A stretch of DNA of 64,000 bases from contig CATNEN010000033.1 in assembly GCA_950097015.1 (NCBI GenBank), positions 2,294,001 through 2,358,000 of the forward strand, written 5' to 3'. Below are positions 1 to 64,000 of the stretch, piece by piece (position 1 is the first letter of the stretch; each line of letters opens with the position of its first letter). This DNA is from Macrostomum hystrix (lineage: Eukaryota > Animalia > Platyhelminthes). The notes beneath the pieces were generated by a model. That model was given only the letters and a program-made list of their open reading frames with translations. It searched no databases and had not been told where the DNA came from. A program made the translations under genes and the position numbers.

Positions 1-554
1 AGTTTAAGTAGCTGCTGCTTCTGCTGCTAAGCTTCACTCGCATGCCAGCCCTCATAGTTTCCGTTCTGACACTTTGTCGGACCTTAATGTTATTGTTACC
101 AACATCTCAAACTTTTAGACGTGTTCTAAAACACTGCTGATTGAGTAGTATAGTACAGTTGTTATTCCACAACAAACCAATTTTCATTGATAGTGACATT
201 GCATGCATGCCCTGTTCCCTTTTTAAATCTTTGGCGTTTGCAGGTAACTATTTGACGACCAGAGATAGCTATTTCTAATTATCAATTTTCGATATGATTC
301 CATATTCTGCATAACAACCGTTGCTATCTGGAGCAACAGTCTACATTCTTGGTAACTCTAATCATTGCATTTTTGGGTAAGACGTCTTATGGCAACGGAA
401 AAATAGCTAAATTTGCCTAGCAACCGTTGTCATGGGTGCTAACTCACTTATTATTGCAATTTTTTCTTTTTTTGTGGCAAATGTTTAAACAAAATAGATT
501 TTTGTTAGCAATCGTTGCTATTTCTTCAGCCTTTGCTAAGGCTTAAGTTCTCAA

Positions 555-715
555 TAGCAACCGTTGCTACGTATTCAACCTTTGCTATGGATAAAAGACT
601 CCATAGCAACCGTTGCTATTTTTTCAGCCTTTGCTAACGATAAAAGTCCCATAGCAACCGTTGCTGTGTATGCAAACTTTGCTACGGCTTAAACTCCCCA
701 TAGCAACCGTTGCTC
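555..715. repeat. Degenerate ~49-bp repeat carrying the quasi-palindrome TAGCAAC-C-GTTGCTA
   Basis: Copies start at 555, 604, 652 and 701, with looser copies near 310, 418 and 506. Confidence 0.75.
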
Positions 716-761
716 CAACAAACACTCCTGAGCATAGCAACACCGCCCATCCCCACTCCAG

Positions 762-3700
762 GCGTCCCAGACGGGCCGACACGCTGTCCAAAGCGTCTGG
801 CGGCGCCAGCGGCGGCGGCGCCGGAGCTGCGGGAGCCGGCAAGAAGCCGTCCTTCAAGAAGGTCATCGAGCCGTTCATGCTGAACCGGTGCCAGTTCTGC
901 AATGCCATCATTGAGCAGTACGATGAGGACACAATCTCGCTGGCCATCGTCTGCCTGGGCGCGTTCGTTCACAGGGAGCCGGTGATGGCTGCCCCGATGC
1001 TCATGAGCATGTTCTCAGCCGTGTCCAAGATTGTGCTGCATAATGCCTACTCGTGGAAGGCCGACCAGCCCAATGTGATCGCGCCCGGCAACATGAACAG
1101 CGTTGCTAAGCAGTTTCTGCGCTGCTCGTTCCACCAGCTGGCGCCCAATGGCCTGTTTGTGCAGCTGTTCCAGACCAAGATCGACTGTGAGTCACACGAT
1201 TGCTGGCGCCATCTCTTTCCTATCAGGTAGATCTAAATGAACTTTTTAAATATGGCACTCCGTTCCAGATGAAGGCTTCTTTAAGTGCATGGTGGCCGTG
1301 CTGGTAGATTTCCAGGAAATGAACTGCTTCCGCCCGCTGGAGATGCTGCTGGAGGCGCTGAACGAGAGGAAGAGCCTGCCCCAGGTGAGAAATCTGCCCA
1401 ACCCACGGTATCTACCCACCCCATGGTATCTACCCCACCCCATGGTGTCTAACCCACCCCATGGTATCTAAACCACCCCATGGTATCTACCCCACCCGAT
1501 GGTGTCTAACCCACCCCATGGTATCTACCCCACCCCATGGTGTCTAACCCACCCCATGGTATCTACCCCACCCCATGGTGTTTAACCCACCCCATGGTAT
1601 CTAAACCACCCCATGGTATCTAACCCACTACCTAACCCACCCCATGGTATCTAACCCACTACCTAACCCAACCCATGGTATCTAACCCACTACCTAACCC
1701 AACCCATGGTATCTAACCCACTACCTAACCCATCCCATGGTATCTAACCCACTACCTAACCCAACCATGGTATCTAACCCACTACCTAACCCAACCATGG
1801 TATCTAACCCACTACCTAACCCAACCATGGTATCTAACCCACTACCTAACCCAACCATGGTATCTAACCCACTACCTAACCCAACCATGGTATCTAACCC
1901 ACTACCTAACCCAACCATGGTATCTAACCCACTACCTAACCCAACCCATGGTATCTAACCCACTACCTAACCCAACCCATGGTATCTAACCCACCCCTTG
2001 GTATCTAATCCACCCCATGGTATCTAACCCACACTATCGTATCTAACTCACCCTATGGTATCTAAGCCACCCTATGGTATCTAACCCACCCCATGGTATC
2101 TAACCCACTACCTAACCCAACCATGGTATCTAACCCACTACCTAACCCAACCATGGTATCTAACCCACTACCTAACCCAACCATGGTATCTAACCCACTA
2201 CCTAACCCAACCCATGGTATCTAACCCACTACCTAACCCAACCATGGTATCTAACCCACTACCTAACCCAACCCATGGTATCTAACCCACCCCTTGGTAT
2301 CTAATCCACCCCATGGTATCTAACCCACCCATGGTATCTAACCCACCCCATGGTATCCAGCCTACTCAAATGTATCTATCGCCTTCAATGACTCGGCAGG
2401 GTGACTCACTGGCTCAGCTAATGGAGAACGTGAGCGCCTACCTGGAGTGTCTGCCCACTGAGCTGCCCGCATCCGCCTCCTGGTCCTCCCTGCTCGAGCG
2501 CGTCGACATTTTCCTGCGCCGCGTGGCCCCATGCCTGCCGGTGTCCAGCTCGCTGTTTAGCTACGAATGCGTGTTCCGCACCCTGCACTGCCTGTTCCGC
2601 TCGCCAGTGATCAACAATCAGAAGCAGGTTCTGGAGCCGATTGGCCGCGTCCTGGAATTCCTCCTGTGCAACTGCGTTGTGTCACTGTCCAGCCTGGTTG
2701 AGCTGTGCTCTGCCTGCAATCGGGTCTTCACTAAGGAGCGAGATAAGCAGCATGTCACCAGGACGGCTATCATGCTGCTTGTTCAGGTTTGCTTCCTACC
2801 TGTGCAGTCGGTTTCGCACTATTTCTGCCAAAGAGCCCCTAATTCTAATGTACACTCTTTGCTGAAAAGCCCTAACCCCCAATGTACACTCTTTGCTGAA
2901 AAGCCCTAACCCCCAATGTACACTCTTTGCTGAAAAGCCCTAACCCCCAATGTACACTCTTTGCTGAAAAGCCCTAACCCCCAATGTACACGGAGGCGGA
3001 TGAGGCGGATGCGGGCAGCTCAGTGGGCAGACACTCCAGGTAGGCGCTCACGTTCTCCATTAGCTGAGCCAGTGAGTCACCCTGCCGAGTCATTGAAGGC
3101 GATAGATACATTGCTGAAAAGCCCTAACCCCCAAAGTTCACTCCTTGTTGAAAAGCCCTAGCCCCAATGTACAGTCCTTCGTGACAAGCCCTAACCCGAA
3201 TGTACAGTCCTTCGAGACAAACTCTAAACCCCTATGTACACTCCTTCCCTGCAAGCCCTATCCCCAATGTACACTCCTTCCCTGCAAGCCCTATCCCCAA
3301 TGTACACTCCTTCCCTGCAAGCCCTATCCCCAATGTACATTCCTTCCCTGCAAGCCCTATCCCCAATGTACACTCCTTCCCTGCAAGCCCTATCCCCAAT
3401 GTACATTCCTTCCCTGCAAGCCCTATCCCCAATGTACACTCCTTCCCTGCAAGCCCTATCCCCAATGTACACTCCTTCCCTGCAAGCCGTAGCTCCTAGC
3501 CACTATGTACGCCAAAATCCAACCCAGGCGTTGAAGTTCCGCTGCAGCCTGCCAGACGAGAACTTCCTCCTGCTGGTTCAGCTGGTGCTCAGCGACGCTG
3601 GCGGCTGCGTTGAGCCCAGCCTGCTGGCCGAGAGTCTGGGCCAGCAGCTCTCCGGCTGCCAGTCCGTCAGCACCGGCGCTGCCGAACTGATGCGCGCCAG

Positions 3701-6700
3701 CCTCACGGACTGCGTGGCCTTCATAGCCGACCTGCACACGGTGCACAAGCTCAAGTCGCTCAAGACCGGCCTGTCGCTGCACGAGGACACTCTGGGCGCG
3801 CATTTGAAGAGCGCCGTCTCGCAGTACGCGGTGATCGAATTCGCCCAGGCCAGGATTGGCGAGGGCGGCCGCCAATGGGCGATTAACAAATACCTGTCCT
3901 GGCTGAGACATCCGCCTGCCACCGTGCAGCAGGGGTGAGTTCGCTGCGAACCCAGTCCGAAATGGGTAGTCCGCAATCAAATCGATTATTGAATCTATCG
4001 ATGGCAAATAAAATCAGTCGAATCAATCAAATCGATAATCAGTCAAATCGATAATCAATCAAATCGATCATCAATCAAATCGATCATCAATCTAATCGAT
4101 AATCAAGCTAATCGATAATCAATCTAATCGATAATCAATCCAATCGATAGTCATTCAAATCGATAATCAATCTAATCGATAATCAATCTAATCGATAATC
4201 AATCTAATCGATAATCAATCCAATCGATAGTCATTCAAATCGATCATCAATCAAATCGATCATCAATGAAATCGATAATCAATCGAATTCGTGACCGCAG
4301 ACCGCGCGAGTTCCTCGAGTGCCTGGAGCACATCCGCCTGCTGTCCTGGCTGCTCATTGGCGCCATGATGCACACCGCAGTCACGGCTGCCAACGACTCC
4401 AGCGACTCTGGCGGCAGCCTCTGCCAGCCGATTCCGCTGGACGCCAGCACCTACGTGGCCGAGCACGTGATGGTCATCATGACCGGCTACGCTGAGCACT
4501 CCAAGGGCAGCACTCACGTGAGCAGGGGGTGTGGAGGCGCATTAAGTTTATTTTTAGCCCTTCATTTTGCTAATGCTGCCCGCTTCACTGCCCAGAATGC
4601 AGCCTTGCAAGCAGAAGCGGTTGTTTGCTTGCTTGCTTTTTACAGATTGAGCTGACAATTGGCGATTTCCAATCATTCTAGGAAATTGAAAATCGGCGAT
4701 TTCCGAACATTTTTTGAAACAGATTATCAGCGATTTCAGAACATTCTAGGAAACTGAAAATCAGTGATTTTTTACTATTCTAGGAAACAAAAACTCCGTG
4801 ATTTACAAATATTCTAGGAAACTGATAATCACCGATTTTCAAATATTCTAGGAAACAAAAACTCCGTGATTTACAAATATTCTAGGAAACGAAAACTCCG
4901 TGATTTACAAATATTCTAGGAAACAAAAACTCCGTGATTTACAAATATTCTACGAAACTGATAATCACCGATTTTCAAATATTCTAGGAAACAAAAACTC
5001 CGTGATTTACAAATATTCTAGGAAACTGATAATCACCGATTTTCAAATATTCTAGGAAACAAAAACTCCGTGATTTACAAATATTCTAGGAAACGAAAAC
5101 TCCGTGATTTACAAATATTCTAGGAAACAAAAACTCCGTGATTTACAAATATTCTACGAAACTGATAATCACCGATTTTCAAATATTCTAGGAAACAAAA
5201 ACTCCGTGATTTACAAATATTCTAGGAAACAATAACTCCGTGATTTACAAATATTCTAGGAAACAAAAACTCCGTGATTTACAAATATTCTACGAAACTG
5301 ATAATCACCGATTTTCAAATATTCTAGGAAACAAAAACTCCGTGATTTACAAATATTCTAGGAAACAAAATCTCCGTGATTTACAAATATTCTAGGAAAC
5401 AAAAACTCCGTGATTTACAAATATTCTACGAAACTGGTAATCACCGATTTTCAAATATTCTAGGAAACAAAAACTCCGTGATTTACAAATATTCTAGGAA
5501 ACAAAAACTCCGTGATTTACAAATATTCTAGGAAACTGATAATCACCGATTTTCAAATATTCTAGGAAACAAAAACTCCGTGATTTACAAATATTCTAGG
5601 AAACGAAAACTCCGTGATTTACAAATATTCTAGGAAACAAAAACTCCGTGATTTACAAATATTCTACGAAACTGATAATCACCGATTTTCAAATATTCTA
5701 GGAAACAAAAACTCCGTGATTTACAAATATTCTAGGAAACGAAAACTCCGTGATTTACAAATATTCTAGGAAACTGGCGATCGGTGATTTTTAAATATTC
5801 TAGGAAGCAGAAAATCGGCGATTTCTCAGCATTCTAGGAAATAGAAAATCTGTGATTTCCAAACACTCTAGGAAACTAAAATAATCAATGGTTTCTGAAT
5901 GAATAATGAAACTAAGAAATAGCTTCTAAATTTTGCTCTATTTTTAGCTTATATTTTGCAAATTTTTCTGTGTAAGAGTTTATAGAAAAATAGTTACTGA
6001 TGACCAGAAATCAATTAATGGCTTGCAATTTTGAGTGCCATGCCTGCATTCCATTTGAAGCAATTGCACTTTGTGATAATTTTGTACTATTGTGCATCTT
6101 ACTGCCGCAAACAACCGCATGTTGCATGGCGGGGTCACTGTGTTTTTTTTATTTCATTTTCCCACAATTTCTCCGCCTAACCAAAGTTTGCCGCAAAATA
6201 TGACCGCTTCGTTTTGAGTAACCGATTTTTGCTCAACCACTAGAGTACATTCCTGTGTGCGTTTGTGCATTTGTGAGACTATAACTTTGACTGCTGACTT
6301 CAAATGATTCCCTTCTCTTCATTTAGTTTCTCACTCAGTCACTCTGCTCATACACTCAGTCACTCTGCTCATACACTCAGTCACTCTGCTCATACACTCA
6401 GTCACTCTGCTCATACACTCAGTCACTCTGCTCATACACTCAGTCACTCTGCTCATACACTCAGTCACTCTGCTCATGCACTCAGTCACTCTGCTCATAC
6501 ACTCAGCTGCTAGTATTGTGATGCGTATGCTATTAATATGATTATCAATGATTTATTTTACTCAGCTTTATTTCCCCAGTTAAAAAACTTTGTTGCACTT
6601 TCCTCAATTAGCGAGCAAGCAGTGATTTTAGCTATTAATAATGCATTGCCGCCATCAACTCCAGCTTAGGATTGTTTTGTCAACATTTTTCACCGCATCC

Positions 6701-9700
6701 TCATCCTAATTGTTTTCTGCAATTTTCGCCTTAGATACACCTGGCACACAGCCACAGCCCGCACCAGCCAAATCACCACCACTCTAGCAAGAAGGACAGA
6801 TCCCTGGTCAATAACATTGTACGCCTTTTTTATTGATTTATCTATGCTTTTTTACGGTCCTGAGTTTCATAATGGCAGAAGGGATCCCCAGATGGGATTT
6901 GGCGGCTGCCGGCTGACCGGAAATTGTACTTTTCTGTTTGTTTGTTTGTTTGTTCTCATTGTTTAAATACTTTTTTTCTTACTTTCTTCAGTTACGCACT
7001 TATTTTAACTAATTTAAAAATTCTCGCACTGCGATTGGCTGCTGACCCTGCGGCACGCTTGATTGGTCAGCCAGCTTTCTAGCGCCAAACTCAATCAGAT
7101 CGAAAACCAATCAGCGAAAAGAAGCCCAAAAATATATAATAGAATGACGCGAAATTTGAGCTCAATCTTTGAGAGTCGACATAGCTCGTAATAAATTTTA
7201 TTAAAAATTTATAATTCAGTCATATTAAGTCAATCAAAGTGTACTACGAGTATGTAAGATTTTTTCGAAAAAAGCAGAGGTTTGCGTCTGGCTTAGCTCA
7301 GCACAGCCAGGTGTGGTCTTCAGTCTGATTGGTTTTCTAAATCGTTTCATTGTTTCATTTTTTCCTAGCAGCGGCCAAATAATTTTCAGTTCATTCTGCG
7401 CCAGACGTTTAATTAATTTATTATTTTATAAACTGTCTAACAATATTGTTTTGTTTCGTAAAAACTTATTAGATTTTCTAATTTGCTTTGTCGAGTTTAA
7501 AGTCAATTTTTAAGAAATCTATTTGTAATCTAGGTTTCTAATCTAGTTACTATTCAGATGGTGACGTAACTCAAGGTGCTAGAGGTGCAACTCTTCAAAT
7601 CCTATGTCCATTTCTCAATTATTAATTTAGGTTATCCGGCGATATAACGAATTTAACCTGCCTGTAAGGATTAAATATTAACCAAATTTGGTTTTAATTA
7701 ATTAACAAATTGACCAGTGAGTGTACATTTACTGCGTCAACAGACCGACAACCACCACCCCAATCAGTGTACATTTAATCCATCAACAGACCGACAACCA
7801 CCACCCCAATCAGTGTACATTTACTCCATCAACAGACCGACAACCACCACCCCAATCAGTGTACATTTAATCCATCAACAGACCGACAACCACCACCCCA
7901 ATCAGTGTACATTTAATCCATCAACAGACCGACAACCACCACCCCAATCAGTGTACATTTAATCCATCAACAATCCCACACCCACCACCCCATCAGGGTA
8001 AATCACTGATAAAGATACTCATAAAGATGTAGTTTAATAGTTTTAACTGAAACAATAGCGCTACTATTTAAGCTTTAGTCGCTTGAGCACTTTTGTTTTG
8101 CTATGCAAATAAAAGCCTTCCTAAGCAGAATAAATAAAAGCCTTTCTAATTTTCTAGTGCTAAATTTAGCTGACTCATTTCCAGGTAACTTGTCTTGTTT
8201 AGACTCATTAAAAACGTTCCGTTTGTTTACCGAATTCCATTGCGATGGAAGCGGCCTTCAAACAGCAGCTAATTCTTAGATTCAAATATTTCTTTTTAGA
8301 ATGCCTTCTGCTTTATCTATTTATAGAATTAGTTTTTTTTCCTGAATAAGAAGGTGAATTATCTGATTTGATTCGAATCAACCAAGCGCTTATTGTGCAA
8401 TAATTGGCCAGTGAGCACCACCTGTTCCCAGTGTCAGATGCCGCGCTAATCGTACAGCTGATTAAAAATTATTTCAGCATGAATTGAGTCAAATAATCAA
8501 AATGACGACTGATTGACACTTGATTTATCCATGGCCATTTTAGTGTACTTCGAGCTGTGATTAAAATATTTTTATGCAACCAACGGTTTGGGGACCTTCA
8601 CAGTCCGCATTCAATCATCAACCTTACTCCGCCAGTAGGCCCACCTCACTCCAATCCAGTGAACCCACCTCACTCCTAGAATAGACCCACCTCACCCCTT
8701 CCAATACACCCACCTCACTCCTCGAATACACCCACCTCACTCCTCGAATACACCCAGCTAACTCCAATCCAGTGAACCCACGTCACTCCCTTGAATAAGC
8801 CCACCTCACTCCCTAGAATAAACCCACCTCACCCCTTCCAATACACCCACCTCACTCCTCGAATACACCCACCTCACTCCTCGAATACACCCACCTCACT
8901 CCTCGAATACACCCAGCTAACTCCAATCCAGTGAACCCACGTCACTCCCTTAAATAAGCCCACATCACTCTATCCAATACACCCACCTTACTCCATTCAT
9001 TACATCCACCTCACTTCCTCGAATAAACCAACCTCACTCTATCTTTATGTACACTCACTATTCAAAATACACCCACCTCCCAATCTAAACACCCCGATCC
9101 CCAGTACACCCGCCCACTCCTTCCAATGCATTGATTGATTATTTCAGTTCCACCGAGGTGGTTCCACCACAATGCGCAGTCGCAATCTCCAGCAAAGCAA
9201 ATGGCACAGCCCCCCCATCAAACTCCGCTCCCTCCACCTGCAGGGCTCGGTACAGCAGATGTCGGCGCTTAACTTCGCCTTCCACCTGTGCAGCCTGTGG
9301 ACAATGTACTGCGAGGTCGGTATTGACGACGCCTCGCCAACTAACGACGCCAGGCAGAGGATTATGGACTTCTGGGGCCGGGTAACGCCCGGAATTCTGC
9401 AGCTGCTGTCGCACGCCAAAGGGGTGAGTTCCATGGGTGCCTGGGACTAAAAATCCTCGGCAACGTCATTCATATTCCTCCTTTGCTGAAGAACGCAGAA
9501 GTGCTGCATTTTTCTCTTGTCTCATTGTGCGCTTTGACTGAAATTTTTATTTTCCATTTTTAGATGCCAGGTTTGAAATCCTTTAACAGTAGAAAGACCA
9601 CCCAATTTCCCCCTGGGGAAAGACCATGGTGTTACTTCAAATGCCCACTGCCTACTTCACGATAGCTCCCACTGATTGGGGTGGTGGTTCTCGGTCTGTT

Positions 9701-12700
9701 GATGGAGTAAATGTACACTGATTGGGGTGGTGTTTGTCGGTCTGTTGATGGAGTAAATGTACACTGATTGGGGTGGTGGTTGTCGGTCTGTTGATGGAGT
9801 AAATGTACACTGATTGGGGTGGTGGTTGTCGGTCTGTTGATGGAGTAAATGTACACTGATTGGGGTGGTGGTTGTCGGTCTGTTAGTGGAGTAAATGTAC
9901 ACTGATTGGGGTGGTGGTTGTCGGTCTGTTGATGGAGTAAATGTACACTGATTGGGGTGGTGGTTGTCGATCTGTTGATGGAGTAAATGTACACTGATTG
10001 GGGTTCTGGTTGTCGGTCTGTTAGTGGAGTAAATATACACTGATTGGGGTGGTGGTTGTCGGTCTGTTGATGGATTAAATTTACACTGATTGGGGTGGTG
10101 GTTGTCGTTCTGTTGATGGAGTAAATGACACGGATTGGGGTTCTGGTTGTCGGTCTGTTAGTGGAGTAAATATACACTGATTGGGGTGGTGGTTGTCGGT
10201 CTGTTGATGGATTAAATATACAATGATTGGGGTGGTGGTTGTCGGTCTGTTGATGGATTAAATGTACACTGATTGGGGTGGTGGTTGTCGGTCTGTTAGT
10301 GGAGTAAATGTACACTGATTGGGGTGGTGGTTGTCGGTCTGTTGATGGAGTAAATGTACACTGATTGGGGTGGTGGTTGTCGATCTGTTGATGGAGTAAA
10401 TGTACACTGATTGGGGTTCTGGTTGTCGGTCTGTTAGTGGAGTAAATATACACTGATTGGGGTGGTGGTTGTCGGTCTGTTGATGGATTAAATTTACACT
10501 GATTGGGGTGGTGGTTGTCGGTCTGTTGATGGAGTAAATGACACGGATTGGGGTTCTGGTTGTCGGTCTGTTAGTGGAGTAAATATACACTGATTGGGGT
10601 GGTGGTTGTCGGTCTGTTGATGGATTAAATATACACTGATTGGGGTGGTGGTTGTCGGTCTGTTGATGGATTAAATGTACACTGATTGGGGTGGTGGTTG
10701 TCGGTCTGTTGATGGAGTAAATGTACACTGATTGGGGTGGTGGTTGTCGGTCTGTTGATGGATTAAATGTACACTGATTGGGGTGGTGGTTGTCGGTCTG
10801 TTGATGGAGTAAATGTACACTGATTGGGGTGGTGGTTGTCGGTCTGTTGATGGAGTAAATGTACACTGATTGGAATTCTGGTTGTCGGTCTGTTAGTGGA
10901 GTAAATATACACTGATTGGGGTGGTGGTTGTCGGTCTGTTGATGGATTAAATTTACACTGATTGGGGTGGTGGTTGTCGGTCTGTTGATGGAGTAAATGA
11001 CACGGATTGGGGTTCTGGTTGTCGGTCTGTTAGTGGAGTAAATATACACTGATTGGGGTGGTGGTTGTCGGTCTGTTGATGGATTAAATATACACTGATT
11101 GGGGTGGTGGTTGTCGGTCTGTTGATGGATTAAATGTACACTGATTGGGGTGGTGGTTGTCGGTCTGTTGATGGAGTAAATGTACACTGATTGGGGTGGT
11201 GGTTGTCGGTCTGTTGATGGATTAAATGTACACTGATTGGGGTGGTGGTTGTCGGTCTGTTGATGGAGTAAATGTACACTGATTGGGGTGGTGGTTGTCG
11301 GTCTGTTGATGGAGTAAATGTACACTGATTGGAATTCTGGTTGTCGGTCTGTTAGTGGAGTAAATATACACTGATTGGGGTGGTGGTTGTCGGTCTGTTG
11401 ATGGATTAAATATACACTGATTGGGGTGGTGGTTGTCGGTCTGTTGATGGATTAAATGTACACTGATTGGGGTGGTGGTTGTCGGTCTGTTGATGGAGTA
11501 AATGTACACTGATTGGGGTGGTGGTTGTCGGTCTGTTGATGGATTAAATGTACACTGATTGGGGTGGTGGTTGTCGGTCTGTTGATGGAGTAAATGTACA
11601 CTGATTGGGGTGGTGGTTGTCGGTCTGTTGATGGATTAAATGTACACTGATTGGGGTAGTGGTTGTCGGTCTGTTGATGGAGTAAATGTACACTGATTGG
11701 GGTGGTGGTTGTCGGTCTGTTGATGGATTAAATGTACACTGATTGGGGTGGTGGTTGTCGGTCTGTTGATGGAGTAAATGTACACTGATTGGGGTGGTGG
11801 TTGTCGGTCTGTTGATGGATTAAATGTACACTGATTGGGGTGGTGGTTGTCGGTCTGTTGATGGAGTAAATGTACACTGATTGGGGTGGTGGTTGTCGGT
11901 CTGTTGATGGATTAAATGTACACTGATTGGGGTGGTGGTTGTCGGTCTGTTGATGGAGTAAATGTACACTGATTGGGGTGGTGGTTGTCGGTCTGTTGAT
12001 GGATTAAATGTACACTGATTGGGGTAGTGGTTGTCGGTCTGTTGATGGAGTAAATGTACACTGATTGAGGTGGTGGTTGTCGGTCTGTTGATGGATTAAA
12101 TGTACACTGATTGGGGTGGTGGTTGTCGGTCTGTTGATGGAGTAAATGTACACTGATTGGGGTGGTGGTTGTGGGTCTGTTGATGGATTAAATGTACACT
12201 GATTGGGTGGTGGTTGTCGGTCTGTTGATGGATTAAATGTACGCTGATTGGGGTGGTGGTTGTCGGTCTATTGATGGATTAAATGTACACTGATTGGTGT
12301 GGTGGTTGTCGGTCTGTTGATGGATTAAATGTACGCTGATTGGGGTGGTGGTTGTCGGTCTATTGATGGATTAAATGTACACTGATTGGTGTGGTGGTTG
12401 TCGGTCTGTTGAAGGACCTCTATGGTTAATCCATAGAGGTTCAAAAATTGTTTAATGGTTCCAAAATGAAGAAAAGCTATTTAATCAATAAAAAAATTAA
12501 TTGTGATAGCCGACACGGTGACATGATGTAATTTTGTGAGCAGAAAATGATGTCCGTGATGCCCTTGTTCTGGATATTAATGGCGATTGGTTGAATATTT
12601 TGGGATAAGCTGAAAAACAGTAAAATGCAGGTGGTTGAAATACTCCCGTGGTCTTTGTACTGTTGAATAAGTCTAATTAATAACAAAATGATATCAGACA

Positions 12701-15700
12701 CCCAACATCTGGCACCTGACGTATGTTATCTGACATCTTTCATATCATTTCTGACATCTGTCAGCTGACATCTGACAGCTAGAGTCTTGCAGATTTTCCT
12801 AACATCCAGCAAACTTAATCCAGGTCTTTGAGTTGCTTACAAAGTGTTCTGGTGATCTGAAAACGGTCTTAGTAAACTGCTCAGTCGCAGACTCACGGAT
12901 TCAGAAATTGATTGATGCTGAAATCTGCAGTTCTAACACAGCTCACTGACTTGAGTTTTTACACGCAGAAATTTATTTAAAAGCTTTTGTTTTTTCTTGC
13001 GGCTTTTGAGCGCGATTTTAATTTGTTAATTTGAGCTCATTTTTGGGCGCCCACTAAATTCGCTTTTACTTGACGTTTGCTCTGTGCCTGGATCTGTTGG
13101 CAACAAATTTTGTTTCCTTTTTTCATTAATTTTTGTTTTTTTATATAGAATTGATTTGTAAGGCCAGATTGTGTTTACTAGTCACACTAATTACCTAACT
13201 CAACATTCTGTTTGCTCAATTCGACTGCAGCCAAAGTCGCGCTCACTGAAAGAGGTTTGTATGAGGCTAATTGCATTCCAGCCAATCTCCAAGGCCCTAA
13301 ACACCTTTTAGCGATCACTTTCCCACCCACCTCCCAATTTTGCATCTAACAACAGACTCAACCAATCACAACAGCGCGGCTGCTCACTCTCATTGCACAC
13401 ACCCCCTCCCCACACACACACACACACATCCTAGTAGGCCTGTAGACTCCACTGCGAAAAGTTTTATCATTGTTCTATTTTCCACGCCACCTTCTGTCTC
13501 TCTCTGTCTCTCTACAATGAATTTTCTAACTTCTCTAAAGGCACATTGTGTAACTTAGCTCGTAACTAGATTAGCTAATGAATTCATAGCTAATGAATTC
13601 AATACTGTTAATTTTTTAACAGCCTGACATCTATTGACAAGTCTGACATCTATCCAGCATCTGTCTGACATCTATCCAGCATCTGCCTGACATCTATCCA
13701 GCATCTGTCTGACATCTATCCAGCATCTGTCTGACATCAATTTAGCATCTGTCTGACATTTATCTAACATCTATTTGGAACATATCTGACGTCTGAAAAC
13801 TTTCTGATATTCATCTGACACCTGTTCAGAATGTATCTGACGCAATAATTAATTTTTCGCCCACTCCGTTGGCATTATAAGTATCAATTTTTCTGTCCAT
13901 CATGTACTTTCCTTCAGTCTTGAACCTTGCTTGAGTAGTGTTTGTCTTCAAAATTGCAGACTTTTCTTTAAAACCCAAACGGGGGAAGCTTATGCAATTA
14001 GTAATTACTCGTTTTTACTTTTTTAGCTCGCGAATTTGCTCCATGGGCATCAAGCATAATTCAATTTCTTTACAAGTAATCAAAGTTTGTGGTTAGAATC
14101 CCAATTAGCATTTTCCTCTTATGCCAAACCGCTGAGCGTACTTTGAAAGTCAATAAGTTGTTCGAGGTAATTACTCTCGCACAACCCCTCACTCTGCTAC
14201 TCACTCTCACACTAACCTAATTACCAACCCCTTTCGAAACCATCGTACATCAATGCACCTGTTGTGACTTACACGTAAATTTAAGTGAGGCTTAAATAAT
14301 GGTTGGTTGTTGGTGCGATTAGAAATCCTTGCGGCGGTCCGAGAGCCAGCGGGTCAAGAATATATAGCCAGAAGTCTCGTAACCAATTTTATTGATTTTA
14401 TTATAGCGAGATAACAATGGGGGAGCTGAGCGTACATTGTGGAGAGAAAGATAAGAGACGAGCGATCGAGAGGGGGTGGCGAACACGGGGGGGTTGAGGC
14501 GTACATTAGAGAAAAGGTGGGCAGGCAGCGAAGATACGAGTAATGCATGAGGGGGTCCAGTGCAGGCGCACTTCATGATAATTTAGCGACACTCCCCCGA
14601 AAAAAACGAATAGATGACAGGTGACAGGTAATTGATTAGTTACTCGTAAGTCGCGCGAATGAAAGAAAGGCAATAACTTTAACAGTATATCATCCTCCCC
14701 CGAAAAAATACCAAAATTGACGATAATGAATAGGAAACGAATAAATTAATGACAATAAATTTTCAAGCAAAAACTTTCGAAACCGCATCGACATTGAACA
14801 TTCTTAGAGTGCAAACGTTTAGATGATGAAAAAAAATATCTTAAGTAGTGAATTTTGAAATTACGCTCGACTTTTATAATTGAGATAACGAAAAAAAAGA
14901 AAAAACTGAGGTGAGATCACTCAGAGAACTCCAGGGGAACCAAGGCCTGAACCGGGCGTCTAATGCGCTTTTGACGAAGGCGGCTTGGTGATTCTTGAGA
15001 TGTTGAAGGATGGTGACCTTCAAAAGAGCTGGCGAGCAGGTCAATCCGAATGGGACTCTGCAGAAACGGTAGTGAATCAGCTGATTGTGATTTGGTTCCG
15101 AATCCCTTGACTGGACCCACAGGAAGCGCAAGAAGTCGCGATCTTCAAGTTCGATTCCGACTTGCAGAAAAGCCTTCTCGATATCGGCTAGGATTGCAAT
15201 CGGATGCCACCGGAATCGGATTAATAGAGCTGGAATTTGGGGGAACTCTGTTGGTCCCACTTGCAGAAGATCGTTGATGGACAGATCATCTTTGTGCAGC
15301 TTGGCGGATCCATCGTAGACAACTCTGAGTTTTGTGAATTCACTGTTCGACTTCACGACGTAAGAATGCGGCAGGTAATGGACCGAAGTCAATGGTTTGC
15401 ATAAGTCGTCAGACGGAACTCTCTCAATGATGCCGGCCTGTTCCTGCTCTTCAATGATGTCCCTGTACTTCTTCAGGAGCTCAGGAAACTTATTCAAACG
15501 TTGCATTGTTGAACGAAGGCGACGGAAGGCGAGATCGAAGTGATTATCGAGAGAACGAGTGACTTCTAGCTGCTTCCAAGGTAGCTTAACGGAATACCTA
15601 GATTCGAATAGTCGAGGAGCGCAATCAAACGAGCTTTCTTCTGCCTTTGTGTGTGGATCCGTGATTCCTAGAGTTTCTAGCTTCCAGAAGCTTGTTAGGT

Positions 15701-18700
15701 CATCTTCCGTTTCCACTCGGACTGAGCAGCATAATGTTTGAACTGCTGTGCAAGCAGCGTTGTCTGATTGATCATATTCTTTAGTCAGGCAGTCGACAGT
15801 CAGTGGTCCACACAAAACGAAGCCGAGTTTCGTTTCCATAGCTACTGGACCGGAGGCACCACGGACTACATTGCCTGTGACGATTTGATAATATTGATCG
15901 GATCCGACGAGGATGGAAATTGGCGTTGTAGCGTCACGTGGATCATAGGGGTCAGCAAGATCTAAGCCACCGAGATGTTCGTAACTGGTAACCATGACCG
16001 AACGTTGTGGTTGGCATATATCTTTGACGATGCTGGCGTCGAGTCGGATTACTTGGGGTGAGTCAATTTTTCGAAGAGTCAGCGTGACTTTGCCCGAGTC
16101 GACCACTGAGGTGTGGCCTGAGAAGGCTGATATCTGAAGTCGTTCGGAGTTCGTCGACTGGAGGCCGAGAAGCTGGCAAACATCTTCGCGGATATAGGTT
16201 CGATTGCTACCAGTATCGAGCAACATGCGTACCATCAACTCGCGTTCACCTCCGGAGCTTAGCAGAATGGCCTTTGCGACAGGCAATACGACAGTTGGAT
16301 TGCGCATAATGAACATTGGAAGAACTGCTTGTTGCTGCTGATGACTAGTCAGATTGGAGTCAGTTCGAGTTAGACACGTAGTACTGTGAATTGTTTCATC
16401 TGCGATGTTTGTGATGTTTGGGTGGTCCTTGTGATGATCATCCTGTGAAGAAGGCTGAGAAGAGACAGTCAAACATCGGTCCTTTCGTGAGAGAACTTGA
16501 GGCGGATTCTTAGACTTTGTGATTGGACCGACCTTTGTGTTCGACTGATCAGTGGTAGCTGTACAAATGCTAGAGTGATGATTGCCAGAGCAGATTCGGC
16601 AGCAGCGGCGATCGCTACATGCCTTTGATAAGTGTCCGGTTCGAAGACACTTGAAGCAACGATCGGTTTTCTTTAAGAAGTTCATTCTAGAAGTTACAGA
16701 GGCCATTGTTGGGCATTTTTCAGAAATATGGGCGGAACCACAGTACGTACAGAACACTTTTACGGAGGCCGCTGGTCGAAAATCTGTCTGTATTTGACGG
16801 GAAGGTAAGGCTGTGGTCTTGTCTGAGACCAGAGTAGATGCAGAAGCGAGCTTAGGAATCGTTGAGGCGTTTGCTCCCTTTTCGAAGTCTCGAGGGCGGA
16901 GCTTCTGCGATGCAGTCATACCAGCAGCTTCTCGAAGGTTAATCTCGTTTTGTAGGCACTCTAGTAGAGCCTCAATGGAGTCAATCTCATTGCCCGCCAA
17001 GTTGGCTGAGCGGTGCAGTTCGAGTCGAAGTTCAGCTGGGCAGCGACGCAGCAGGGATGGAAGCAGCAGAGCCTCATACGACGATGAAGAGACACCTTGG
17101 TTACTAAGATTTTGAGTGATCGCAGCTACATCATCGTGAAAGCGCTGCAACCCAATCAATGTGGTGTCAACAAGTTGAAGGTCGGACAATTGGGTCATTA
17201 GGTCACGAATAATAATCTCGGGCTTGCCATAGCGATCCTTAAGAGTACTTACTGCGGCACGATAATTTGACGAAGTAACGGAGAATCCTCGGATGCAAGA
17301 GCGAGCTGAATCCGAAAGACAGTCTAGCAGGTAATTGAATTTATCTATGTCAGACAGTGAGTTATTCGAATCGATCGAGGATGAAAACTGATCCCAGAAT
17401 GTTTGCCAGGTTGCGACAGTACCATGAAAGGTAGGGATCTGACGCTTCGGCAGCCGGATGTTGGGCTCAGTTGACTTCTGTCCTAAAGCTGGACTGGTCC
17501 GCGTATCGAGTTGATATTTCGAGGAAAACCCTTCTAATAATTTGATTGTCTGCCGACATTTGAGAGAGTATTCTTGAATTGAATCCTGCTCTTCATCCAA
17601 CGTCTCGTCTGGAATTCCAAATTCTAACTCCTCATCCATCTTTTCCAGCTGATTCATCTTGGCCTTTAAAATCTCCAACAGTGAGTCCGCTTCAGCTAAT
17701 GTCTTAGCCGTCGATTTTCCACTCTTATCTATTATAGAAGAGCTTCTGCCTTGCCGATTGCCTTCGTAATACTCGAACGAACAACAGCCCTTCGCCGAAC
17801 TAGCTCAGAAATCTCCTCCTTGGACAACGACATGATGAAGCAACTCAAACGAGCTCGACCCTAGATGACCGATAAACGAAGGACAGAGCGCAGTCAACAC
17901 CCGGGATAAGCCAAGACCCTAGAGAAATTAGTCAACCAAAAAAGGGAGGAAGATGGTCCAATGGTACAATGAGCAAAAAAAACAAGAGTTGCTTTGAAAT
18001 TGAACAGGAACTGAAAAAAATCGTACGGATAAGTCGGACAAGCTCACTACACAATCGACAGTCTGATGATGTAGTCCGGGAAGTACTGAAGTGTCCTGAG
18101 ACCAGGAGCGAAACCGCCACGATAAGACCGCGAGAGACTGACGAAATCGCGGCGAGACAGGCGAGGCGAGACCGCGACGAGACAGAGCCGAGATGACGAG
18201 ACCGCGACGAGACAACCGAGATGACGAGACCGCGACGAGACAACCGAGATGACGAGACCGCGAAGAGACAACCGAGATGACGAGACCGCGAAGAGACAGA
18301 AGAAAACAACGACTAGACAGAGCCGAGACAACGAGACCGCGACGAGACGAGAAACAGCGTTTTAATTTAGATTGGGGCGCCATGTTGTGACTTACACGTA
18401 AATTTAAGTGAGGCTTAAATAATGGTTGGTTGTTGGTGCGATTAGAAATCCTTGCGGCGGTCCGAGAGCCAGCGGGTCAAGAATATATAGCCAGAAGTCT
18501 CGTAACCAATTTTATTGATTTTATTATAGCGAGATAACAATGGGGGAGCTGAGCGTACATTGTGGAGAGAAAGATAAGAGACGAGCGATCGAGAGGGGGT
18601 GGCGAACACGGGGGGGTTGAGGCGTACATTAGAGAAAAGGTGGGCAGGCAGCGAAGATACGAGTAATGCATGAGGGGGTCCAGTGCAGGCGCACTTCATG

Positions 18701-21353
18701 ATAATTTAGCGACAGCACCCACCCCACTCCAAACCAGCGTACATCAACGCACCCACCCCATTCCAAACCAGCGTACATCAATGCACCCACCCCACTCCAA
18801 ACCAACGTACATAAACGCACCCACCTCACTCCAAACCAACGTGCGTCAACGCACCCACCCCATTTTGCACCATAACCCACCTCACTCCGTCCCCTATGTC
18901 ACCTCGCTGCTGACGTAAAAGGCCACCTAAAATTTAGCTTCTTAATTTTTATACTCCTGCCAAATTTTGCTCCAGTTTTAGTTTTTTAAATTCGCTTTAA
19001 CAATGTTTCCTTTAACTTCCTTTCTGCTTGACTAAACATAATGTTCGAGCAAGTGGGCAAGAAATGTTATTGATAAGCCCAATTTTACGAGATTACTGAG
19101 AGATTTTTATCTGAATAAAGATATTTCATATCATCGATCGACAATGTGTAACATACGAACCTGCGTCACGTCACAGTCAGTTTGGCTTTGCCGCAGCGAG
19201 ACCCACCTTCAGTTAGTTAGCTGTAAAAGCAGTAGAAAAGCTACTGAGAATGCTATAAATTTACATGTACATAAATGTGTGAACTTGTATATCTTATCTG
19301 CCTCATAAAAACTGTGTCCGAAAATTTTGCCACCAAACTCTCCTCTGTGCTCTCATTGGCTGGACACACTGCACCCACCCCAAAGTTAGGCGCACAACCT
19401 CACACCGAACCTGAGACCTTGAATATAGGAATTTTACGGCACACACACTGTGCTGAGTTTTACATAGACTCTACTGAGAGCGCTGCGCATTAAGTGATGT
19501 TGCAAATAGTTGCTCACAGTTACAAGTAGCTGCTTATTGGTTTTTCATGTACATTTTCCTTGGTCTGTAGTGTTCCCAACCCGTACATCGCACGCCAAAT
19601 CCTAGGAGTTCTCGAGACTTTTGTTGAGCAGTTTAGGTGAAACGCTCTTCTTGCCTCTCAACAAGGAAAATGGACGCAAAATACGTCAGTCCACCGCCTC
19701 CTCGACCCACCCTCAGTTGGCTGACATTGTCAATGGACACCTGCTGCACATGATGGAGTCTTTGAAGGCCTGCAATTCCACCATCCTGACCAAGGTAAGC
19801 AGCTCTGAATCCTCTCCTTAATGTCACATTTTTATATCCTCTCTTCGATTAAAATATCTGCTCGTCTATTTCAAAATGACGCCCTCTATTTCAAATCACG
19901 CCCTCTATTTCAAATCATGTCCTCTAATTCAAAATCATGTCCTCTATTTCAAATCATGTCCTCTAATTCAAAATCATGCCCTCTATTTCAAATCACGCCC
20001 TCTATTTCAAATCATGTCCTCTATTTCAAATCATGCCCTCTATTTCAAATCATGTCCTCTATTTCAAATCATGCCCTCTATTTCAAATCATGTCCTCTAT
20101 TTCAAATCATGCCCTCTATTTCAAATCATGTCCTCTATTTCAAATCATGTCCTCTATTTCAAATCATGCCCTCTATTTCAAATCATGTCCTCTATTTCAA
20201 ATCATGTCCTCTATTTCAAATCATGTCCTCTAATTCAAAATCATGTCCTCTATTTCAAATCATGCCCTCTATTTCAAATCATGTCCTCTATTTCAAATCA
20301 TGCCCTCTATTTCAAATCATGTCCTCTATTTCAAATCATGTCCTCTATTTCAAATCATGTCCTCTAATTCAAAATCATGTCCTCTATTTCAAATCATGTC
20401 CTCTAATTCAAAATCATGCCCTCTATTTCAAATCATGCCCTCTAATTCAAAATCATGCCCTCTATTTCAAATCACGCCCTCTATTTCAAATCATGCCCTC
20501 TATTTCAAATCATGTCCTCTAATTCAAAATCATGTCCTCTATTTCAAATCATGCCCTCTATTTCAAATCATGTCCTCTATTTCAAATCATGCCCTCTATT
20601 TCAAATCATGCCCTCTATTTCAAATCATGTCCTCTAATTCAAAATCATGTCCTCTATTTCAAAATCATGTCCTCTTTTTCAAATCATGTCCTATAATTCA
20701 AAATCATGCCCTCTATTTCAAAATCGTGTCCTCTATTTCAAATCATGCCCTCTATTTCAAATCATGTCCTCTAATTCAAATCATGTCCTCTATTTCAAAT
20801 CATGTCCTCTAATTCAAAATCATGTCCTCTATTTCAAATCATGTCCTCTAATTCAAAATCATGTCCTCTATTTCAAATCATGTCCTCTAATTCAAAATCA
20901 TGTCCTCTATTTCAAAATCATGTCATCTATTTCAAAATCATGTCCTCTATTTCAAAATCATGTCCTCTATTTCAAAATCATGTCCTCTATTTCAAAATCA
21001 TGTCCTCTAATTCAAAATCATGTCCTCTATTTCAAATCATGTCCTCTATTTCAAAATCATGTCCTCTATTTCAAAATCATGTCTTCTGTTTCAAAATCAC
21101 GCCCACTATTTAAAATCATGTCCTGCAGCTGATCGCGCTGTGGATTCCGGTGTTCTTCGCGCACACCAACCACTTGAACAACAGCACTCAGATCCGGCTG
21201 CAGCAGACCGTCAATTGGGAGCCGCCCGCCCCGCCAACTCAGGACCGCTCACTCACTGACGGCATGCTGCTGAAATGGTTGAAAGGCTACGTGCTGAAGC
21301 TGGGCTTGATTGAGAGCCAGTCTTCACAGGCCACTCAAATCTACATCACCTGA
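762..21353 (+). CDS. unc-79: UNC-79 (NALCN channel complex subunit), C-terminal part; the gene starts upstream of the window
   Basis: GT-AG exons with consistent phases: ~762-1186, 1269-1384, 2400-2786, 3528-3934, 4301-4517, 9244-9423, 19717-19794, 21129-21353 (stop). The joined peptide follows the UNC79 C-terminus: QYDEDTISLAIVCL, AKQFLRCSFHQLAPNG, FTKERDK, LHEDTLGAHLK, EFLECLEHIRLLSWLL, FWGRVTPGILQL, ESLKACNSTI, IRLQ...KWL. Confidence 0.93.
1395..2360. repeat. Intronic minisatellite with a CCATGGTATCTAACCCAC core, 19-31 bp units
   Basis: Visible tandem array filling unc-79 intron 1385-2399. Confidence 0.9.
2843..3486. repeat. Intronic minisatellites of 34 bp (2843-2990) and 33 bp (3226-3486) with a CCCCAATGTACACT core
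   Basis: Two related tandem arrays in intron 2787-3527. Confidence 0.9.
3976..4290. repeat. 16-bp minisatellite (AATCGATAATCAATCT)n
   Basis: Tandem array filling intron 3935-4300. Confidence 0.9.
4670..5880. repeat. 31/32-bp minisatellite with an AAATATTCTAGGAAAC core and two interspersed unit types
   Basis: Tandem array with AAAAACTCCGTGATTTAC and TGATAATCACCGATTTTC variants. Confidence 0.9.
6332..6508. repeat. 21-bp minisatellite (CTCAGTCACTCTGCTCATACA)n
   Basis: About 8 tandem copies. Confidence 0.9.
7714..7971 (+). repeat. 46-bp minisatellite, short array
   Basis: Unit CAGTGTACATTTAATCCATCAACAGACCGACAACCACCACCCCAAT, ~5.5 copies. Confidence 0.9.
8630..9125. repeat. C-rich degenerate minisatellite (CCCACCTCACTCC core)
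   Basis: Tandem 22-24 bp units upstream of exon 9244. Confidence 0.8.
9672..12412 (-). repeat. 46-bp minisatellite, long array (~60 units), inverted relative to 7714-7971
   Basis: Reverse complement of the same unit. Confidence 0.95.
13622..13800. repeat. 22-bp minisatellite (CTGACATCTATCCAGCATCTGT)n
   Basis: Tandem copies, with degenerate CTGACATCT copies also near 12700-12790. Confidence 0.8.
14260..14591 (-). repeat. 3' LTR of the BEL/Pao element
   Basis: Matches 18383-18714 with no difference seen by eye; the ORF-track peptides from both copies are identical. Confidence 0.95.
14592..14598 (-). promoter_or_regulatory. Polypurine tract GGGGGAG
   Basis: Directly precedes the 3' LTR on the minus strand. 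A similar motif recurs about 100 bp further inside (~14691-14710). Confidence 0.7.
14874..17833 (-). pseudogene. BEL/Pao gag-pro-pol polyprotein, frameshifted at the N-terminus and lacking the RT C-terminal half, RNase H and integrase
   Basis: The 934-aa ORF contains Pao gag-like (FWDQFSSSIDSN...KFNYLLDCL), Cys/His knuckles (CTYCGSAHISEKC, CFKCLRTGHLSKAC, CRICSGNHHSSIC), aspartic protease (LLDTGS) and RT (LADIEKAFLQV, RVPFGLTCSP). It has no YVDD and leaves homology at ~14985. The likely start is ATG 17833 in another frame. Confidence 0.9.
18371..18382 (-). promoter_or_regulatory. Primer-binding-site-like sequence TGGCGCCCCAAT
   Basis: Directly abuts the 5' LTR and begins TGG (complementary to tRNA CCA). 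The TGGCGCCC start resembles tRNA-Lys-type PBSs. Confidence 0.65.
18383..18714 (-). repeat. 5' LTR of the BEL/Pao element
   Basis: Direct repeat of 14260-14591; the PBS-like site follows it on the minus strand. Confidence 0.95.
18715..18900. repeat. 34-bp minisatellite interrupted by the LTR element
   Basis: Unit AAACCAGCGTACATCAACGCACCCACCCCACTCC; a related partial unit lies left of the element at ~14225-14259. Confidence 0.75.
19865..21122. repeat. 20/21-bp minisatellite (CCTCTATTTCAAATCATGT/C)n
   Basis: Fills the last unc-79 intron. Confidence 0.92.
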
Positions 21354-22121
21354 CAGCTTATATTTTCCTTTGTCATTTTTAGTGCCGTTTATGACACTGA
21401 GTATCATTTTCAGTGTCACTGACGTCGTTTTAATGACCTTAAGTATCAATTTCAGTGTCACTACTGTCATTTTATAAAGATACTAATCCATTTATTGAAT
21501 TTATTTGCATGTTTTTTGGTTTTTGTATAGGTTTATTATAGGTAAATCCTGTTTTATTTTCATAATGCCATCGAAAACGTTGGTGAGCCATGTCATTCTT
21601 ATAATATGCTTTTCTGTGAGCGCTATATTTATCTTTTTTTGAAATCTCAAAACTTTTTATTATGATTGATATTTACTAGTAGGCAACGATATATATTTAT
21701 ATACTGTAGATTTACCTGACCAATCTCGCCTATTCTATTCTAGTCGCCCTATAATACATTTTATTAGCTTTACTAGTCACATTGTTAAGGCTACAAAACG
21801 ATTTGTATTTTAACACTCTTTTAGTCTGTGTTCTCTGCACTACATTTGTGCTTGTGTGATGTTTAGATTGCAATCTGGACGCATTATATTTTCTAGCGAT
21901 GTTTTGTTTTAGTATTTCGTCAATGATTTTTGAAGCGGTCTGAAATATGCTGAAACTGTGTTATTATGAATCTGTTTTTATGCATCAATAACCAGTGTGT
22001 GATGCTTAGCTTGGAGTATGCTTTTTAGTTATCAAGAATTGTCCCAGCTATTCACTTTATTTTTGTTTGTAGATCAGCTTTCATTTTGGATAAATTAGTC
22101 ACTGTAATGATTTACAACATG

Positions 22122-23086
22122 TTAGACAAATAGCTAGCCTGTTAGACAGATAGCTAGCCTGTTAGACAAATAAGCTAGCCTGTTAGACAGATAGCTAGCC
22201 TGTTAGACAGATAGCTAGCCTGTTAGACAAATAGCTAGCCTGTTAGACAGATAGCTAACCTGTTAGATGAATAGCTAGCCTGTTAGATGTATAGCTAACC
22301 CGTTAGATGAATAGCTAACCTGTTAGACAAATAATTAACCTGTTAGATGAATAGCTAGCCTGTTAGATGAATAGCTAGCCTGTTAGATGAATAGCTAGCC
22401 TGTTAGACAGATAGCTAGCCTGTTAGACAAATAGCTAGCCTGTTAGACAGATAGCTAACCTGTTAGATGAATAGCTAACCTGTTAGATGAATAGCTAACC
22501 TGTTAGATGAATAGCTAACCCGTTAGATAAATAGCTAACCTGTTAGACAAATAGCTAACCTGTTAGATGAATAGCTAGCCTGTTAGATGAATAGCTAGCC
22601 TGTTAGATGAATAGCTAGCCTGTTAGATGAATAGCTAACCTGTTAGATGAATAGCTAGCCTGTTAGATGAATAGCTAACCCGTTAGATGAATAGCTAGCC
22701 TGTTAGATGAATAGCTAGCCTGTTAGATGAATAGCTAGCCTGTTAGATGAATAGCAGCCGTTAGATGAATAGCTAGCCCGTTAGATGAATAGCTAGCCTG
22801 TTAGATAAATTGCTAGCCTGTTAGATGAATAGCTAGCCCGTTAGATGAATAGCTAACCCGTTAGATGAATAGCTAGCCTGTTAGACAAATAGCTAGCCTG
22901 TTAGATGAATAGCTAGCCTGTTAGATGAATAGCTAGCCTGTTAGACAAATAGCTAGCCTGTTAGATGAATAGCTAACCCGTTAGACAAATAGCTAACCCG
23001 TTAGACAAATAGCTAGCCTGTTAGACAAATAGCTAACCCGTTAGACAAATAGCTAGCCTGTTAGACAAATAGCTAACCTGTTAGAC
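22122..23086. repeat. 20-bp minisatellite (CCTGTTAGATGAATAGCTAG)n
   Basis: About 48 tandem units between unc-79 and the SLC3 gene. Confidence 0.92.
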
Positions 23087-23178
23087 TATAATTTCCATCC
23101 AACCTGCAGCATTCTGGCCAGCCTGCCAGCGCAAGCTTCTATTCCAAGCTATTTTAATCGCCAATCTGCTAGCTCACA

Positions 23179-26171
23179 ATGGTTAATCCGACCGACAATG
23201 AAGCCACTGATTCCGCCACCGGCGCCTCCGCCGCCGATACCGTCCAGAAGCCAACTGAGAGCTCCGAAGATGTAGCCGCAGTCGCTCACGAAGCTGATGA
23301 AGCTGATCCCGATACGGACCAGCGCCAGGCCCTGCTCAACAATGACTCGGACGGTGGCCAGCACGATCGAGGCGACGAAATTGAGCTCAACGAAGTCGCT
23401 CGCGTGCCCGAAGTTCAAATCGCCGGCGGCGGAGCCAATGGCGATCTGGAAGCCGGTGGTGGCGGCGGTGACACGGATGCCAGCAAGAAGACGCCGCTCG
23501 TAATTGTGGTCGACGGTGGTGCCACCAAGTCGAAGCAGTCGGCGGCGAGCGACTCGGCAGCGCAGTTCGCCGGCCTGACCAAGGAGGAGCTGGAGAAGTT
23601 CGCCAAGGATCCGTTCTGGCGCCGGCTGCGCCTCATTCTGTTCGTGCTGTTCTGGATCGTCTGGCTGGCGATGTTCGCCGCCGTCATCATCATTATCGTG
23701 CTGTCGCCGAAGTGCCCGCCGAGGCAGACTCGCCAGTTTTGGCAGCGGCCGTTCTATAGGCTGGAGGTGAGGCTCGGGGAGTGATGGGTCAGTGTACATT
23801 GTGCTGGTGTGTGGTGGCTAAGTGTACATTGTGCTAGTGTGTGGTGGGTAAGTGTACATTGTGCTGAATTGTAGCGGAGGTATTTGTCATGCCTCGCGCG
23901 CAGGTGGTCTCCTTCGCCCCGGATCCGGCAGCCGCGCCGACGCCAAGCCGCGCCGGCAGCCTGGCTGGACTGGCCGACCGAGTGGACTACATCCGGCGCC
24001 TCGGCATCAACAACTTCCTGCTGGACAGTCTGGTGCGGCCGAGCCCGACCTCCGGCTGTCCGCTTGACTTCTCCACCATCGACGAATCCCTGGGCACCCT
24101 GGAGCAGCTGCGGGCCCTGACCAAGCGGGGCCGCAGGAAGGGCTTCCAGCTGATGATGGAGCTGGACGTCAGCCAGGCGGATCCGAGCTGGAAGCTGGCC
24201 GAGGCCGGCGCCGATCCGTTTGTGCGCGAGCGGATCAGCTTCGACCGCATGCTGAGCCGCGATGGCAAGCCGGCCTGGGCGGGCCAGCAGCTGCGGGTGC
24301 CCCGCTCTCAATGCGCCTCCCTAAACGTCTCCAGCGAGCGAGTTCGCCAAGCCCTGTTCAACGCGATGAGCGCGTGGCTGGACGCCGGCCTCTCCGGCTT
24401 CTCGCTCACCAACGCCGCCTTCCTGCTGCCCAAGAAGACTAACCAGGTGAGGTCACCCGCTGATACTGCAGCTTCCCCATCCTTGCCCACCTGTTCTACA
24501 TTTAACACGTCTGACACCACCCTCTCACCTGCCACACCTCTGACACCACCAGCACACCTCTTACTCCACCTACTCACCTGACACACCTCTGACACCACCA
24601 GCACACCTCTGACACCACCTACTCACCTGACACACCTCTGATACCACCAACACACCTCTGACACCACCTACTCACCTGACACACCTCTGACACCACCCAA
24701 CACACCTCTGACACCGCCCTCTCACCTGATACACCTCTGTTACTTCATTTCCCTCTGACCTTCCAGATACCCGACAGGACTCCGCCGGTGGGCTCCAACC
24801 GGACATTGGCCTGGTACACCAAGGACCCGCGTTCTTCTCTGAACTCGCCTGAGGCGGCCGACTTCACCCGGTCCGTCCGCGCCTTCCTCGACTCCGAAGC
24901 TGTGCGCCTCGGTCGGGAGCTCGCCCTGTTTGTCGACTTCGGCGACGTGGCCTACCCGATGCCCTACGTCAACATCTCCGGCAGGTTCGGCGCTCACGCC
25001 GTCATCCACACTGGCCTAGGCCAGCCCATTCTGCCCGCCACCGAACCCGAAGCCGGACTTCGAGCTGTTGTTGAAGCCGCCCTGACAGCCGCCAACACTC
25101 CGGGCGTCGGGAACTTCGCCTGGGCCAGCAACTGGCCTTACCTTCGGCGGGATGCTTCTCCAGCCCTGGCTGTGCTGGGGCTGACACTGCCTGGCCTTGG
25201 ACTGGTGTACTACGGACAGGTGCGTCACCTGTTAGACACATTCCTCACCTGTTAGACACATTCCTCACCTGTTAGAGACATTCCTCACCTGTTAGACAGA
25301 TTCCTCACCTGTTAGACAGATTCCTCACCTGTTAGACACATTCCTCACCTGTTAGACACATTCCTCACCTGTTAGACAGATTCCTCACCTGTTAGACAGA
25401 TTCCTCACCTGTTAGACAGATTCCTCACCTGTTAGACAGATTCCTCACCTGTTAGACAGATTCCTCACCTGTTAGACAGATTCCTCACATATTAGACAGA
25501 TTCCTCACCTGTTAGACACATTCCTCACCTGTTAGACACAGATTTCCCAACTTAGGCTTGGCACTGACTGTGGCACCCACCCGCAGGAGCTGGGCATGTC
25601 TCACGTGCCCGGCTACAGGCTTTCCCGGAACTACACCAGCTACCTGGAGGGCGCGGATAGCACCGACCAGGCCCGCAGCCCCATGCAATGGACTGGCGAC
25701 GCCTCTAACGCTGGCTGGCTGCCCGACTCCGGTGTCGGCCTCGCCTGGGCCGGTGACCTGTCCGTTCGGGCCGCCGACATCCTGTCTAGCAACCTGCGCC
25801 GCCTCGACTCCTCCGGCCATCCGCAATCGAATCTGCAGCTCACCGAACAGCTGGTTGCCATGGCAACCAGTCTCGAGTCGCTCCAGTGGGGCCAGACCGC
25901 CCTGATCCCCAACCTGCCCTCCGATCCCAACCTCATCGGCTTCACTCGCAAGGCGGTTCGCTTCCCAGCTGTTCTGGTGCTCATCAACTCCGCCGAGCGG
26001 GCCTTCACCGTGGACCCCACCGGTGCGGCCGTTGGCAACAGCGGCGTGCTGAAGCTGCTCCACAGCTGGGGCGGCGGCGCCAGCAGCAGCCACACAGTCG
26101 GAAAGCGGAGCAAATTCGGCCAGGTCTTTGTACCGCCGCGCACCGCTCTCGTCTTTGTGCTGGACGAATAA
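23179..26171 (+). CDS. SLC3 family amino-acid transporter heavy chain (4F2hc/rBAT-like), ~722 aa
   Basis: Exons 23179-23766, 23904-24446, 24767-25219, 25587-26171, all phase 0. Shows the SLC3 N-terminal motif GLTKEEL...DPFWRRLR, one TM, SPKCP, and a GH13-like ectodomain (YYGQELGM, RSPMQW). Confidence 0.9.
25226..25540. repeat. 20-bp minisatellite (CACCTGTTAGACAGATTCCT)n
   Basis: About 15 units in SLC3 intron 3. Confidence 0.92.
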
Positions 26172-26454
26172 GAAGTGAGGCGTGTTGCTAGGAGGTTGCT
26201 AGGAGAGGCCGCAGGGGAGAAGATTGGGGCTTTGTTTGGCTTTTAAAGCAGATTTTATGCTTCCCATTGCACTGCTAGGCAAAAGAAGAGAGAAAATGTT
26301 TGTCGGCACACTTTAATTAGACAGAACTGTGATTCGGTGCCGTTTGTTCTCATTAGATCCAATGAACTGCCATGTACAAGTACCTATGCTATGTACCAGT
26401 TTTTGTCAGAGTTATGTACACTGAACAGGAATTTTCACAGCCCGTACTGTAACG

Positions 26455-26775
26455 TGTACACAGTATGTACTGTATCATGTACACTGTATGTACTGCATAA
26501 TGTACACTGTATGTACTGCATAATGTACACTGTATGTACTGCATAATGTACACTGTATGTACTGCATAATGTACACTGTATGTACTGTATTGTGTACACT
26601 GTATGTACTGCATAATGTACACTGTATGTACTGCATAATGTACACTGTATGTACTGCATAATGTACACTGTATGTACTGCATAATGCACACTGTATGTAC
26701 TGCATAATGCACACTGTATGTACTGCATAATGTACACTGTATGTACTGTATTGTGTACACTGTATGTACTGTATT
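26455..26775. repeat. 23-bp minisatellite (AATGTACACTGTATGTACTGCAT)n
   Basis: About 13 units. Confidence 0.9.
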
Positions 26776-27611
26776 GTGCGCAACAGGATGTACTATATCG
26801 TGTGCACAGGATGTACTATATCGTGTTCATAGTATATCCCATGCTCAGTGTACCCAAAGCGCGGCTCCAATGCTAGACCTTATACTAAACTGCAGCACTG
26901 GGAAGCATTCAAAATCAAATTGCTTTTCTAGTTTTTCTCGTAGTCCTTGGCGAAAGGCGCGCACAGGGCGTCAACGGCGAGGTTTTGCTATTGGGTTTTT
27001 AGCAATAAGTAATGAATATGCATAATGAATAAGTTCTTTTTTTTCAAGCAACTTTTTTTTACTGATTGCAAGCGGAACCTGCAATATTACTACTTTAAGT
27101 AGCTTGTTCGCTTTTAACCCTCCTTTTATGCGCTATGGCTTTTCTGAGTCTCCTCAGCTGGGCAAGCTGACATTAAACTGAATCTGTGCAATAAGTCTGC
27201 GTTTTTTCGGGTTTTGGTTTTGGTTTTTTCTCTTTTATTCCCTGAACTATTTGTACACCGATTGTAATATCCAATGCCTCACTATTGCCAGCCGAACAAT
27301 CTCAGATAATTACTATTTATCAACTATTTACTAATGAAAGGCAACAAACTAACAATGCAACAATTCCTTTATTTAGTTTTCAAAATCCCATGCTAACAAA
27401 GATCTCTTTGCAATACAAATGACCCGCTAAGTTGATCGCCCCCGACTGCAGATGGTGGGAGAGGCCTGGCTTTACCTCTGTCCATCTTTGTGATGAAAAA
27501 AACTATTTCTATTTCGCTTTGAAATTTTTAATGCGAATCAAAGCTTTGTGCTTTTTGCGTTTTTTATTTATGCGATGAAAATTAGTCACTATGGCTGAGG
27601 AATGACACACA

Positions 27612-28322
27612 ATCTCAGCCACTCCAGTCTCAGCCACTCCAGTCTCACCCACTCCAATCTCACCCACTCCAATCTCACCTACTACAGTCTCACCCACTCC
27701 AGTCTCACCCACTCCAATCTCACCCACTCTAATCTCACCCACTCCAATCTCACCCACTCCAATCTCACCCACTCCAGTCTCACCCACTCCAGTCTCAGCC
27801 ACTCCAGTCTCACCCACTCCAGTCTCACCCACTCCAATCTCACCCACTCCAGTCTCACCCACTCCAATCTCACCCACTCCAGTCTCACCCACTCCAGTCT
27901 CAGCCACTCCAGTCTCACCCACTCCAATCTCACCCACTCCAATCTCACCCACTCCAATCTCACCCACTCCAGTCTCAGCCACTCCAGTCTCACCCACTCC
28001 AGTCTCACCCACTCCAGTCTCACCCACTCCAATCTCACCCACTCCAGTCTCAGCCACTCCAGTCTCAGCCACTCCAGTCTCAGCCACTCCAGTCTCACCC
28101 ACTCCAGTCTCAGCCACTCCAGTCTCAGCCACTCCAGTCTCAGCAACTCCAGTCTCACCCACTCCAGTCTCACCCACTCCAATCTCAGCAACTCCAGTCT
28201 CACCCACTCCAGTCTCACCCACTCCAATCTCACCTACTCCAGTCTCACCCACTCCAGTCTCACCTACTCCAGTCTCACCTACTCCAGTCTCACCCACTCC
28301 AGTCTCACCCACTTCAGTCTCG
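27612..28322. repeat. 15-bp minisatellite (CTCACCCACTCCAGT)n directly upstream of the WDR11 ATG
   Basis: About 47 units ending ~20 bp before 28344. Confidence 0.92.
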
Positions 28323-28343
28323 CCCACTCTGATTGCAGTTGCC

Positions 28344-31300
28344 ATGACAACAGCACTAGCAGCAGCGGCAGCAGAATCCGCAGCCCCGGCCGGGTCGGCC
28401 ATCGTCTCCCTGAGCAGCGGTCGTTACTCGCCACGCTACAAGGCGATCTCCGGTGCCGCGGCTTTCGACATCTCCTCGGCAGGGCCGCACAGTCCGCACC
28501 TTCAGCAACAGTTCGCCGGAGACTGGGGCTCCCAGGGCCTCCTGGCCGTGGCCAACGGACCGGCAGTGCTGATCCTCGAGCCCGAGACCGTCCAGGTGGT
28601 GCAGACTCTGCTGTCGGAGGCGTCAACAGGTCCAGTGACTCGGACACGGTGGGCGCCGCCGCCGCCGGGCCGTTGGTCGGCTAGGCTGGCCGTCGGGCAT
28701 GTCAACAGCCGGCTGGTAGTCTGGGACACCCTGGCCGGCAGGATTGCGGTCGAGATGCAGCTGCCCGCAGCCTCCGCCGCCGGCCGCCTCTGCCTGGTTG
28801 ACGTCGACTGGCCCAGCCCGGAGCTGCTGCTCGGCCTACTTCAACCGGATTTTGGCGCTTCGGCGTCAGCTTCGGGCTCGTCAGCAGCTGCGGCCGCCGC
28901 GGCTGCTGGCGGCGAGCTGGCGTTGTGGAACGCGGACACCGGGGCTCTGCTCTGGCGCAAATCCGTTGCCACAGGCAACGGCGGCTTGGACTCCGTCGCC
29001 AGCGGGGGCTGCCTGTGCCTGGACCCGTTTGACCGCAGCCACTGCCTGCTGTTCCTCAGGTCCGATCCGTCCAGCGCCCTGTTCTTCAGCGACATCAGCC
29101 CTGACAGGTCTGGAAGTCATTGCGATGAAAATCAACACGTCCCGTTCATGTATCTTATTTCACCTGTACTGGGATTTTATTATTTCACATATTATCCCAT
29201 TTCACAGATTATCCCATTTCACAGATTATCCCATTTCACAGATCATCCCATTCACAGATTATCCCATTCACAGATTATCCCATTCACAGATTATCCCGTT
29301 TCACAGATTTTATTCCATTTCACAGATTATCCCATTTCACAGATTATCCCATTCACAGATTATCCCATTTCACAAATTATTCCATTTCACAGATTATCCC
29401 ATTTCACAGATCATCCCATTCACAGATTATCCCATTCACAGATTATCCCGTTTCACAGATTTTATTCCATTTCACAGATTATCCCATTTCACAGATTATC
29501 CCATTCACAGATTATCCCATTTCACAAATTATCCCATTTCAAAGATTATCCCATTTCACAGATTATCCCATTTCACAGATTATCCCATTTCACAGATTAT
29601 CCCATTTCACAGATTATCCCATTTCACAGATTATCCCATTTCACAGATTATCCCATTCACAGATTATCCCATTTCACAGATTATCCTAATTTAACCTTTC
29701 ACCTGTCACCCGTCAACTCTCACAGAGAGCCCTCTGGTGACGGCAAGCGGCTGCCTTTGCACGGCTCGTCGCTGTCCTCGAGCTCCAGCTCAGGCATTCC
29801 TCGCTCGGTGTCGACCTACTCGGAGCGGGAGAGAAGCCAGGCCATCCGGCTCCTGCATATGACGGCCGGCCTCGTGTCACCCGGAGGAGGCGGCGGCGGC
29901 GGCGGCGGCGGGCACATGAGCCAGTCCCAAGTTGGAAAGGAAGGCAATAGTTTGGAGCAGTTGCAGCAGCAGCAACATCAGCAGCAGCCTTGCCTCCAAG
30001 TAATTGTTATTCACCGTTTTTTCTGTATTTTCATATTTTTTGTTTTAACAAAGTGAGCTTAATCTTGGCGCCTGGCCTCAGGTGACCTATCACAAGGCCC
30101 GGCGGAATCACGTGATCGCCGTCTATAGCCGCGAGATTGTCGTCATCGACCTGCTGATCAACCAGGCCGTGGCCGCCATCGCGCTGGAGCGCAGCGCCGC
30201 CGGCTTCCTCCGCGTGCACAGCTGCGCCCACCGCGACCTGCTGGCCTGCCTGCAGGAGAGCGGCGCCGTCACCCTGCGCCTGCGGCGTCCTGGCGGCGAC
30301 GAGTTTGACTGCGTAGCTCAGACTGACTCATTTAAGGTTCGGGCGACCTCTGCTGCCACGCCTACACCTTCACCCACACCTTTACTATCCATTGACCTAT
30401 TACTTCACCCACACCTTTACTATCCATTGACCTATTACTTCACCCACACCTTTACTATCCATTGACCTATTACTTCACCCACACTCATTCACCCATCCCT
30501 TGACCCGTCTTCCAATTTAAATTCCCGCCATCTAATCTCTTCATCTACGAGTATTCGTCGCCACTCTTTGCCAACCAGGTGACGCGCCACTGCGGCCTCG
30601 CTGATGTCTGCCTCGACCCCCTGCTGGAGACCCGCCTTGCTGTGGCCACGACTGACGGCCGCGTCGCCTTCTGGGAGCTGACCGCCCTGCCCGCACCCCG
30701 GCGGCAGCAGCAGCGGCAGCTCCAACCTGACGGTGACTCGCTGCAGGCTGACATCAGCGTTAGTCCGGCAGCCGCCAAGGAGCCGCCGTCGACTGTCGCA
30801 ACGCCGCGCGATGCCACCTTCAGGCGCGCTCTCTGGGGCTGCCTGGCGCCCGAGTCGGCGCTGCCCGGTGCTGCGCCCCCAGATGGAGGCACCGCCGAAC
30901 AGCCGGTCGCTGACTCGACTCTGCCGGCCCAGCTGAAGATGCTGATGACCGGACTCCACAGCGGCATTTGCCCGGCTCCCTGCGCCCTGTCGATGTGCCC
31001 GCCGCTGAAGACCCGCACCGTCCACACCTACCGGCCACTGCTGGCCGTGGGCAGCTCACGCGGCCTGGTGCAGATTGTTGACATTAACTACGGCCGGGTT
31101 GTCAAGGAGCTGTCGGTGCTGAATGTGCCGATTTGCGGGCTGCGCTGGTGCGGCCCGGCCTCCCTGGTGGCGCACGGCAGCGACCAGCCCAACTCAGCGG
31201 GTCAGGTCAGGCCAGCCCGCTTAACGTTTCTTCTTTTCAAACTTTTAACGCTTTCATTTTTATAAATGAGCCGTTGACGCTTTAGGCCCGAAACGAGGCC

Positions 31301-33909
31301 GCCTTCGTGGACCTCACCACAGGAGCTGTGCACTTCTTTCGTGACGGACGCGACCGCGAAAGTCCACTCGATCTGCTGGAGGTGTCGCCAGCAAGGTGAG
31401 ATTGAGTACCAATTCTGTTTTTTCGCATGATCATGCTCACCAATCCCATGACAATGCTGAGCAATCCCATGAACTTGCTCACGCCCACCCCAGGCAATAC
31501 TTGGCCCTCGGCTTTCGCGACAAGCCGGCTGAAATCTGGGACCTGCGCTCACTGGCCCTGATCGGCGAACTGCCCGCCCGCTTTCCCCGCCCGGTGGCGC
31601 TGGAGTGGGGTGGCTCCGCGTCTGCCGCCCAGCGGGCCACCGCCAGGAAGATCGGCGTCCGCTCTCACCTGGCCGACGACGCCACCCTGAGGCCCGACTT
31701 CTCGGCAGCCGGCTCCGCTTTCCCCACCGACTGCGCCCTGCCTGCGGGCCAATTCGCCAGGGAGAACTTTGTCCTGTTCGACCAGGAGGGCCACATGACT
31801 CTGGTGAGTGTGGAGGGCTCCATCATTCGCGAGGTGTCACGACTGCCGCCGGACACCGCTCTAGGCCGGGTGTCGGCCGTGGTTTGGAAGGCGGACATGA
31901 TGGTGATCGGCGACACAGACGGCGGCCTGGCTCTGTGGGACCTCAAGAGCAAGACCTCGCGCAGCATTTCCACTCAGCGGGGCTGCGTCAGGCGGCTCAA
32001 ATTCGCGCCGGGGTCCGGTGAGATGAGCTAGAGGGGAGAAGAGAGGTCAGAAGAAAGGGCAGAAGAGAGGGGAGAAGAAAGGGGAGAAGAGAGGGGAGAA
32101 GAGAGGGGAGAAGAGAGGGGAGACGAGAGGGAAGCAAGAGAGGAAAGGAGGGGAAAAGGCGAGAGAGCAGAGAGAGGGAGACAGAGGAGAAATGAGAAGA
32201 GAGATAAGAACAGAGGATAGAAGTGAAAGGAGAAGAGGAGAGAAAAGTGAAGACTTTAGAGCTTGGTGGACTGCAGATACAGTCTAATAAAAATTAAGGT
32301 ACTGACCAGAGGGCCAGATAATAATGATAATAAAATAGAATTAATCTAATTGCATTTTAAATCCCTCTGTAAACCCTCACTCTGTAGGCAACTACAAGTT
32401 CCTGGCGTTGTTCCCCAACGGCCTGGAGCTCTGGGACGCCCGGGACGCCGCCCCGAAGCTGACGGCTCTGGCTAGCCTGCGCTGCCCCAGGCAGCTTCCA
32501 GACCTGCTGGACGCTGATTGGGCCGCCTCCGACAAGCCGCTCCTGCTGACCGCCGATTGGCTGATCCGCATCACCGACATGTCCCTGAGGGCCTGCGTGT
32601 CCGCGGCTGACCCGGCCGCCTTCCAGCAACCTCCGCCCATCCCGGGCCTGTTCTCCGACAGGGCGGTCCGGCTGGCCAGGCAGCGGCTGCAGGCTGGCCG
32701 CAGTGTCGGCGCGGCTATTGATGATGAGGAGGAGGACGGGGAGAAGCAGGAGGCCGCCAGCGCGGAGGTTCAGGAGCTGCTGAGCAGGCTCGATGCGGAC
32801 TGGCTGGCCGAGGTCGCGGCTGCGGGTTTGAGCACGGTGGATCGCTGCCTGCTCACAGCGATGCTGTTCTGCGATGCATTCGAGGTGAAGCAACTCTGCT
32901 GCCTTTGTTGGTCTTCTCATCCTGCGCCAAAATTCGCAACAGTATTCCCATATTCCCAATCAATTTCACTGGAAAGTCCCAGTGTTTTCAGTCCAAATCC
33001 CAGATCCCATTTTGCCAGAGCTGTAATCCCCGAATCCCCGCACCGCAGGTTCGCTTCTGGCTGCTCTGCCGCCGCTACCTGCCCCCGGCCCCGGGCCCGG
33101 CTGATCCGTGCGCGGAGCTGGAGGCCGGCTGGGACTCGCTGAGTCCGCACTCAGTCTACCGCAGCTGGCAGGCTCGGAGGCTGGCCAGCTTGCTCAACAA
33201 GCGGAGGCGGCTCAGCCAGGGCCAGACCCAGCGCCTGGTGGAGTGTCTGGTGCTGTTCGGCAGGCTGGACAAAGCCGTGCAGCTGCTGCTTGAGTCTGAG
33301 CCCACCAGCCCCGCCTACCTGGCCGATTTGCACCTCGCCTGCCTGCTGGCCAATCAGCCAGCCTCCCCGAATGCTCAGAGCACCGTGAAACTCGTTGCCA
33401 CCAGCCTCATGGCCAACGGCCGCGTGTCCGAGGGCGCCCAGCTGCTGTGCCTCATCGACCGCAAGCTGGACGCCTGCCGCTACCTGGAGCAGCACGGCGA
33501 GCGAAGCACCGCCCTCTGGCTGGCCAAGTGCGGCCTGCGCGACCCGGCCGAGGCAGCGGAGATCATTCGCCGACACGCCGGCCACCTGGCTGCCACCGAT
33601 CCGTGCCAGGCCGCGCTGCTGCTCATCGCTCAGAGCGACTGGGCCGGCGCCTGCGACTGCCTCAGCCGCCGTCTGGGACTGGCCGGCCTGGCCTGCCGCC
33701 TGCTGGCCGCCTGCGTCGAGGCCGGAAGGCTGGCCCGCCGGCCGCAGGACATCGCCGAACCCGCCGACCGGGCCGCCTGGCGGGAGGCGCACTCGGCCTG
33801 GGCTAGGCAGCTGGCCCTGCTGGGCGACGAGCGCGGAGCCAGGAGGTGCGCGAAGCTCGCCGACCTGGCAGCCGAACCTGGCGGGGAGAAGGACAAGCCT
33901 ACCGACTGA
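28344..33909 (+). CDS. WDR11: WD repeat-containing protein 11 homolog, ~1303 aa
   Basis: Exons 28344-29107, 29726-29999, 30082-30336, 30579-31205, 31286-31395, 31494-32017, 32388-32884, 33049-33909 join in frame. Motifs match WDR11: DWGSQGLLA, LWNADTGALLWRK, DPFD, QYLALGFRDKPAEIWD, AVQLLLE, STVKLVATSLMANG, ACRYL. Confidence 0.92.
29185..29690. repeat. 16/17-bp minisatellite (TTATCCCATTTCACAGA)n
   Basis: Fills WDR11 intron 1. Confidence 0.92.
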
Positions 33910-33917
33910 GCACTGCG

Positions 33918-34145
33918 GAACTGGCTCTGATCCCCTCTGAGAACTGGCTCTGATCCCCTTTGTCAACAGGCTCTGATTCCCTCTGAGAACTGGCTCTGAT
34001 CCCCTCTGAGAACAGGCTCTGATCCCCTCTGAGAACTGGCTCTGATCCCCTCTGAGAACAGGCTCTGATTCCCTCTGAGAACTGGCTCTGATCTCCTTTG
34101 ACAACTGGCTCTGATCCCCTCGGATAACTGGCTCTGATCCCTATA
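33918..34145 (+). repeat. 23-bp minisatellite (CTCTGAGAACTGGCTCTGATCCC)n, array 1
   Basis: Starts just after the WDR11 stop; ~10 units. Confidence 0.9.
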
Positions 34146-34673
34146 AGAACTGGTTTTGAGAACTCCAGATCAGCACATGTCAGCCGTTGCCAAAATCACT
34201 AATAAAGTCATTCCGCAATGCTCTACTCTTTGCAACTTGACCTGTTCCGTCATTTATAATATACTTGTGTTGTGCGTCGCATGTTATGTTAGTGGCAAAG
34301 TTCCTATTAAACGTGATTGAATTTGTCAATAATTTTTTAATTCTGAATTAGTGCAGTTGCCCAAATTTTCTGTTGTTTATCGAGTCTTAAAGATTTTGCG
34401 ATTATCACATATAATTATCCAATAATATTTCAAGTTTGGTTCAGCCTTTTAAAGCAGAATTCCTTGTGGCTTCTTTATCTTATATTTCTATTTCAAATTT
34501 CGATTTCGTTTTTCTAAACGGCTGTGAGCTTTATCAGGAAAATTTAGCTGTTCATATTTACATTGGGTAGCTACATTGGGTAGCTATGGTAAGTGTTTGT
34601 CAGTCTACCAGTTTAAATGGGCCGCGCGCAATGCGAGCTGCAAAGGCACGGTTACAAGAATCTGATTGCAGAA

Positions 34674-35213
34674 ATGGACCCATTAACTTTGAATATGCTG
34701 CTCACCTTTGTTAGCCTGCCTGTTACTGGCGACAGCTGGGGCTACTGCGGCCCCGGCAGCTTGTGGGACCCCGGACAGCGACAGTGTCTGCTGTGCACCG
34801 AGTCAGACAAGGCCAGCATCGAGGAGTGCCGAGACAGCGCTGACCGCTCCAGCACTGGTGGAAGGTCGTGGACGCCGACTGCCGTGACAACTGGAACTGA
34901 GCCAACTAAGGCAGGGCAAGGCTTTCTAGCGATGAAAATTGCCTTACCTTCAGCAGCAATAGCAGCTCTTGTGATAGGAGTGGCGCTCTGGTTTGCACTC
35001 TTCCAGCGCACGTGTTGCATACCCAGCACGCAGCCTAGGACTGATTCTGCCAGCCAAATCACCATGGTCAGACAGCAGCCTCTACCAAATTCAGGCAGCC
35101 AAGGAGAGCATCGGGATGACGATCGGCAGCCGCTGAATCAACCTCTTAGGACTGATCAACCCCTCGTGACGAACCGGCCATTCACGGATGAAACTTACGC
35201 GAATCCTGACTGA
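34674..35213 (+). CDS. Receptor-like gene A: signal peptide, 4-Cys mini-CRD, S/T stalk, one TM, tail ending TYANPD (179 aa)
   Basis: Single ORF (an upstream in-frame ATG at 34617 is also possible). Contains CGPGSLWDPGQRQCLLC...EEC and TM IALPSAAIAALVIGVALWFALF. Confidence 0.75.
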   Translation: MDPLTLNMLLTFVSLPVTGDSWGYCGPGSLWDPGQRQCLLCTESDKASIEECRDSADRSSTGGRSWTPTAVTTGTEPTKAGQGFLAMKIALPSAAIAALVIGVALWFALFQRTCCIPSTQPRTDSASQITMVRQQPLPNSGSQGEHRDDDRQPLNQPLRTDQPLVTNRPFTDETYANPD

Positions 35214-35472
35214 TTGCTGACTGATTGCTGACTGATTGCTGACTGATTGCTGACTGATTGCTCACTGATTGCTCACTGATTGCTGACTGATTGCTCACTG
35301 ATTGCTCACTGATTGCTGACTGATTGCTGACTGATTGCTGACTGATTGCTGACGGATTGCTGACTGATTGCTGACTGATTGCTGACTGATTGCTGACGGA
35401 TTGCTGACTGATTGCTGACTGATTGCTGACTGATTGCTCACTGATTGCTCACTGATTGCTCACTGATTGCTC
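35206..35472. repeat. 11-bp repeat (GACTGATTGCT)n starting at the gene A stop codon
   Basis: About 24 units. Confidence 0.9.
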
Positions 35473-35715
35473 ACTCACAAAAAATGCAGCAGAAAAAATA
35501 TTTTTTTATGATTACGCAAAGATTACACGTGGCTTAAAATTTTCCACTTTTATTGATGCCATTGCTTTCAAAAGTGCGCTTAACAGCTCTTTAACGATAA
35601 AACTTGTTATCTTCAGGAAACAAGCTCAAATACTCGTACTTTTAGCCTGCGAAAACCCATTTACTCGTAGTAGCGATCCTGGTATTAACACTGCGTAGAT
35701 TTGATGTCTTTCCGG

Positions 35716-36525
35716 CCCTTTGACAACAGGCTCTGATCCGCTCTGAGAACTGGCTCTGATCCCCTTTGAGAACTGACTCTGATCCCCTTTGACAACAGGC
35801 TCTGATCCCCTTTGACAACTGGCTCTGATCCCCTCTGAGAACTGGCTCTGATCCCCTTTGACAACAGGCTCTGATCCCCTTTGACAACAGGCTCTGATCC
35901 CCTTTGACAACTGGCTCTAATCCCCTCTGAGAACTGGCTCTGATCCCCTCTGAGAACTGGCTCTGATCCCCTTTGACAACTGGCTCTGATCCCCTCTGAG
36001 AACTGGCTCTGATCCCCTCTGAGAACTGGCTCTGATCCCCTCTGAGAACTGGCTCTGATCCCCTTTGAGAACTGGCTCTGATCCCCTTTGACAACAGGCT
36101 CTGATCCCCTCTGAGAACTGGCTCTGATCCCCTCCGAGAACTGGCTCTGATCCCCTCTGAGAACTGGCTCTAATCCCCTTTGAGAACTGGCTCTGATCCC
36201 GTTTGAGAACTGGCTCTGATCCCCTTTGAGAACTGGCTCTGATCCCCTTTGACAACTGGCTCTGATCCCCTTTGACAACTGGCTCTGATTCCCTCTGAGA
36301 ACTGGCTCTGATTCCCTCTGAGAACTGGCTCTGATTCCCTCTGAGAACTGGCTCTGATCCCCTTTGACAACTGGCTCTAATCCCCTCTGAGAACTGGCTC
36401 TGATCCCCTCCGAGAACTGGCTCTGATCCCCTCTGAGAACTGGCTCTGATCCCCTTTGACAACTGGCTCTGATCCCCTCTGAGAACTGGCTCTGATCCCC
36501 TCTGAGAACTGGCTCTGATCCCTTG
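35716..36525 (+). repeat. 23-bp minisatellite, array 2, same unit and orientation as 33918-34145
   Basis: About 35 units. Confidence 0.92.
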
Positions 36526-36890
36526 CTAAAACCTAACTTCAGCCTAATGCTTAGACTTCTGTTCATACCAAATGATCAGTACATTAATCGGTACTAAGGG
36601 TTTGTCTACCGAGACAGTGAAGTTAAGGGCGTTGCTTTTCTTTACCTTTTCGTCGTCTGCCTTTTAGCTCGTCTTCTGCAGACCAAACTGAAGTTTTAGA
36701 TATTTTAAAGGTGAGTAGACCAGGCTATTTTCTTTTTCGTTGGCATGTGCTTGCTTGTGCTTATCGCCTGCATGCAATTGCACAAATGTTTCATATGGAG
36801 TGTTACATTTTAACTGCCTATTTATATAGCTTACGTTCTTCAGTCATAGTTGCTTGCTTCAATTTTCTAAAAGAAAGACTGATTTCTGGG

Positions 36891-37760
36891 ATGGACCTGG
36901 CAGCTCTCTGTCTGCTACTCTGCTGTCTGTGCCTGGCTAATGTCTGCGGACACTCAGCCAACTGGATCGTCTGCGGCCCCGGCCGCTGGTGGGACTCCGG
37001 ACAGCGACAGTGTCTGCTGTGCACCGAGTCAGACAAGGCCAGCATCGAGGAGTGCCGAGACAGCGCTGACCGCTCCAGCACTGGTGGAAGGTCGACAACA
37101 GGCACCGCCGCAGGAACCGCTGAGCCAAATAGTGCTTCACCGACTGACAGAAGTGCAGTCATTTCGGTCACTGTACCTTTAGTAGTCTTACTGGTTATTG
37201 CTTTTGGATTAACGATTTTGTACTTTTGGTGTAAGCGTCATGCCCAGGAGCCCCAGGCCCTTCCGGAAGCTGTGTCATTGATAGCTGTCAATGTTAATGT
37301 TGCTAATCCTAATGACGCTAATGCTAATGACGTTAATCCAAATGAGGCTAATGCTAATGACGCTGATCCAAATGACGCTAATGCTATTTACGCTAATCCA
37401 AACGACACAAATCTTAATGATGCTAATAATAATGACGCTAATGCTATTTACGCTAATCCAAACGACACAAATCTTAATGACGCTAATCATAATGACGCTA
37501 ATCATAATGACGCTAATGCTATTGAAGCTAATCCTAATTACGCTAATCCTAATGACGCTAATACTAATGACGCTAATCCTAATGTCGCTAATCCTAACGA
37601 CGCTAATACTATAAATGACGCTAATGCTATTGAAGCTAATCCTAATTACGCTAATCCTAATTACGCTAATGCTAATACTAGTAGTAGGGGTTCTCAACCA
37701 GAGACCAGAGGTGACCGAATGACGCGATGGCCTGACACGCATCCAGTTTATCCGAGCTGA
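36891..37760 (+). CDS. Receptor-like gene B: signal peptide, 4-Cys mini-CRD, TM, Asn/Ala/Asp-repeat tail with YANP motifs (289 aa)
   Basis: The ATG at 36891 opens a hydrophobic leader (MDLAALCLLLCCLCLANVCG). The CRD is shared with gene A; TM is VISVTVPLVVLLVIAFGLTILYFW. Confidence 0.8.
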   Translation: MDLAALCLLLCCLCLANVCGHSANWIVCGPGRWWDSGQRQCLLCTESDKASIEECRDSADRSSTGGRSTTGTAAGTAEPNSASPTDRSAVISVTVPLVVLLVIAFGLTILYFWCKRHAQEPQALPEAVSLIAVNVNVANPNDANANDVNPNEANANDADPNDANAIYANPNDTNLNDANNNDANAIYANPNDTNLNDANHNDANHNDANAIEANPNYANPNDANTNDANPNVANPNDANTINDANAIEANPNYANPNYANANTSSRGSQPETRGDRMTRWPDTHPVYPS

Positions 37761-38651
37761 GTTACATCTAACTCACTTAGCGATGTTAGCCTGTAAAAAC
37801 TCGAAACACATTTTGAGACAGAATTTCGACTATTTGGCTTTTTCACAGAACAAATTTGTAAAAAAATTATATTTAGTCATGTGATAACATTTTCTCTATA
37901 CAAATACACTTTGACAGGCTATCCTAATCGCCGTAGCAAAGTAATGCAGTGAGTAGTAAAATGTGCAAGTTGTTCAACGCGCAACTCAAAGTAATATTAC
38001 AAGAAAACCGAAGCTTTTATTGCTAATCTATTTTTTGGAATGTGTCATGATGACTAATATGCTATTTTTATAAACAAAGTCATGTGACTTAAAACCGGAG
38101 AACTCGTTCTCAACAGCTGTATTACTCATACTCCAATATATGGTAATGCTCACTTGAAAAACTCCAAAACGCAGCTAAACAAACAAGTTTGACCTAATTT
38201 GACAGATTGACAAATTGTGCAAATATGTATGCACTAATTAAACACCCGGTCCTAAACCGGTTTTCCGTTAAAATACAAGTTAAAATCTGAGCTGAAAAGT
38301 CAGGCTCGGAGCGGTCCACCGACTTCAAAACAGCTTTAAGAATACTCATTAGAAGAGGGAAAGACAAGAGGTAACAAGAGGTAAGCGCTTTACTAGACAG
38401 AGTTAGTTATTGCTAGCAATCGTTGTTGAAGTGAACTAAGTTTACGAGTGCCGCATACCGTCGATACATTTGAGAAAGGCCTCCTTGTTTCCTAGAATAC
38501 ATTCCTAGTGGATTATTGATTGATTGATTTGAGTTATCCGTTATCTTTCGGAGGTAACAAAGAAGACGCCCTTCAGGAGGACCTATCAGAGAGACACAAG
38601 GAGGACCTACGAGTATTATAGGGAGTTTTGTGTGCCTGATCAACACACAAT

Positions 38652-39120
38652 AGTCTGTGAGTTTGATGGGATAGTCTGTGAGTTTGATGGGATAATCTGT
38701 GTGTTTGATGGGATAATCTGTGAGTTTGATGGGATAGTCTGTGAGTTTGATGGGATAATCTGTGTGTTTGATGGGATAATCTGTGAGTTTGATGGGATAG
38801 TCTGTGAGTTTGATGGGATAGTCTGTGAGTTTGATGGGATAATCTGTGTGTTTGATGGGATAATCTGTGAGTTTGATGGGATAGTCTGTGAGTTTGATGG
38901 GATAGTCTGTGAGTTTGATGGGATAATCTGTGTGTTTGATGGGATAATCTGTGAGTTTGATGGGATAGTCTGTGAGTTTGATGGGATAATCTGTGTGTTT
39001 GATGGGATAATCTGTGAGTTTGATGGGATAATCTGTGAATTTTTTGGGATAATCTGTGAGTTGGATGGAATAATCTGTGATTTGGATTGGATAATCTGTG
39101 TTTGATTGGATAATCTGTCA
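38652..39120. repeat. 21-bp minisatellite (TCTGTGAGTTTGATGGGATAA)n
   Basis: About 22 units. Confidence 0.92.
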
Positions 39121-39203
39121 GTTTAAAGGCCATGGTGTTCGATAAATATCGATAAAGCAGTGTTGTATGAAAGTGTCATTAGTGTTCTCATGGAGCATAT
39201 ATT

Positions 39204-39578
39204 GTGTGTAAAGCAGGCCGATGCAGACACGTGTCTACCGCAGAATCTGCGCCCCTCAGACCTCGAATTCCCAGCCATTCTATCCTCCGCGGCTGCCACA
39301 GCCCCCACTCGCCAATGAGCTTTGCCATGGCGCGCCTGACACCCTCAACGAACTCGTCCGCTCTCAGTGGGCAGAGCGCGCGGGCAGCCTCCCTCACCGC
39401 CGGCCGCTCCTGGCAAGAACCGATTTTCCGAGCCCGTCATCAGTCGCTGACTGCCAGCCTCGCGGAGCTCAGTGACGTCGCCAGGCTGCACTCTGCCGCA
39501 ACCCCAGAGTCAGCCGCCTTTTTTACCTGTCTGCCGAGCAGCCGCGAGGACACGCGCCTTTCAGACATTGAGCTGTGC
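39204..39578 (+). mobile_element. Degenerate non-LTR retrotransposon fragment (CRE-clade-like region C-terminal to RT)
   Basis: The peptide RSWQEPIF...DVARLHSAATPESAAFFTCLPSS...TRLSDIEL resembles the recalled W.EP...ARL.....ESG.WL..LPS...G..L motif of CRE-like elements. Isolated GC-rich patch with no RT core. Confidence 0.55.
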
Positions 39579-39927
39579 ATAAATTTTCTTATATTTTCTT
39601 TTGTATTGTTGTGTATTTTTTATATACGAGCAATATTAACAATGCACATGTCAATAGGGTGTAGATTTTTATTACATTTTGCATTAAAATAAACTAAAAA
39701 ACACGTTATTGCCTCAGGACAGTTGCTGCCTTTTCTGTGTCATCTTTACGAGCTCGTAGATAATAAAACTTGCAGGTGTTTCTGTTGCTAAGGTACTTAT
39801 GTATCTTCTCTACTTGAAGATTTCCCTAGTTGCAATGTACATCATTTCGAATTTGCTTGTGATAAAGACGTCATTGATACGCTCATACAATGTACGCACG
39901 TCATTGGTGGCTCCACCTCGAGCAGCC

Positions 39928-39934
39928 TATAAAA
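39928..39934 (+). promoter_or_regulatory. TATA box candidate upstream of gene C
   Basis: TATAAAA 200 bp upstream of the ATG, with a reverse CCAAT (ATTGG) at ~39903. Confidence 0.4.
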
Positions 39935-40127
39935 AGTCTTCTTTTAACATACGCTCACATTTCTATTTCTAAACATTATCTTCTAGGCTATTTACGAGCT
40001 CGCAAAATACTACAATAAAGCATTGTATCATTGAGCAAAAGCATTTTGCATACAATAACAGGTACAAAAGCTATTCAGCGTTTAAGCACCTCATCATCAA
40101 GATCAAGAAATTTTCTTAAGCGCTGCA

Positions 40128-40847
40128 ATGTTTTTCAGAACATTCTTCTGGACTGCCATCAGTCTCGTCTTCATCGCCAGCACACTGGAACAGGTTTCAG
40201 CTAGTGGCGATGTCGCCTGCGATAGACCGGGAATGTTCTTCGACTCGCACCAGCATAAGTGTGTCGCCTGTCCGCAGCCATCTTTGGATCAGCAGCATAA
40301 TCAGTTCTACCTGGCTGTCTGCGCGGAGCATCCAGTTTGCTGCTTCACCAACTCCGGTGTGACGGTTGAGCAGCCTGTCCTACCAACGAAACCGGAAGCG
40401 CCGGAGGCACCGGAGGCACCGGATGCTCCCAGATCAACAGCTGATACACCAATCGGGTCAACCGTAGGTCCGCAGACAGTAAACAGGATCACACAGTTTG
40501 TCATCGGGCTAGCTTTGGCAGTGATTGTTGCTTTTGTCGTGCTGGCCATTGTCATTTTCTGTGCCTGCAGCAGCAAGCATGCCAAGAAACCAAGGCGGTG
40601 TGGCGACTTAGAAAGCGGAGAACCTGGAGACCCGCAGACCTCCGTTGGCTCCCCAGCAGCTGTCGACAGTCGAGACGCGGACAGGAGGTCTCTGCTGTCA
40701 GCTGGTCCGCCCGCTGTGGACTCTTCCAGTCGAGCGCGCACGGTTGCCAACGGGTTGGTCTATGATCCTCTACGTCCACACAATGCGCACTCAGCCGATG
40801 GGACTGTGAATTCTATTTATGATGATCCTGATGAAGCTCTATCTTAG
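40128..40847 (+). CDS. Receptor-like gene C: signal peptide, 6-Cys mini-CRD, P/T stalk, TM, Tyr-motif tail (239 aa)
   Basis: Contains CDRPGMFFDSHQHKCVAC...VCAEHPVCC, TM FVIGLALAVIVAFVVLAIVIFC and tail ...LVYDP...SIYDDP. TATAAAA lies at 39928-39934. Confidence 0.82.
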   Translation: MFFRTFFWTAISLVFIASTLEQVSASGDVACDRPGMFFDSHQHKCVACPQPSLDQQHNQFYLAVCAEHPVCCFTNSGVTVEQPVLPTKPEAPEAPEAPDAPRSTADTPIGSTVGPQTVNRITQFVIGLALAVIVAFVVLAIVIFCACSSKHAKKPRRCGDLESGEPGDPQTSVGSPAAVDSRDADRRSLLSAGPPAVDSSSRARTVANGLVYDPLRPHNAHSADGTVNSIYDDPDEALS

Positions 40848-41240
40848 TATCAACTTTTTGCCCTAAGCGTTTTGTAAATTCACATTGAATAGCGCAATTA
40901 CTGATGGCATTGGTACCAAGGCTTCTTCAATAAAAATGTTTTTAATTAAAATGAATGTTACTCATACATTTTTAATCGTGCGAGATTTACAGTAATTGCC
41001 ACAGAATGGGATGCTTTCTTCTTCTATAATAAATAATATATTCTTCACTTCATGTTTATAGAGTTCAAAGTAATTAAATTAATCAAAAAAGAGAAGTGAG
41101 GTGAGCTGCTTTCTCAGTTAAGACAAAAGATTCTGTTCTAAGCGACTGAGATCATATTTTTTTCTGGCAGTTTTGTTTTAGGCGCATGCGTAAATGACAG
41201 ATTCCCATAAATTATTTGGGGGCCTAATTTTAAACTGCGC

Positions 41241-41248
41241 TGACGTCA
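41241..41248. promoter_or_regulatory. CRE/ATF palindrome TGACGTCA upstream of gene D
   Basis: Exact 8-bp palindrome ~170 bp before the ATG, with TATATTAAA at ~41318. Could be a chance match. Confidence 0.3.
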
Positions 41249-41411
41249 CTAGGAAATAAACTTTCAAGTCTTCGCGAATGTCTATTTTTAGCTCATTCAG
41301 AAATACTGATATACTCCTATATTAAAGGAGCATATTAGAGCATATATACTCGTAAAAGCAGTGTCAACTTTCGCTAGTAAATTTTTTAGACGTTGAAACC
41401 AAGTATTAAAT

Positions 41412-42146
41412 ATGTGTCATCACAGCATCTGCAGCATCGGAATTCTCCTGACGCTGATTGTCAATGGTGCTTCGGCGCACACTTCAGCTACGAAGGAACT
41501 CGAGTGCGCCGCTGAAGGAAAGTTATTCGATCCAAATACGGACGTCTGCGTTGACTGCCCTTTGCCCTCCTCGGAGCTCCAGCAGATGTTGTTCTATCAG
41601 AGAGCATGTGACATGCATCCAATTTGCTGCCTTCCTGGCTTCACAGAGAAGCCTGAGCAGCCCACCCAGAGCATTGCTACAGAGTCGACAGAGACATTGG
41701 AAGGCACGTCACCTGTTACATCGATTCGACCAACCCCGAGTACCAAGGAGAATCGTGCAGCTCTTGCTCCCGTCACAGTAGCTGTCACACTGCTGGTCTT
41801 AGTCATCAGTGTGACCGTGTTTTGCGCTGTCCTAATCGTCAAAGCTTGCAAGAACAGGTCCAAACAAGCGAGTGACGTTGAGAACGGCAGGTGGGTAGCC
41901 GAAAGCACCGGTGGAAGTAGACTTGCGACTCCGGAACCAAGCGAGGTGAGTTTTGTGTCCACACAGGATGCGGACGGGCCATTGCTAGCCAGTCAGCGGG
42001 CTGACAGAGCAGCTTCTAGCCCACCTGAAATGGTTGCCAATCTGCTTGTTTACAACAATGATCCAGATGGACATCAGCATATGCATGTTTATTCGGACAG
42101 TACACAGGACTCACAGACATATGAAACCTTGGATTCGAACTATTAA
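41412..42146 (+). CDS. Receptor-like gene D: signal peptide, 6-Cys mini-CRD, T-rich stalk, TM, Tyr-motif tail (244 aa)
   Basis: Contains CAAEGKLFDPNTDVCVDC...ACDMHPICC, TM VTVAVTLLVLVISVTVFCAVLIV and tail ...LVYNN...TYETL. Paralog of gene C. Confidence 0.82.
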   Translation: MCHHSICSIGILLTLIVNGASAHTSATKELECAAEGKLFDPNTDVCVDCPLPSSELQQMLFYQRACDMHPICCLPGFTEKPEQPTQSIATESTETLEGTSPVTSIRPTPSTKENRAALAPVTVAVTLLVLVISVTVFCAVLIVKACKNRSKQASDVENGRWVAESTGGSRLATPEPSEVSFVSTQDADGPLLASQRADRAASSPPEMVANLLVYNNDPDGHQHMHVYSDSTQDSQTYETLDSNY

Positions 42147-42565
42147 TGCATTTTTATTTAAGTTTACCACCCGCGAAATCTAACTTCGTAAGAATCGAGG
42201 GAGTCACTTCTGTTTTTTTCTTTTTGTTTACATATTTTATTGTAGCAATGAGCCGCTTATTCAGCTTTTAAATGCTTAATTTCCGTCTGGGACACAGAAA
42301 ATTACACAAGATTGTGCTCAAGTCCCCTTTCGGATTGACTTTTGAACTATACCTTCTAACCATCTACCTTCTACCTTCTAACAACCCCTAGCAGTACAGT
42401 GATATGCACACACTCTGAATACGCTAGTTTAGTTCCAAGTTGGAGTGTACAGTTGGTCAGCGTACTCAGTCTCACATTTGTGCGAGTGCGAGCTGGGATG
42501 CCATTTTAAAGACGTAAAACTCTGAGAATTAAAATTTTTTTTAGCCAAGAAAGCTGGGTTAATAC

Positions 42566-43377
42566 AGCAATCCACTACAGCTATAGCTTGCACAGCAATC
42601 CACTACAGCTATAGCTTGCACAGCAATCCACTACAGCTATAGCTTGCACAGCAATCCACTACAGCTATAGCTTGCACAGCAATCCACTACAGCAATAGCT
42701 CGCACAGCAATCCACTACAGCTATAGCTCGCACAGCAATCCACTACAGCTATAGCTTGCACAGCAATCCACTGCAGCTATAGCTCGCACAGCAATCCACT
42801 GCAGCTATAGCTCGCACAGCAATCCACTGCAGCAATAGCTCGCACAGCAATCCACTACAGCTATAGCTTGCACAGCAATCCACTACAGCTATAGCTCGCA
42901 CAGCAATCCACTACAGCTATAGCTTGCACAGCAATCCACTACAGCTATAGCTCGCACAGCAATCCACTACAGCAATAGCTCGCACAGCAATCCACTACAG
43001 CTATAGCTCGCACAGCAATACACTACAGCAATAGCTCGCACAGCAATCCACTACAGCTATAGCTCGCACAGCAATCCACTACAGCAATAGCTTGCACAGC
43101 AATCCACTGCAGCTATAGCTCGCACAGCAATCCACTACAGCTATAGCTCGCACAGCAATCCACTACAGCAATAGCTCGCACAGCAATCCACTACAGCTAT
43201 AGCTCGCACAGCAATCCACTACAGCTATAGCTCGCACAGCAATCCACTACAGCTATAGCTCGCACAGCAATACACTACAGCAATAGCTCGCACAGCAATC
43301 CACTACAGCTATAGCTCGCACAGCAATCCACTACAGCTATAGCTCGCACAGCAATCCACTACAGCTATAGCTCGCAA
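42566..43377. repeat. 28-bp minisatellite (CACAGCAATCCACTACAGCTATAGCTCG)n
   Basis: About 29 units ending ~15 bp before the gene E ATG. Confidence 0.92.
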
Positions 43378-43391
43378 TTAGTAGAGTCAGC

Positions 43392-44087
43392 ATGGCGGCA
43401 TCAAAGAGTGCCTGCTTGGTCATCGCGTGTCTCTCAGTTCTCCTCCAACCGCTGTACGTCACCAGCTCGCTGCCATCCGAATGTCCGGACAGAATGGTGT
43501 TCGACCCGCACGTCCATCAGTGCGTAGTTGAACGCCTTCCAGCAGGAAGCGACAGACCAATGGAGCCAGAATCGCTTACCACTACTCATGGCCTGGATGT
43601 CATTGGAAACTCTCTGCTCACGAATGCGTCGTCAGTTATCAACAAAACCAATGTCTATGGGAATGCGAATGAAAACTATGAACCAACAGTCCGAGTGATC
43701 GTGGTAGTCATTTGTTCAGTTTTTGGACTGCTCGTCCCGCTGATAGCATTCTCCGCCTTGCTATCTTGGCTCCTGGGACGCGAATTTCATTGCAGAAAGC
43801 TTCTACGAAATAATAAAGCGATTGCTTCTGTCGCGCAAGATGTGGAAGCAAGCTTCGGTGCTACTGTCGATGGCGATACCGTCCGAGGTGACGTCAACGG
43901 AGGACAGGGCAGAAGTTTCAACAATAGCCGTCCCGAAAGGCCGCTTCCGGATATTCCTCAGGAAGACGGGGACGTGGGAACGCCGCTGCTGCCAGGAGGA
44001 AGCCTACCGATTAGCGACGGCAGCCAAGTCTTCGATCGCATCCCACAGAGGCTAGCTGAATACTCTGGATTAAGTATGGACTCCTGA
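43392..44087 (+). CDS. Receptor-like gene E: signal peptide, 2-Cys hairpin, TM, Pro/Tyr-motif tail (231 aa)
   Basis: Contains CPDRMVFDPHVHQC, TM VIVVVICSVFGLLVPLIAFSALLSWLL and tail RPLPDIP...YSGL. Confidence 0.78.
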   Translation: MAASKSACLVIACLSVLLQPLYVTSSLPSECPDRMVFDPHVHQCVVERLPAGSDRPMEPESLTTTHGLDVIGNSLLTNASSVINKTNVYGNANENYEPTVRVIVVVICSVFGLLVPLIAFSALLSWLLGREFHCRKLLRNNKAIASVAQDVEASFGATVDGDTVRGDVNGGQGRSFNNSRPERPLPDIPQEDGDVGTPLLPGGSLPISDGSQVFDRIPQRLAEYSGLSMDS

Positions 44088-44204
44088 TTGTACATGTAGA
44101 TATTTCGCTTGCTTTCTTCCGAATTTAATAGAGTATCAAGCTACAAAGCATAAGTCTTTGAAATACATTACATAAAAAATAACAGAAACAGTGAACTTTC
44201 CAGG

Positions 44205-44412
44205 GGGCTGTGGGCTCTGTCATTAAACAGACAGTGGGCGAAAGGGGGAGCGCAACCAGCGAGGGGCGATTCTGCCCGTTCTGCTGACTCCTGAGCACAC
44301 GTGCACTTTCTCATCGTCAGGCAGTGTACACTCTCACTGTGACTTGGAGTTTGGCCTTCTCTCTGTGGCTGCGCCCTAAATGATTGTGCCCTGGTCGTGA
44401 AATCGAGCTCTT
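44205..44412 (+). repeat. Dispersed ~210-250 bp element, copy 1
   Basis: Shares the blocks GGGCTGTGGGC, CTCCTGAGCACAC, TCAGGCAGTGT, GTGGCTGCGCC and AATCGAGCTC with copies 2 and 3. Confidence 0.75.
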
Positions 44413-44924
44413 TATCTATCTATCTGCAGGGGGCCCGGGGCACTTGTCACACAAGCGACGGAGCGGCACGCCCCCAGACCGGCGAACTAGGCGCTTTAGC
44501 GCCCATCGCGCCGCCTCCCCTGCCCTGAGCAGGCACCACACACAGCAGCACAGACCAGCCGGGGAGGGCAGGAGGCACCCAGAATAGGCAGCAGTGTCCC
44601 CCACCCCCGCCTCACACGCACAAGCAGACCAAGCCGGGGCGAAAGGCTGATAAGAAATCAGTCCTCAGGGGGGCCAGGTGATGAGTGTACACTTATCCAA
44701 TCGCGCTGACGGAATTCCAGAGAGCGCGCGGCGATGTACACCCGCCCTCCAGCCACCCCCCGCAAGGTCTAACGCCCCAGCGCCAACGCACAAACTCATA
44801 CAACGCAGAACAGGCACACAGAAGGTAGGAGCGAAGCTATTATTTCAAGCTTTGCACGAAATATGGTGCACCTCCGCCGGTCGCTACTGTCCAAACCCCC
44901 CAACAAGTCCCGAAATTAATCGTG

Positions 44925-44996
44925 ACTTGAAGGGTGAATCGAACTAGCGTCCTTTGGAGTGCGAGGCAGCGACGTTAGCCGCTGACCCACTCGCCC
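44925..44996 (-). mobile_element. tRNA-derived (SINE-like) Pol III head
   Basis: Minus strand has an A-box-like TGGGTCAGCGG (44989-44979) and a B-box GTTCGATTC (44944-44936) at tRNA spacing. It does not fold into a clean cloverleaf. Confidence 0.55.
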
Positions 44997-45747
44997 CCGA
45001 AATCGAGCTCAGTGACATTGGTCTAACCGCTCTTCCAAATATTCAAATAGAGTGACTTCTACTCTATTCTCTGAAGCTTGTCTTTTGCGTGAGGCCTAAC
45101 GAAATGTAATTAGAAAAAACTGTTTATGTTCGCCATTTCTTTTAGAATTTTTAATGGTTTTATTTTTAATGAAAGCTGATGAAATACTCGTGCCTGTACA
45201 TGGAACTGACGGTGAATAGCCGATGATGTCATCCTACTATAAGTGGCTGCACAAGGTACTACTAAGATAAAAAAATAATTAAAAAAATGAATCAAACCTG
45301 GGCATTTCCTCGCACTATATATACCTGTTACGTTTAGTTACTTTCGAGCGTGCTATATACTTGTAAAATTCTGCTTCAGGTAAAGGGAAATTGAACTGGA
45401 ATTAAATATATATATTGTGAGTACATTTTATGCAATTACTAAAGAAAACACTAGTAAACTTTTGTAAAATTGGCTTTAAGTTTTTTGTCACGATTATTTT
45501 ATTTTTTTAATATTATATTATATGCTATTTATAGTAGCTGCACAAAATATATAATAGCATTCTCTGTTGGGTTCTAGCTTTCATAAACCCGAAATGTCAC
45601 AAAGAAAGAAAGTGTCTTTCAGCATTCTTGATTCTTTCATCATTCTTCATCATCATTTCATGATTCTTTCAACATTGTGAAAATTCGGGTCTGTGAAACG
45701 ACTCACACTGCAAGCACCACAGTGCCAGCTGAGGGCCATTTTGAGCC

Positions 45748-45888
45748 TTCAGCCTGATGGAATTGGCCTCTTCAGCCTGATGGAATTGGCCTCTTCAGCC
45801 TGATGGAATTGGCCTCTTCAGCCTGATGGAATTGGCCTCTTCAGCCTGATGGAACTGGCCTCTTTAGCCTGATGGAACTGGCCTCTTC
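45748..45888. repeat. 23-bp minisatellite (TTCAGCCTGATGGAATTGGCCTC)n
   Basis: About 6 units. Confidence 0.85.
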
Positions 45889-46744
45889 CTAGCTATCAAA
45901 GCTTGTCGCGATTAATAGACTGTACTATCTTACTCCAAAAATACAAATACGAAAACAAATCTGCATATACGACCTGGCGAGACGGCGCGGCAAGGCCTTG
46001 GCCGCATTTTGATCTTTGGTGCTGTTCTCTGAAGCCCTGTCGGACAGGGCCAGGTACCAGCTGTTCCGGTTCGGTCGTTGACACCACCCTGATGTACAAT
46101 GCTGAGAACACTGAGCCCATTTTGTCCACTTCAACTAGCATTTGCCCGGTCTTGTCAGTCCTGCGGGGCTCAGCCCTCCCCTTTTACGCCTGCGCTGATT
46201 GGCTGGATTAGCTGTCACCCTTGCCCTGCTTTTCTGCCCCGCCAGGCCCACCCCTTGTGGTTGTACTCATTTAAAGCCTTTCTGTGATTTGAACGCACAT
46301 TTTTCGATTGCCACAGGATATTCTGTAATAGCCTTTGTTTACTCTGATCTGATAGGATTCTGATCTGATCTGATCTGATATGAAAGCTTGTTGAGGCAGG
46401 CACTCCAGTTGCTGCGATTAAAATTTAGCACCTATATTTTATTTTTGCAAAGGGAACTCTTCCGATTGGTTGAAGGGATAGTAAGGCAAGCTCGACCAGA
46501 TAGTGTGCGCTGCTATATAATTAAACTTCGCTAAAGAAGTTAACTATATTTTATAATGACAAAAACTTATTTTTAATTTACTCACTGAGCCTCATTGCGT
46601 ATTGTTTTAGATGAGCGCAAAGCTTAGAATACCCACGGAATATTCTTGGAGTTGCCGCGAAATTTCCTCGAAGGCTTACAAATTCTCGCCGAATACGAGT
46701 AGCTGAAAAGCATTCTTTGTAGGCAAAAGTGACTGCTGAGAGCC

Positions 46745-47611
46745 ATGACAGTCCTATCTGTGATGTCTGCCGCTTGGATCCTAGTCGGCCTGTTCAGCCT
46801 CATCGATCCAATCGCTTCGAAGCCGGTCTGCGAGCCTGGCTTCAGATTCGACGGGTTCATTCACCAATGCGTGAAGGATCGAACGTCAGGAGTTTTAGAC
46901 GCTGCACCGACAGCGATTCCAACTGATGTCCGTCCTACGCAGCAGCACACCGCAGCTTCGTCGCCTCAGACTTCAACTCGGCCCGCTGGTGGGGATTCCG
47001 GCTTCAGTTTTGGACAGTGGGAGTGGCTGACTATGGTGATCCTTCTGATCGCTCTGGTGCTGCTTCTTATCGGTGTCCTCGCCTGGAGCATTCAGAATCG
47101 CCGTCTAGTCTGTAAGGACGCAGTTCGAGGCTGCTTTCGGCGACTAGCGAGTGCGGAAAGGGACGCGGTTGACTGGGGCGGCGACGGCGAAGGCCGCGGC
47201 GACGGCGAAGGCCGCAGCGACGGCGAAGGCCGCGGTGACGACGAAGGCCGCGGCGATGGCGAAGGCGAAGGCCGCGGCGACGGCGAAGGCCGTGGCGAAG
47301 GCGAAGGCCGCGGCGACGGCGAAGGCCATGGCGAAGGCGAAGGCCGCGGCGACGGCGAAGGCCGCGGTGACGGCGAAGGCCGCGGTGACGATGGCGACGG
47401 CGAAAGCTGCGGCGAAGGTGAAGATGCTGAAATCGAAAATGAAGTCAACTCGCGAGCCCGCCGGAGCCAACCTTTGCCAGCAGTTCCAAGTCACGAGTCG
47501 ATTCCGCTGCTCTCAGGAGCAGAGGAACTTGCTAGCGGCGCTGTCGCTGATATTCTTGAAGCTCGGGAAGGCCTTGACGATGCCACTTATACAGCTTTGT
47601 CTACAGTGTAA
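46745..47611 (+). CDS. Receptor-like gene F: signal peptide, 2-Cys hairpin, TM, GEGRGD-repeat tail ending YTALSTV (288 aa)
   Basis: Contains CEPGFRFDGFIHQC and TM WLTMVILLIALVLLLIGVLAWSI. The tail motif PLPAVP...PLL is shared with gene E. Confidence 0.78.
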   Translation: MTVLSVMSAAWILVGLFSLIDPIASKPVCEPGFRFDGFIHQCVKDRTSGVLDAAPTAIPTDVRPTQQHTAASSPQTSTRPAGGDSGFSFGQWEWLTMVILLIALVLLLIGVLAWSIQNRRLVCKDAVRGCFRRLASAERDAVDWGGDGEGRGDGEGRSDGEGRGDDEGRGDGEGEGRGDGEGRGEGEGRGDGEGHGEGEGRGDGEGRGDGEGRGDDGDGESCGEGEDAEIENEVNSRARRSQPLPAVPSHESIPLLSGAEELASGAVADILEAREGLDDATYTALSTV

Positions 47612-48111
47612 TCTTATGCTTGCTCTTATATCTTATCGTATCATTGTTCTCTCTACGAATAATTTTTATTAAGTTTATAGTTGGAAACATGCTATACCGT
47701 TTTTTTAGTTAAATTCTTCAAACCAACCAACTGGTCGATTTTGAGTAATTGGCATTAAAGTTATTTAGTTGCCATTCGTATGTGCGTAATTAGCTTTTTA
47801 TGACCTCCAAAGTCAATCAGCGAGTCAGTGGAAGCAGCACCAACATGAACAGCAGCAGTAACACTGCGACCTAGCCAGCATGCACGTCGAACATTCGAGT
47901 TATGTTATTGAAGAGTTCTATAACTTTAATAACAGATAAAAGTTTGCAACAACCAACGGTACAGTTCAAACTTTACCCTCAAATTTTTGCAATAAACATT
48001 TGAAAGATTTTGACAAATAGATTGCTCAGAATGCGGCAGCAGAAAGCCAGAATTAAAAACGCAGGTTTGAGCACAGGTAAGAAGAAGCAAATGATCTGAG
48101 CTCTCTCGCGT

Positions 48112-51100
48112 CTATTCCCGACCTTCTTCAGACAGAAATTTGCCTAAACAGTTGGCCAGAAGGCAGCTGGACGGTCCTTCAGCTGCTTCACCGGCCTCGG
48201 CGACCAGAGCATCACGCAGCATCGCCAGGCCGTCCGTTCGCTCGTATGGATGGCGGCCTCTGTCCTGGTCGACACCATCGACGGCGCCGACTATGCGGAA
48301 TCGCAGCAGGCCGGCCGAGCTGGGTCCCGGCGGACGCATCGCCTCGAGCAAACGAATGAGGCGCAGTGCGTCACCTCCGACAGGTCGCCAGCGCTCGTCC
48401 CGCTCTGTCAAGCGGCGCCCGGACCATCTGGCTGCGGGACCGGCAGAAGCTTGCAGCACGCCTACGACGCTGCGACTTGTTGAGCAGAAGCTGAGCGTGG
48501 CTACAATGCCGCCGCCCGCCAAGTCCGTCAGTCGGAAGCCGACGCCAGCGAGCTCCTCGGCTGGCACCGTCCAGACTGCGTCGACTGGGCAGGCGGCTTC
48601 ATCGACGAGGGGCTTTGGCAAGGGCATCAACGGCGGCGACCGCGGACATCGACAAAGGCTTCAGTGGACGGCCGTCACAAGGAGAAGCTGTGAGCTGCCA
48701 CAGGCGGAGCAGGTTGACGATGTGCAGACAGTCGGGGCAGCTGATCAGCAGGAAGCTGTGCCGAAGTGTCAGCTTCATCAGGCTGGCTAGCGACATGTCG
48801 ATGTCTTGGAGAGCGCCAACAGCGGAGGCTGATGCGGTTGCGCCGGACATTGTCGCCAGGGCGAGGGTGCAGGACCCGAGGAACTCGCGCCGATCGGGCA
48901 GCAGGGCCCGAACCAGAGCCGACACCAGCCAGGCAAAGCAGGCTTCGATTGGGTCGCTGATGGCCGAGGGCAGCCCGACTTCGTAGGCCTGAGAGTCGGA
49001 CACGAAGCCGCAGTTCAGGTAGACACTTCGGCTGCGGTTCAGGGCCGGCCAGGTGGCGAGGGCGCAGGCAGCCAAGAGAGCCTCCGGACCGCGCGCCCGC
49101 CGCTGCACGAGGTCGGTGGCGAGCTGGGTGAGCAGGTCCAGCTGCATCCAGTTATCCGCCTTGCTCAACATGCTGGCCTGCAGTTCGAGTCAGAGATGGC
49201 AGGTTGGGTGAATGTGCTGGTGTCAACATTCCAACAGATGCTTAGCGATTCCTGCTGCGCAACTCCAAGCCCTGGGCCCTCACTCACCCGGTCGTCGATC
49301 ATTCGCGCCGACTTGTCGGTCACGAGCTGCGCCTCGGCCAGCCGAGCGGAGTCCCTGGCGAGCTGCCAGGCATGCTCAGCCAGCTGCAGGACGCCCCGAG
49401 TGAAGCGCGTCGCACCGGAGACCGCCGATCTCGCAGCCGCCGGTGAATATCCGCTGATAGCGACGCAATGACCGCGTAGCTGAGCGATCAGCATCGCCAG
49501 CGAGAGAGCGGCCATCTCCGGAATGGCGGACTCCACCGTTTCGACGTCAACCAGGCAGATGTTGAAGGCTTGACGAGAGACCGTCGCCTCAGTGTCCCCG
49601 CTGCCAGTCAGACGGTGGCAGCCTGCTCTGGCGGCCACCGCAGCCAAGACGGTTTCGTCACCGGAGTGGGCCATTGGCAGCTCCATGTAGGACCAGGCCG
49701 CCGGCTGGGACCCCTTGCTGTCGGCCGAAGATTCAAAGCTCAGGTGCTGCAGGCAGTCGCGCAGTTCAGCAAAGGCGGAATCCACGGATTCAACCAGCAG
49801 CTTGGCGCTCAGACAATCGCGACGGGCCAGACGGCCGAGTGGCGACACAGAAGGACGGAGCAGCAACAGCGGCAGCTTCGACGAGGCACTACCGCCGATT
49901 CGGTTCAGCTGGCTGCTCAGCCAGCAGCGCACCGTAGCTGCCTGCCTTGGCAAGTCGCGTCGCAGCTCCAACGGCGGCGGCACCGGCGTGGACATCTCTC
50001 GCTGCTGATTGAGGTCGCTGGCCAGCGGGAAGCTGCGCCTCATCAGCAGCGGCAGCTGGGCGCAGTGGCTCACGAAGGCCATTCGCTCTCGGCAGACGCC
50101 GCTGTCACCACGCCTGCCGACCCAGTCGAGCAGCTGGTCGCACTGTCGCGATCCAGCAACCCGGCCGAACTCGTCCGCGCCCGTCCGTAGCGGCCGGAGT
50201 CCGGAGCGCAACCTGCAGACTCGGGTGGCGAGAGTCAGGCTGCAGCAGGCTCCTGTTAGTTCGTCCTTCTCCACGCCGCTGAACACGAAGCCCTGCATCA
50301 CGGGGTGCAGCCAGCGGTCGAGCTCCGTGTCCAGCAGGTTGCCGATGTCCGGTATGACGAACCAGTTCCACAGGTACTCCTGTGCCGATGCCAGCACCCT
50401 GTTGGATTAATAAAATGCAGAAGGGCTGTGGGCAATGGCACGATATTTAGTGACACTAGACCCGCTGCCAGTGAGGAGGAAATTCGATAGCTCCTGAGCA
50501 CACGCGCACTTTTCATCATCAGGCAGTGTGCAATCTCCCTGCCTGCTTTGGAGGTTGGCCCTCAAGGGCGTAAAGTGCACAACAAGCCCTCAAGCTTTCT
50601 CTCCGTGGCTGCGCCTCAAATGAATGTGGCCTCGCCGCGGAATCGAGCTCAGGGACCATGGTGTGTTGGACCACTCGCACCTATCACCGTCATCAATAGT
50701 TAGCACCTCCACAGAATGTGCAGGGGCCCGATTAAATAATGGCCAAAAAAATCACCGTAGCGGACGGTTCTGCTCGTTGTGAGCAGCCGACGCTGCGGGC
50801 TCCTGAAGCAGCGGCCAGGTGACGTCGCCGCTGGCGGAATAGTACAGCTGCGCCCTGCTGCCGCAGCAGGCTAGATGGCGGCACTCGATTTCGAGGTGCT
50901 GGCAGTCAGCGCCTTCCTCGGCCCACACGCCGGCCAGAAAGAATTTCAGGTGGCTCTCAAAGTCGGCGTAGAACTGGCCGGAGCCGGCGGCGGCCTCCCA
51001 GATGTCGACGCCCGCCGGCGCCGCTGCTGGAGGAGGCACGGTGTCCAGCTGGCCGCGGGTCATCGGCCGGTAACACGTGATCGGCACCAGCTGCAGGCCG

Positions 51101-52188
51101 GTGATCGCCCTGATGGAGTGGCCGGAGCCGGTGTGGCCGACATGCTCGCTCTTTGACGCCAGGATCAGCTTCCACGGACAGCCGGGCAACCGGGGCTCGA
51201 ATCTGCCCAGGTAGGCGTCAAACTCGGCGGCGTGGGTGGCGCGCACGGGGCGCGGGAGAGCGGACTTTGGAAGCAGCGACAGCCGGCCCGTGGACTTGCA
51301 GCAGGCCAGGCTGTTGGGTGCGTCTCGGTCGCTAGGCAACGAGTGCGACAAAAAATGCGCATGTTTCCACATTCATTTGATGCCTTGGCAACACGCTTTC
51401 CAAGCCCATTTGTAGCCCATTGGGTCGGTGCACAGCGGTTAACTCGTTTGCCTCTCGCGCCTATATCCCTGAGCTCGATTCCGCGGCGAGGCAACATTCA
51501 TTTGAGGCGCAGCCACGGAGAGAAGGCTTGGGGGCTTGTCGTGCTTGCCCTTGAGGCACAGTGAGAGTGTACACTGCCTGACGATAAGAAAGTCAGGGCA
51601 GATGTACACACCTGTGTGAGCGTGTGCCTGCGTACGGTATCTGTGTGCGTGTGTGCTCAGGAGTCAGCGAAATGATTGCCTCCTCGCTGACTGCGGTCTA
51701 GTGTCAATCAATGATTTCACCAAGCTGTAAAATGGGTACCAGCATTAGGTGAGCTAGACATTTTGGTAGGTGTTGCGGCCCCCACCCGGCCAGTCCATGG
51801 ACTAAACAGTTGTACACAGCCTTTGGAAAGCATCGCGCAATAGCTTTGCAAGACAAGCCCTCTGCACTAGCGTTCCTGAAATAAAGTTCGAGAAAGTGCA
51901 TTTAACCCACCGATAGTACATGTAGTAGTACTTGTCGCACTCGCACAAATACAGCAGCCTCCTATTTGTGAAATAAGCCACCTCGGGCTCCTCCAGGGAG
52001 GCCGGCACAACGCCGAGGTCGGCGGCGACGTCAGCTAGCCGGACTTCACGGCGAATTTCGGCGGCCGCCACTAGCGGCTGGCAGTGATAGTCGGCGAGGC
52101 CCTCGACGCAGCAGAACTCGGGCGCCTTGTAGAATTGCACGGGCCCCGAATCGCCCCCTCCGTCTTCGTATGTACGATGCGGCTTCAT
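48112..52188 (-). CDS. Unrecognised spliced gene, ~1002 aa if one base at 48609-48612 is removed; 5' end uncertain
   Basis: Exons 52188-51911, 51310-50756, 50398-49288 and 49177-48112 have GT-AG boundaries and matching phases (2, 2, 0). Their total is 3010 nt = 3009+1, and codons are GC3-rich throughout. Confidence 0.65.
50423..50655 (+). repeat. Dispersed element, copy 2 (intronic)
   Basis: Same blocks in the same order as copy 1; lies in intron 50755-50399 of the minus-strand gene. Confidence 0.75.
51465..51715 (-). repeat. Dispersed element, copy 3 (inverted, intronic)
   Basis: Reverse complement of copy 2 (CCCTGAGCTCGATTCCGCGGCGAGG...GTGTGCTCAGGAG); lies in intron 51910-51311. Confidence 0.75.
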
Positions 52189-52387
52189 CGAAGCTTTTGA
52201 CTTCTTGATTTTTATGCAAATCACCAACGGGCAGCCTTACCGTTGCTTCAGGACTTCTTGAGTTATAGATGCATCGAGACTACTGTCACAGACTATCACA
52301 GCTGTTCTGGCGGCTGCCAGGGCTATTTTTAGAAATCCACGCATCTTCCAAGGGTCTATGGCATTAAGTGACCTCAAAAATTCTCAA

Positions 52388-54200
52388 TTCTATGTAATAT
52401 TTCTGACTGCAGCTTCTGCTACGATTCCTGGGATATTTCTGGCTGCGTCTCCTGCTACGATTCCTGTGATATTTCTGGCTGCGTCTCCTGCTACGATTCC
52501 TGTGATATTTCTGACTGCGTCTCCTGCTACGATTCCTGGGATATTTCTGACTGCGTCTCCTGCTACGATTCCTGGGATATTTCTGACTGCGTCTCCTGCT
52601 ACGATTCCTGGGATATTTCTGACTGCGTCTCCTGCTACGATTCCTGTGATATTTCTGGCTGCAGCTTCTGCTACGGTTCCTGGGATATTTCTGGCTGCAG
52701 CTTCTGCTACGATTCCTGGGATATTTCTGGCTGCAGCTTCTGCTACGATTCCTGTGAAATTTCTGACTGCGTCTCCTGCTACGATTCCTGTGATATTTCT
52801 GACTGCGTCTCCTGCTACGATTCCTGTGATATTTCTGACTGCGTCTCCTGCTACGATTCCTGTGATATTTCTGGCTGCAGCTTCTGCTACGATTCCTGTG
52901 ATATTTCTGGCTGCAGCTTCTGCTACGATTCCTGTGAAATTTCTGACTGCGTCTCCTGCTACGATTCCTGTGATATTTCTGACTGCGTCTCCTGCTACGA
53001 TTCCTGTGATATTTCTGACTGCAGCTTCTGCTACGGTTCCTGGGATATTTCTGGCTGCAGCTTCTGCTACGATTCCTGGGATATTTCTGGCTGCAGCTTC
53101 TGCTACGGTTCCTGGGATATTTCTGGCTGCAGCTTCTGCTACGATTCCTGTGATATTTCTGGCTGCAGCTTCTGCTACGATTCCTGTGATATTTCTGGCT
53201 GCGTCTCCTGCTACGATTCCTGTGATATTTCTGGCTGCGTCTCCTGCTACGATTCCTGTGATATTTCTGACTGCGTCTCCTGCTACGATTCCTGGGATAT
53301 TTCTGACTGCGTCTCCTGCTACGATTCCTGGGATATTTCTGACTGCGTCTCCTGCTACGATTCCTGGGATATTTCTGACTGCGTCTCCTGCTACGATTCC
53401 TGTGATATTTCTGGCTGCAGCTTCTGCTACGGTTCCTGGGATATTTCTGGCTGCAGCTTCTGCTACGATTCCTGGGATATTTCTGGCTGCAGCTTCTGCT
53501 ACGATTCCTGTGAAATTTCTGACTGCGTCTCCTGCTACGATTCCTGTGATATTTCTGACTGCGTCTCCTGCTACGATTCCTGTGATATTTCTGGCTGCGT
53601 CTCCTGCTACGATTCCTGTGATATTTCTGGCTGCAGCTTCTGCTACGATTCCTGTGATATTTCTGGCTGCAGCTTCTGCTACGATTCCTGTGAAATTTCT
53701 GACTGCGTCTCCTGCTACGATTCCTGTGATATTTCTGACTGCGTCTCCTGCTACGATTCCTGTGATATTTCTGACTGCAGCTTCTGCTACGGTTCCTGGG
53801 ATATTTCTGGCTGCAGCTTCTGCTACGATTCCTGTGATATTTCTGGCTGCAGCTTCTGCTACGGTTCCTGGGATATTTCTGGCTGCAGCTTCTGCTACGA
53901 TTCCTGGGATATTTCTGGCTGCAGCTTCTGCTACGATTCCTGTGATATTTCTGACTGCAGCTTCTGCTACGGTTCCTGGGATATTTCTGGCTGCAGCTTC
54001 TGCTACGATTCCTGGGATATTTCTGGCTGCAGCTTCTGCTACGATTCCTGTGAAATTTCTGACTGCGTCTCCTGCTACGATTCCTGTGATATTTCTGGCT
54101 GCAGCTTCTGCTACGATTCCTGTGATATTTCTGGCTGCAGCTTCTGCTACGATTCCTGTGATATTTCTGGCTGCAGCTTCTGCTACGATTCCTGGGATAT
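52388..54200. repeat. 36-bp minisatellite, ~50 units, with block-level duplications
   Basis: Unit GATATTTCTGACTGCGTCTCCTGCTACGATTCCTGT and variants; stop-free in several frames. Confidence 0.93.
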
Positions 54201-57173
54201 GTCTGATCAGCAATTACGAGCACCTTGTAGGCATGGTAATTGCTACTACTTGCTACTACTTACTAGCTATTGCTTCTACTACTACTTAGTAGTAAGTGAC
54301 TGCTTTGTAAGTATAACAAAATTATAAGTGCGGCACCCATGCTTCTAACACGTTGTGAGAATTTATGTTAGACTCGTATTGTAGAAAAATTTCAATACGT
54401 ATTGAAGTGGGTGCGGGTTTTGCAATCCGATGACCTGTCCTCAAGAGAGAAAGGGAGTGTGGGGATGGCGATAGAGTTAGAAGTCGTACCGCAAAGCCTC
54501 GCGATTTATCGCGGGGAGAGGGATGAAGGGAGAGATGAAGGGAGAGACAGTGGATGCAGGGAGTGGTCCTCTCGGCCTCAGGCTGGCCAGTCCCACTCAA
54601 CCCATAGGCCACAGGCATGACTGCCGTGCCTACCCCAAGCAGTGCTCGAAACCGGCTAAAGTCTAAAGAGATATCGGACTACCCGCAAGCAGGTAGGACA
54701 GGGCTAGATAGCCTACTGTCATCAGTAGCATGTACATAACTGACTCCTAACAGTGGTAGCAGTGGTCGATTCGGCCCAGGCTCTTGTCTTAGAAATGCGG
54801 AAAGGCTATTGGCAAAGCGGAAAATGATCTAGGGTAGCGCCACCACCCAATGCGCCTACGTCGCCACCGCAGACATTTGGGAACTTGGGTCCCCGGAGTT
54901 CACAGCTCCTAGTTTGTCACACAGATCTCAGACAAGCCGAAAAATAGGGCATTCTGTAACTTCCGTTTTAGACTAGGGCGAAGACCCCAGAATGAATCGA
55001 GACACGCCTCAACAGGGGATTCCTGAAACTGCGCTACAGTGGTCTAGAAAGGTGGTACTCCGAACCCGAATGAGAAACCCATAGCCGGAATCCTACTCAG
55101 GAAACATCAGGCACATTCCTTACATTAGATTGCGGCCTACACATTAGGTAACTAACGAATCCGAAGCTGTGTGAGATGAGGAAATCAGAGGCAGGAGAGA
55201 TTAAGCAGAACACTGGCTGAGTGATTATGCAAGCGATAATTATTAGATCACGCCTCTCGCTCCCATGGCCGTAGTTACGAGGGCGGGGAATAGAAGGAGA
55301 CTTCAATTGACAAAGGAGTTTGACGCGCACACTGGAATCCGCCAGTGAGAGAGGAAAGCCGGCCAAGGAATTCCCCGCCCCGAAGCAGCAATGCACACGC
55401 TACGTTCCGCATTTTACTCGCAAATCCCTAGCTCCTTATTACTCTCATGCGCGCTCACAGTCGTCTTCCTGCCGCAGCTTTCAGCTCGGCATCACCAGAG
55501 CCCACCCCCTAATGAGTTAGCCACTCATGATCGAAGGCTGTCTAGCGATAAAATAAATAGAAGAGAATAGCATGATAAGGAAAGGTTTAGTTGTTATAAA
55601 ATTGGCCTAATTATTAAAAATGGCAGTCAATTAATAAATGGTTTATTAGGCTAAAATACCGCCCTTGCCCCGTTTGCCCCACTAGCTAATAATAAATCCC
55701 TTAGGGATAACAATTAGTGTCCGCTGCGCGGGTTACTTAGCTGATGCTGGCTGACTTTGCTGCAGGCCGTCGCTCTCGCAGGGATGGGCAAATAAAGGGG
55801 GACGAGGCACGGAGTTGCTAAACACAGCTGGCAAGGGGCCAGGCTGCAAGGAGCTCGATGCTCAATTGGAGCTCACCCAAGGAGGTGGCTCATGTTTACG
55901 GGATCTAACAGGTATTTACCTGTAGCTATGCTCTGAAGCTTTAGGCTCAGGGGCTAAATGCTAGGCTAGAAGGGGGAGAGTCCACGGACCGGGTTCCGGG
56001 ACCGGACAGGGGAAGTTTGCTCCAGGGAAGGTTCGGAGGGAAGGCTTGTGGAAGCCAGGGAAAAAGGTTGAAAGGGAGGTTCCTCCAAGGGCAGCGCAGC
56101 GCGCTTTCTTAAATAGTCCTGCAGCTCCGTCAACCCTGCATTCATCAAAGCAACCCACATGCTCGCCAGCCTGTCAGCGAGGAACCGGGTCGGCATTATG
56201 CCACCCCAATTGCCCACCGAAGCGGCGGCGAGAATCGCCAGATGCCCCACTAGGAGCGTCTGCCGGCAGTCGGCCAATGATTGTGATCCCGCCGGGATAT
56301 GGGAAGCGCAGGCGCCGACCTGCCTATAGTGTCGTTACATGTATCTAAAGGGGGAAAGGTCATAATCGAGCTTCGGCTCGGGTTACAGTAAAGAAAAGGG
56401 GACATGAAGAATTAATGCTCACTCTAGACGCATGAGTGATCCCTACAATCTGATCGCGGTTTGGAGGGGAATTATGACCTAAGCTAGTCCATACAGTATT
56501 GCTATGGCCGCGATCAGTCACTTCTACAGGAGACTAGACAGATCCGAGGCAAGGGGAATCGGCGGCTACTTAATTCACCTCCGCCCCAAGCCCGGCCCTA
56601 AGATTAATGATTGTGTTCTGCGGCCAGCTGCTATGTGGGTCGCGATTATTTGGCTACAAAAAATTGGAAAAATTCCGCTGGCTCACGTTCCCGCTCGATT
56701 CCCGCAGCACACTCCACATCAGTATTGAATATTTTTGCTTCTTATGTTTAAGAAAACGAAACAAATATTTTCCTTTGTAAGTAAAGTTGAGTTCAATCTC
56801 AACTAGGCAAAATTTATGCTTTCAAACAAAAAGTTTAGTTTTAAAATTAGTCTATTTTTCTCTGAAGGAAACTGTATAAATAATTGAGAAGAGCTAAATC
56901 ACATCAGGTTATGATTATGTCAAGGCTGAATGCGGACGTATTTTGTGCCCTGAAGAAAGCAGACTGTAAAATACTTTATGAGCTCAGAATATAATTTCTC
57001 TTGCACTAGGAATAGCTAAACAAATAGGTTGCACATTAAATATCAGGCATCATAATTAAAACATAATTTCCTAAAAAATGGCACTAGACAGATAAAACAG
57101 AGCTCTTTGCCGCTACTCACTGATCTAGTATGCGTTTGCCATCACAGTCTTGAGACTGGCCTCACTTCCTGAG

Positions 57174-58751
57174 TCACTTCCTGAGCTCTGAGTCCTGCTG
57201 CTGCTCATCGTGCTGCAATGACCGCTTGATCAGCCGGTCGCCCTCCGTAGCAGGCTCTGAGCAGCTCTGCTCCACCGACTCCAGGGCCTCCTTGTAGACG
57301 GCCAGGCACCAGGGGTTCGCGTCGATGAAAGCGCGCAACCGACTGGGGTAGTCGGTCATGACGCCTTCACACCCGGCTCTGGAGACAGGGGGAGACAGGC
57401 AGGTTGGGTCAGGTGAGGACTGGCAGGTTGGGTGAGGTGAGGACAGGCAGGTTGGGTCAGGTGAGGACTGGCAGGTTGGGTCAGTTGAGGGCTGGCAGGT
57501 TGGGTCAGTTGAGGACTGGCAGGTTGGGTCAGTTGAGGACAGGCAGGTTGGGTCAGGTGAGGACTGGCAGGTTGGGTCAGGTGAGGACTGGCAGGTTGGG
57601 TCAGGTGAGGACTGGCAGGTTGGGTCAGGTGAGGACTGGCAGGTTGGGTCAGGTGAGGACTGGCAGGTTGGGTGAGGACTTTTACCTGAAAGCCCTGGCG
57701 AATTGTTCCTCATTATTGGCCACCCAGGCGAATGTGGGGATGCCACGCATCCGCAGGTGCCCAATAAGCATCGGTGACATCAGCAGGCAGTCCAGCAAGC
57801 GAAAGAGACCCCGCAGGAGGCAGCGCAGCACAAGCGGTACCCTGCGCCAGATTTCATCAGCCCCTGGATCCAAGAAGACCGAAGGCATAGGCGGCTCGTA
57901 GTGAGTCTCGGAGATAGGCACAAACGGCAACAGGCCCGTGACGAACAGCAACACCACCAGGGCGATGCGGCGCTGCGAGAAAAGACGCGGCACCCGCGGC
58001 TCCAGACGGGCCAGCTGGGCCACGATCCGGTGAGACCGGTTGCCCCACACCGTCACTTCCAGTCGGTTGTGCTCGCGAAGCATGCGCACAACTGACTCCA
58101 TGAGGTCGCGCCTACAGGTTGCAGTTAGTGCTCAATTCGTCATGCTCACATCCAGACTAAGGGTTGGGTCTAGCTAAACAGTCACAATCACACAGAGCAT
58201 CTACTCTAGCTAACTAGTTCCATATACGAAATCTGAACCTGGCTGTAATAATGAGCGTGGAATAGTCGACCAACAGACCTGTCAACCTTGACATCGACAT
58301 TGATAGGCAGCCCAGGAAACTCTCGCAGCACCTCTTCAAGCAGCGGTATTCGTCTATCTGTACCCGAGGACATCTCTGTTCCGGGCGAAAATGTCACACC
58401 CAACTGTTGACAGATCGGTGGCAGCTTGTCATAGTCCAGCTGGTCAATGCGGCCCTCCAGCCCGCACAAGCGGTCAAGCTGCTCGTCGTGAGCCACGACA
58501 ACCTGGCCGTCTCTGGTCATCTGACAATCCAGCTCCAGCATGTGGGTGCCATGCTGATTCACCGCGGTCCGAAACGCCTCCATGGTGTTCTCGGCGAGCT
58601 CCCCGGCTCCACCCCGGTGGCTGATGTGGGCGGCTGCAAACGAGCGACGCTTGCGGCGATGAAGACAGCCGGGATAGCGCATCAGCAGGCAGGACAGGAC
58701 AGCGTAGCCAAGCAGGCAGCCGGCTGCCACAGAGGACCAGATGTACCAGGT
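57174..58751 (-). CDS. Glycerophosphodiester phosphodiesterase / lysophospholipase D, GDPD1/GDPD3-like
   Basis: Exons 58751-58279, 58111-57686 and 57378-57174 join in phase 2. Motifs: N-terminal TM, ISHRGGAGELAENTMEAF, MLELDC, VVAHD, TVWGN, GVMTDYP. The start codon is unresolved (acceptor at 58752 or ATG further upstream in the ORF). Confidence 0.9.
57395..57680. repeat. 24-bp minisatellite (CAGGTGAGGACTGGCAGGTTGGGT)n in the last GDPD intron
   Basis: About 11 units. Confidence 0.9.
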
Positions 58752-61205
58752 CTGCGGTGTTGAATAAAGGCTCCTGATTTCATCAAAACGTATAAAATTC
58801 ATATTGGCAAAAATACTTGCACCGAGTTTCAAAGGCTATAAATTTATCTAGCTAGTACTACATTACATGCGGTCTAAAATCCTTCCTTATCGTAGAATCT
58901 CTGAAATATCCTATCTCTATAGCTATAGTCATTTTAGAAATGATTGCAGTAAGTACCCATTGAGCATTCTGATGTGCTGAATTTCGATGTTATACTAGCT
59001 AGTATATTAAATTCATCAAATAAACCTTGAATACGATTTCAAAATTAACCAATTTTGTTTTCTTCACTCCCTCAATCAAAGATAAGTCAGCATAGTTTAC
59101 TATATTGACAATATATAGATGCTACATTACATGTTAGGCCAAGTTCAGGTGAGTCAAGCACTTTTACTTTCTAGCTTCTGCCAAGCAAACTATACTAGTT
59201 TTGGTATAGAAATAGAATATAGAAATTTATTTAAATTAACTTTTAATGAAGCTCATACAGCATACTATTCTTTTTGTTATAAAGCTACTACCTAGAATCT
59301 AGCTAATAAAATTTAATAAGCAAACAAAAATGATAATAATATATTTTGAATAAAAATACAATTGCTGACTGGACATCAACATGCTGCATAGCTCTATGCA
59401 CAACATGTCTTTTAACTGTTACCCACGGCTAAAAATCGGTTATCTATGTTTTATAAAATTGGCCCCAGATGTCTGCTAAAAAAGGTCAAAATCCCATCTA
59501 ATCTAACTTACTACCTGAGGCAATATTGTAAATTTGTTGTTACTGTTTCAACCCTATCAGAAATATGGCAACAATAGTCATAATAGTCTTTTCGTACGTT
59601 AAGAATTGAAGAGTATATACATAAATATTTTTTTATTTATCTATAAATTTGGAAAGTTATAAGATTTTGCATGTCAAAAACTGCAGTGTAATCAATTTAA
59701 ACAGTATAACAAAAGCTTTTGTTTAGTACTGAGGACCTTAGTTTGTAAAATGCTAAAAAAACTGTTAATGAAAAAATTAAAACTAACTAAAACTAAATTT
59801 AGCACTCGTGGAGTTTATTTTATTATTTAGAATTCGCTCTGGTGTTTCAGTACTTACAATAGCGTTTTATGATTGTTCACTATCGAAGTAAAAATTAAGG
59901 TTTTCGGAGCTCTAGGATTACTTCATTGTAATGTTAACATTATAAGTGTAAAATGTTAACAGGAAAATATTGTGTCTCTGGTGATTAGATGATTGCATCA
60001 GCGGGGGTAATAGGAAATCTCGATTAAATTGAGAAGCTACGTATAAGTAAAAATCTATTTAAATATTTAACTATGGCTACCCATATAATAAATAAGAGCG
60101 AATTTTATGGGTATTTTATTAGAGAATATATACGTCAATGACTGAGTTGTACACTACCATTGAAGAATTTAAAACCGCCTGCTGTCAGCACATCATGCAG
60201 TCCGACGACACATCAGCAAGCCAGTGTCAGCTACGCCCACTGGAAGTCAGCTGCAGCATTGAACGTCGAGAGCAGCAACTAGATAACACCCCGATAGCAC
60301 TCAGACGTCGCTTTCGGTCCTGCCTGGCGAGTAGGCGGCGACAGCGGCAAAAGTGCAAAATATTAGCACAAGCATCTGCACCATAAGTGGTCCTTTGAGA
60401 TTTTGTAGATTTAGGCGCCAACTTCAAAAATATCAGGGTGTAGAGGGACGTGGACATGGCGATGGCGACGGAGATGCTGGCCATGCTCCTCGGCAAAGAA
60501 CATCGCACTGGACAGCAGGGACAGCACTGCGTAGTACTCGTATATAGCTTAGGACGCAGGTGAAAATAGGTATTTTTGTAGACAAAGTCTTGTCCGGCCA
60601 TATGGTAGCGACCGGACAGCCGTCTGGTCTATAGTTGCTCCAGCTTCCACTCGCCAACAGAGTAAAAGGTTAAGTTCCTTCTAACCACGGGGCTGAAACA
60701 TCCCCTTGTTTGCTGTGGATCATTAATTTTGGTTCCTTGAATTTAGAAGAATTGACGCTGGGTACCAGCATCAGCGGGGGTAATAGTGGTGAGTCTATCC
60801 TATTGATCAAGACACATTGAAAAGACGCCCCGGAAACAGTTGAGCGATTTCACCACACGCCCTGGAAACAGCTAAGTGCAACATGGCAGAGCCAGGCCTC
60901 TGAAATAATTTTTCGATAAATAGCAAATCTTTGATTTATAGCATGTGCGATGCCAAGATACAGAATGCGTCTTCTACAAACAGAAATTTTCATGCTTTAT
61001 TCTTTAAACAGCTTATTACAATACTTTTGACAGTTTCAAATTGTAAGCAAAAACATAATTATCACAATTCTCTGCGAGCATTGAGGAAGGAAATGCTGCT
61101 AAAAGCGAAGTGAAAAAGACAGACATCTGAGGTTAGAAGGTGGGTCTTCCAGGACAGAATGTCAATGACGAATGAATTTGGCGCAGGCACTCCGCCAGCG
61201 GTGGA

Positions 61206-61703
61206 CTATGCCAGGAATAACACGACCAGGCTGAAGCTCAGAGCAAGCAAACCCGCTGTCCCGGTGCTCCTGACTGCCGAGTTGCAGAGTCGGCTGGTGC
61301 AGCAGTACACATCCGCGTTGTAGATTGTGGGGCAATTGCTGGAAGTAACACAGTACCGGCTGATTGCCAGTGACGATTTGTCAACAGCTTTCTGAAGTGG
61401 AGAGAGGGCATTGTTAAGGATTCGTTGGCACAACTTCCGGTAGCGTTCATCGTCTAGTTTAAGCAGAGAATCATTACTCACGTAGCAAACTGAGCAGCTG
61501 GCAGAGCCCACGCTAGACACCTGCGATGTGGTGGAGGTGTCGATGGGATTCGAGCACAGTCCGGTGCCGCAGCTGTAGCAGGTCAGGCCAGATACGCCCA
61601 CAGAGCTCAGAGCCAGCGTCAGGAGCAACAGGCCGGCTGCAGAGCCGACGCGAGCTTGGAGTGGCAACAATGTCATGCCCTTGCTTTTAGAAGATGCTGC
61701 CAT
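61206..61703 (-). CDS. Ly6/uPAR (three-finger, quiver-like) GPI-anchored protein, 135 aa spliced
   Basis: Exons 61703-61482 and 61391-61206 with a 90-nt intron GTGAGT...TTCAG. Signal peptide, 10-Cys domain LTCYSC...CCTSRLCN, hydrophobic C-terminus. Confidence 0.88.
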   Translation of the reverse strand: MAASSKSKGMTLLPLQARVGSAAGLLLLTLALSSVGVSGLTCYSCGTGLCSNPIDTSTTSQVSSVGSASCSVCYVSNDSLLKLDDERYRKLCQRILNNALSPLQKAVDKSSLAISRYCVTSSNCPTIYNADVYCCTSRLCNSAVRSTGTAGLLALSFSLVVLFLA

Positions 61704-62961
61704 GTAGATTCGTGGCCTTTTGTGAGTAGCTGTTAGTCTGACTTGAGTAGACTCAGCCTACCATAATATCGGGGCTGGGTGGGGGCGCTTTTGTTGCACC
61801 GTTTCGAAGGGCGTCGGGCAGTAAACAGACCGATGAGTTGGGGAGGCCGTCTGAATACTGGTTAGAGACGAAGTGCCGAGCTTGGCTAGGGCAAGAATGT
61901 TCATCTTAAGTATTTGACTGTGCCCTTGTTGTCTCCATCTGCCTCTAAGCTTCATCTATCTGTACAGTGGTGCTTTGTTGTCACAAGAACTGTTTACTTT
62001 GACAGCGGCAGAAACAATTTTAGCCCACTCTCGCCACACTCCACGATGGCGAGTAATGAGCAGCGTGCTCAGGTAGATGCGGCTAGTTGGCCGAGTGAAG
62101 TGAGTGGAGTGAGAGACACGTCAGGGTTGAGACTGTACAAGCTGTTTTAGCTCTATTTTCACCCTTCAACAAGCGATTGACGTCATTAGAAACCAGAAAA
62201 TAGCGAAGGCAGTCACAGCATTCAAGTCTCAGTCTCATCTTCCAATGTGTTCTAAAAGCCAGCCAATGCCTTCTCTGTTAGTTTTTATCATTTTCATTTT
62301 GTCAGGCTAGATCTTCGCGCCTCCTTTGACGCAATTAATATATGATTTTTCTTTGGATCTAATAGGGCTATCACATGGGACTAGATATGGATTACTAGAC
62401 TAGTAACTGGGCTAAACTTTCTCAATTCGATAGAGAACAATTCGTAAATACGCCTTTTACACTGGGTTTTTTGCTACAATGGTCAATAATAAAATCTGCG
62501 CACCAACTGCACTACTGAAAAGTAGCGAGTAAAGCTTCTTCGTGTAGTAGGATTTCATCGCAATGATGATTGAATTTCTGGAAGAAATCCCGGGCACTTG
62601 CACTAGCCAGGGATTTCCTGGCACTTGTACCGCAAAAACGAGGCCGCCTGTGCCTACTCGCAACCATTGCTGAATTGCTGAAGCTTTAGTGCAAATGGCT
62701 TCCCTGACTAATTAATCAACAGATGCTACAGTAGACCATCCAAGATAGGTTATGATTAATTATCTTTTGTAGACTCGCCGGCAAACTAACCCTGCTTATC
62801 AGAGCTGGCACATCCTGCGGGGCCCTATGCTCAAAGTCGCTCCTTTTCAGCGTAGAATACAAAGTGACTCGAGCACTCAATCAGACAGCAGTGAGAGAAC
62901 ACATTGTTTTGCATGCCGAATTCGATTCTCTTTTCGCTAGCGCTCGCTTCTTGAATAGTTT

Positions 62962-64000
62962 TTTGCAGTACCAATGTGTATGCAGTACCAATGTGCATGC
63001 TGTACCAATGTGTATGCAGTACCAATGTGTATGCAGTACCAATGTGTATGCTGTACCAATGTGTATGCTATACCAATGTGTATGCTGTACCAATATGTAT
63101 GCAGTACCAATATGTATGCAGTACCAATGTGTATGCTATACTAATGTGTATGCTGTACCAATGTGTATGCTGTACCAATGTGTCTGCTGTACCAATGTGT
63201 CTGCTGTACAAATGTGTATGCAGTACCAATGTGTATGCAGTACCAATGTGTATGCTGTACCAATGTGTATGCAGTACCAATGTGTAATGCTGTACCAATG
63301 TGTATGCAGTACCAATGTGTATGCAGTACCAATGTGTATGCTGCACCAATGTGTATGCAGTACCAATGTGTAATGCTGTACCAATGTGTATGCAGTACCA
63401 ATGTGTATGCAGTACCAATGTGCATGCTGTACCAATGTGTATGCAGTACCAATGTGTATGCAGTACCAATGTGTATGCAGTACCAATGTGTATGCAGTAC
63501 CAATGTGTATGCAGTACCAATGTGTATGCAGTACCAATGTGTATGCTGTACCAATGTGTATGCAGTACCAATGTGCATGCTGTACCAATGTGTATGCAGT
63601 ACCAATGTGTATGCAGTACCAATGTGTATGCAGTACCAATGTGTATGCAGTACCAATGTGCATGCTGTACCAATGTGTATGCAGTACCAATGTGTATGCA
63701 GTACCAATGTGTATGCTGTACCAATGTGTATGCTATACCAATGTGTATGCTGTACCAATATGTATGCAGTACCAATATGTATGCAGTACCAATGTGTATG
63801 CTATACTAATGTGTATGCTGTACCAATGTGTATGCTGTACCAATGTGTCTGCTGTACCAATGTGTCTGCTGTACAAATGTGTATGCAGTACCAATGTGTA
63901 TGCAGTACCAATGTGTATGCTGTACCAATGTGTATGCAGTACCAATGTGCATGCTGTACCAATGTGCATGCTGTACCAATGTGTATGCTGTACCAATATG
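62962..64000. repeat. 17-bp minisatellite (GTACCAATGTGTATGCA/T)n running off the window end
   Basis: About 60 units. Confidence 0.93.

Follow-up and report, generated by a model that had tools for sequence, protein, structure and literature searches.

A Six-Gene Cluster Beside WDR11

The window—the whole 64-kb stretch of Macrostomum hystrix DNA analyzed here—carries six ORFs, designated A to F, on its forward strand. An initial annotation had proposed such a set of same-strand genes, and all six are present at the positions below, directly downstream of WDR11.

28344..33909, + strand: WDR11 exons, the synteny anchor directly upstream of the putative receptor cluster
34674..35213, + strand: gene A, 179 aa, 4-Cys type, hairpin Cys codon at 34746, transmembrane (TM) segment 89-109
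34745..34868, + strand: A/B near-identical block, 124 nt, 97.6% identical to 36971-37094 in gene B
36891..37760, + strand: gene B, 289 aa, 4-Cys type, hairpin at 36972, TM 90-110
39976..41182, + strand: gene C contig span, colinear public-run contigs, depth 56-116, taken as an unspliced transcript
40128..40847, + strand: gene C, 239 aa, 6-Cys type, hairpin at 40218, TM 124-144
41363..42457, + strand: gene D contig span, colinear public-run contigs, depth 8-17, taken as an unspliced transcript
41412..42146, + strand: gene D, 244 aa, 6-Cys type, hairpin at 41505, TM 123-143, C-terminal YETL
43392..44087, + strand: gene E, 231 aa, 2-Cys type, hairpin at 43482, TM 102-122, C-terminal YSGL
46745..47611, + strand: gene F, 288 aa, 2-Cys type, hairpin at 46829, TM 96-116

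All six predicted proteins share one architecture: an N-terminal hydrophobic 10-mer (mean KD 2.1-3.3), a single hairpin motif of the form C-x(4-7)-[FW]D-x5-C, a stalk of 34-57 residues containing 26-45% S/T/P, one strong TM segment, and a tail whose last Tyr lies 1-9 residues before the C terminus. The leader, hairpin, stalk, TM, and Tyr-ended tail described at the outset are thus recovered in 6/6 proteins, with leader and TM assigned by hydropathy. A six-frame scan of the 64 kb with C-x(4-7)-[FWY]D-x5-C returned exactly six matches, one per gene, where block shuffles averaged 0.69 and never exceeded 3; a relaxed motif gave zero further matches in the six-frame translation of the window.

The number of cysteines between hairpin and TM defines three grades: four in A/B, six in C/D, and two in E/F. 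A C-x2-C element follows the hairpin in A-D and is absent from E/F.

Gene Structure Across the Three Grades

In gene C, the cysteines after the hairpin follow the order C-x2-C, x17, C, x5, CC, and the tail contains an acidic-xxx-LL motif, the ITIM-like sequence LVYDPL, and, 9 residues before its end, a second Tyr. Gene D is 28% identical to C across the full length and has tail motifs in common with it. Both loci are covered by contigs from three public runs that are colinear with the genome and show no joints or loose ends. These contigs run from 39976/40032 to 41028/41182 for C and from 41363 to 42310/42457 for D, with little or no cover on the flanks. A TATA-like box lies at ~39929, and AATAAA signals lie near 40930 and 41029. 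Because the cover is uneven and gene-shaped, we read the contigs as RNA, the run type not being on record. The proposed lack of coding introns accordingly holds for C and D, the two genes compared with contigs.

Genes A and B share a hairpin module and differ in their tails. The ectodomain of A comprises leader, hairpin, C-x2-C plus one more Cys, and stalk; its 70-aa tail has a YANP motif at the end, and its stop codon falls inside the opening repeat unit of an 11-bp array (35206-35475). The tail of B is enlarged by a coding 15-bp tandem repeat (37302-37676) with repeated YANP and NPxY motifs. The ORF of A opens further upstream, at ATG 34617, and B also has in-frame ATGs upstream of 36891, the start homologous to that of A. 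The near-identical 124-nt block coincides exactly with the cysteine-rich module. Since A and B have no detectable DNA similarity outside it, we interpret the block as a conversion or exchange tract.

The 2-Cys genes retain the hairpin alone. Gene E has two N-glycosylation sequons in its stalk, and its closest M. lignano relative is a 215-aa gene (L001:19689-20336). Gene F has a tail enlarged by a Gly/Asp/Glu/Arg-rich coding 18-bp repeat (47178-47390) and ending with E-xxx-LL and YTAL motifs. Minisatellites are abundant in the region and give rise to long spurious ORFs.

Conserved Synteny and Rapid Divergence

The arrangement recurs in M. lignano: downstream of WDR11 lie, all on one strand, a 4-Cys gene, three 6-Cys genes, and a pair of 2-Cys genes, and WDR11 with the three-grade cluster is found in two assembly copies/loci. 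WDR11 is conserved between the two species (81% nt, 82% aa identity; dN about 0.1, dS about 0.75), whereas the receptor genes are roughly 30% identical to their counterparts (range 28-45%), with dN of 0.7-0.8. By hhalign, the 6-Cys members align with the 4-Cys members at 90% probability (E 2e-6) and with the 2-Cys members at 87% (E 4e-6, 19 aligned columns); judged by these alignments, the three grades are one family.

Among 1.84 billion representatives, the sole relatives are M. lignano proteins, and 0/6 of the A-F proteins occur in a 15-billion-protein collection. NCBI labels the M. lignano relatives hypothetical. UniProt names the 6-Cys relatives "TNFR-Cys domain-containing protein", which suggests that another curated profile matches them, and leaves the 2-Cys gene uncharacterized. 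The family was initially described as lineage-specific, diversifying, and liable to be annotated as hypothetical; the first two descriptions are borne out by the restriction to M. lignano and by the contrast with adjoining WDR11, and the third by a largely unannotated status.

Sequence Similarity to TNF Receptors

Family profiles ranked BAFF-R and BCMA best in the PDB (E 0.007-0.03). With a 9-sequence profile, hmmsearch placed BAFF-R first (E 0.0073; next match 0.11), aligned across the hairpin and C-x2-C. With a 15-sequence profile, the top 11 of 177,635 sequences were BAFF-R and BCMA (E 0.011-0.26), the BCMA alignments covering positions 8-52 of 55. Profiles built from the 6-Cys domains alone found zero TNFR matches in the PDB, and the sequence similarity therefore rests on about 20 hairpin residues.

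Curated models gave sub-threshold matches. None of Pfam TNFR_c6, TACI-CRD2, BCMA-Tall_bind, BaffR-Tall_bind, and stn_TNFRSF12A reached its gathering score across 15 ectodomains. Gene C scored best against TACI-CRD2 (15.1 bits, cut-off 22.9, E 0.024) and gene B against TNFR_c6 (14.3 bits, cut-off 29.4, E 0.055); for the remaining 13, TNFR-superfamily models gave no match. Two 2-Cys members matched CBM_14 (E 0.026, 15.1 bits, cut-off 22.1) over model positions 28-47 only. In the proposed profile comparison of TNFR families with CBM14, the former rank best in the PDB, no Pfam cut-off is reached, and the CBM_14 hits are as strong as the TNFR ones. CBM14 membership was rejected: the domain needs six Cys in about 53 positions, and the matching members offer two Cys and 20 positions below cut-off.

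A sushi-domain protein scored close to BAFF-R with the smallest profile; with a larger one, BAFF-R and BCMA rose and sushi fell. Poxvirus complement-control proteins gave summed weak hairpin-like matches (E 0.025 to 0.56) that weakened as the profile grew. Membership of the sushi/CCP class (four Cys, about 60 residues) was likewise rejected, there being no Pfam match and only weak hairpin-like similarity. The Asp of the hairpin is invariant in 15/15 aligned members and the Leu of DxL is absent from all of them; in A-F, the residue two after the Asp is H, N, G, or F. The A-F tails contain no domain match, death domain included, and no conserved TRAF-binding motif, with a single TRAF6-type match each in D and E.

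Predicted Fold and Embedding Neighbors

In both C (pLDDT 68) and D (pLDDT 72), AlphaFold predicts two strands at the motif, forming a hairpin, and then a 13-residue helix. The two proteins have six Cys and this predicted helix after the hairpin, with second-module spacing unlike that of a canonical C2. VIA-align ranked Grindelwald as the best match for both models, with 44/48 residues aligned. Just 3/48,161 chains reached Z 2 for C (Grindelwald 2.6, BCMA 2.0, TACI 2.0); Grindelwald again came first for D (Z 2.5), and BCMA scored Z 2.0-2.4 across models. Foldseek placed BCMA and TACI at the top for both (E 0.18-3). An Atlas shape search returned TACI at TM 0.50 and BCMA at TM 0.48/0.53, within an overall range of TM 0.44-0.53. 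All of these structural matches score low on an absolute scale (Z 2.0-2.6; rmsd 2.2-3.8 Å; Foldseek E no better than 0.18), and the models may do no more than echo the resemblance in the motif.

Embedding searches pointed the same way. The neighbors of full-length D were mollusc TNFR-Cys, TACI, BCMA, BAFF-R, Fn14, and wengen clusters (best 0.92), and the C ectodomain lay nearest TACI-CRD2 (0.88) and BCMA (0.85); gene F had weak neighbors (0.83). Single-CRD TNFRs thus came first for the 6-Cys members in two independent structural and two embedding searches. Several lines, each weak but all in agreement, support a TNF-receptor reading, no single likeness test passing a curated or conventional significance threshold. 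The resemblance to BCMA, TACI, and BAFF-R proposed initially stands insofar as these receptors rank best by profile, fold, and embedding, and is qualified by the sub-threshold scores, the short hairpin on which it depends, and the missing Leu.

Proposed Model and Alternatives

We propose that A to F form a conserved, fast-diversifying tandem cluster of type I receptors with a reduced TNFR-type CRD in three grades, a reading to which we assign a probability of about 0.64. This CRD would be the sole folded ectodomain: in C/D a disulfide-closed β-hairpin with a helical second module (six Cys; BCMA/TACI/Grindelwald-like), in A/B the hairpin with one more disulfide (four Cys, the BAFF-R count), and in E/F the hairpin alone. 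The genes would have arisen by tandem duplication beside WDR11 before the M. hystrix/M. lignano split, with later change through fast amino-acid turnover, segment exchange between members, and tail repeat expansion. With its aromatic-Asp invariant and the next five residues variable, the hairpin may dock in the groove of the lineage's expanded TNF-family trimers. Clustering could then lead to signaling or endocytosis via motifs in the disordered tails (YxxL/V, ITIM-like, acidic di-leucine), presumably not through a death domain. The cluster proteins may be candidate partners of the worm's many TNF-like ligands. A function in immunity, injury, or cell death, suggested at the outset, is a conjecture. 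A bolder extension, which we hold to be improbable, is that even E/F and their M. lignano counterparts bind TNF trimers and that receptors and ligands co-diversify as a private recognition system. If so, E/F would be the smallest natural TNF-receptor modules, and a private immune, wound/regeneration, or mating-related system would replace the picture of one receptor per flatworm.

Spurious ORFs made by minisatellites are frequent in the region and 0/6 proteins appear in public collections, as would suit chance or annotation artefacts in repeat-rich DNA; the motif excess on a common strand with a common architecture, the gene-shaped contig cover on C and D, and the intact syntenic counterparts in M. 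lignano refute that reading for practical purposes, leaving it a negligible probability. Convergence deserves more weight, although we still consider it unlikely: A-F could be lineage-specific, mucin-like, single-pass surface proteins whose hairpin merely resembles a TNFR A1 module and whose ligands would be, for example, matrix, glycans, or surface molecules of gametes or of a partner. Hairpins of the generic form C-x-x-G-x-aromatic-Asp ... C are also present in peritrophin-A/CBM14, sushi, and EGF-like domains. The sub-cut-off Pfam matches point to different families (two 2-Cys members hit CBM_14, one protein hits TACI-CRD2, and one TNFR_c6), the sushi protein scores beside BAFF-R, and the 6-Cys-only profiles match no TNFR. 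The absent DxL, tails that feature Tyr and di-leucine motifs in place of TRAF or death-domain elements, and very fast evolution, as in recognition or reproductive proteins, fit convergence as well. Against it stand the two-Cys, 20-position extent of the CBM_14 matches, the opposite movement of BAFF-R/BCMA and sushi as the profile grows, the first rank of single-CRD TNFRs in two structural and two embedding searches with 6-Cys members, and the UniProt TNFR-Cys label on the 6-Cys relatives.

TNFR likeness might also be confined to C/D, with the 4-Cys and 2-Cys genes as decaying or neofunctionalized, non-binding remnants—perhaps serving as decoys or chaperone-like partners, or having no role. The second module is missing from A, B, E, and F, E/F are tied to the 6-Cys members by the 19 columns at 87% probability, the embedding neighbors of F are weak, and the M. 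lignano 2-Cys gene is uncharacterized in UniProt; transcript support likewise falls on C and D, the loci that the contig comparison covered. The reduced grades, however, are intact from leader to tail in two genomes at dS about 0.75, so neutral decay is not compatible with them. Moreover, the A/B tract keeps exactly the cysteine module, and the four-Cys partial CRD of BAFF-R is, by the title of reference 15 in PMC8024323, a full ligand-binding site. We regard this confinement to C/D as very unlikely.

Should the TNFR link of the tandem-receptor reading hold, single-CRD receptors would be reducible beyond BAFF-R, and six receptors with about ten ligands would offer a compact test of the diversification of TNF ligand-receptor specificity, in an animal model that regenerates and is open to RNAi and transgenesis. 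The six small receptors beside WDR11 would then be candidate partners for the ten M. lignano ligands (PMC7519573). Should the link fail, an unannotated, transcribed (by C/D cover), fast-evolving surface-protein family with domain-level exchange would remain.

Comparison with Known Systems

BCMA (TNFRSF17) and TACI (TNFRSF13B; CRD2) stand for the vertebrate single-CRD receptors for BAFF and APRIL. The worm proteins resemble them in having a short ectodomain with one putative CRD and a disulfide-closed hairpin with a central aromatic-Asp, to which A-D add C-x2-C and C/D also a predicted helical second module, for a total of six Cys. They differ in lacking the Leu of DxL and a conserved TRAF motif in the tail, and in a second module of C-x17-C-x5-CC with a conserved His-Pro ahead of CC. 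They also have a predicted cleavable leader, a feature not known from BCMA or BAFF-R. BAFF-R/BR3 (TNFRSF13C), the "minimal TNF receptor-like module", has a partial CRD with four Cys, the count of A/B, and its hairpin alone is the ligand-binding site; both of its disulfides sit intercalated inside that hairpin (X2 module), whereas the extra pair of A/B follows the hairpin. We know of no described TNFR as reduced as the 2-Cys E/F.

Grindelwald is a Drosophila single-CRD TNFR (PDB 6ZSY/6ZT0) that lacks the DxL motif and scarcely resembles vertebrate TNFRs in sequence (PMC8024323). Like the worm proteins as interpreted here, it is from an invertebrate, has one CRD, and is without DxL; its N-terminal hairpin is followed by helices, as the predicted hairpin is by one helix in the C/D models. 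It has eight Cys (X2 + C2 modules) against six, four, or two here, and is a single gene rather than a graded tandem cluster, with undetectable sequence similarity.

A platyhelminth survey found one NGFR-like, four-CRD receptor per species, with no diversification, and in M. lignano ten TNF ligands against a single described receptor (PMC7519573); the present locus instead holds a cluster of genes with a putative reduced CRD. Our literature search found no published description of the cluster, its three grades, or the WDR11 synteny. M. lignano TNF ligands form their own clade, and lophotrochozoans show expansions of Grnd-like/wgn-like receptors beside expanded TNF ligands, including 12 grnd paralogs in Capitella (bioRxiv 10.1101/2024.07.27.603686). 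Those expansions and the cluster described here are alike as lineage-specific sets of small TNFR-like putative receptors.

Organization of the receptor-like gene cluster

The initial annotation proposed six same-strand ORFs, and all are confirmed on the plus strand at these positions:

34674-35213, + strand, gene A (four Cys before the TM)
36891-37760, + strand, gene B (four Cys)
40128-40847, + strand, gene C (six Cys)
41412-42146, + strand, gene D (six Cys)
43392-44087, + strand, gene E (two Cys)
46745-47611, + strand, gene F (two Cys)

Cysteine number before the TM thus splits the genes into three pairs, here called grades. The layout claimed for them is present in 6/6 proteins: a hydrophobic N-terminal leader, a C-x(4-7)-[FW]D-x5-C hairpin ∼25–32 residues from the start, a stalk of 34–57 residues (26–45% Ser/Thr/Pro), a single strong TM segment, and a 70–179-residue tail with a Tyr 1–9 residues before its end. 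Invariant positions in the alignment are limited to the start Met, both hairpin cysteines, and the Asp. A six-frame scan of the whole 64-kb window for C-x(4-7)-[FWY]D-x5-C returned six matches, one per gene and none elsewhere, against a mean of 0.69 in block shuffles; allowing Leu for the aromatic residue added no matches in the window. The B and F tails are enlarged by coding tandem repeats (15 bp and 18 bp, respectively), and the stop codon of A falls inside the first repeat of an array with 11-bp units.

The cluster sits between WDR11 exons, directly upstream, and a SacI-domain gene, downstream on the opposite strand. GC content is 60–63% in these housekeeping flanks vs. 42–50% inside the cluster. 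Surrounding features are as follows:

14874-17678, − strand, BEL/Pao-type LTR-retrotransposon ORF, 934 codons, recognized by eye from translation only
33918-34153, 35716-36522, 38650-39124, 42564-43376, and 45747-45888, minisatellite arrays between receptor genes
48112-51372, − strand, SacI-homology (Syja_N) phosphoinositide phosphatase gene with GC-rich exons, bounding the cluster downstream

The BEL/Pao-type ORF encodes zinc knuckles of the gag kind, a protease region, and the first part of a reverse transcriptase. An apparent pentapeptide-repeat gene at 27602-28684 (+ strand; Pfam E 6e-44) was rejected as an artifact: The ORF is a translated 15-nt tandem repeat, just upstream of WDR11, with Ser/Leu/Thr/His/Asn units. 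The intergenic minisatellites have 21–28-bp units in up to 35 copies, with one 23-bp unit on both sides of gene A, and generate long spurious ORFs on both strands.

Transcript-like cover of genes C and D

Three public runs from one study (X2–X4; 42–50 Mb of contigs each, run type not recorded) contain contigs that match the window without any difference:

39976/40032-41028/41182, contig over gene C and short flanks, depth 56–116
41363-42310/42457, contig over gene D, depth 8–17

Cover is ∼5 between these contigs and zero farther out, and the contigs over C/D show no joints or loose ends. Because such uneven, gene-shaped cover is the pattern of a transcriptome assembly, we infer that the runs are RNA and take C and D to be transcribed and unspliced. 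The claim that the genes have no coding introns therefore stands for C and D, the genes covered by the reads examined. None of the public runs recorded as RNA contains the stretch. A TATA-like box and AATAAA signals surround C at fitting positions. A 249-nt contig from X1, a run of another study and organism label, matches the tail-coding region of C (40514-40762) with two C>T differences and may come from another strain or a close relative.

A syntenic cluster in Macrostomum lignano

An exhaustive search of 1.84 billion representatives with a C+D profile found three true relatives, all from M. lignano (E 4e-14 to 1.5e-10), in keeping with the proposal of a lineage-specific family. A fourth match, a 2,491-aa protein, was taken as compositional, with four stretches aligned to the stalk/TM region. 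A word-indexed homology search gave no match with gene C and M. lignano proteins only with a five-sequence profile.

At the M. lignano locus, both assembly copies (L001 and L002) carry WDR11 followed by six genes on the WDR11 strand: one 4-Cys, three 6-Cys, and two 2-Cys genes, in the grade order of A/B, C/D, and E/F. For WDR11 itself, the window and M. lignano share 81% (nt) and 82% (aa) identity (dS 0.71–0.80; dN/dS 0.12–0.16), which places the window in a related Macrostomum genome or makes it an old homeologue. Since the three grades are common to both loci in the same order, they predate the split between these loci, and all are retained as intact ORFs.

UniProt gives the 6-Cys relatives the name "TNFR-Cys domain-containing protein" and calls the 2-Cys relative "Uncharacterized." NCBI labels all of them hypothetical, as was expected of ordinary annotation. 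The M. lignano 4-Cys gene has no call in public annotation. The cluster is a set of real, conserved, largely unannotated genes. One annotated M. lignano relative, P0003 (L001:10001-10769), finishes in a short spliced exon; its unspliced ORF extends to an end resembling that of the paralogue P0007, and the intron may therefore be an annotation artifact.

A flatworm survey described a single four-CRD receptor in each species and stated expressly that there was no diversification (PMC7519573). A 2026 preprint counted numerous wgn-like and grnd-like homologues in invertebrates, the wgn-like ones numbering up to 19 in a platyhelminth (bioRxiv 10.1101/2024.07.27.603686); its counts may include the UniProt-labeled 6-Cys proteins. 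We found no literature description of the cluster, its grades, or its synteny, and no mention of the M. lignano gene names.

Divergence and segment exchange

The family was also proposed to be diversifying, which its fast divergence bears out: The best cross-genome receptor pairs are 28–45% identical, vs. 82% for WDR11 protein. Their dN of 0.7–0.8 approximates the neutral distance from WDR11 synonymous sites; receptor dN is set against WDR11 dS because receptor synonymous sites are saturated, so that cross-species dN/dS is not computable. No DNA-level similarity between the window and M. lignano remains beyond WDR11. Between the two M. lignano copies, dN/dS of cluster genes ranges from 0.35 to 1.33, on small counts.

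Genes A and B have in common a 124-nt block, 97.6% identical, that spans exactly the cysteine module, and their DNA is unalignable beyond it. Over its 3′ part, the M. lignano 4-Cys gene is 85–96% identical to the tail-coding part of a neighboring 6-Cys gene:

L002:7730-8578 and 13600-13971, exchanged segments
L001:8333-8700 and 13505-13875, exchanged segments

The exchanged part is in frame in L002, yielding a chimeric 282-aa ORF. To judge from these alignments, cluster members exchange segments, and the minisatellites may promote unequal exchange between them.

Possible relation of the ectodomains to TNF receptors

No Pfam model was above cut-off for the full proteins or isolated ectodomains. 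Near-misses were split among TACI-CRD2 (C, E 0.024), TNFR_c6 (B, 0.055), and CBM_14 (two 2-Cys members, 0.026); sub-threshold full-length matches to other single-pass families (TMEM154, PRIMA1, SCIMP, and Psg1) reflect the TM and stalk and were rejected. PDB profile searches favored BAFF-R and BCMA as the family profile grew. With six sequences, BAFF-R ranked second (E 0.036) beside a sushi protein; with nine it ranked first (E 0.0073; next match 0.11); with fifteen, BAFF-R and BCMA filled the first eleven places among 177,635 sequences, the BCMA alignments spanning nearly the entire profile. The ectodomain could be read as a CBM14 or sushi domain, but the ectodomains lack the defining features of each, and both readings fail on that ground. 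Profiles of C+D alone or of seven 6-Cys domains gave no TNFR match in PDB, which locates the sequence signal in the hairpin and C-x2-C. Through the hairpin, hhalign linked the 6-Cys to the 2-Cys (87%) and 4-Cys (90%) groups. A full-length 6-Cys vs. 4-Cys hhalign was rejected as CRD evidence: It aligned only the shared tail, which stems from segment exchange in M. lignano and is uninformative on the CRD.

Language-model neighbors of full-length D were mollusc "TNFR-Cys," TACI, BCMA, BAFF-R, Fn14, and wengen clusters (best 0.92). The isolated C ectodomain had TACI-CRD2 (0.88) and BCMA (0.85, 0.83) as neighbors, and the neighbors of F were weaker (0.83). AlphaFold models were built for C from a 6-sequence alignment (pLDDT 68) and for D from 15 sequences (pLDDT 72); both show a hairpin, then a helix of 13 residues and a short helical turn. 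Foldseek ranked BCMA and TACI first for both, with nonsignificant E-values. Of 48,161 chains in a search independent of Foldseek, just three reached Z 2, which for C were Grindelwald, BCMA, and TACI; Grindelwald was again first for D. A second-look structural alignment gave 2.5 for Grindelwald and 2.1–2.4 for BCMA, and an Atlas shape search placed TACI, BCMA, and TNFR_c6 clusters among ten rows. On these predicted models, the structural searches agree.

Profile, fold, embedding, and naming evidence point the same way, none decisively, and because each depends on the hairpin, these lines are only partly independent. The TNFR likeness put forward initially is partly supported by the top ranks of single-CRD TNFRs and is the best available reading of the cluster (probability roughly 0.64). 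Judged by sequence and model, C and D are likely members of the TNFR superfamily, and membership of A, B, E, and F is plausible by descent; membership is not established, since scores fall short of the Pfam cut-offs and the cluster genes lack the DxL motif that marks the BAFF/APRIL receptor subgroup.

Proposed mechanism

By analogy with BAFF-R, BCMA, TACI, and Grindelwald (PMC8024323), the hairpin is the predicted ligand-binding element. The invariant aromatic-Asp would form its framework, and the five variable residues that follow would determine specificity. Divergent TNF-family proteins of the same lineage would be the candidate ligands; M. lignano is reported to have ten (PMC7519573), which group in a clade specific to that species (bioRxiv 10.1101/2024.07.27.603686).

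No domain was found in the A–F tails. Their short motifs comprise YxxL/V close to the C terminus (C, D, E, F, and two M. lignano relatives), YANP (A and B), an ITIM-like motif (C), and acidic-xxx-LL (B, C, and F), and TRAF-type motifs are sporadic; any signaling by way of tyrosine phosphorylation or regulated endocytosis is therefore conjecture. Some cluster proteins may act as decoys or coreceptors.

The hairpin-plus-helix topology predicted for C and D is that described for Grindelwald, BCMA, TACI CRD2, and Fn14 (PMC8024323). In its predicted working, the cluster most resembles the single-CRD TNF receptors.
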